54,220 bases of DNA from Catajapyx aquilonaris (Eukaryota), in NCBI GenBank assembly GCA_000934665.2, contig JYFJ02000731.1:62001-116220 (forward strand). Direction: 5' to 3'. The position numbers and the translations under genes were made by a program. The notes beneath the pieces were generated by a model. The model did not search any database. It worked only from the letters and a program-made list of their open reading frames with translations, and was not told the origin of the DNA. Shown here piece by piece: positions 1-54,220 of this stretch; within the stretch, counting starts at the first letter, position 1; every line of letters starts with the position of its first letter.

Positions 1-195
1 GGACGCTGCTAACACTTTATGTAAATGTTGTTGCACACTGTTCAGGTGTGCAAGGCTATAAATAATTGTTGGAATTTAATTGCACAAAAAAATAATGTCA
101 TGACCACAGAAATACATTTTCCGGCTGAAAACTATGGTCATTCTTTTCCAGAAGGATATTGGTGCAAACGGACCATTACTTGCTCTGATCATATA

Positions 196-589
196 CAGGG
201 TGGTCCAACTTCAAGTGTCGTTTTATAACGGCTATTTATAGAAGCGCTTTACGATTATCGTAGCAGCGACGTGTAAAATGGCCCACTTCGGCGCCATCGA
301 AAATATTAGCTGTGTTTCGTTTGCAGGCTTCCCCCTTGCTTTACAGGTCCTTGGTCCATCTGGTGCCTTGGACGTCACCCATTTCACCCAGGCGCATCGC
401 AGGTCATGTGTGCACCTACTTTTTTCCAGGTCAACCCAGCAGCAGGGTTAATTACATGTGTGCTGCTATTGGCAGCTAATATTTTCGATGGCGCCGAAGT
501 GGGACATTTTACACGTCGCTGCTACGTCATCGCAAAATCACTGCTATTAATCGCCGTTATAAAACGACACTTGAAGTTGGACCACCCTG
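196..589. mobile_element. Tc1/mariner-type MITE, ~394 bp, long terminal inverted repeats
   Basis: Starts CAGGGTGGTCCAACTTCAAGTGTCGTTTTATAACGG and ends with its reverse complement. Imperfect inverted arms of ~115 bp, flanked by TA on both sides (194-195, 590-591). Confidence 0.85.
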
Positions 590-1162
590 TATACACCAGC
601 ATATATTCGCAACATTACTGTAATTGATGGGTATATGTTGCTTTAAAAATGGCAATATTCGCAAATGGGTTTCGTGAAGTACGCCGCAGCAATTGTGGTC
701 TTCGGGTTGTAATTGCAGGGGAGTGATGAGGTGGGGGGGGGGGGAGGATTTTTGTCACCAATGGTATATATTCAGAGGGTAATGACCTGGACAGACCCCA
801 CGCTGGTTTCGCAATCAGCAAATGACAATTATTAAAGCCGCAACGCCGCAGATATTGAATATTAATTCGTGGCACATCTGACATTTTGCTCTCCCAGTTC
901 AGTTAATTCAGCTCACGTTCATTGTGAAGAGATGATTGCGCCGATTATGTGCTTATTGTATAAAATTTCCACAGTCTTGTAATTACGGTCATATTATTTA
1001 TTATTCAATTATGGACATAACGTACTAGAAGTAATGCTAACTCTTATAAGTCAGGTTACGTGCTCTATCTGCGGCTTGCCTCCGTCACATCTGAAAACTC
1101 CCAAACTTATTAAATTTTCGCGAAATGCGACGATTTCAGCAAATTCGTCTCATTATATCTTC

Positions 1163-1443
1163 TGCGCAGTCTGGGTGCGCAGACCACGGCCTATTACTTA
1201 GATCGCGCAACTCCCTCCTCATATGGAAAGATAGGGAGATGCCGGGGGGCTGGCGCAGACTATGTGCGCAGATTGTGTGCGCAGATTGTATTATGCGAAG
1301 TCTGGATGCGCAGACCACGGCCTATTACTTAGATCGCGCAACTCCCTCCCCATATGGATAGATAGGGAGTTGCCGGGGGGCTGGCGCAGACTATGTGCGC
1401 AGATTGTGTGCGCAGATTGTATTATGCGCAGTCTGGGTGCGCA
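1163..1443. repeat. Tandem duplication of a 131-bp unit (~2.1 copies) next to the adenylyl cyclase splice donor
   Basis: GACCACGGCCTATTACTTAGATCGCGCAACTCCC recurs at 1182 and 1313; a partial third copy ends at 1443. Confidence 0.9.
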
Positions 1444-1448
1444 CTGAC

Positions 1449-8475
<7,027 letters not shown>

Positions 8476-8804
8476 GGCATCACCTGCTTGTTGTTGGATG
8501 GATGGATGGATGATGATGGTGATGTCCCCAGTTCCCCCTCCCTCCCTCCCCCCTTGTGGACCACTCTACCAACCCTCCACAGTCTGTGCAAGTCCGCGCG
8601 GACTGTCAGATCAGGAGGAAAAGGAGGCTGGGCTCGCTGCTGCTGCACAAGCGTCGCGACGCCTCCCTCCGGCCGACGCCTGCTCTGTGTGGACCTCCAT
8701 CTNCCCCCCCCCCCCTCTCTCTCCACACACACGCACACCTACCGACGGTGTCGGCGACGCCAGGCTGGGAAATACCTATACCACATAGATTCACACTCAT
8801 ATAT

Positions 8805-9572
8805 TAGACAGTCCACCCTAACTTGCCATTGACGTCATCTTTTCGCTAACCAACACTCCTAGTCAACGGAAATCTGCCGAACGCACCATTGACGTCATCG
8901 CTTCGCTTACCAACCCTATAGACAATGGAAATCTGCTGAACGCACCATTGACGTCATCGTTTTTCTTACCAACCCCTAGTCAACGGAAATCTGCTGAACG
9001 CACCATTGACATCATCGTTTAGCTTACCAACCCCTAGTCAACGGAAATCTGCTGAACGCACCATTGACGTCATCGTTTCGCTTACCAACCCCTAGTCAAC
9101 GGAAATCTGATGAACGCACCATTGACGTCATCGTTTCGCTTACCAACCCCTAGTCAACGGAAATCTGCCGAACGGACCATTGACGTCATCGCTTCGCCTA
9201 CCAACCCCTATAGACAATAAAAATCTGCCGAACGCACCATTGACGTCATCGCTTCGCCTACCAACCCCTATAGACAATAAAAATCTGCCGAACGCACCAT
9301 TGACGTCATAGTTTCGCTTACCAACCCCCTAGTCAACGAATCTGCCGAACGCACCTCTCACTTTTCAAGTTTTCCATGGAGATGCCCTCACACAACAATA
9401 TGAGTAAACAATATCAACAAAGAAAAGGACAATGTTTGCTCCCCTTGTTGAGTGAGAGCGCATTTTCCATGGAAACTGGAAAAGTGGGGCGATTTCGGCA
9501 GATTTCTGTTGACTATAGGAATTGGTAAACGAAACTATATGACGTCAATGGCAAGTTAGCGTGGCCTGCCTT
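8805..9572. mobile_element. Non-autonomous inverted-repeat element with an internal ~59-bp tandem array (9 units), each unit carrying a CRE palindrome
   Basis: Left end TAGACAGTCCACCCTAACTTGCCATTGACGTCAT versus reverse complement of right end AAGGCAGGCCACGCTAACTTGCCATTGACGTCAT. Tandem units ccattgacgtcatcgtttcgcttaccaacccctagtcaacggaaatctgccgaacgca span 8826-9355. Internal inverted repeat at 9359-9486. Confidence 0.85.
8830..9547. promoter_or_regulatory. Cluster of nine perfect CRE/ATF palindromes (TGACGTCA) plus one TGACATCA variant, 5' of the adenylyl cyclase ATG exon
   Basis: TGACGTCA at 8830, 8890, 8949, 9065, 9123, 9181, 9241, 9301 and 9540; variant at 9007. The motifs are seen directly; function is inferred. 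Confidence 0.5.
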
Positions 9573-11752
9573 ATATTATTCACTTTCATATAAGAAAATA
9601 TATGAACTATCCGGATCCTGGGGTTGAACCAGTCACCTCTGGAGTAGAGGGCTTGCCAAGAGAGAAACAATTAGATTAAATAGTCCGAATTGAATCTGGA
9701 TTGCAATTAATTAATTTTCAATTGCAACAATATTAGAGCCAAACGTGAATTCGATACACACAACCGAATTTTAGCATAGGCTACAGGTAATAATACTTTT
9801 GATAGCCATTAAAGAGTAACTTCTTAAATAAAAACGTAGCGTAGTGCGCAAAAAAAATGTGCAATCGTACGAGTATTTTGGATCACCCTGTATAATTATG
9901 TATTCCAGAAGTATATGGCAACCTTTGTAATTAATAGTTATTAATTAAAAATGTGGATTGGCCCGTATATTTTATTCCTGACACTTGTAAAAACCCATTA
10001 TTTTTTGTCTCATTATTTTGTGTCCACATAAGTGGAGCTTGCACGTATCAAACTTGAACATTTCCCCCCCNCCCCCCCCCCCATAGAGTCAGAGTGACAT
10101 TGCACATATAGCCTATATATATATATATATATACCTCTCGAGTGATGACTCTGAAGGCTCGTTATCAATTTATCGCATCGTCGATTCGAAGACGTTGATT
10201 CATCGCCTAGTTAGATCAATACGACGTCTAATTATTGCAGCGTCATATCGCAGCTCGACGATTATCGCGATGCTGTTAATTAAACGGGCCAGTTGGAACA
10301 ATGTAAATTATTATATTGGACACCTTCCCGCGGACATCAGAAGAGACAATTTTATTAATATAATTTGACGTTTTGTAAACCAGCAATGGTCGTTACCAGC
10401 TAAGTAAAGACGTTTGTGTTATACGCTTATTGTCGTGATTGTAGTTGCCTCTGGTTTGCTGGAGGGAACAATCCATATAGAAGCGGCCAGGCTCTTATTT
10501 TGCGAATAATTTTTTTTGCGAAAAAATGCAGAGTTGTTGCAGGCACAGCCGTGTATAATTAACTATACATTATGCTCGCACTTAGCAGTAAAAGTGCAGC
10601 AATTGCTTTAAATGTTTTAAAAGCATGTATGCATTGCATGAGCATCAAAGCATTGCGTGGACCTGCTGCTCTATAAGTGAACCTATAAGCATAAATATTC
10701 CATCAAAATTCTACATTACGTATGCTCTTTCCAGCCCTCATTATCCTATACATCTCTGTATACACTCATACAAAGTGGTCTCAAATGTACTGATTTACTC
10801 TCATTGCAATAATTTATACGATGTAATTAGTTTAGTCAATTTTGGCTCCATTATTTTTTGTCTCTTTGATATATAGTGAGACCTCGCCAATATTATTTTG
10901 CAATAACAATGATTTATGTATGCCATGTAATTGGAGCCAAATGTAATTTTAAGAAGGCACTTCAGGTGGCAAGCTCTGGTTGATTTTTTTCTGATGGATG
11001 CCTTTCATGCCTCAGATTCTTCTGAGGGAAAAGGCTTCAGGTAACAAGGCCCGTGTACTTTGTGAGCCCCAAATTGAATCAGCAGCTTGGGAACAAACTT
11101 TATAAGACATAGCCGCCAAGTACGACACTTTTCAACTACGCGACCAATTCCTCCACCTAGCAAATGTTATATCCGCATAACAAGTAGAGCAAAATACATG
11201 TATTTTTTGCTGGAAAAAAAGAATTTTTATTATGACGTCATCTTTAAATTGGCTTTAAATTTTCAATTATTTCAATTATTCCCGACGTGAAAACATAATA
11301 GTAAATTTTTTTGCTGAATTTGAGTATGACCTCTGCAAACATTGCCGGTAATAATCGAGCCTCGTAGTTTCCCCAGTCCAGAAAGCAGCGCAGCAGGTGG
11401 TGCCAGGTCTAATCTGGTTAAACACCGCACCATTTAAAATTCCCTCTGAAGCATTAAAGTTGAGAGGTAATTAAATTGTAAAGTTTAGTCTCTGCTGGCA
11501 CCCAACCATAACTCGCTCATCACTTATGTATATTTACACATTAGGTTGAAGGGTCATATTTGAGTGTATGCGACGAAAGTTGGAAATTTTCCAACCGTGA
11601 TTTATTTACTGCAATTTCTCTGTGTAATTAACACACTGTAATGTTGCGATTTCATCATAAAACAAATTATTATGTACAGCATAACAAAAATTGTCTGTCA
11701 TTAAACTTCTGACATGTAGTTGCTAACAGCAGTATTTAAAACCCTCATAATT

Positions 11753-11974
11753 ATGATTTTTTTACGAGCTCAACTGAGTGCGCACCCTCACTCGCGCAAG
11801 TGCATTTTTTTCCCGACAACAACGTTGCCACAGTCACTCATCAAGAACCAAATTCTAAGGTTCATTCCAGAAACTTGGCAACGTCGCGAAAGTCGGCCAT
11901 GTTGTTACCCCCCTCAAACGTATTTGCGCGAACTGTGTTGCGCACTCGGTTGCGCTCATTTAAAAAAAAATCAT
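11753..11974. mobile_element. MITE with terminal inverted repeats; second copy in opposite orientation at ~18709-18974
   Basis: ATGATTTTTTTACGAGCTCAACTGAGTGCGCAC...GCGCACTCGGTTGCGCTCATTTAAAAAAAAATCAT. The internal GACAACAACGTTGCCA is shared with the reverse complement of 18898-18914. Confidence 0.7.
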
Positions 11975-12232
11975 TTATAACTGCAGTATTTCCAATCATT
12001 ATGTGATGTGAGCAATTATGAATATTGTTGGCACCAAATACAATTCATACTTGACATCAAATCATGCCAGGGTCGGAAATCCTAGCGAGCCGGTTCCGGA
12101 ACGGGTTCACTTTCCTTGATGCTACACTGACACTGTGTAGAATCGTGTTTTTGATTGCTATTATTGACCCAATAGTTAATAAAGGTGACCTTTTTAATTG
12201 GGCACAGCCTACTTTCGATAACACTGAGCTAA

Positions 12233-12451
12233 GGGCCGAATTCAGAGAGGTTGCTTAACGTAAACGCGCCCGATTAATTCCTTTAGTCATCCTCGATTAG
12301 CAAATTTAAAAGTGCTAGCAAGTGCGATTAGGGGGCGTTTAGCGCTAATCGCCGTCTTTGTATTAGCAGGTTGATTAAATTTGCTAATCGAGGCTGACTA
12401 AAGGATTTAATCGGGCGCGTTTACGTTAAGCAACCTCTCTGAATTCGGCCC
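12233..12451. mobile_element. PIF/Harbinger (Tourist-like) MITE, 219 bp
   Basis: TIR GGGCCGAATTCAGAGAGGTTGCTTAACGTAAACGCGCCCGATTAA is repeated inverted at the right end. TAA target-site duplication at 12230-12232 and 12452-12454. Confidence 0.9.
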
Positions 12452-13626
12452 TAACTTGGTCGGAAAAACCATGGACAACATCACCAAATCGTTAATGCTT
12501 AACAGCTAGAAAGGTTAGTGGAAAACCCCCCTAATCATTCTAGCTGTTTATAATTAGCAATTTAGCGCCGCCCACGGTTTACTAACCGAATTAGCTGTTA
12601 GCGGAAGTTATCTGAGCTAAAAATTCCGGTTAGCTTGCCCAGCTCTGCGATTTTTGTCACCGGTACCAAATATTGACAAATTCTGATCAATTGTTATGAA
12701 AATATATATATTAATATCCGCTAATCCCTGGGCAAGAATATCATTGGCGCAACCAGAGTATGAAGTGTGCAATTCGCAAAAAAACAAATAATTTATTGGC
12801 CATTCGGGTTCGTGATGTTAGACAATCATGGCGGTATATGCGAAAATTGGTAGGCGTATATGGGGGATGGCCAACACACCCCCCAGAGGCTATCATAATT
12901 ATAGTGAGTGTGCTAATATGGTAATGCGACACGCGGAGCTGCGGGGGGGTTTCATCATAAAACCGCGATGTGAACTGGGTTTTTGCACACGTTCAAAAAA
13001 TTCGCAACATGGCTTCTTGGCTGCCTGGATGATATATATTGAAGCCGAACATCCAGGATTCAAACAGGTTGGTATTACTGTATTACACACACAAAAAAAA
13101 AGCATTTTTGGGATAAATAATATGCAATCTGTCCACAAGTTTGTCCGGTCGTAAACAAGTAGGTTTCATTTATCTGGGATACAAATATAATCGTCGGTGG
13201 TCTGTCCCCTATTTTTTATCGGAGAGAAAGGCAACATGCAGTTTTATAGAGTCACGGGACACCGGGTGTCAAACGGAATTTGAAAAATTATCGGGTTCCC
13301 TTTTCAAAGGGTTCAAACTCGCGGGGATTGTTTATAATTGCGCCCAGTTATTATCGGACGGATTCTCTTTTTTTCGTTGTTGTTGTTGTTGGGGGAAAAA
13401 AACGCGTGTGGCTACTAACACTGTAGTCGCTTCCGAGTGAATGCAGCTTCATCGGTTTATTGGCAAAAGTTCGATTTCGAACGCGCTCTCTTTCCCCTCT
13501 CTAGCAACCCCAAACTGGTAAACAGATCTCGACTTAAATTGAGGCTAATTGGCCAGACAAAAATGACAGAGGTCATCATATTTCCAGCCGTTTCAGGTGA
13601 GCTCCCATTATGCTTCACAATGGCTC

Positions 13627-13738
<112 letters not shown>

Positions 13739-13819
13739 GCTAGGCACCAACTTGCCAAAATATGGCCAAAAATTAGGCAAAAGTGCGAAAGTGGAGAGGA
13801 CAGAGAGGCAGCAGCATCA

Positions 13820-14079
13820 AAGCGACATCCGACGGTGAAGTGCAGAAGTAAGCGAGTGTCCACCCAGGAGGAGGCGCCCGGAACGGCAGAAATGGGAATT
13901 CCGTGGAAGGGGCCGAGGGCGGGGTTTTTTATGCGTTTTTTGAGTTTTACAAAGTCCTTCGGCACCGTTTCCAAAAAAACAAAAGTGGTTTGCAAATATA
14001 GAAAACACGGGAAAAATTTTGACACCACTCCCAAAGCTGTAGACCGTAGCCTACGGTGCGGGAGGAGTTTCCATCACAG
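13820..14079 (+). repeat. Dispersed repeat, ~260 bp; inverted copy at ~48187-48444
   Basis: AAGCGACATCCGACGGTGAAGTGCAGAAGTAAGCGAG...AAAAGTGGTTTGCAAAT...TTTTGACACCACTCCCAA...GCGGGAGGAGTTTCCAT matches the reverse complement of 48187-48444. Confidence 0.8.
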
Positions 14080-14094
14080 GCGGCATTTAATAAC

Positions 14095-14176
<82 letters not shown>

Positions 14177-14219
14177 ATTATTATTATTATTATTATTGTT
14201 GTTGTTATTATTATTATTA

Positions 14220-14251
<32 letters not shown>

Positions 14252-14266
14252 GTTGTTGTTGTTGTT
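14095..14266. repeat. Compound microsatellite (GAT)n(TAT/TGT)n
   Basis: Directly visible. Confidence 0.95.
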
Positions 14267-15709
14267 TTATTAGTCCTAAAATGTGGAACGTAAACGTTTT
14301 CCAAATTGGGTAAGTGTTCGCCCTTATACAGGTGTAACTAACTGCACCTATTGTCATCTCGGCCACGTCTCGAGCGCGTCTTATCATTATTGCCATCTGG
14401 TGTAAAAGCCGCCACTTTGGTCTTCATGACTCGTCGTAACCCCCACTTGTAAACAAGAGTCTGGAGCAATTTCAAATTGAATGGAACCGCGCGTTTCAAT
14501 ATACAACCCCGCGCGTCCTCCCTTTTCAAAAACCCGGTTTCAATATGTTCCTGTCACCAAACCCATCTCTAAATGTCGACCCAGTAATTAACGTGCAAAA
14601 AAAAACGTCATTTAAAAAAATTAGACCACTCCAAATTATTGGAAAGTAGGCCTACCATCCGACATTTCCTCCATTATTTTTTTTTGTAGTTGAAGTGCAA
14701 TAATTATTACCCTTGAGGTGTACCGCACTTTTTCTCCCTTTTTTTATTCCACCATCACCCACAAGCTTTTCGATTCCATGGGGTCGAGTCCATTTGTATT
14801 TAATGAAGAACTTTTTGGTCTGTTATTTCCCGGACCGTTTCTGACGTCATTTGCCCCCCAACGCCTCCTCCCGACCCCCTCTTCTCATCGACGTCCCCTG
14901 GATGCTGCTCTAGCTCCTCTTCCTCTCTCCCTCTCTCTCTCTGGTTGCCATGGTCACCACCGGAAGCTTCCCTCCACCCCTCCACCCCCCTTCTCTCTAC
15001 CTCTCTTCACTATTTTTTTTTATATTCCCATCCTCCTCCTCCTCCTCCTCTCCCCACCTCCCCGCTTACATCTCTTCTCTGGGAGGTGGGTTGATAGGAT
15101 GCGACGTTGCCATGCAGATAGATTGACGCTCCATTGTTGGGGTATTTGGCAACGTCGCATCTGCAAGGGATGTAAGGATGAGGGAAATTATAATGTCAAA
15201 ATTATCAGAGTAGCCTACCATCATGCAGTGAATGGAACCGTCACGAAAGTTCAATAAGGATTAATCGAAACAGTGTGCTTCGATCGCCTCGGCCATGAGA
15301 AAGAAGTTAAAATTAAAATTGCATTGTAACAGTCCCCCCCCCCCCCTATAGCGCCATGGTGGACTTTGTCCGCGGAGTGACTCATCACCAACGTGCATGT
15401 AGTACTGCTTTCGTTCTGAGAGAGGCAGGAGTGTGCTACTATGCGCCAACTGGTAGTTGCCTGTTGTACTACGTCCAAGTAGGACGGGGACCGGGCAGTG
15501 TTGCCAAAATTTGGCAACGGGTTCGCTCCTAGTAAAATAGAATAATATAATTTACGAGTCTATAACTTAACCATCCATTAGTATTTACTAATGGATGGGT
15601 AATTTAGACGACGCTTTTGAATATATTCAGATCTAATGAACTTTTACCTACTGTATAAAACGGACGTTATCGGACATATAAGCAGAACGTTTAAAGTCGA
15701 GCAGTTTCA

Positions 15710-15857
15710 TGGCCAGTTTCACCAAGCCCGGTTTTCATTTTAAAAAACCGGTTCTTTCGGAAAATCCTTGGGAAAATGGAAAATCCCTATTCTATTTGCA
15801 GGGATTTTCCGAAGGAATCGGGGTTTTTATGAAAACCGGGCTTGGTGAAACCGGCCA
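15710..15857. mobile_element. Harbinger-like palindromic MITE, 148 bp
   Basis: TGGCCAGTTTCACCAAGCCCGGTTTTCAT ... ATGAAAACCGGGCTTGGTGAAACCGGCCA, with a 3-bp direct repeat TCA on both flanks. Confidence 0.8.
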
Positions 15858-17402
15858 TCATGACGTTTTCATACTTTAAACGAGCCGTTTAAATAATTTT
15901 GTACGGCTTAACCCACTGTATATCCTACTCTGTAGTTAATATTTTACCCATGTCGATTTCTTTAAAGCCCCTGCATCACTGTATAGAATTACTACTAGTC
16001 TACTATATCGCTCAAATAAATTGGATATACGATTGTGCATTTGGTTTCAATGCAAAAGTAATATTATTATTTTTTAAATATAACAATAACAAGCATGCCA
16101 TGAACTTTTCGTTGTTGCAAATCCGATTGCTCTTGGTCATTAATGGTTTATGTCACTAATTGACAGCAAGCTCAATCTCTGTTTTATTAAACGGGTTGCT
16201 GGGGGGTAAACAACCCTCAACTTCTCCCCCCTTTCTCTCCTTTCGATGTTCAATCACTGGAATATTTTACTGATGACAATGTGATAAACCATCCCAATTA
16301 TTAATATTAGCCACATGTATCGTCTGCATACCGGTTCTTATCACAGGTTCGCTGCATTTTCTCCAGCAACAAAACCGATCCATTTTTGGGCGGATCGATT
16401 GGGCCCAGCCACACTTCACACCTATCCCCCCAAAAGCCACCCCTTTCCCCTGGCACCCAACTATAATTCCATCAGGCCTTCAACCCGTAAAAAGGTTTTA
16501 TACAAACTGTCAGTAGCCCATCTACAGTATCTGCCACAATGTATCAACAAATTAACAGGCAGTTAATTATTAACCATCGTTTGCGTAACCGCTCGTTACC
16601 AAAAAAAAAAAGTTCAAACTTCTTATAGTAATGGCTATAGGAAACAGCAGATTTAATAAACTGCAGGTTAATCACATTATATGCAGTACAGGTACTTGCA
16701 AAAATATTATTATATGTTAAAAGCGCACTGCGAATGTGTGGTTTCCTCGCAAATGTTAGAGTTTGCACCAAAAATGGTTTGCAAAATTGCAAATAAAAAA
16801 GTTTGCAAAACGCTCTCTCTCGCATAATGATATCAAGTAAACGAATTGAAAATTCTCTGTAATTTCCACAGGTATATTCACTTGCACTATAGCTCGTTAC
16901 TCAACTTTTCTCAATTTTTTATGCATAATAATAATGTGCAAAAATTATTGGCAGTCGACAATGTTATTGTTCACTCCATCAACCACTTCGTAAAGAGAAG
17001 CATCATAAGGAGTAAACAATATTATTCTTTCCCTACCAACAATTTTGCATTGATTTTAATTAATTAATTAATTATATTTATAGCATCCATTGCATAATTC
17101 AAATGCAAAAGTTACAAAAAAACCGGACATGATTTATTTACAGTCGGTACACCAACAAAACCATACATTTGGAGCACATTTTTTTTGTGTGTGAAAAGAT
17201 TTTTGCGACGTCTGGAGATGACGTCTATTGATAGACCTTAGCTATTTTGGCTGATCGATGTGGATCAGGATTCAAGAGGATTTTAGGGCTCCAGCAAAAG
17301 ATGGGAGATAATAATAAAAAAAGGAGGACAAATATGGGAGAGTCCACCGGGCACATTTTTTGAGATGCTGTGTGTATAGCACGTACACTTTTATATGTAT
17401 GG

Positions 17403-20400
17403 CTACGTACAAAGGGGAACGGAAGGTAAGGTTTTGCAGGAGGCTTCTTTTCCTTCTTTCATCGGGCTGCTTTGGTCGTATCCGATGTTTTGAAGCTCTG
17501 GAAATATAGAACAGGACCACAAATCTACAGGATGTTTCATATACGTAAATCAGAAAAATCAGATCATTCGGAATTAATTTTGCTGCTAACCACTGTTAAT
17601 TATATCAAATGAAAAAGTAAAACTCATAATTTTAAAAAAAAATCTTTGATATTTTTTGTGGGTTGACACATTATTGCATAACACCGTTCAAATTATGTTG
17701 AACGTCTCATCAGGGAGCAATATACTACATAAGAGGCGCAAACTTCGGTCGGCGCCTTTTATGTTCGCGTCTCTCTGTTTGGGGCCGTTGCCGTTTGAAG
17801 TGGGGGCAACGCCAACGAGGTATAAAATAGGGTACAGGCAAAAAATAGGGTCCGCCATCTTTGATGGTTTTGGCGGCCATGGCAACTACACGGCAAGAAG
17901 ACGCGCGAAATCAAAGATGGCGGACCCTATTTTTGCCTGTACCCTATTTATACCTCGTTGACGTTGCCCACATTTCAAAATGGCCGCCAGCCGTGGCAAC
18001 GCCCCAAACAGAGAGACGCGGAAATCGAATGTTTGCGCCTCTTATGCTCCCTGGTCTCATCATATGTGGACCGGATCTAGACCAGGTCCACCTTTTTTTT
18101 TTTAAAAAAAGAAGAACAGTGTGAATGGTCTCATCGCCCTCTCCTGAAGCTCACGATTTTGCAATCTCAAAATGCGACGTTGATTTGGGGAGGGGGGGGG
18201 GAGGCTGTCAAAACATGCATAAATTATTGATGGAGCCTGGTTTTTACGAGCATGTCGTATATACTTTATAAAATATATTCACCTCTGAAGTAGTCTTCGT
18301 GATGGAGCAGCCTCTCAACCAATAGCGAGTTGTCCATTGGAGGAAGGTCGCCTCCAAGCTCCTCAGGCAGTATCGAACTTGGAAGATTGTGTTTTTGCAA
18401 GGATTTCACGTCGCCGTGGACATGAAGCTGAAAAAATGGGTCCAAAAAAAAGAAGGTATGAAACTGATGGGCTTATCCCAACTTTAAATCGAACTTTCCC
18501 ATTTTCACTCACACCTAAAATATTTTAGATAGTCCAACTTAGGATGAAAAGCTGCCAACATATCAAATACGTAAAGCCAAAAAAAAAAACTATTGTTTAC
18601 AGATCCGGTTGCACCAACTGCATGAAAACATTTTTCGGCTCAGGAAAAAAGTTTGTTTTGTCAACATTTCCAGCTGGAAAAGGGCCCCGACATTAAAAAT
18701 CATGCTGCTGATTTTACTTTTAAAACGAACGCAACCGAGTGCGCACCACAGTTCGCGCAGTGTGCACGGTTGGCATTATCACCTCTGCATAGTGCACTTA
18801 TTTCCAACGCTACAATTGGAACCGTTTGAGATGTTGCCAAATTAAAGATCTGGTACAAATCTCAGAGGATGTGAATTTGCCACTTGAGGAGTAACTCTGG
18901 CAACGTTGTTGTCAGAAAAATAAAGCTGCGCGGAATGTGGGTGCGCACTCGGTTGCCCTCGTAAAAAAAATCATTTACTAATCAACTATGGCTGTTTGTT
19001 TGTTTGTTTGTTTGCACTTATGAACTTGTGCAATGTTTAGTGTTTTAAGTGTATATTTTCCAGCAGGTAGCTTTTGTAGCCTATAGAGAAGACTATTGAC
19101 TTCCATCCCTCACCCGCAAAACCTTCCTTCCCTATTTTCTCTCTGTCCTAATGAAATATCCATCGAGTTCAAGGGTAGGTTTGCAGAAAAGCAAATACAC
19201 AGTAAGGTTTCTTTGCGGATCAAACTGTATAGATGATGCAATTACGCAGGTGGCCCTCTAAAAAATTTGCTATACAGTGTGTTTCATCAAAAGTAACATT
19301 CAGTTCAAAGTTATCGTTCCCCTGCATTATTATAATGGAATGGTTTTTTGAAATGTATTGCAGTAATTAATTTTATTGTATAAATCTGCGTGTCTCATAA
19401 GTGAGCTTACATAGCCTGTAGACTTTATGCAGTGAACCTGCTCCCTGTACAACCCCCCAATTTGCTTAATGCTCTGGCCTCCCTGGCTCAGCTGCAAATA
19501 CCCACTAGCAATGATTAAATTTGCAGTTTGCATTGTTTCCACTGTACTCTTGGTGAGGAAACCTTTAAACAACAAAAAAAACAGAAGCATCTGCGCATCA
19601 TTCTAACCTTCTCCTGTAATGAGATGTAGGTGTTGGAATCTATTTTTAGGATCCGGAAAGGGCTCAAATGTCATGTGTAGATGTAATGTAAGCTTATCGC
19701 AGATTAGATTTGGACGCTCTCACCTATAGTGACAACTGGACCAAAATTGAAGTTGTCATCGGGTTGTCCTTTCCCCACCCCCCACCCCCCCACCAATACA
19801 GTGAATCCAGCAGGAAACCGGATCCGTTTCGGAACCGGCCCACTGTTTGGTCAGCTGCTGATTTTTGCACTTAACAACCGGAAATATTGGGTCCCCTTCA
19901 CTAAGTTTTGCGTTAGTGCACCGCTTTAGCATGATCGCACTAAGTCCGCACTAGGCCCGAACTAGGCCTAAAGTGCGACTCTGCATACGACTTTTCTTAG
20001 TGAACTGGGTCACGTGGTTTAAAACACTGCACTAACTTCTTGTTGTTGACTCTGAATACGGCCAAGATACGGCCCATTGTGTCAGAATCTGAATGCAACA
20101 AAAGTGAGTCGGTTCCGGAACGGGTCCAGTTTCGTATATGGGTTTACTCACCCTGGACCTGAGCTTCTCCGAGAGAAAAGGCCTGATCAGAGCGAAGATT
20201 AGGTTGATGAGCCTGCCTCCCCTGACCAGGTGGATGGCTTTGATCCTGAGGGGTATGCAGTTCTGCAGGAGGGTCATGACCTTCCTGATATATCCAGGGG
20301 TCACCAGTCGGAGGTTCCAGAGAGACAGATCCTCCATGTCCACCACGCATACCACTCCAGCCACCTGAGTCTGAGCCTCCATCAGAATCAGCTCCAGGAT

Positions 20401-22309
20401 CATCAGATGAGCACAAAATATGTCGTCCAAACTGCATCGGTTCGGGTCCCATTTGCCTGAAGTAGAATTGACTCTCGAGTGACTCTGTCCGCGGGATGAG
20501 TCATCATTTTATGATCAGTCCGGAGAGTTTATACCTGACTTGACGACAAATACCCTGCGTCCTAATGGATCTCTGTCCTTCAGGATGGTTTGCATCTGGA
20601 GGTCAAATACTCGGTCGACTTGTGTTACAGGCAGCATCCAGGGCTTCAGATGAGACTGAGACTCACGAAGCTGGCAATAACGTTTTAACTGGAAAAGAGC
20701 GAAACTCTTTTTAATTGACATGTTACTCGTTTTTTTGATATGTAAATCGTCATCAGTCAAAAAAATGTATATTAATGTTGATAACATGCGACGTCGGTCA
20801 TTGTAATGAGTTACATAATTTGAGATTTTCCAATCTGCATTAAATAAATAATTTGCTACAAACAACCCCCTACCAACTACCCGATAACGGGCCTGTTTAA
20901 TTTTTCATCGGTTTAAATCAGACACACCACTTTTCTCCCTTTAAAATTTCCCCCAGGTCTCTTTGTCCTTGATTAATTAGCATGTTATCAATTTCCGTCT
21001 ATAGCTCTCTCTCTCCTTTTCCCCTTTGCCTAATTATCAGCTTCTTATTTTTAGACGAAGCCCAATTTGCAGGTTGCTAATATTGAACTGCGAATCTTAT
21101 GCGTGTATAATTATAAGAACGCCCTTTTATATTACGGTGGCCAATGCTCGGTCGTAATCGAATTTCCTGGCTCGAAGGAAGCGAAGGAGGAAAGCCTCAT
21201 CCATCGAGCACCTTATTCCACCTTCCTCTGAAAATGGGAAATAATAGTTACACACAGAAAAAAAATTAAGGGGGGGGGGAAAAAAGTAGCACATTTAATG
21301 TAGTTTTGTAATTTAAAAAATCAGTCAATTCGAAATTGACTAGTGGTTCTCATGCATACGTGTTTTTTCTCTCTCTTCAATCCACACCCCCCATGTCACG
21401 ATACTGTCACGTAGAGCAAAACCCTCACATTCAATAACAAACAATATTGACACCACACAATAATTACACTTTTGATAAACTGAAGTAAAATTAGATCGGA
21501 TTACATATAGATTTCCTCACTTATCTGGGGATATTTTAACGACATGTTTCAAAGGTCACACTCGAGTCGAAACGGCCCAGAAGTTTCGATTCCTATAACA
21601 TTCACACACAATTATTATACATTCACGTCATTGCGAGTATTACGTAATATAGAGAATGAGACTGACCATGACATGTTGCATGATCATTTGGAGTATACGG
21701 GTTATCGCCTATATTCACTGATCAATCATTTTTAAACAAAAAAAAAAGTTGTGTCCGGCATCGATCCTTCCAGGAAATGTTTGAAATTAAATTAACTCAG
21801 GCTCATGCACAACTCAGGCTCACAACAGGTTCTGGGCAATCTACGGAGAACGAGTGAAGGACGGTACTGTCATATATTAAAGAAGGTTACTTCCTGCATG
21901 TCCGCAGGGCATGTCCTGTATAAACGAAGCTAAGCATACACACAGAGCTTATTGGGAGGTTTACTTTAGGAAGGAAATTTGTGAAAATTTCTCAGTGGAC
22001 GTTATGACCCATGATACTACATTGCAGGGCTTTATGTAAAGATGCCTCTGATATAAATAACATACAGTAGTTTAGTGACATGGGGGGTAGGGGGGGGAGT
22101 CACAAATAGTAATTACTTTTTTCATAAACTAACAGTAAGGCGACTTTCTTAAAATATTAATTATTTTAAAATATGTAAAGTTCACCTTTGACCATCAGCC
22201 TGAGCGTGTGTATGTCCCTGGCCAGCCACTTGGGTCGCTCTCCCAGCTCCTCTCGAGCCATCTTCTGCCAGTAAGGAGACAACTTGTGTCCTTCGCACTT
22301 CTCGTCCAT
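17403..22309 (-). CDS. CRAL-TRIO (Sec14-like) lipid-binding protein, alpha-tocopherol transfer protein/clavesin-like, 304 aa, 6 exons
   Basis: Exons 22186-22309, 21136-21227, 20535-20688, 20152-20456, 18283-18427, 17403-17497, all GT-AG and phase-consistent. Motifs AREELGE, DEAFLLRFLRARKFD, RDPLGRRVFV, GKWDP, TQVAGVVCVVDM, PLRIKAIHLV, PFLSEKLRSR, ILPEELGG. Confidence 0.92.
17711..18053. mobile_element. Non-autonomous DNA transposon with CAGGGAGCA termini and a 7-bp TSD (P-element-like), copy 1, in the last CRAL-TRIO intron
   Basis: CAGGGAGCA...TGCTCCCTG with a perfect direct repeat GTCTCAT at 17704-17710 and 18054-18060; strongly self-complementary interior. Confidence 0.85.
18709..18974. 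mobile_element. Second copy of the 11753-11974 MITE family
   Basis: GCAACCGAGTGCGCAC ... GTGCGCACTCGGTTGCCCTCGTAAAAAAAATCAT. Confidence 0.65.
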
Positions 22310-22952
22310 TATGAGACCTCGACAGTATGTACACGAGCAAGGGCAATGAAAGGAAAATAAGTATTTGCGCTGCTGCAAAAGGCGACACTAAAGAGCGACT
22401 GAGTGTGTAACAAGGCCAAACAACATAGATACGGATAGATAGCACTTATGCTGACTGACTGGCTCTGACTATATGTGCGCAAGTAACTGAATGGTGCTGT
22501 GAGATAAGAAGATATGTTTTATAGTGGCTGCTGTGATGGAAAATGGTTCAGGCAAATACAGTACAGCGTGTTCAAATTTTTGCAAATTAATATAAGCTGC
22601 TTATTTGTTATTATTGACCAAATCTATGTTGTAGCATCCTTTCGACTCTGACGATATCCCATAGGCTTTCCCATTCATAGCACAGTGAGAGGGGAAATCC
22701 CTCTGGAGCAGCCACGATTCCCAGAAAATTTTTGGCAACGTGTTCTATCAACAACTACCCACACAGTCATATAGTCGACACTATTGTATAGGAAGACCAG
22801 ACATATCAAAAAAAAAGAGCAAAATTTTCAGTAACTAAACTGTGGCTGAATTGGATGTCATAAAATTGTCCAAAAAATTGAGCATAATTTGACACCATTT
22901 CCAGAGAGGAAAGTGCTTATTAAAAATATTTCATAATTTTAAAAACACACAG

Positions 22953-23215
22953 GCGCGCATTCCCATCCTTGTGAGGTTTTTTCCAAAATTTAAAATTTAA
23001 AACTAACCTAACCTAACCTAACCTACAAAAAACACACCAAATTTTGGTTAAATAAATTTTTACTGTTTTTATGAGGTACTGTACTGATTTTCCCCTATCC
23101 TTGTGAGGCGTGTGTTCACTATGAGGTACAGGAAAACTACCTCGTAATGACAAAATTCCTCACAAGGATAGGAAAAACGCGAAAAAAATTCCTCACAAGG
23201 ATATAGCAGTGCGCG
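22953..23215. mobile_element. Inverted-repeat element containing a short (TAACC)4 run
   Basis: GCGCGCATTCCCATCCTTGTGAGG ... CCTCACAAGGATATAGCAGTGCGCG, with internal repeats of ATCCTTGTGAGG in both orientations. Confidence 0.55.
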
Positions 23216-23355
23216 TCCAGGATAAGTTGCAGTTTGCTTGTCAAGATGGGGATAATATTTTTATAGGGCGACATCAGATGGAATATTTGCAGCGTATAGG
23301 ACATGCTGAAAAAAATATCAATTAAAAAAATGCATGGATTTATTACGTAAAGCTC

Positions 23356-23360
<5 letters not shown>

Positions 23361-23404
<44 letters not shown>
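23361..23404. repeat. (TC)n microsatellite
   Basis: Directly visible. Confidence 0.95.
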
Positions 23405-23407
<3 letters not shown>

Positions 23408-24018
23408 ATGATAGACGGTTTTTTTTAAAGAACTTTATGCCAACGTATGACTTTTGAACGTAATCGCGTTGTTGTATGTGCGTCAGACCCGAATACAAAA
23501 AAAAACGGTGCATTTTTACTATAGACAAAAAAGCAGACTTACTGCACAAGGACTAATTGCGATATGATCGTATGTCACACTGTTTTTGTCAATATTGCAT
23601 TATTCATCGTACAAACTGATAGTAATATATTATGTAATATAGGTCTACCAGTAGGCTACATAATAACCTTCTGGCCGCCGGATCCGTCCTAAATATATTA
23701 TGGGTGACATTTTTGGTGAAAAGTGCAATTATTTTCTCTCATTAAACTCTCGTGTTAACCTATAAATTTCAGTGTTTCTGTGGAATATGACCTTCACCAA
23801 TAATAAATCAACGCTTATTTATACAGACCCACTTCATATATATTTATTTTTTTATTTTTTTTATTTTTTTAAATTTCATACCCATTTTTCGTTCATGTTG
23901 GCAACATTGGAGCCGCCCGCCAGTCATTTGTCTTTCTAAAGATGGCCGCCCCCAGTGTGAGAAAGTTGTAAGTTTTCTTCTTTTTTAAAAAAAAATAAAA
24001 AAAAAAGGAGGAAAAATA

Positions 24019-24879
24019 ATGGCCTCAGGCGACAGTTTGTCTCGTCAAAAGTTGAGGGTGAGTTGGCCTGGTGACATGACCTTCTAGTTTTAATTCCTGT
24101 AAATTATTTGGCAGATCCTGTGCCTGCATGGGTACAGACAGAACGGAGAGACTTTCAGGCAGAAACTGGGGGCCTTCAGGAAGGTGGTCAAGAACTACGC
24201 AGAACTAGTGTTCATGTCCGCACCGCTCATCACAGCACCGCCAGACGCAGGTGCATGTAGCGCAGGTTCCGCATCTATTGCGATAAAGCCACATGTCGTT
24301 AACACTTGTCCCGCTTCATTTACCAGAGCAACGTGGATGGTGGTTCAGCCAGGAGGATGCGTTCGATGCACGTGAAGAAGCCCAGCGGTCGTTAGGATTT
24401 GAACGGAGCATTGCGACGATATCAGAATTTGTTGCTGCTAACGGGCCGTTTGATGGGATCCTCGGATTCTCGCAAGGAGCGACGATGGCAGCTATTATGT
24501 GTGCTATGGTTGAAAGTGGGACGGACTTGTTCAACTTCAGGTTCGCAGTCCTGGTTTCTGGATTCAAATCTAGGATAGACGATCACCAGGTGTACTTTGA
24601 CAGAACGTTTGAAACTAAGACCCTGCACGTGTTTGGTAAAACTGATGAGGTCATTCCTTATGGTAGGTGTGGCATCGTGTTTTAAATTAGTGTGGCCTGC
24701 TTTAATTATCGTTATTATTATTATTTCCAGATATGTCAAAGTCGCTTGCTGATTGTTTCTCTGACCCGGTTGTGGTGGTGCATGATGGAGGCCACTACTT
24801 TCCTACCAGCGGTGCAGTGAAGAAGACGTGTGTTGACTTCTTGCGAGCGATGGACGAGGAATGTAGCGCAGTTTCGTGA
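24019..24879 (+). CDS. OVCA2: OVCA2/FSH1-family serine hydrolase, 219 aa, 4 exons
   Basis: Exons 24019-24057, 24115-24250, 24327-24662, 24731-24879. Motifs LRILCLHGYRQNGETF, RGWWF, GPFDGILGFSQGA (nucleophile Ser), LHVFGKTDEVIP (Asp), HDGGHYFP (His). Confidence 0.92.
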
Positions 24880-25141
24880 TTAGAAGAAAATACATTAGAT
24901 ACCACTGCACTGACTTTTGTCCAGGGCAAGATTATTATTCAGATTGGTGTTTATAATAATGATGACATAAATTGGTTATTTACAATGGCATGTCTCATTG
25001 ATTACATTTCAATAACACTTAGCGAACAGGAATGTGCCCGCATTTTTTCACTACTGTAAATTAATGTGACGGATTCAGATGTGGTAATTTTCAATAAAGT
25101 GTGTGTTATGCACATTGGTTGCCGCAACGTACGGATGAACT

Positions 25142-25949
25142 TCACCTTTCTGGGACGCATGTGTCCAGTACGAAGTGCCACTTCATACCCTGAGGGCATT
25201 CTTCACCTTCCGTCAGGGCTCTGACCTCCCTGCAACCTCCCAGCTCATCGTAAACCATTCCTCTGGGGCAGCTGGTCCTCCAAGCAGTCTCAATAAGGAT
25301 CGGGTAGCAGTTGTAACACTGTGAATACATTGGCATTATTGCACATATTTTTGCTGACATCAACTTCCAATTCTTACAAGTACATCATAAACACATGTCG
25401 CTGCGAGGTATCCGTCAAGGTGAAGAGTGTAATGCTCTTCACAAGGGCCTCGTTTGGACGGCTCGTAGCAGGTTCCATCTTTGAGTATTTGTCCTGCTTC
25501 CGGCTGGCTTGAATTGTAGCATGGATCTGATTGACATTCAAGATGAGTCTCACTGTTGTCCAACGACAGGCGATGACCCAAGTCGCAGGGGCCCTGTTGA
25601 TATTACAATGTCAGTTTGTGCTACACCGATAAATAATTAAACTTGCCTGGGAGTTGATTTTGTAGCATTGTCTTTGTTGCGGCCAGTACACTAAGATGGA
25701 ATGCCAGACCCAGAACACGTCATCTGTGATGCATCTGCACTCTCCGTACATTCCATCACCAATTGCGATGAACTTGACCGACTTCCTTCCACATGGTCCA
25801 GTCGATTCCACCCGGTAGCACTCACCAGTCACCAAGTCAACTCTGTGGTCAGCAGGGTAACCACGTTCTTCACAAGTCCGGTTGTCCTCACCGGTTGCGG
25901 ACGCAGTGAACAATATAGCAAAAATAAGGTGTAGTGCAATATGCGCCAT
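25142..25949 (-). CDS. Secreted Cys-rich DUF4789-like protein, copy A, 231 aa, 3 exons
   Basis: Exons 25647-25949, 25378-25593, 25142-25318; the first intron is GC-AG. Signal peptide MAHIALHLIFAILFTASATG, repeated CY-x(4-5)-GPC units, YWP..RQCY, CPRGMVY..LGGCRE. Confidence 0.8.
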
Positions 25950-26128
25950 GCTCTTGCTAACTGTTGGGCAGCAGCAGGTGCTCATTAAGCAAACAGAAAA
26001 ACAGGTTTTTCGCACTGGGCAAGGTCATAACTTTTGCAAGGTACAAAAAGTTGAAGGTTGGCTCTGGAGCGTGTAGAGCATATATTTATTATAGTACTAA
26101 TTACACTGTAATTTTCACAGCATCCTCG

Positions 26129-26856
26129 TTAGGCCGCATCCACACAAGTTTCACTGACTGGATTCCACCTAGTGCCCTTGGAGCAGAGGCCTTCTCCGAA
26201 TGATCTGGTCTCCCTGCAGCCTCCCAGACTGGCCGTGAAGACCATACCTGGAGGACAGATGACATTTGGCAATACCAGTTGGACATACGGTATGGTGATG
26301 TTATAGCACATTCCCTCAGGAAGTCCATTCAATCTGACAGCCTGGTCATCCTCGCATGGACCTCTCTCTCCTTCAGTGTAGCATGTTCCGTTTAACAGAA
26401 CCTGTTGGCGAGGTTGGCTGGGGTCATAGCAGGGGTCAGGTCGACACTCCCCTTGACCTGTTGGGGTCGGTGTGAACAGATGACCTCTCTCGCATGGACC
26501 CTGCCGGTATTAAACAAAGGAGGCAAACAAATAGCTTCAAGTTGACTGTCCAGTGTGTGACTGACCTTTGAGTTTGCCTTGTAGCACTGCCTCTCTGGTG
26601 GCCAGAAAGCGATGGTCACTTGGTCATAGTAAGTGGCGCAGAGACACTCTCCGCACATTCCGTACTCTCCAATCGGTCTGAACTGCACGTCCATATCGCC
26701 ACAGGGACCTTTTGTTCCTGGTTCGTAACAATGCCGACCTGTCATCACGTCCAATCTGAAGTTAGGAGGGTATCCTTGTTGTTGGCAGGACATCATCAAG
26801 AGTTGTCCAGTCACATGCGACAAGAGCAGGATGAGATAGTAAATAGGCAGATACAT
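26129..26856 (-). CDS. Secreted Cys-rich DUF4789-like protein, copy B, 220 aa, 2 exons
   Basis: Exons 26566-26856 and 26129-26500. Signal peptide MYLPIYYLILLLSHVTG and the same Cys framework as copy A. Confidence 0.82.
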
Positions 26857-27078
26857 TGCTGCTGGATGTCTGAGGAAGTACTGCACACGAATTAACGGGT
26901 TTTGGGCACGCTTATGATGACCTCAGCAGAGTCCTTCAAAGCAAGGGCAGAGAGCCAGAGACAAACCCGTTTGCGCATCAACTTTTATTCGGAAGATCTT
27001 TCCTACCCGACGAAATGGCGGGAGTAGGGGGGCAAAGCCACAATAACGTTGGTTGGTGCAGACTCATCATGACCTGAC

Positions 27079-27435
27079 CAGCTGGGAGCATATTATACTA
27101 ACATAAGAGGCGCAAACATTCGATTTCCACGTCTCTCTGTTTGGGGCCGTTGCCAATAAGGCTGGCGGCCATTTTGAAGTGGGGGCAACGCCAACGAGGT
27201 ACAAATAGGGTACAGGCAAAAATAAGGTCCGCCATCTTTTGGCGGCCATGGGAACTATACAAGGCAAGAACACGCGCGAATCAAAGATGGCGGACCCTAT
27301 TTTTGCCTGTAGTCTATTTATACCTCGTTGGCGTTGCCCCCACTTTAAAATGGCAGCCAGCCTTGGCAACGGTCCGAAACAGAGAGACGCGGAAATCGAA
27401 TGCTTGCGCCTCTTATATGTAGTATATGCTCCCTG
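27079..27435. mobile_element. P-like 7-bp-TSD element, copy 2, inserted into the 3' end of pseudogene C
   Basis: Same internal sequence as 17711-18053; flanks ACCTGAC / GCCTGAC. Confidence 0.8.
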
Positions 27436-27884
27436 GCCTGACCGTGAAGACCATCCCTGGAGGTCAGCTGACCTGGAGCCATTTGGGTGTTTTATTGGTG
27501 TTGTAGCATGTGACTTCCTGGTATCCTCTCTCCAAGAGGAAATGACCTTCCTCGCACGGACCTTGTTGGTATTCAGGGTAGCAGGTACCGTTGACTTTCA
27601 CCTGCTTCGGAGCCTCTGGTTGGCTGGGGTCGTAACAGGGGTCAGGTCTGCACACCAGGTGACCGCTGTGGGTTGGTGTCAAGAGATGACCTGAGTCGCA
27701 GGGACCCTGCAGAGAATTATTAGGACCAATGTTAGGTGCAAGATCTGGCCCATGATGGTCTGTTCCAAACCATGGTCCCTTGACGAGTCTGTATGAGACC
27801 CTATAAGACTGACCTTGTCGTTAATCAAGTAGCATTGTCGATGTGCTGGCCAGTGATGAGATATAGTACGCACGGTAGAGACAT
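27436..27884 (-). pseudogene. DUF4789-like copy C, disrupted
   Basis: ATG at 27884 (MSLPCVLYLI) runs via an apparent large deletion and frameshift into HWPAHRQCYLINDK|gtcagt. Exon 2 from 27706 has TGA (27464-27466) in place of the conserved Cys of CPPGMVFT and is then cut by a transposon. Confidence 0.8.
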
Positions 27885-28167
27885 CGCTCCTGCTGGATGT
27901 CTGAGAAAGTACTGCACAGGAATGAGCAGGCTTTGGGCACATTTATGATCCTTCAAAGCAAGGGCAGACAAACCCATCGTGCATACAGTCTGTTGATTAC
28001 GTAACTTTATTGCGCCTTTATTTTGAAGACATATTGCACTGTAGGCTTCCCTATTTGAGACAGAGTCGCACGATTGGAAGAATGACCTTAATCGTACATA
28101 AATTAAGTATGCAGAGTATGACCTCTGGTGAGCATGTCACTAAATAAAACGTATGTATCTATACAGC

Positions 28168-28883
28168 TTAGATGCAACTTTCTGTGACTGGATGCCACTT
28201 GGTACCAGGAGCACAGGCTCCATCCCCGAATGTCCTGGTCTCCCTGCAGCCTCCCAGGGTGTCTGTAAAGACCATTCCTGGAGGGCAGGTGACCTTTGGC
28301 AGAAGCAGGTTGACGAATGGACTGGTGCTGAGGCGGCAGAATCCTTTGGGATATCCTTCCATCGAGACGGTCTGACCTTCCTCGCATGGACCTCTCTCTC
28401 CTTCAGTGTAGCATGTTCCGTTTAACAGAACCTGTTGATGAGGTTGGCTGGGGTCATAGCAGGGGTCAGGTCGACACTCCCCTTGACCTGTTGGGGTCGG
28501 TGTGAACAGATGACCTCTCTCGCATGGACCCTGCCGGTATTAACAAAGGAGGCAAACAAAAGCGTCAAGTGATTGTCCAGTGTGTGACTGACCTTTGAGT
28601 TGATCCTGTAGCACTGCCTCTCTGGTGGCCAGTAAGCGATGGTCACTTGGTCATCATACGTGGCGCAAAGGCAGTCTCCGTACAATCTTTGATCTCCTAC
28701 CGTCACAAATAGCACCTCTTTATCGCCACAGGGACCTTTCCTTCCTGCTTCGTAACAATGCCGACCTGTCCTTATGTCCAGTCGGTAGTTAGATGGGTAG
28801 CCTTGTTGCTGGCAGGATAAGATTGGCACCAAGTAACGATGTCCAGCCACATACGACAAGAAGAGCAGGAAGATGAGATACAT
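28168..28883 (-). CDS. Secreted Cys-rich DUF4789-like protein, copy D, 217 aa (226 aa from the upstream ATG at 28910), 2 exons
   Basis: Exons 28593-28883 and 28168-28530. Signal peptide MYLIFLLFLSYVAG; close paralogue of copy B. Confidence 0.82.
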
Positions 28884-29215
28884 CGCTGCTTGATGTCTGA
28901 TGAGATACATCGCTGCTTCACGTCTGATGAGAAACTACTGGCCTTCTGGATGCGGTCAGTGCTCTTCTACAGCATGAACAGGTTTTAGACAAGATTACCT
29001 TCAAAAGAACCGCGGAGGTCAAATGTGATGGAAATTACCATCATTTTCATGTCGACGCTTTTGAAGTAGATTCATTCCCAATATTCTGTGTACCTACAGA
29101 GCAACAATCGCATTATGAAACTGATTTGTTTATTGCAGAAAAATAGCTTGATGTACATAGCAATGAATAAATACTCATTCGGTATGGATCAGTTTACATT
29201 AGTTGCTGGTATGAT

Positions 29216-29614
29216 TCAGTACAAACCACCACCGAAACCAAGTCCTCCCAGTCCAATATATCCTCCTCCAAGACCACCATATCCTCCGCCATACCCTCCT
29301 CCGAGTCCCCCGAATCCTCCGGAGTAGTTGGGTCCACTCTGCTTGATGTAGCTGACCCCATCCTTGTGCTTGTTGTTGACCACGTAGTAATAGGCGTGGT
29401 CATCTGCACCTGACTCCACCTGAGATGCACCGTAGGGTCCGGCTATGGCGTACCCGTACTGGCTTCGAACCCCGATCCCTGCATGGGCTCCACACAACAA
29501 GGCAGCCAGAAGAAGAACGAACACCTGTGCAAATAATAATTGGCAATCATGTCAATAATTTAAAGCAAAATATTATTACACAAATTGGTATGACCAACTT
29601 ACCTTAGCGATCAT
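29216..29614 (-). CDS. Small secreted Gly/Tyr-rich protein G1 (VNN family), 106 aa
   Basis: Micro-exon 29603-29614 (MIAK|gtaagt) plus exon 29216-29524. Signal peptide, GGY/GGL repeats, TATAAAAA at 29665-29672 (minus). Confidence 0.88.
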
Positions 29615-30882
29615 TGTTGCTTGGAGGTTTAATTGCCAATGGACAAAATGCGCGATTCGGACACTTTTTATAGTGGGTCTCTCAGTTAGGTCTGCAAGGT
29701 CATCTAACATTGCGAAAATTCATCGGAGCCAGGCAGATACGATTTATTATCGGGGCGTGAAGTGATTTGAAAAGGATTGTTTGACTGGACAATGTCCAGC
29801 ACTTAATGTGTTTTTAACCTACATTTTAGTGGAGGAAAAAAAATGATGCAATATATTTGGCGAATTTTTGGCAGTGTTATTAAGCAGTTCTTCCGAAGCA
29901 ATGAAAAGTGCACTAATTTTTTGGCGCCCCCTTTTGCTGCTTGGTGCATATAAACAAAGATTCGCATTTTCACTTGCTTCTCATTAAACTGATTGTTAAG
30001 CAGACCACAATTTTTCCTTCCTCATGTCCTCTTGCATAATGCTAAATTATGTCAGCATAAAGTGGAAAGCAATTATCATAATTACAGGCGTGTGTATATA
30101 TTCTTTCGGGCCCGTAAATGTTTTATAGGTTACTCCAGTCTTGCTCTGAATATTTAAATGCACATTACATGTATAGCATTATAATTTTTTCGCCTATAAT
30201 AAGGCAGGACACGCAGTAATAATGGATCAAGACTAATATACTTTGAATTTGGCCCAGTTTGAAGTGTGGTCGTCCTTTTGATGGAGAGTCATTTTCTTGC
30301 CTGAATTTTTGTTTGACAACTTGATATTTTTGATTTGAATTGGCTCCCATGTTATAATTAATGGTTTCTAATAATCAAAAGTTACGTTTTCGATTTTCTG
30401 TAATTTATTTGTGCATCGGTATGGTGCGTTTTCCTCGTTTTCTTTTATTTTTTATGGGCAATCAGACACGCGTGTGTGAGTGAGCAAGCAGAGTTAGGTA
30501 AAACTATAAGGTGTGTATATGGGCTTCCTGCTTTAAGGCCGGATGAACATGATTACCTAAGCAATAAGAGGGTTGTACGCATATCAGAATCGCCCCCCTT
30601 CCAAACCTGGAGAGAGAGATCTAGGAAAAAGCCGAACGATCACGCGGAAGGGAACTAACGAGAAAATGCGAAATAACTACGCTCTCTCTCACTCACTTCT
30701 GCCCAATAATATTACTTGGTTCTTATTTCTCTATCTCTCACACCCCTCCTACACCCCCCTTCAAAAAAAAATTCGGAGATAAAAAGAAGGCTGATCAGTC
30801 AAGATGCACAGTTCAACATCAGGAGCGGTTCATATCTCATCTTGAAAAAGTGATCAAAAGGAGCTATACACAAAAAGCAGTC

Positions 30883-31499
30883 ATGGTGTGCCTTAGGAAT
30901 CTGGTGAGTTTGGATCACATTGATTTGAGATTTATTGGCAATGTAATAGATCAGGGTCAATAATTTGGCATTCAAATGGGAACAAACGGGAATGAGCTGG
31001 ACATTCTGGACAGATCCAGGCAACAAAATAATTCTCCAGCGTTTTAATCACCATAGCTTCTAATAATTACAGTTATTACTTAAAAGTAATTCCACAATAA
31101 TTTCTTTCAGGTTCTGGTGTGCATTGCTGTGTGCATACCCTTGATAGCATCCAAGCCTGTGCCTGACCCATCCTATGGAGTTGGCTTCGGAGGTTCGGGA
31201 TTGGCTGCAGCAGCACTTGCAGCTCCATTACTCTTCTCGATCCTTCCTTTTCTCTTCAAGGGAAGGGGCGAATCGCACAAAAAGTAAGTACAAGCACTAT
31301 TTTTTTTCAATTGCAATTTTGATATTTACTGCGCTTCAGTAATCAGGTTTTTGGGATGAAAAATAGTGAATTTATTTAGTAGTATCCCCCACTACAGTTT
31401 ATCCCATTTTTCCCCCCCAGGATCGTAAAGGAGCATTACATCCACCACAAGCCCACGGTGTACAACATCCACTACAAGGAGGAAAAGAAGAAGTGGTAA
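30883..31499 (+). CDS. Small secreted or membrane-associated protein H1, 90 aa, 3 exons (absent from the ORF track)
   Basis: Exons 30883-30903 (MVCLRNL), 31111-31283, 31421-31499: VLVCIAVCIPLIASKPVPDPSYGVGFGGSGLAAAALAAPLLFSILPFLFKGRGESHKKIVKEHYIHHKPTVYNIHYKEEKKKW. Same exon structure and phases as the paralogue at 41467-43448. Confidence 0.85.
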
Positions 31500-32121
31500 T
31501 CCATTAGTAGGCAACACCACAACATATTGCTCATCCAAGTGTGCCAGGAGCTTTTCCATGTGCAAAATATTTCAGCATCCAATAATCACAAAAAAAAACA
31601 ACATATGCATTACTCTCACCTAGCCTCTCTGTACCTGCAACACAATGTTTACCTATTTATGTGCTCAAGTTACAGGTGTGAATAAAATTATGGCTGTATC
31701 TCACAACTATATACTCTTGTTATTAACCTGCAAGCATATACCAATATTACATTATTTACTTACACATTGGAACAAATATAGTGACTCTGATTGGCCAGCA
31801 CAGCACAATTAAGTTGCATAAAAATGAGATGATAAGTGCGGGTAATGAGTTGGTAATAATAATAATGTTATTCCCCCGTGACAAGCGGTGCAATGTATGT
31901 TTTCACTTTCACCTCCGGATCAACTAGGCGTGTATCCTGCCCTTGACTTTCAAAATTGCTTCTCGCTGTACCAACCAACCCGCTCTGCTTGGACGATTAT
32001 TTTGCAATTTTCTTGTAAATCAAGACACAATGGCAAACGGTCACCTATAAAAACCTACGGGACATTACACTGGTTTATCATTCGGATCTGTCTTCGTCTG
32101 TTGATCACATCTCCTGAAGAT

Positions 32122-32573
32122 ATGGGGCTTAGCGTAAGTCGTTAATATTTACTCATATTTTTTTTGCAAATTGACATGATTGCCAATTATTATTTGCACA
32201 GGTGTTCGTTCTTCTTCTGGCTGCCTTGTTGTGTGGAGCCCATGCAGGGATCGGGGTTCGAAGCCAGTACGGGTACGCCATAGCCGGACCCTACGGTGCA
32301 TCTCAGGTGGAGTCAGGTGCAGATGACCACGCCTATTACTTCGTGGTCAACAACAAGCACAAGGATGGGGTCAGCTACATCAAGCAGAGTGGACCCAACT
32401 ACTCCGGAGGATTTGGGGGACTCGGAGGAGGGTATGGCGGAGGATATGGGGGAGGATATGGCGGAGGATATGGCGGAGGCTATGGTGGTCTTGGAGGAGG
32501 CTATGGTGGTCTTGGAGGAGGCTATGGTGGTATTGGACTGGGAGGACTTGGATTCGGTGGTGGTCTGTACTGA
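32122..32573 (+). CDS. Small secreted Gly/Tyr-rich protein G2 (VNN family), 127 aa; inverted near-identical paralogue of G1
   Basis: Micro-exon 32122-32133 (MGLS|gtaagt) plus exon 32202-32573; TATAAAA at 32046. Confidence 0.88.
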
Positions 32574-33400
32574 ATCATACCAGCAACTAATGTAAACTGA
32601 TCCATGTGAACTATACCGAATGAGTATTATTTATTATAGCAAGCATGTTGTAAAGCAAGTCTTTGTTTCTGAAATAAACAAATCAGTGGCTTAAATTTGT
32701 ATCTTATTATGCGAGTGGTTGGTATAAGCTGAACAGATTGCTTGAGTGAACATAACCGTTTACCTTCCTCTCCTCTTGGGCTATAATATTATATGAACAC
32801 ATGGGTGAAGATTTGTGACTGTAAATAATGAGAACGAGATTCACACTTTCAATTCAGATTAACAATTAGGATCATTGTACAGGGTGATCCAAAATACGTG
32901 TCCGACTATTGTTATGGCGCACTATTGGATTCACATTGTGGAGTAATATGATGGAAATTGTTAGGGTTTGGTTTCCGCCCCCCGTTTAAAACTGTCTGTT
33001 TCTTTCAAAGAGAAATATATTGGCAATTTAAATACGGTCCTTATATGCTTGGTGTCACCATAATTATTAGGCCTAATACTTGTGATATGCAGTCAGCATT
33101 TGTCATTGTTGACAACATTCTCACATTTTTCTATGGTGCAGCAGGCCAAGAAGGCCACTCGCTTCGTTCGCTCTTTCTAGGCCTGCGGTCTGGGGTGGTG
33201 GAGGTCATATATTGTCAATCCTTCCAGACTTACAGCCAGTGATGATGCTCAGTTGCTCACCCCCCAATCATATATGCACCACCGCCCCCACCCCCATCCG
33301 TTCCTCTGTTTCAAGGTGGATTCACATATCGATGATTCCCATATTAGAAGCCGTTCAAAATTCGACCACAATTGATTATGCAATTGAATTTTCCATTATT

Positions 33401-33661
33401 GCAACGTTCCAAACAAAGGGTTGCCAACACGACAAGGTTCCAAACAAAGGGTCGCCAACAGACAGCGACGTTCCAAACAAAGGGTAGCCAACGCACAGCT
33501 AAGTTCCAAACAAAGGGTAGCCAACACACAGCAACGTTCCAAACAAAGGGTCGCCAACACACAGCACCGTTCCAAACAAAGGGTCGCCAACACACAGCAA
33601 CGTTCCAAACAAAGGGTCGCCAACACATCACAGCAACTTTCCAAACAAAGGGCTGCCAACA
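33401..33661. repeat. ~33-bp minisatellite, ~8 copies
   Basis: Unit acagcaacgttccaaacaaagggtcgccaacac. Confidence 0.92.
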
Positions 33662-34364
33662 TTTTTTTTTTCCACGTGTGTATGTGCATGATTAGCATTG
33701 GACATGTTCACCGTGTTTGTCCAAATGTCCGATTAACGTGACCATTGACACTCTGAGTAATAGAAGTAAGTGCTAACTAATTCTCATGAACGTTATTAAC
33801 ATACTATACAGTAAAACTTCTATAAGTTGAATCTCCATGGGACCAGGAAAAAACTTCGAGTTATAGAAGATTCGAGTTCTAAGAGAAGTTTGGAATTTTT
33901 AATGCACATAACTCTATAAGGAAGCCTGACCTTTATATCCAGCGACGAAAGGTGTTCATAACTTAAAAATAACTGTCATTATCACACTTACGATACAATG
34001 TTCCTCGTTGTTTTGTTGCAAGTAAATATCTCAGTGATGGACATTTGCCTATACTCTTAGATTCAAGGATTCAATTGTCACAATCGAGTCAAACACTTCT
34101 TTAGGAAATTGAGCCTTTCTGTACATGTGGCCTACTCTCGACCCTTCGGCTGATATTTTTTTTTTCATGGTATTTCAAAGATTGTGTAATGCTGCAAGTT
34201 ATTTTTATTATTCCTCGTCAGGTAGTGGTATACAAGTGGCCATTCGTAACTGTTCCAGTTAACAATACAACAACGCACACAGTTTCTGCAGGTCGTCCAA
34301 CAACAAAAAAATGGCCAGTGCCACGTTATTATATACACTTGGAGAAAAATGCGCCTCATCAAAA

Positions 34365-34700
34365 TCAGTAGTACGCTACTGGAGCGTATCCCCCGTATCC
34401 TCCGTACCCGTCGTACCCTCCATACCCTCCACCGTAACCTCCGCCGTACCCTCCGCCGTACCCTCCGTATGAACCGCCATGGATGTTCTTGTAGTATCCG
34501 GTCAGACTAGGGTTGTTTTGGTAGACGAGAGGGGTCAAGTGCTGGTTGTTGACCAGGTAGCCGTACTGGTAGTCATCGCCGTACGCCTTCACCTGGGTCG
34601 AACCCAGTGGTCCGACCGAAGAGTAGTACTTTTGCGTCACTTGCTTGGACACAGATCCGCATGGAAGAGACGCCAGTATGGCACCAACCAACACCAGCAT
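34365..34700 (-). CDS. Small secreted Gly/Tyr-rich protein G3 (VNN family), ~111 aa
   Basis: Acceptor atgcag| at 34703, then MLVLVGAILASLPCGSVS-KQVTQKYYSSVGPLGSTQVKAYGDDYQYGYLVNNQH...(GGY)n...APVAYY. No upstream coding micro-exon identified. Confidence 0.82.
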   Translation of the reverse strand: MLVLVGAILASLPCGSVSKQVTQKYYSSVGPLGSTQVKAYGDDYQYGYLVNNQHLTPLVYQNNPSLTGYYKNIHGGSYGGYGGGYGGGYGGGYGGYDGYGGYGGYAPVAYY

Positions 34701-35802
34701 TACCTGCATGTAAAAATACAGTATACAATGAATACTATAGCACTGGATTCGAATAGGAAACAGGACCCGTTCCGGAACCGGTCTACTTATTCTTGCTATT
34801 AACTTATTGTGCGGTTTCAGATTTGGCAATAGGAAGAATGATTTTACGACACACTATAAAGTACAGTTTACCTTATTGGCACCCATGTTGTGCTTGTTGG
34901 CTCGATTTCAACCAGAGGTGTAATGAATATGATGTGTGTATACTGTACGTACATGACTCCTTTTTATACAAAAAAATATTTGACCAATTCGAGCACAGCA
35001 CGTACTGGATTAATGTTTATTCCAGGAAGAAACGGTGGCGTAAAGATATTTTGTCAAATTTTCAAGGGTGTTTCCAAGAGCGTGCTGTGGATTGTTGTTG
35101 TTTATTGATGCGACGCGCAAATAAATTATTGCCGTATTTTTTTTTTGATCTAAATGTTTGTGTAACAGTTTTTACACTATGGTTTCATAATGAGGAAATC
35201 GGTTTAACCAGAGGATTATTGTCAAATAAAAAAAAGATGCTAAATATCCTGGCAGGTATGCATCCCTCCAATCGGCAATATATTTTTCGATTTATTACTC
35301 CACAATTTTAATTTTAATTGTAACTCATTAGATGGAGCAACACTTTCCAAGGCGATGGAAGTGTCATAGGCTGCATCCACCAAATAGGAGATGCTATGCC
35401 CTGAATACAACTTTCAAGCTATAATCTGATTCGTTATATGAAACAGTCCAATTCCGCACTATGCATTTATAGCGTATTTAAATTTTTTTTTGTAAACTGC
35501 TGAAGGATCACACAGATAACAATCGACTAAGTACATAGTATGTGCACGCACCATTTCGTACCACTGATATTTTTGCTAATTCACTGGCCATGTCTGCTAA
35601 CCTTGAATATAATTTTTTTTTTTCTTCTTCTTCAACTCCGGTGTATTTTTGGGCCTCATTTTTCCGCTAGTTTGACCTCAGAAGAAAGGTGTGACCAACC
35701 TATATAAATGTGGCCCCTACTGACTGCATGGTACTCACATACTCTTGGACAAATCCATTGGAAACAGCAGACTTCGCCCAGTACTTTCAACACTTCTCGA
35801 AA

Positions 35803-36252
35803 ATGGCCACTCTGCAGGTAAATAACCAATAATAATTTATTGAACTGAAATTTTCCATAGTTGATATACATACAATACAATCATGTCTATATGAAAATGT
35901 TGACAAGTTGCAAAATATTTTCGACTTTGAGTCTCACCAGTTGCAATAATCATTCTGGATTTCACAACATTTTATTAGCTAGCCTTTTGTATAGCAAATA
36001 CTATTATGCATCGTACTGTAGGCTACATGAAAGTATCTTTTGTATAATTATAGTTTTGTTGGTTGACTTATTCTCTTTCTTGTGGTCATTTTCCAGGTTC
36101 TTATCTTGGTCTTGGTTGCCATGCTGCTTCTGGCTGCTGGTTCGATCCAGGCTGTGCCAATCTTCCCATACGCCTACGGGATGTACGGAGGGTACGGCAT
36201 GTACGGCGGGTACGGAGGGTACGGAATGGGAATGGGATACGGGATGTGGTAA
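35803..36252 (+). CDS. Tiny secreted Gly/Tyr/Met-rich peptide Y1, 56-aa precursor (absent from the ORF track)
   Basis: Exons 35803-35817 (MATLQ) and 36097-36252: VLILVLVAMLLLAAGSIQA-VPIFPYAYGMYGGYGMYGGYGGYGMGMGYGMW. TATATAAA at 35701. Confidence 0.88.
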
Positions 36253-36676
36253 CAATAATAACGGCCCTGTTTTGTAAAACGTTTCACAAGCATATGATTC
36301 GTTATACTGGACACGACGGACTATGACAATTATTTCAAATGGCATTATGCTTTACGCAATGATTGTATTAATCCTACTTTAACAATAAACACTGTAGCAT
36401 TGATATGTTGTTGTCTATACGCTATCCACCTTTTTGTTATTTAGAAAACACGAAATGAAACTGACGGCATTATTTGACTTTCCTCCGCAATGAGAAAAAG
36501 TCTACTCGAATCACGCTCCCAATCTTGTTTCGCTTCTAGTGCTGCCTTTGAATTCAAACGTAAATGATTCAATGAAATAAAATTCAATGCGCAATTGGCA
36601 TTCACTTTTATTCAATTCAGAATTCGACAGTACAAGAAAGATCTTCGGAAACTGTTTATCACACGAGCCCATGCTA

Positions 36677-38377
36677 TTATTTCTTCTGGTCTTTTGTGGG
36701 GATGGGCAACTGGGCGGAGCTGGTGACCTGCAGGTGTGGCCCCAGGCTTTGACCTGGGTCGCTGGGATCCTCTGGGATGTGGCCGATGGGGAACCTGGCA
36801 GAGCTGGTGACCTGGAGGTGTGGTCCCAGCAGCCGTTGATGACCAGAACTTACTGGAGATGGAGTGACTTGTGGGAAGATGGCAGAGCTGGTGACCTGCA
36901 TGTGAGGCCCTCTTATGATGCCTGCTGTCACAGATCTCTGTGAGGCGCAGCAATCGCACTTTTGACCCCACTCGTGTGAGCACATCCTGCTGGACTTCTT
37001 AACGTTCATCTTCCCCTCGACCATGTCTGGCAGGAGATACGATTCAACCAGACCTAGAGTGCGACCTCTCTCTACCTGCCATACCGAGCCGGTCTTTCCT
37101 TCGCGGACAGCACGAACCACCGTCGAACCCACTTCTTCCATTCTGCAATAATTGAGGCGATTATCAGGCAAAACAATGGGTGCACTTACGACTTACTTAC
37201 TCGATCGACAACTGTCCGTTGCAGTGAGTCTTCGTGATCTGGTTCAACTCCGGGTCATCCCAGATCCCATCCTTCTGCGTGTAACCCTTGTCGATTGGTC
37301 CTGCACACACACCCATGATCCGTACTCCGTGGTTCATGTGGTGGACGTCGTGCTGTTGTGAGGAAGCAATGCCATTTTGTTAGTCCTAAAGTGCATAAAA
37401 TGACTTCCACCACAAGATGACTGACCGCCATGCATCTGGTGAAGGTTACCACTCCGGTGTTGGATGCTGAGTAAACTGGAAGCATGGCCAGGGGTCGGAC
37501 TGCCAATGTGGAAGCCACGTTCACGATGGTTCCTCCTGGTCCTCCTCTGTTGAGAGCCAGTATTTCCAGGGCCGCGTACGTACCTCGAATGGCTCCTGAC
37601 TGAAACGACACCAGATGACAGGCACTTACGTAACCCTATCGAGTTTTACGTAACTCGAAGCCATCATTGTTTTACGTAAGTCGAGGCTACGTAAGTCGAT
37701 GCTACGTAAGTCGATGCTACGTAAGTCGAGACTACGTAAGTCGATGCTACGTAAGTCGAGACTACGTAAGTCGAGACTACGTAAGTCGAGACTACGTAAG
37801 TCGATGCTACGTAAGTCGATGCTACGTAAGTCGAGACTACGTAAGTCGAGACTACGTAAGTCGATGCTACGTAAGTCGAGACTACGTAAGTCGAGGCTAC
37901 GTAAGTCGGGGCTGCGTAAGTCGGGGCTACGTAAGTCGGGGACTACCTGTATTATTTAGCTACTGACCAGGCTGAGGTCGACCGTCTTTTCCCAGTCTGT
38001 TTCGGTGGCCATGCGAGCTATGTTGACCACCACGTCCACAGGCAAGCTAAATGCGTTCATTGCCAGCTCCAGGGCCACTGGATGGATAATTTAAAAAGAA
38101 AAATGTTATTACTATAGGCCATGACATTGTATTGAGGATGATGCTGACCCTTGAGGAGTCGAGGTGTGAAGACGTCTCCTTGGAAGAATCTGACCCTGCT
38201 CTTTCCGTATCTTCCGCCCAACACTTTGCAGACGTTTCTTCCAGCCTCTGCGTTCGTGTCGCAGATGATGACCCTGCTAGTTTCCTTCAGGAATGCCTCG
38301 GCGATGGCCACTCCGAGAGCGTCGGCGCTGATCACCACCACCACTTTCGGGTCCTTAGACGAGTCATCCATGCTCAT
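36677..38377 (-). CDS. Short-chain dehydrogenase, 15-hydroxyprostaglandin dehydrogenase/insect ADH-like, atypical active site, 376 aa, 5 exons
   Basis: Exons 38149-38377, 37968-38077, 37426-37599, 37201-37352, 36677-37142, all phase-consistent. VDVVVNIA..ETDWEKTVDLSL, RGTYAALE..NRGGPGGTIVNVAS, PVYSAS, GVRIMGVCAG parallel the HPGD segments. Confidence 0.85.
37673..37945. repeat. 15-bp minisatellite (~18 copies) in SDR intron 2
   Basis: Unit CTACGTAAGTCGA(TG/GA). Confidence 0.95.
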
Positions 38378-38861
38378 GTATTCTGTCTTCTAAATTTGGA
38401 TGCTGGCTCAATATAATTTTTTAAAAAATATGTAACAACCACTTTGTGATGGCCTGGAATGAAATGTTTACACAGTACCTGGACAACCGTCAAGCTGGAG
38501 AAGAAAAAAAATAATGGAAGCAAGGTGCCAACATTGGCACCTTGCTTCCATTATTATTTTTTTTACGTCAAAAGTTTTCCCCATTTGGGGAAAATTTTTG
38601 ACGTCAGAAGCCGTTATTTAATTACTCACATTTTCTGATTAGACAGGGGAAAAAAATCATTTTATTCCAATAATTGCATGCTCTATATGCTTGAGATATG
38701 TCAAAGTGGAATGAATATAAACAAGTACTTGTGCTTAGCAATGTTTATTGAATAGGTGCGCATACATCATTGCCTAAAAGCATGACACATACAATCATGT
38801 CATTGATAAGTAAGTAGATTCCGCATCAAGTTAGTCCCATCATGTGATGTCACCCGGAAGG

Positions 38862-39149
38862 TTACCACATCCCGCCGTATCCGCCGTATCCGCCGTACCC
38901 GCCGTACATGCCGTACAGTCCCTTCATTCCGTACATACCGTAAGGCATGATGGGCACAGCTTGGATTGAAGCCAGCAGCACAATCATGATGGCCACCAGA
39001 GCAAACAGGAACTGGAACTGGGCACACACACACACACACAATAATTACTTTTCAAATTTGAATGCAGATTATTATGGATGAAAATACATTGTTGGCATCC
39101 TGCCTAAGGAATAACAATGAAAACCAATATGGCTTACCTGTGCGCCCAT
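38862..39149 (-). CDS. Tiny secreted Gly/Tyr/Met-rich peptide Y2, 55-aa precursor, paralogue of Y1 (absent from the ORF track)
   Basis: Exons 39138-39149 (MGAQ) and 38862-39017 (alternative in-frame acceptor at 39011): FQFLFALVAIMIVLLASIQA-VPIMPYGMYGMKGLYGMYGGYGGYGGYGGMW. TATAAAA at 39242-39248 (minus). Confidence 0.88.
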
Positions 39150-40559
39150 TGTTGCTGTCAGAAGGATTATCTTTGGTGTTGTTATGTTGTCTCTTCACAA
39201 GCTCAGAAATGTGTTGGTTTGCTCTGGTTGAGACAGGTTCCTTTTATATTACACAAAATCACAATTTTTTTTTTTTTGCCAAATGGTGGAGAAAGGTCGT
39301 CAAGGACAATTTTCAAAAAAAAAAAAGTTTAGCTGTTCATGGGTTGCCAGTCATGGGATACCTATTTAAAGATAAATTTATGCATGATTCGGTCCAAATG
39401 TCGGTCGATCGGAACAGGAAAAAAAAGTGTTGACGTCGACTTGTTTACTCCATTTTTCAGCCTTCACAAACATGAAGTTATATTGTCAAATGCAACCTGC
39501 TAATAAGAGTTCTGGAGCGGAAATGTCTAATTATTCCATCTATTATAGCAGAACTTCTTTAGAAGAAGAAAAAAAAAATCCGACTTTTTTTTTGCATGTT
39601 ATTTCGGTTCTCTGAATGAGTGTCCATCAGTGCGAGGGACATTCAAAAAGTTTTTTGTTAAAACAAAATATAAATATGGTTCCCTTCATAATAAGGTCGG
39701 CTTTCACAGCAAGTGACATAGTGTGTGAGTTACGGAGAGTAAATTTTTTAAAAAATACAGTTTGTTCACATTATTTTAAGCTTATCATATACCCGTGCCA
39801 TTAAAATCATTGCGAATTATCACATGTGCACTTACATATCTTGGAAATTGCTGAAATTTATTTGTAAATTCTATATGCAATTTTCATTATGTGCATGCCA
39901 ATTAAATCCAAATAAGTGGATTACCGTATGTGATTTCAATACATCAATAATATTTTGCAGATAGAGTTGATCCTCTTCTACTTACGTAATGAAACCATCC
40001 CGTAAAAAGAATATAAGCAGATGATGTGTCTATGGATGCAAATTTTTTAAATCGGAAATTACAAAATCATAGATTTTATTTTAATTTGAATTGGTGCAAC
40101 ATAACCAGCGTCATTAATTTACGGCCATTGAGACGCTGCATTAGCACCTAGAATACAATAAAAAAATTTAACAACAGTTGAAAAAAAAAATGATTGCCAC
40201 ATATCGAGCATGACGTTTCCTGACACCTAAGCCGCAACCGACATTGTTGCACTTAATGCACTTAATACGGATGAAACCCCACTGACCTAGTGCAATTTAT
40301 TGTGTTAAGTCACAAACCGTGTCTATCTACCACTTCAAGCTACTTAATAATCCAATGCGATATATAAGACATGGTCAGTAACTTAAAATAATAAGTTTTG
40401 CCGGATTTTCCTGGTGGCAATGCTTTGGGCGACGACGACCTTACGAATTTTTTGAAGTATGAAAATATATCGGACGGCTATAAAAATCAGTGCAAATTGC
40501 AACAAGCTTCACATTCATCTGCGGTTTTGCCAGAAGAGTATATAGGCTGCTGATTGACG

Positions 40560-40907
40560 ATGGGATTCAAGGTAAGGTTGATCTCAGTTTCGTGCTTTTG
40601 ACTATTGTTGGTATGTCAATAAGTATAGTCCATATTGTTATGTTCACAGACAATAATATTGGTGGCGTGTGTTATGGCCATGTTTCTGGTGATGAGCATC
40701 CAAGCAGGGGAAAGCATCACAGGACGGCAGTACAAGTACGGCCAATCCGTCGGGCATCGCGGCGGCGCCTCCGAATACGACTCTTACCGCGAGAGGAACA
40801 TGTACCCTGGGTACCACCAAGTGAACAACCAGTACCTGCAACGTGGCACCAGCAAGACCACTCAGTACAAGACAAAACCTCTAGGAGGCTGGGCTGAATA
40901 TTCCTGA
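40560..40907 (+). CDS. Small secreted Tyr-rich protein G6 (divergent VNN-family member lacking the Gly tail), 89 aa
   Basis: Exons 40560-40571 (MGFK) and 40650-40907. Signal peptide ending SIQA; QYKYGQSVGHRGGASEY...GYHQVNNQY; TATAAAA at 40479. Confidence 0.85.
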
Positions 40908-41466
40908 ACCGGATAGATTTTCAGGAGAGAAAAAAACCCGTGACGAATTGACCCTTGTTTCCAACTCTTAATAAAAATGTGCAGCAAATATTTTCGGCAG
41001 AATTTACTTTACTTTCTCCTGATATGCTTATTATCTCCGTCTGATGTTTGTACGACCTGATATTATCGCTAGCTCTCACATGCCCTGATGTTGGTAGGAG
41101 TGTGCAGACAGTGTGCGCCATCTGTGCGTGAAAAACAGTACTGCGTGGTAAATTGGCGGGCCATCTCATTAAAGTTGGTTGTTTCTGTCATGCTGATTAT
41201 GGGTTTTGGCAAATTTTGGATTTAATTATTTTTCATCGAATTTTGGCCAGTTCAAGCCAATCTGTTCCAACAACACGACCAGTTAGTCCCGGGAATTATG
41301 TGTTTATTATTAGTCTGACATATCCAACAGTGAAATAATATACAATAATAATGGTGCACTGTACAAAAAGAAAACACACTCTTTTGCCCATCCAAACGGG
41401 CCAGTCCATTCACTCAACACCCTCTGAACGCTTTGGATCGCAACCGACCGCAGCTACGTCACTTGC

Positions 41467-43448
41467 TCAGAGCCAATAGCCGCCGCCGCTGCTTCCACCG
41501 CCGCCACCGCCACCGCCATGTCCACCGCCGCCACCGCCGCCGCCATGTCCACCGCCGCCATGTCCACCGCCGCCGCCACCGCCGCCATGCCCGCCGCTGC
41601 TGCCACCACCCTTTCCTCCGAAATGCAGGTTGAACACCTCAGGCTTATGATGGACGTGATGAGTCTTGATTATGCTATGGAGTAACACGAAACATGTTTA
41701 ACCAATCGGAAGAATCCACGATTTAAAACTGTCCACTTCGTACCACTACCCTTCAATAGATGGCGCATCCACCCTCTCTACACAATACTGCCAATATGCG
41801 AGGAGTGTTGGTACTACACTTAACACTTACGTTTTGTGACCTCCGCCTCTCTGCCTTCCCTGGAAGAGCAAGGGCAAGAGGGCAAAGGCCAGGGGCGCTG
41901 CGAGGGCCAACCCCGCGGCGGCCCCACCTCCTGCTCCGAACCCTCCTGCCACAGCCCCATGACCCGTCGGTACAGGGTTCGATGCTATCAGAGGTATCGC
42001 CACTGCTAACGACACCAGAATCTGAAGAAGAAAAAATGTTCAATTACTAATAAATTACCAATTGCACAAAAAAAAGAGGTTCAACTATTATGCGATTCAC
42101 GAGTCCTGGCCTGTTAGGCTCCTCCCCCGTCCTCCGCCCTCTGAAGGCGAGGTTGCCACGTTCGCGTCCGCCATGGCCTCACACGCCTGCCAGGAGGATG
42201 GGGGAGAGCACTTGGCAGCAGTGGATCGCATTGGGGGGGGGGGACACAACCAGGCCTGGANAGGCCTGGAAATACGACGATCCACCTATCCCTTGTTGAG
42301 ACCGAACCCCGCACCAATGGCTCCTACTCGCGAGAATCACGAGCATTCCAAGCCTGATTTCTCCCGCCGCTGACGCTGGGAGGAGGTGGGTGGAGCCTAA
42401 CAGGCCAGGACTCGTGAATCGCATAATAACAGATTTGAACAATTATTAATTGCATGTCCGAGGGAAAAAATTATTGAAGGAAAAAATCCTGATATAGGCC
42501 TACACCAGGGACCTTGCTGTTTCTCCTACCTTCTTAACTGGCAGTTAAAGTTAAGTGCAGGGTAAGTTAATATGTTACTTAAAGTGCTATTAGTAGTCTA
42601 GGTATACTTAATTAAATAAATAAGTTGCCAGTTTCTTTCCTAGTCATCAAACAATTTTAATATGATATAATAATATTCTACCATCAAAATGAACCACTTT
42701 TGGACCACTATACTCCCATCAATAACGACAAAAAAAAATTTGCCACTTTCTCTGTACACGTCGTGTCTTATAACATCAGGTAACAGAGAAAACTGTCACT
42801 TTTCACACACACTTTTTAAAATGTGTGATACAAATCATTTTGATTGGACCACAAAAAAAAAGTCGTTACTCTACTTTTCCCCCTATATTATAGCTCGAGT
42901 GGAATTAAATTGAATTATTGTATAATTGCGGTAGCAAAATCCTGTGTGTGTATATAGTTGAAGGCCTTCTTACTTGAGACGTTGCATTGGCAACCCTGGT
43001 CTCACATGACCATCTGCTAATAACGTTACTTGTACAGTAGGTACAATACTTAGTCGCCTACTAAACTTTTTGGTAAGAAAGGTCTTCAATTACTTGCCAA
43101 GAAGTTAAAGACTCAGTGTTGACTCTAGCAACCTTTGCTGCAATGATATTGACCACTATTGTGCTGGAGTTAACAACCTTCAACTTTCCATCACTTCATT
43201 TTTGAGAGGAAATTTACCAAACCTGACCCGGTTCCGAACCTGGTCCACTATATCTGATTGCCCACAGATTCCACTGATGACCAAATTATCTGTGCTAATA
43301 GTGGACCAGGTTCGGAACCTGGTACACTATCTGATTGCCCAGTTCAGAGTTCACTTGTGCCAATAGTGGACCAGGTTCCGAACTGGGTCCGGTTTCCTCC
43401 CTTTTTCCGGCTCACTGTATGACTTACCAGATTCTTAGCGCACACCAT
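41467..43448 (-). CDS. Small secreted protein H2 with a His/Gly-rich tail, 139 aa, 3 exons, paralogue of H1
   Basis: Exons 43428-43448 (MVCAKNL), 41831-42021, 41467-41674: ...GLALAAPLAFALLPLLFQGR...HKTIIKTHHVHHKPEVFNLHFGGKGGG(HGGGG)n..YWL. Confidence 0.87.
42089..42425. mobile_element. MITE with a perfect ~34-bp TIR in intron 1 of H2
   Basis: TATGCGATTCACGAGTCCTGGCCTGTTAGGCTCC ... GGAGCCTAACAGGCCAGGACTCGTGAATCGCATA. Confidence 0.85.
43222..43392. repeat. Two tandem hairpin units (GAACCTGGTCCACTA...TAGTGGACCAGGTTC)
   Basis: Direct and inverted repeats are visible; related to short GGTTCCGGAACGGGTCC motifs elsewhere in the window. Confidence 0.65.
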
Positions 43449-45880
43449 TGTTGTAATACACCTTGAGCAGTACACACTCTCCAGATGAGAACCTGAGTTT
43501 GAATGTGCATCATGTTCCAATCGGACCTGTTTTTATCCTAATTGTGCTTGGTGGGTGGGTGGCAGGGGGTGGTGGGGGAGGGAAAAGAAAGAAAGAGCGA
43601 TAATTTTGCGGGCGAATTTTGTGAGAGCGATAACTTTAAAAAAAAAAAAAAGAGGCAAGACCTATATTTTTTTGTTGCACACAATTTTGTTCTTCCGCGT
43701 GATCCAACTTTCGAGGAGTGGATATGCTCCGGAGGAATCTTAAACTTTCAGTGGGCAATGCTCACCCATCCTTGCCCACTGCACTGGAGTAATTAGCACT
43801 TTAGCTAAGAAGGTAGGTGGGAAGGGGGGGGGGGATGGAATTAAAGCATTACGTAGGGTGCGGCTGCCAGTATTGCAGGGTTTAAAAAAATGCATTTGGC
43901 AGGGGTTTACGACATTGCTTAATTGCACATACTCCATTTTAAAAAAATAAAAATAATGAAGAAAAAAAAAATGTTGCTTCCTGCTGGAGAGTTGGATTGG
44001 TCCCCGTGGAAAGTTTTCCGATTCGAAAGTGACTATCAAGGTTCAGAGGGATTCGGGAAGCAATCTTGGTGACCGTCGCGGACCATTGGCTACGTTAATG
44101 TTTTTTTTTAAAATTTATATATTTTTTTTAAAATGTTTCTGTGGTCGAATTTGTGCGAAGAAACACGAAGAAGAAAAGTTATCGTACGTAATATTAGGTG
44201 TTACATTCATATCGAACCACAGACCGGAAGAGATTTTGATAATAAAATTATTTACAGGGTGCATGGTTGCTGGCGTCAACAATCCAAATCATGACCAACA
44301 CTGTCAACAATCATATAAATACCACATAAGGAATTTTTATTGAGTAACAGTAATGTACGCATAATAAGATATTGCAGCAGGTTTTTATTTCGCTACCGAT
44401 TCGCTACAGTATGCTTATTAAAAAAAAGTGAAAGATTTATGACTCGCATATCTTTGCTGAAAGTATATGGGATAGCGTTGCAAAAATAATTTCTGCAAAA
44501 TATACAGTTAATGCGGTTTGAAAATATAAGGCCACTGCATTTGATATCGAAATCGTTGAAATTGTTTGTTTCCTGTAATTGTTAAAATTAAACCATCTGT
44601 TTGTCGCATTGAAGTTTTATTCAAGTTGTCAACCTTTTGGACAGTGTCCAGCTGCACGTGCGCCTCATATACCTTTGGTATATACAGTATATGAACACAT
44701 TGTGCGTAATATTGTGATGGGGGTAGGTTGCATCATGTGAAATTGTGTGCAAATTAAAATGCACATAGCGAGAGGTAGTGTTTTCTCCCTCAGTGTCTCA
44801 TTACCTGGCGCTGCACCTGTCGGAATCATTAGCAGTAACCATGCAATTAAGACTTATTACCTGACTGTTACGTGTCGCTCGTATAATAACTAGACTGGAA
44901 TATTTTTTTTTAAAAAAAATCTCGGTTGCGATTGCGGTGCATGACCAGTGACTAATTATTCTTTCGCATGCTCTTTTGCTGCATTCATGGTGTCCATTAA
45001 TTCTGGTTATTTATTTTTGGCATCTGGTTAAGTAATTACGTCGTGCACTATCCGCAAGGTATATAGTTGAAGGCCTTCTTATACTTGAGACTTACACTCG
45101 GATATTGCTTAGTTTCCTGAAGAAGAAAAATTACTATCACGTTTAATGCATTTTTTTTACATAATAATTATTTTTAGCTGCCGTGTTTATGACTTTCTTT
45201 AATTGCAGACTGTTCGTTTTTATATCACCCTATATATAATATGTGACAAAGCGTTGAAGTAGCTGACATGCGATGGTGTGGTAAAAACCTCGTGCGATTC
45301 TCGCCCTTGGACTTAATCGCGTGTCCTGCATGGCAAGCATGCGAGGTTAAAATTAATTACGGAATTGATCCCTATACTCTGGGGGGCCCGCACTGTGGTG
45401 GTGGTGGTCACTTTGCGACAAACCGCTTGGCCATTCCGCGAAAATGCTGTCAATTTTATGGAGGTCTCCGGAGGTATATTGTAGGGTAGTGGGGAAGGCT
45501 AGACATGTCATCATCATCGGGTGACTCGCAAGTTGCACACAGCTGCAGTAAGCAAGCAAGCAAGCCATGCGTGCTGATGTTGCAGCTGGTCAGCTGGTCA
45601 AGACTGATGGTCAGTCTCCAGTCTCCTGCTCTATAAGGACCTTGATGGACTTGGCGATGCAAAAGGATGAGGTTTCTCATTAGGGTGTGAGTGACGCGTG
45701 GTGTCACAAGCATTGCAGGAGACGACTTGTCCTCATCCTCTAGCTGGACATCGCACACCCAGCATCAGCCACCCCCCTCCAAAAAAATATCTCTCTTGGT
45801 TTGGAGGAAGTAGCATTCGCTTCTGGTGGCTCGTTCCAGATAGGACACACCTTAGCAGCATCAAACTATCCAGCACAACT

Positions 45881-48825
45881 ATGATGGGAGGTCGAGGTCA
45901 CTTCCTGCTCTGCGTTGGCATCTTGCAGGTCAGTTTGGTCAGTTTACAGCCGTATGATATTTTTGTCTGGACAATATTTTACCCGTTATTACAACATATC
46001 GTAATTATATAGGTGGACACTTGAAGAGTTTTCTCTCAATTTCCACTCGATACATTTTATAGTGGAAGAGGGGGGGGGGGAATAAATATAATTTATTAAC
46101 ACTAAAAATGTTGCGTTCATGCAGCTCGTTTGTACATCTTTAAGTGAAAAAGTGTCGAATATGAATCTATTTAACTCGAGTATTTTAGAGAGTTGAAAAT
46201 TGCTGATCCGGATGCCTTTTTGCCATACGATGTCTGGGCATGTCCATGACAAATAATTCTAATATGATGACGTAGGAAGGTATTGACGTATGGCAAGTGC
46301 CATTATATCATCATTCTTTACTGCACGAGAAATATTCGAAAAACGCAACTTGTTCACATAACAACGACCTTTAAAAATGTATCCTGAGCTGACAGGCAGG
46401 CTTATGCAACCTGGTGAAAATACGTCCCATTCTTTTTAATTCCCCCTCGGATGACATTGAATATGTGCTTTCGGTTCAATTCAATGATAAACGTATCCTG
46501 CTGACACGTCAACATCCCTCTTAACTCATAAGAAAGACAAACAACAAGAAAAACAGACGGCTGCAAAAAAAAAGGGGGGCCAACATAAGAAAGTGTCACG
46601 TGTGCAAAATGACATTATTAGAAGAACAATAATATCATCCGCAGCTGACATCTTCAGCAAAGATAGCTCAGTGATGCCACCAGCCTTCTTACTTGAAAAA
46701 ATAAAATGTAACTGCTTGTTCACATATTTGGGCCTATAACCTAACCTTGTGGACAAACAAACAAACTTTGCCTTTTATTTTGTGGATCGAGCGCAGTGAA
46801 CCGCAACTTGCAATACATGTATAACTCATTATTCCGGTATAAAAGTCGTGCATCTGGGAGAAAATGTTAGTTGGAGGGTTAGGTTTTTGGGAGAGGAAAT
46901 AAACCTCTTGTACTCATTTGGAAGGCGGAAACTGACCAGGTCACTTTCTCGATCGGAAACTGCTCAATATTCTTCAAGTGTCCACCACACACCAAAAACT
47001 TTCCCTCTATAAGATCTCCGAAGAGTCACAGTGAATATACAGATGTATTTTACTGCCATTTAAATAATATATACCTGAATGATGATTGGAAAATTTGTTG
47101 TGACTGGCAAACCGGACTGTTGTAAGGTCACTGCTCTAATTATTATTATTGCGATTTTTTTTTTGTCACGACATGAGACTATTACATTATTTACGCGATC
47201 GGAGTATGTTGTGTCATTGCTGATTACAAACACTGGCAGGGAGCATATATAACTACATAAGAGGCGCAAACATTCGATTTCCGCGTCTCTCTGTTTGGGC
47301 CGTTGCCACGGCTGGCGGCCATTTTGAAGTGTGGGGAACGCCAACGAGGTATAAATAGGGTACAGGCAAAAATAGGGTCCGCCATCTTTGATTCGAGCGT
47401 GTTCTTGCCATGGCCGCCAAAACCATCAAAGATGGCGGACCCTATTTATACCTCGTTGGCGTTGCCCACACTTCAAAATGGCCGCCAGCCTTGGCAACGA
47501 ACCCAAACAGAGAGACGCGAACATCAAACGCGCCGACAGAAGTTTGCGCCTCTTATATGTAGGCTATAGTATATGCTCCCTGACACTTGGTGCCAAAATG
47601 TACAGGCGATGGAAGTGTCGTAGGCTGTATCTGCCTATTTTCGTAACTAAGTATTACGTGTATACATAACAGCCCAAAAAGAGTATATAGCAATAAATGT
47701 TTCGGATTAATTTGACAATTTGACATATATTTCCAGTTGGCGTCCATTATCGTGCCTCTGAATGGATACCACGCGTCCAGGAAGAGTCTGAAGGAACTTG
47801 TGTCCAACACGGACGGTTATCTGAACCGAGCCGCTGCCCGGATCAAAAATGGACGGTTTCTGCAAGGAGCGGTTATGGATCTGTTAAGATCCGAGGCAGA
47901 CATCGCGGACGTCCTGGTAAGAATACTTGGCACCCTAGAACGACCGCCATTGTTCAAACTGTCCACTTCGATCATAGATAGCGCGACTTCCCTATTTGTA
48001 CAGTGCTGCCACTCTCAGGTCGTGCCAGGGGTAGTGGTACTACTGATGATGACTCTCTCCGGACAAACAGATTCGTAGAGCTTCCTTTCAAAACGTGCTG
48101 CCATATATGAGTGTGCCAAGTTTCAGCACTTCTCAGTAGTCCGAAAGTGGGTTAGGTAGCCGGGACATCTATATTATTAATACCCGACTGTTATGGAAAC
48201 TCCTCCCGCAGCGTAGGGCCTATAGCATTGGGAGTGGTGTCAAAATTTTGCCCGAGTTTTCTACATTTGCAAACCACTTTTGTTTTTTTTTTGGAAACAG
48301 TGCCGATGGACTGTAAAACGCAAAAAAAACTAGTAAATTCCGCCGACGCTACAGTTGCAACGGATTTCCCAATTCCGCCGCGCAGGGCGCCACCTCCTTG
48401 GTCGCGACTCGCTTACTTCTGCACTTGACCGTCGGATGTCGCTTCGAATGTCCAAAAATTTTGACGCCATTAAAGTGTTTCCATTGTTTCATATTAAATT
48501 TTGGCAACCGGCGGGGTCACTAGTAACTTTCCCATTAATTACTGTAAGATATATTTATAGTCGCAGTAAAATATTTTTTGTATTACTAAGTTACATGTAA
48601 CTTCAGGTGGAAGTGGAAAAGATGCCCGTGCCACTTCACACTAAGGAAATCGGCAATTTAGTGGAGTCGTACAGCTCCAAGATACACGTAGCCTTGAAGA
48701 AAGTCATCGACGGAGTGGCAACGCAGAAGACTCTCCAGCCCCCAAGGAAGGTCTTCGAGACCCTGGAGAAGCTGCTGGAGAAAGCCAGGCTGGTCACTCC
48801 AGTCAGAAGCTGGTTTGGAAAATAA
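45881..48825 (+). CDS. Uncharacterised secreted protein, ~182 aa, 3 exons
   Basis: Exon 45881-45928 (MMGGRGHFLLCVGILQ|gtcagt) plus 47737-48018 (LASIIVPLNG-YHASRKSLKEL...) rebuilds a signal peptide across a phase-0 intron. The last exon, 48607-48825, ends ...VRSWFGK. No family recognised. Confidence 0.68.
47237..47582. mobile_element. P-like 7-bp-TSD element, copy 3
   Basis: CAGGGAGCATAT...ATATGCTCCCTG; flanks ACACTGG / ACACTTG. Confidence 0.82.
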
Positions 48826-48924
48826 ATAACGAGTGCGCAGGAGATATATTATTATTGCTGTTCATCGCGTGAATATGTATAACCTTGTTGTTAATAACCA
48901 TTGGTTAGAGCGTCGGCCATGTTC

Positions 48925-49278
48925 GAATGACGTCACTGGTGGCCTCTGTTGCCTCCCGCGCATGCGCAATGGAAGGTTTGAAAGACTGCGCATGTGCTCC
49001 TCGATCAGCACATGCGCAGTCTTCTAAACCCTCATTGAGCATGCGCAAGGTGCTCTCGATCTCAACTTGCGCATGCTCCGTGAGGGTTTGAAAGACTGCG
49101 CATGTGCTCCTCGATCAGCACATGCGCAGTCTTCTAAACCCTCATTGAGCATGCGCTAGTTGCTCTCGATCGCAAACTTGCGCATGCTCCATGGGGGTTT
49201 AGTAGGCTGCGCATGTGCTGATGGAAGGCAACTTGCGCATGAGCAGTGATGACGCAACAGCCAGTGATGACGCCATTC
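48925..49278. repeat. Foldback element with a ~110-bp tandem unit rich in GCGCATG palindromes
   Basis: GGTTTGAAAGACTGCGCATGTGCTCCTCGATCAGCACATGCGCAGTCTT at 48975 and 49085; imperfect inverted ends. Confidence 0.8.
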
Positions 49279-49976
49279 GTTCACACGGGTCATCTCTGGT
49301 CATGTTTGCTTCAGAATATTGGAACTATCCTTCAGGACATACTTGGCCAAAGGTTGCCCGTGTGAACGACCATATCTGTACCTTGCCTGTATTGTATAAT
49401 AGCACGCTCATTGTTTTTGTTGCTGTTGATTGATAATAGCCGGGGGGTGTTCAGACGAGCGCGATCTGGACTCGTTCACCCCAGTTCGTTCCCATTCGTG
49501 TGATCGACTAATATTTTGCTTTTGGCGCACAATATGTCTCGTGTGAACATGTTGTAAAGACATTCCAGACCGAATCCTGTCCCAAAACATCACTGACCGA
49601 GACCAATTCGTGCCCGTCTGAACGGACTTCGAACGTGTACAATAATATATTATTTTATGAGTAAATAAATTGAAATGCGCGCAATGTAAACCGTTGTACA
49701 TATCTTTCCCCCTCATTTTCGTCATTATTTAAAAATTAATAAACGAATCAAAAACATCCCTACACCCGACTACACCCGACCTTGGAGGACAATATTATTG
49801 ACCAATTTTTTCCCGATATAATTTAATTGTTTTTGTCACATATACAGTGTAATTATATATGTTAAAACGCAAGTACTGTCCATCAACAGGCATTAAATTA
49901 AATTTTGAGCAAATAGCTGCTAATTAATAATCCTAAATGTAGCATATGAAACTTCCTGGAATATCCTATGGATATC

Positions 49977-50190
49977 CACATATCCAGGACATTGGATATT
50001 CGGATATCCGCAGGACGTACACATATCCAGGACATTGGATATTCGGATATCCGTAGGACGTACACATATCCAGGACATTGGATATTCGGATATCCGTAGG
50101 ACGTACACATATCCAGGACATTGGATATTCGGATATCCGTAGGACGTACACATATCCAGGACATTGGATATTCGGATATCCGTAGGACGT
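49977..50190. repeat. 43-bp minisatellite, 5 copies
   Basis: Unit cacatatccaggacattggatattcggatatccgtaggacgta. Confidence 0.93.
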
Positions 50191-50633
50191 GTATACACAG
50201 TATACATCCAAATTTCCATGATATTGCAATTAATTGAAGCAAAAAAATATTTTTTTGGTACTTTTTAGTAGGTACTACATGATGAAGCATTTATCCAAGC
50301 TCTTAATCGTAATTAATTTTTGATTGAGAATCAACTTAATATTATCAGCTAATATTTTTTGATGTGAATAAAATAATAACTGCTTAAAAATAATAGGTCA
50401 AAAAGTGTATGCTGCTGTATTTCAATTTTTTGATGTTTATTTTTTTTCCTCATTTTTTTTTTTTTCATGTAATAATTGCAAATCCGTTAACTTCATTTTC
50501 GAACGACCCGGTTTGCGATACTTTATCGCAAAATTAGGACCTATGAAGATTGGCGTCCCCAGATGGCGCAACCTCCCAAACAGGATCAAACTTTCTTCCA
50601 AAATAGGATCAAAAGTCGGTAGGACCAGGGTTC

Positions 50634-51945
50634 ATGGACCTCGGAAGAGAAACAGGTAAATAATATTATGGGCACCAAAAATTAAAAGACCCTTTCATTA
50701 CAGATGACTAGGTCAATAGGTCAATGCTGCTTGCATGCAATGAATGGCATGCGCTCTGTGCGGTTGGGTAATTACAAAATTACATAGGTACAATAATTAT
50801 TAGCCGTTGGCCCGTTGCAACAATTACATATGTGCATCTGCGCAGTCCACTTTCCGCAACGTTTGCAAATTTATAGAGTTGCGGTAGAGGTCATCTGAAC
50901 TGCCAATTTACAATGGCTATTTATCATTGTTTAGAGTCATAATATTTCAGTGTACACTTGACAGCAGGGTGCGTCCAGCCCGAGGCCGTGCAATGCAAGG
51001 TCAACTGCGTTAAATGCGGTACTAACATTATTTGGGTTGTTTCAGCAATGATGTCTGAACTGCCACGGAGAGATGAGACTGAAGACGACAAGGTGTCGCC
51101 TATAAATGGTATCGAGGAGGTTTGGATCCAGGTGGTGAAGGAGGGAGCCCTGGATCTCCTGGAAGAAGAGAACGAGTCTCCTGCTGGAGTGGGTCCAGCA
51201 GCTGCGGATCAAACCCCGTCCACTGGAGGAGAGTCTTCCCTGCTCAAGTACCTCCTGCTCCACGGCAGGCAGCCAAACAGTTCTTCCCAAAACCAAAGCA
51301 CGGCCAAGGCCAACAACCAGCCGCAACCAAACACGCAGCAGCTGCCAGCCAATCACTCGTCTACCTACCAGCAGATTAATGGGGATAAATTTAAACCAGT
51401 CATCATACCAAAACAGGTACTTATTTGCACCAGAACCCGTGCAGCAAGTACACTAGCTGTAAACCGCAAAACATTAGAAGCGCATGGATGCGCTTGTGAT
51501 GCTTTTCAGCTTGGAAAAGTCACAATAACGCTCGTAATGAACATTATTGTGGCTTCGCCAAGCTGAAAAAGCATGGATGGGCTTGTGATGCTTTTCAGCT
51601 TGGAAAAGCCACAATAACATTCGTAATGAACATTATTGTGGATTCGCCAAGCTGAAAAAGCATGGATGTGCTTGTGATGCTTTTTTAGCTTGGCAAAGCC
51701 ACAATAACGTTCGTAATGAACAATATTGTGGCTTTGCCAAGCTAAAACAAAAGCATCACAAGTAGAGCATTAAAAATTGATGCTTCATCGGAGATTCACT
51801 AGTGATGCTCTTGTAATGTTTTGCGGTTTCCAGTGCAAGCCTCGTTATAATATGAACAAGTGAATTTTAAATGAGAATAAGTGTGCCAATATTGAAATAT
51901 TGTAATTCCAACTGCTTTCTTTTACAGGTTCATCTTAGGCGTTGA
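50634..51945 (+). CDS. Small low-complexity protein with an LxxLL motif, ~136 aa (N-terminal exon uncertain)
   Basis: Core exon 51046-51416 (acceptor tttcag, donor CAG|gtactt, GC-rich and open), terminal exon 51928-51945 (VHLRR*), candidate first exon 50634-50655 (phase 1). Contains GESSLLKYLLLHG. Confidence 0.55.
51451..51835. mobile_element. CACT-terminated non-autonomous element with three internal 89-bp hairpin-forming repeats
   Basis: CACT..AAACCGCAAAACATTA / TAATGTTTTGCGGTTT.CAGTG ends. Units start at 51482, 51571 and 51660, each containing TTTTCAGCTTGG..CCACAATAA / TTATTGTGG..CCAAGCTGAAAA. Confidence 0.75.
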
Positions 51946-52974
51946 AAAATGAATTATTATTTTTCGAGAGCAAGGATTCTGTCATGCATTGAACTTCATA
52001 TTCTCAACTTGTATCAAAAATTTGCGCATTGCGTCGGTGAAACTTCTGAATTTTGCAGTTCTGTTACAGAAATAATGCCACCAAAGAATAATGAACTGCT
52101 TCCATTTTTTTTCCTCTCGGTCAGATCTGCTGAATTCAGAGTTGACCGACAGTAATTGCGTAATTTTGCAACAAATGCCTGGAGTGTGGAATTGCATGTT
52201 TGATGTCACAGAATTTTTGCAAGCCTTTCAACTGCATTTTTTTTGCAGACCCAGTCATGTCAATCAAAGACTAATTGTCACTGATCTCTGTGTCGTTATT
52301 TAACATTTTGCCAGTTTTAAAAAATTGGGCATGGTACTTGTAGCGTTAATATATTATACCTCTCTGTGTGTTTTATACCCGGAATACTTGGTCTACTGGT
52401 ACACTTGTGTGTGTGTGTAGCCCATTGCTCTGGAGATGTATGTCCTTGTGATATTGGTTAACATGTAGTGTCAGCGCAGCGATTCCTACGCTATAGTGTA
52501 AATCAGCGTGTACAGATAGTGTGATTATTAAGTACGCAATAATTATTGCAGTGAGGAATTACTGCTAACAATTAATTTATAGCCCAATCCAGTGCCATGA
52601 TTATATTGTGTGTGTGTTCATTTCGTGTACTGAAAGTGTAATGAACGAGTCTGCAATCACTAAAAACCTTTTATTTGACGCCACCTCCGCCACCTAATAA
52701 TATTTTAATGAGGTAATACAACAAATCAACATAATAAATTAATAACACTCTCGCAGCGGATCCTGCTCTTCCCACAGCCCGTCGCCATGATCACCCGTTG
52801 GCATGGACAAACAACCAACCAACCAACCAAACAAGCAAAAAACTTTCCCTTATAAGTATATCTCCAAGACAATTTATAAGAAAGCAATATCATATAGCAC
52901 TTGCATCATAAATTAAAGCAATGTAATTAGCACAACAAATTTATTATATAATAGATACAATAGCTCATAATATA

Positions 52975-54035
52975 ATAAATATAACTAATTACTTACGTAA
53001 TATGTAGTAAATATAACTAATAACTTAAGTAATATGTAGTAAATATAACATAACTTAAGTAATATGTAGTAAATATAACTAATAACTTAAGTAATAATTA
53101 TGTCATAAATATAACTAATAATACAATATAATAACTAATATATCAAATATGTAGTAACTAATATATAACAAATATAATAACCAATATATAGATAATTATA
53201 ATGTAATATAATAACTCATGATGCAAAAAATAATAACCAATATAGATGTAACTAATTAAATAAATGTGCAGAATATTGTAACTGATCTAAATATTTAACT
53301 AATAAAATAAATATTATAAATAACTAAATAAGTAACTAATGAAATAAATGTTATAAATAACTAATGAAATAAATGTTATAAGTAACTAATGAAATAAATG
53401 CTATAAGTAACTATAAGTAACTAATAAAATAAATGTTATAAATAACTAAATAAGTAACTAATGAAATAAATGTTATAAATAACTAAATAGGTAACTAATG
53501 AAGTAAATGTTATAAATAACTAATAAAATAAATATTATAAATAGCTAATAAAATAAATATTATAAATAACTAAATAAATAACTAATGAAATAAATAACTA
53601 ATAAAATAAATGTTATAAATAACTAATAAAATAAATATTATAAATAACTAAATAAATAACTAATGAAATAAATAACTAATAAAATAAATGTTATAAATAA
53701 CTAATAAAATAAATGTTATAAATAACTAAATAGGTAACTAATGAAATAAATAACTAATAAAATAAATGTTATAAATAACTAAATAAATAACTAATGAAAT
53801 AAATAACTAATAAAATAAATGTTATAAATAACTAATAAAATAAATGTTATAAATAACTAATAAAATAAATGTTATAAATAACTAAATAAATAACTAATGA
53901 AATAAATAACTAATAAAATAAATGTTATAAATAACTAATAAAATAAATGTTATAAATAACTAAATAGGTAACTAATGAAATAAATGTTATAAATAACTAA
54001 TAAAATAAATATGTTAACTAATGAAATAAAATAAA
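52975..54035. repeat. Long AT-rich satellite (AATAACTAATAAAATAAATGTTATA variants)
   Basis: About 1 kb of degenerate tandem repeats. Confidence 0.92.
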
Positions 54036-54185
54036 ATAATACAGTGTAATAATAGTTTGAAAGCAGTCTTTTTGGGCCGCTTCTTGAGCTTGGAAATTTT
54101 TTATTATTAAATGAGTGCATCATTGTGAGCAATACAGTACAGTCAACATAATCAGTCGATTACTGATCGAGAAGGTGGGTGCGGG

Positions 54186-54220
54186 TGGTGGAGGGTGGAG
54201 GGTGGAGGGTGGAGGGTGGA
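54186..54220. repeat. (GTGGAGG)n G-rich tandem repeat running off the right edge
   Basis: Directly visible. Confidence 0.85.

Follow-up and report, generated by a model that had tools for sequence, protein, structure and literature searches.

A locus of eight small genes in Catajapyx aquilonaris as a candidate source of structural matrix proteins

The DNA window under investigation (the whole stretch of 54,220 nt from contig JYFJ02000731.1 of Catajapyx aquilonaris) harbors, between positions 29216 and 43448, eight intact small genes located around, and flanking, a single short-chain dehydrogenase (SDR) gene. The best explanation, to which we assign a probability of about 0.5, is that the locus consists of lineage-restricted genes whose small products serve as building blocks of an extracellular matrix; the material would most likely be cuticle, if not a different secretion that hardens, as eggshell and cement do. 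The order and the strands of the genes, G1(-) H1(+) G2(+) G3(-) Y1(+) SDR(-) Y2(-) G6(+) H2(-), were re-derived as in the original prediction, and gene models and composition bear out its three families of small products with a signal peptide, largely rich in Gly and Tyr. An eggshell, cuticle or cement locus had been proposed as well; the structural reading fits best by virtue of a gene architecture of the cuticular type, while the accompanying parallel with chorion genes turned out to be loose.

The eight genes share one design. The first coding exon (12, 21, 12, 15, 15, 12, 12 and 21 nt, in locus order) carries the signal peptide's first 4-7 codons and splits it in every gene. An exon of 12-21 nt had been foreseen in seven genes; the size holds, and the count rises to eight. 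Exon 1 of H2 lies 1406 nt 5' of its exon 2. All introns are of the GT..AG type, all ORFs (55-139 codons) have a terminal stop and no internal one, AATAAA lies 63-183 nt 3' of the stop in each gene, and TATA[AT]A is found 58-102 nt 5' of the ATG in six of them. The C-terminal residues (LY, KW, LY, YY, MW, MW, YS, YWL) were re-read from the models as expected.

Short tandem repeats in the DNA code for the Gly/Tyr tails, and it might be supposed that the ORFs are chance low-complexity products, or dead gene copies, with no real feature behind them. This is extremely improbable: start contexts, splice sites and polyadenylation signals are canonical in all eight frames, DNA similarity between paralogues is limited to exons and short flanks (self-blastn), and dN/dS stays below 0.5 in five paralogue comparisons (0.05, 0.19, 0.43, 0.35 and 0.21). 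Moreover, both strands of the whole window were scanned for the gene pattern (ATG mini-exon, GT donor, AG acceptor, hydrophobic start and an ORF of at least 30 codons), which gave 11 matches, all on seven of the eight genes and none elsewhere; H2, slightly below the hydrophobicity cut-off, was missed. Applied to 20 first-order Markov simulations, the scan returned a mean of 0.8 matches (range 0-5), and the pattern exceeds chance expectation. The eight genes are real, complete and constrained. Across the whole window, Gly/Tyr-rich 20-residue stretches are confined, microsatellite frames aside, to G1-G3, Y1 and Y2. The Tyr codon TAC accounts for 42/44 cases in G3, G6, Y1 and Y2, against 8/16 in six neighbouring gene pieces, a preference that would be compatible with high expression.

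The G family comprises G1, G2, G3 and G6. In G1 (29216..29614, minus strand), exon 1 (29614-29603, MIAK) and exon 2 (29524-29216) are separated by a 78-nt intron (GTAAGT..CAG) that leaves the frame intact; the precursor has 106 aa and the mature protein ~87 aa, with a VVNN core and, after it, a GGY/GGL tail ending in LY, and TATAAAAA is located 58 nt 5' of the ATG, AATAAA 82 nt 3' of the stop. G2 (32122..32573, plus strand; exon 1 32122-32133, MGLS; intron 68 nt; exon 2 32202-32573) encodes a 127-aa precursor, whose exon 2 nearly repeats that of G1, from which 6 synonymous changes and 1 nonsynonymous change separate it, and has a more extended Gly/Tyr tail. The two belong to an inverted duplicated or converted tract (left arm 29120..29573, partner 32155-32687) disclosed by self-blastn, whose 81% identity over 536 columns falls short mostly through a repeat-length indel; the tract takes in exon 2 together with ~49 nt of the intron and ~95 nt of flanking DNA on the 3' side, leaving exon 1 and promoter outside. 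G3 (34365..34886, minus strand; exon 1 34886-34872, MGANK; intron 168 nt; exon 2 34703-34365) has a 117-aa precursor with an LVNN core and then (GGY)n ending in YY; the core scores z 10.3 against G1, a value as high in 0/2000 shuffles. G6 (40560..40907, plus strand; exon 1 40560-40571, MGFK; intron 78 nt; exon 2 40650-40907) encodes a basic (+4) precursor of 89 aa that has a QVNN core, lacks a Gly-rich tail and ends in YS. Its putative kinship with G1 and G3 is moderate, at 26-28% identity (z 4.3 and 3.6; 2 and 12 of 2000 shuffles reach the score). Mature G proteins measure 66-108 residues and keep a conserved non-repetitive core. The AlphaFold2 model of G1 is unreliable (mean pLDDT 42.5) and demonstrates neither a fold nor disorder. 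In the Atlas, every look-alike of G3 is an arthropod cuticle-protein-like cluster; the best of them scores 0.83 and counts as a weak lead, a score of at least 0.9 being required for more.

Y1 (35803..36252, plus strand; exon 1 35803-35817, MATLQ; intron 279 nt; exon 2 36097-36252) encodes a 56-aa precursor whose 32-aa mature peptide is composed of Gly, Tyr and Met, is free of charged residues and ends in MW. Y2 (38862..39149, minus strand; exon 1 39149-39138, MGAQ; intron 120 nt, with a tandem CAG acceptor at 39017/39011; exon 2 39017-38862) gives a precursor of 55 aa with the same ending. The two genes resemble each other in DNA only within exon 2 (self-blastn). The SDR gene, at the locus centre (36677..38389, minus strand; exon boundaries approximate), was recognized by Pfam adh_short on two ORF pieces; among solved structures it comes nearest to Drosophila photoreceptor dehydrogenase and 15-hydroxyprostaglandin dehydrogenase.

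The H genes have three exons. H1 with its upstream element occupies 30638..31499 on the plus strand (exon 1 30883-30903, MVCLRNL; exon 2 31111-31283, with a phase-2 donor; exon 3 31421-31499; 90-aa precursor ending in KKKW), and H2 with its own occupies 41467..43704 on the minus strand (exon 1 43448-43428, MVCAKNL, resembling that of H1; intron 1 of 1406 nt; exon 2 42021-41831, again with a phase-2 donor; exon 3 41674-41467; 139-aa precursor with a Gly/His-rich tail ending in YWL). The 13-mer GATCACGCGGAAG is present 5' of both genes (30638-30650 and 43704-43692), with only these two copies in the window, and the genes also have GATAAAAA and colinear promoter blocks in common. Both products carry a His-rich tail beside a second hydrophobic segment of 19 residues (Kyte-Doolittle mean 2.24 and 2.17), membrane-span-like and containing two Pro and an AAPL motif. 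Of the eight secreted products proposed at the outset, all have the signal peptide, yet the secretion of H1 and H2 is uncertain owing to this second segment, and the two may be membrane-anchored instead. Intron 1 of H2 contains an insert (42086..42428) with 50-nt inverted repeats at its ends, 94% complementary, which resembles a miniature transposon and encloses the one N of the sequence (42261).

No Cys is present in the mature proteins of any of the eight genes. G1-G3, Y1 and Y2 have a net charge of 0 to +1, 27-43% Gly and 14-25% Tyr, and this low charge and high Gly/Tyr content is unlike that of typical cationic peptides; G6, H1 and H2 are basic (+4 to +5). Membership in a described family was looked for by homology and HMM searches: in Pfam, nine exon translations matched no family at E <= 1, the R&R, chorion, Tweedle, GYR and YLP models being included, in agreement with the earlier remark that no Rebers-Riddiford chitin-binding motif was seen, and protein searches found no relatives of the G and H families. 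In a control search, a neighbouring OVCA2-like exon had its best matches in fish (53% identity), sea cucumber (48%), wasps (47%) and abalone (45%). The upstream neighbours of the locus are tandem Cys-rich genes with DUF4789 matches and partial peritrophin-A chitin-binding matches; as a pointer to the structural reading they are a weak lead. The DUF4789 matches, an SDR of insect type and the architecture of the genes point to an invertebrate genome that is probably arthropod. Clustered multigene families also encode the mammalian high glycine-tyrosine keratin-associated proteins, which are very small matrix proteins rich in Gly and Tyr; however, these are intracellular proteins of the hair matrix, devoid of a signal peptide, restricted to mammals and encoded by intronless genes, and their likeness to the products of this locus is an analogy only.

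The gene architecture matches that described for arthropod cuticular-protein genes: the signal peptide is split by a first coding exon of ~12 nt, one short intron follows, a TATA box is present and the genes are clustered (PMC2259329, PMC2793513). In Anopheles, the signal peptide is reported to be interrupted in 86% of the cuticular-protein genes with introns, the first exons measuring 3-36 nt (median and mode 12), and TATA plus INR occur in 93% of those genes (PMC2259329). Gene conversion among neighbours close to coding repeats, documented in cuticular-protein genes (PMC2793513), appears to be matched here, and the contrast between G1 and G2 in exon 1 and promoter parallels that between near-identical Anopheles cuticular proteins in their UTRs (PMC2259329). 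The mature products are Cys-free in both cases, an absence that has been called a hallmark of cuticular proteins (PMC2932725), and H1 and H2 share AAPL, a variant of the cuticular AAP(A/V) repeat recorded for a quarter of the CPRs of Anopheles (PMC2259329). Unlike CPRs, these proteins match neither the R&R consensus nor any other cuticle or chitin-binding Pfam domain, and the mature Y peptides (31-32 residues) contain 16% Met, far above the 0.4% given for mature Anopheles CPRs (PMC2259329). A further likeness, by description only, is with the unnamed Drosophila clusters whose secreted proteins are of low complexity, rich in Gly or Pro and devoid of Pfam domains, and for which a structural role was suggested (Cornman 2010, PMC2932725): there, too, at least three small genes lie within ~10 kb and encode poorly alignable, Gly-rich low-complexity products with signal peptides, to which Cys is confined. 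In contrast with those clusters, three distinct families alternate here in mirror-symmetric order, two members (H1 and H2) contain a membrane-span-like segment, and the Y peptides are rich in Met.

The ATG positions confirm three head-to-head pairs, each formed by a G gene and a member of another family; their ATG-to-ATG spacers are 1268 nt (G1/H1), 916 nt (G3/Y1) and 1410 nt (Y2/G6), so that the predicted range of 1.1-1.4 kb stands at its upper end and becomes 0.9-1.4 kb. Silkmoth chorion genes have short first exons, as do the genes described here. In their A/B pairs, different families are also arranged head-to-head and the products are small, secreted and Gly/Tyr-armed (PMC13409908). These features, together with the aromatic C-terminal residue, would suit a chorion-like eggshell locus whose divergent pairs are co-expressed in follicle cells through shared bidirectional promoters. 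We consider this quite unlikely: the nine exon translations have no match to the Pfam chorion model, the mature proteins lack Cys, while disulfide cross-links join the Cys-rich Hyalophora chorion proteins, and chorion pairs are described as sharing a 'short bidirectional promoter' (PMC13409908), whereas here the spacers measure 0.9-1.4 kb, each gene has its own TATA or TATA-like box, the eight promoters have no common 8-mers above shuffle level, and G2 and H2 lie outside any pair. A single mirror-image duplication that set an H-G-Y triplet on either side of the SDR gene would explain order and orientation at least as well; G3/Y1 and Y2/G6 would then be mirror copies of one ancestral pair, and therefore the pairing, which need not be regulatory, could be inherited by duplication without being maintained by regulation.

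The main rival, which we regard as doubtful and which applies above all to the Y peptides, is that the gene products are Gly/Tyr-rich peptides of host defence or stress, comparable to the nematode NLP and caenacin (CNC) clusters and to the glycine-rich antimicrobial peptides of arthropods; infection or wounding would induce them in barrier epithelia, where they would act on microbes or as signals. Immune effectors typically form lineage-restricted, fast-evolving clusters of small secreted genes, Pfam found no structural domain, G6, H1 and H2 are basic, and the NLP/CNC peptides are the closest look-alike of the short Y composition (Gly, Tyr, Met, terminal Trp). Those of C. elegans are likewise tiny secreted Gly/Tyr-rich peptides encoded by clustered genes (PMC2453101), a likeness of composition between unaligned sequences in which the non-repetitive G and H cores have no counterpart. 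The near-neutral G1-G3, Y1 and Y2 lack an amphipathic cationic segment, the size and conserved core of the G proteins do not suit such peptides, and the combination of mini-exon and TATA box is documented for cuticular-protein genes (PMC2259329). Another secretion or a non-matrix role (salivary, adhesive or silk gland), with the H genes as unrelated small membrane proteins lying in the cluster, is unlikely. Position is the sole tie among the three families, the 19-residue H segment, followed by basic residues, is capable of spanning a membrane, and gland secretions use similar sequences, as in the Gly-rich protein of tick cement (PMC11794139). However, the H segment contains two Pro and the AAPL known from secreted cuticular proteins (PMC2259329), and the mini-exon design is common to all three families, each represented once per arm in mirror order, which argues that they travelled, and perhaps function, together.

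For the structural matrix reading, we infer secretion, assembly and cross-linking of the products, as well as their tissue and timing. Each gene is a separate transcription unit (TATA or TATA-like box, mini first exon, short intron, polyadenylation signal), and the signal peptide would route the product into the secretory pathway. The Cys-free, near-neutral G and Y proteins would be largely disordered, might self-associate through evenly spaced Tyr, Phe, Leu or Met 'stickers' against a Gly background, and might then be locked into the matrix by oxidative Tyr cross-linking, with the ~50-residue VNN core of the G family acting as a binding or nucleation module. As for H1 and H2, they might either contribute to the matrix as hydrophobic, His-rich components or be type-I membrane proteins of small size, and their tails could bind metals or quinones. 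The type of locus is a common one, and its particular G and H families appear to be without detectable relatives. The disordered, secreted Gly-rich protein of tick cement is reported to phase-separate through aromatic and Arg residues and to age to a gel; such aromatic-driven condensation and hardening is the mechanism proposed for the G/Y tails, although these are nearly Arg-free and the tick protein relies on Arg-aromatic cation-pi contacts (PMC11794139). Its behaviour indicates that sequences of this kind can form materials (PMC11794139), as the small proteins of this locus may do in cuticle or another hardened secretion.

Between positions 29216 and 43448, eight complete small genes belonging to three families (G, H, and Y) were modelled within 14.2 kb. 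Together with a short-chain dehydrogenase gene (SDR) located at the centre of the locus, they are arranged in the order G1(-) H1(+) G2(+) G3(-) Y1(+) SDR(-) Y2(-) G6(+) H2(-), i.e., the order and strands of the original prediction, which could be rebuilt as eight complete gene models. In each of them the first coding exon is 12-21 nt long and intron 1 splits the signal peptide, so that the mini-exon pattern, previously counted in seven of the eight genes, holds for all of them, H2 included; exon 1 of H2 sits exactly at 43448, the coordinate at which the predicted locus ended. The peptides encoded by exon 1 are MIAK (G1), MVCLRNL (H1), MGLS (G2), MGANK (G3), MATLQ (Y1), MGAQ (Y2), MGFK (G6), and MVCAKNL (H2), and the H1 and H2 exons share 18 of 21 bases when the two strings are compared by eye. 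Intron 1 has a GT donor and a (C/T)AG acceptor and spans 68-279 nt, with the only exception of H2 (1406 nt); in all eight genes exon 2 carries on the hydrophobic core of the signal peptide. H1 and H2 also have a further phase-2 intron, at an identical position, and a third exon. The spliced frames are open in all cases (55-139 codons) and terminated by a stop codon. The earlier observation is therefore a real one, and was carefully made.

Some additional features of these gene models can be mentioned. In Y2, a tandem acceptor, CAGTTCCAG, is present at 39011-39017 (-), and the use of the downstream CAG would remove FQ from the signal peptide. In intron 1 of H2, positions 42086-42428 are occupied by an insert of 343 nt that resembles a miniature transposon, its ends being inverted repeats of 50 nt with 94% complementarity; a nest of 26-33-nt inverted repeats (43219-43395) lies directly downstream of exon 1 of the same gene.

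The genes can be considered real on the basis of four independent lines of evidence, i.e., their signals, their pattern of conservation, their pattern of substitution, and the rarity of their architecture; chance ORFs are effectively excluded. As for the signals, TATA[AT]A is found 58-102 nt 5' of the ATG in six genes out of eight, the other two (H1 and H2) having the TATA-like GATAAAAA instead; CAACAATG is present at the start codon of four genes, and AATAAA occurs 63-183 nt 3' of the stop in all eight. Besides GATAAAAA, the H1 and H2 promoters share a block containing CA(G/T)T and additional blocks in colinear order. Just two copies of the 13-mer GATCACGCGGAAG are present in the 54-kb window (0.03 expected by chance), one upstream of H1 and in its orientation (30638-30650, +) and one upstream of H2 and in its orientation (43692-43704, -, beyond the right border of the predicted locus), starting 245 and 256 nt 5' of the respective ATGs; this 13-mer is a candidate H-family-specific regulatory element. 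A self-comparison of the 29-44 kb region revealed that the similarity between paralogues is restricted to the exons plus a few dozen flanking bases. The dN/dS values, to be read as small samples with silent sites saturated in the older pairs, are 0.05 for G1/G2 (six silent and one replacement change), 0.19 for G1/G3, 0.43 for G3/G6, 0.35 for Y1/Y2, and 0.21 for exon 2 of H1/H2. Lastly, a search of both strands of the whole window for a mini-exon followed by a signal peptide gave 11 matches, falling on seven of the eight genes and nowhere else, the mean in 20 Markov simulations being 0.8.

The degree of divergence differs from family to family. Where they align, G1 and G2 show 99% identity, their tails being of different length; G3 is 45% identical to G1, and G6, which has no Gly tail, is 26-28% identical to the other G proteins (G1 and G3). 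The common core of the family comprises about 50 residues with an invariant V-N-N (VNN core). In shuffle tests the z score was 10.3 for G1/G3, and reached no more than 4.3 and 3.6 when G6 was compared with G1 and G3, respectively; hence, the membership of G6 is probable, not certain. Y1 and Y2 are 67% identical; their mature peptides, 31-32 residues long, are made up of Gly, Tyr, and Met, neither has more than one charged residue, and both end in MW. Exon 2 of H1 and H2 is 65% identical at the protein level, and exon 3 encodes the common motif [IV]K.H..HHKP.V[YF]N.H[YF], to which H2 adds a 45-residue Gly/His run ending in YWL.

None of the eight mature proteins contains Cys. Gly accounts for 27-44% of six of them (10-15% in H1 and G6) and Tyr for 14-25% of G1-G3, G6, Y1, and Y2; the Tyr codon is TAC in 42 of 44 cases in G3, G6, Y1, and Y2 vs. 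8 of 16 in neighbouring genes. The net charge is 0 to +1 in G1-G3 and Y1-Y2, and +4 to +5 in G6, H1, and H2. All eight have N-terminal hydrophobic regions with Kyte-Doolittle means of 1.7-2.7, the small residues at -3/-1 of the signal peptides having been judged by eye. A second hydrophobic window of 19 residues occurs in both H1 and H2, with means of 2.24 and 2.17 (the classical threshold for a membrane span is about 1.6), and is followed by basic residues; it also harbors two prolines and an AAPL motif. This second segment could span a membrane, and the term "secreted" is therefore not safe for the two H proteins. An AlphaFold2 model of G1 (from a four-row alignment) gave no confident fold (mean pLDDT 42.5). 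In Y1 (36097-36153), Y2 (38961-39017), and G6 (40650-40706) alike, the signal peptide has S-I-Q-A as its last four residues ahead of the putative cleavage site, which may hint, statistically unsupported, at a common origin of this exon part in the Y and G families; the comparison of G6 with the Y1 region gave an E value of 0.51. Neuropeptide precursors were also considered and discarded, inspection of the translations disclosing no KR, RR, or GKR sites flanking repeated peptides and basic runs only at the C-termini of the H proteins.

The nine exon translations of the eight genes, those of H1 and H2 being scanned exon by exon, matched no family in Pfam-A (hmmscan, E <= 1). This holds for the Rebers-Riddiford (R&R) chitin-binding consensus (PF00379), in agreement with what had been noticed in the sequence beforehand, and for Tweedle, CPF, Cuticle_1/3, Retinin_C, CPCFC, and GYR/YLP (PF02756, PF02757), whose presence in the library is taken from the scope of Pfam-A and from the accessions in PMC2932725. 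An R&R-like reading of the "YYYVVNNKHKDGVSY" core was rejected; apart from the PF00379 result, its spacing presumably differs from that consensus. A word-index search with the G1 core returned two candidates, neither of which scored. A HMMER profile built on the four G cores gave, against 1.84 billion representatives, a single match (E 1.5e-08), to a 906-aa tandem-repeat protein with units of about 113 residues; the match was judged spurious, being confined to profile positions 8-39 (the signal-peptide/N-terminal part) in eight weak stretches, and the protein has neither the VNN core nor the Gly/Tyr tail. In the metagenome contigs, none of the 400 pattern matches for the G family and none of the 284 for the H family was confirmed; for the latter, the protein search gave no candidates and the Atlas no usable matches. 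The Atlas look-alikes of G3 are all arthropod cuticle-protein-like clusters, with scores of 0.83 or less, a resemblance to be taken as a lead only. A literature text search with six fragments of the Y, G, and H proteins gave no match, and Rfam had none in the whole window. As a control, a neighbouring OVCA2-like exon retrieved 339 animal proteins at E <= 1e-10, the best being a fish protein (53% identical); the protein library is therefore not blind to animals, but close relatives of this genome seem not to be represented in it, as far as the searched length range goes.

The window itself is animal DNA with compact genes. Its neighbouring ORFs correspond, according to Pfam, to an adenylyl-cyclase N-terminus, a CRAL/TRIO domain, an FSH1/OVCA2 hydrolase, tandem Cys-rich DUF4789 genes, and the SDR. 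The Cys-rich, secreted-looking genes form a tandem array (25611-28934, -) directly upstream of the cluster, in which the repeated ORF pairs have "YRQGPCERGHLFTPTPTGQGECRPDPCYDPSQP" in common; they score 20.1-35.4 bits against DUF4789 (curated cut-off 27) and give partial matches to the peritrophin-A chitin-binding domain. Members of the SDR family are recognized by a TGxxxGxG cofactor motif, NNAG, and a catalytic YxxxK. In the central SDR gene (36677-38389, -), whose ORF pieces are open, all three look degenerate: SADALGVA replaces the first, NIAR the second, and YSASN is aligned to the YGATK of the Drosophila photoreceptor dehydrogenase. The product may be a catalytically dead enzyme. One of its introns contains a 15-nt minisatellite, TACGTAAGTCGAGGC, in 17.7 copies (37673-37938). 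Other repeats are a 33-nt tandem repeat (7.9 copies) in the G2-G3 interval (33401-33661) and very long trinucleotide microsatellites at 7529-7650 and 13600-14290, whose frames give poly-Tyr, poly-Ile, poly-Leu, poly-Asn, or poly-Met.

If G1 and G2 are set aside, the series H1(+) G3(-) Y1(+) [SDR] Y2(-) G6(+) H2(-) is exactly mirror-symmetric, in the sequence of genes as well as in their strands, an arrangement that random placement of three genes would produce about once in 48 times. This suggests an ancestral H> <G Y> triplet and its inverted duplication about the SDR, with G2 and G1 as later-added G copies. Since the arm-to-arm non-coding similarity is gone, this history is read from the gene arrangement only. 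Exon 2 of G1 and G2 matches together with short flanks (29120-29573 vs. 32687-32155), while exon 1 and the promoters differ; this tract has been duplicated or homogenised.

The same arrangement bears on the divergent pairs emphasized in the original prediction. Three head-to-head pairs do exist (G1/H1, G3/Y1, and Y2/G6), with spacers of 916-1410 nt; yet, to take them as a sign of regulation was an over-reading, because, under this history, G3/Y1 and Y2/G6 would derive from a single pair, so that pairing alone is weak evidence for shared regulation. No promoter motif common to the eight genes was enriched: allowing one mismatch, 148 non-low-complexity 8-mers occurred in at least seven of the eight promoters, vs. 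71-245 in 30 shuffles. The G and Y promoter alignments share little beyond the TATA box.

The architecture of these genes is that of arthropod cuticular-protein genes. In PMC2259329, which concerns Anopheles, 86% of the intron-bearing cuticular-protein genes have an interrupted signal peptide, first exons measure 3-36 nt (median and mode 12), TATA plus INR occur in 93% of the genes, and near-identical proteins are told apart by their UTRs; this source also states that the interrupted signal peptide is not unique to R&R (CPR) genes. According to PMC2793513, the majority of CPR genes contain one intron only, placed behind the first signal-peptide codons, and gene conversion occurs between neighbouring genes with coding repeats. 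The split signal peptide and a first exon of about 12 nt are found here in all eight genes, and the TATA box in six, plus two TATA-like; the CPR domain gave no Pfam match at E <= 1. Another parallel comes from Drosophila, where PMC2932725 describes clusters of 3-10 genes for secreted proteins of very low complexity, Gly- or Pro-rich, without recognizable mutual homology, for which a structural role of undetermined type was suggested. The description (at least three genes within 10 kb, a signal peptide, Gly/Pro richness, no Pfam domain, and Cys in the signal peptide only) corresponds point by point to the present locus, with its eight genes in 14.2 kb, no Cys in the mature proteins, and no Pfam family. 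Pfam for all three families, and the protein and contig searches for G and H, yielded no assignment to a described family. The kind of locus was already known: similar unnamed clusters were noted in 2010, and the present one is a new orphan example, not surprising in kind.

On the basis of the mosquito-like gene design and of the fit to the Drosophila clusters, a structural extracellular-matrix role is assigned a probability of about one half. Some hints point in the same direction: five of the eight proteins are near-neutral, six contain 14-25% Tyr, H1 and H2 have the AAPL motif, TAC is strongly preferred, and some neighbour genes are chitin-binding-like. The original interpretation as a structural-protein locus is reasonable, except for its reliance on pairing and on silkmoth chorion. 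A chorion locus in the strict sense, to which the divergent pairs had been likened, is very unlikely. Two features of silkmoth A/B genes are missing: the central chorion domain (no Pfam chorion model matched at E <= 1), and the Cys-containing arms hardened by disulfides, which the review PMC13409908 reports as cross-links in Hyalophora chorion. A third, the one short bidirectional promoter per pair, may be lacking as well, the spacers here being long and the TATA or TATA-like boxes separate.

Antimicrobial or stress peptides are a possible, though rather unlikely, alternative: the Y peptides are small and in composition resemble the NLP and CNC peptides of C. elegans, which are likewise Gly/Tyr-rich (PMC2453101), and G6, H1, and H2 are basic. 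It is unlikely that the cluster serves another secretion, such as an adhesive or silk from a gland, or that H1 and H2, with their second hydrophobic segment, are unrelated small membrane proteins merely lying within it.

Under the structural reading, the products would be secreted, their Gly/aromatic tails would self-associate, as experimentally shown for a tick cement Gly-rich protein in PMC11794139, and oxidative cross-linking of Tyr would follow. In its most elaborate form, which we regard as a long shot, the locus would be a self-contained, previously undescribed three-component kit for a hardened biomaterial, without detectable relatives outside the lineage: the His-rich H proteins, anchored in the membrane, would serve to mark or nucleate deposition at the apical cell surface, G proteins would bind via the VNN core and polymerise via their Gly/Tyr tails, and the uncharged Y peptides of 31-32 residues would provide a filler rich in Tyr and Met or donate cross-links, the H-G-Y triplet being mirror-duplicated around a catalytically degenerate dehydrogenase.

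If the structural role is right, three orphan families would be added to the poorly understood low-complexity Tyr-rich matrix proteins, from which invertebrate cuticles, eggshells, and adhesives derive their mechanical properties. With each family represented by two diverged copies on the mirror arms, this compact locus represents a natural experiment, convenient for asking how such proteins assemble (e.g., by aromatic-driven condensation and then oxidative cross-linking), whether head-to-head pairing is regulatory or a relic of duplication, and how low-complexity orphan genes originate and are then maintained by purifying selection.
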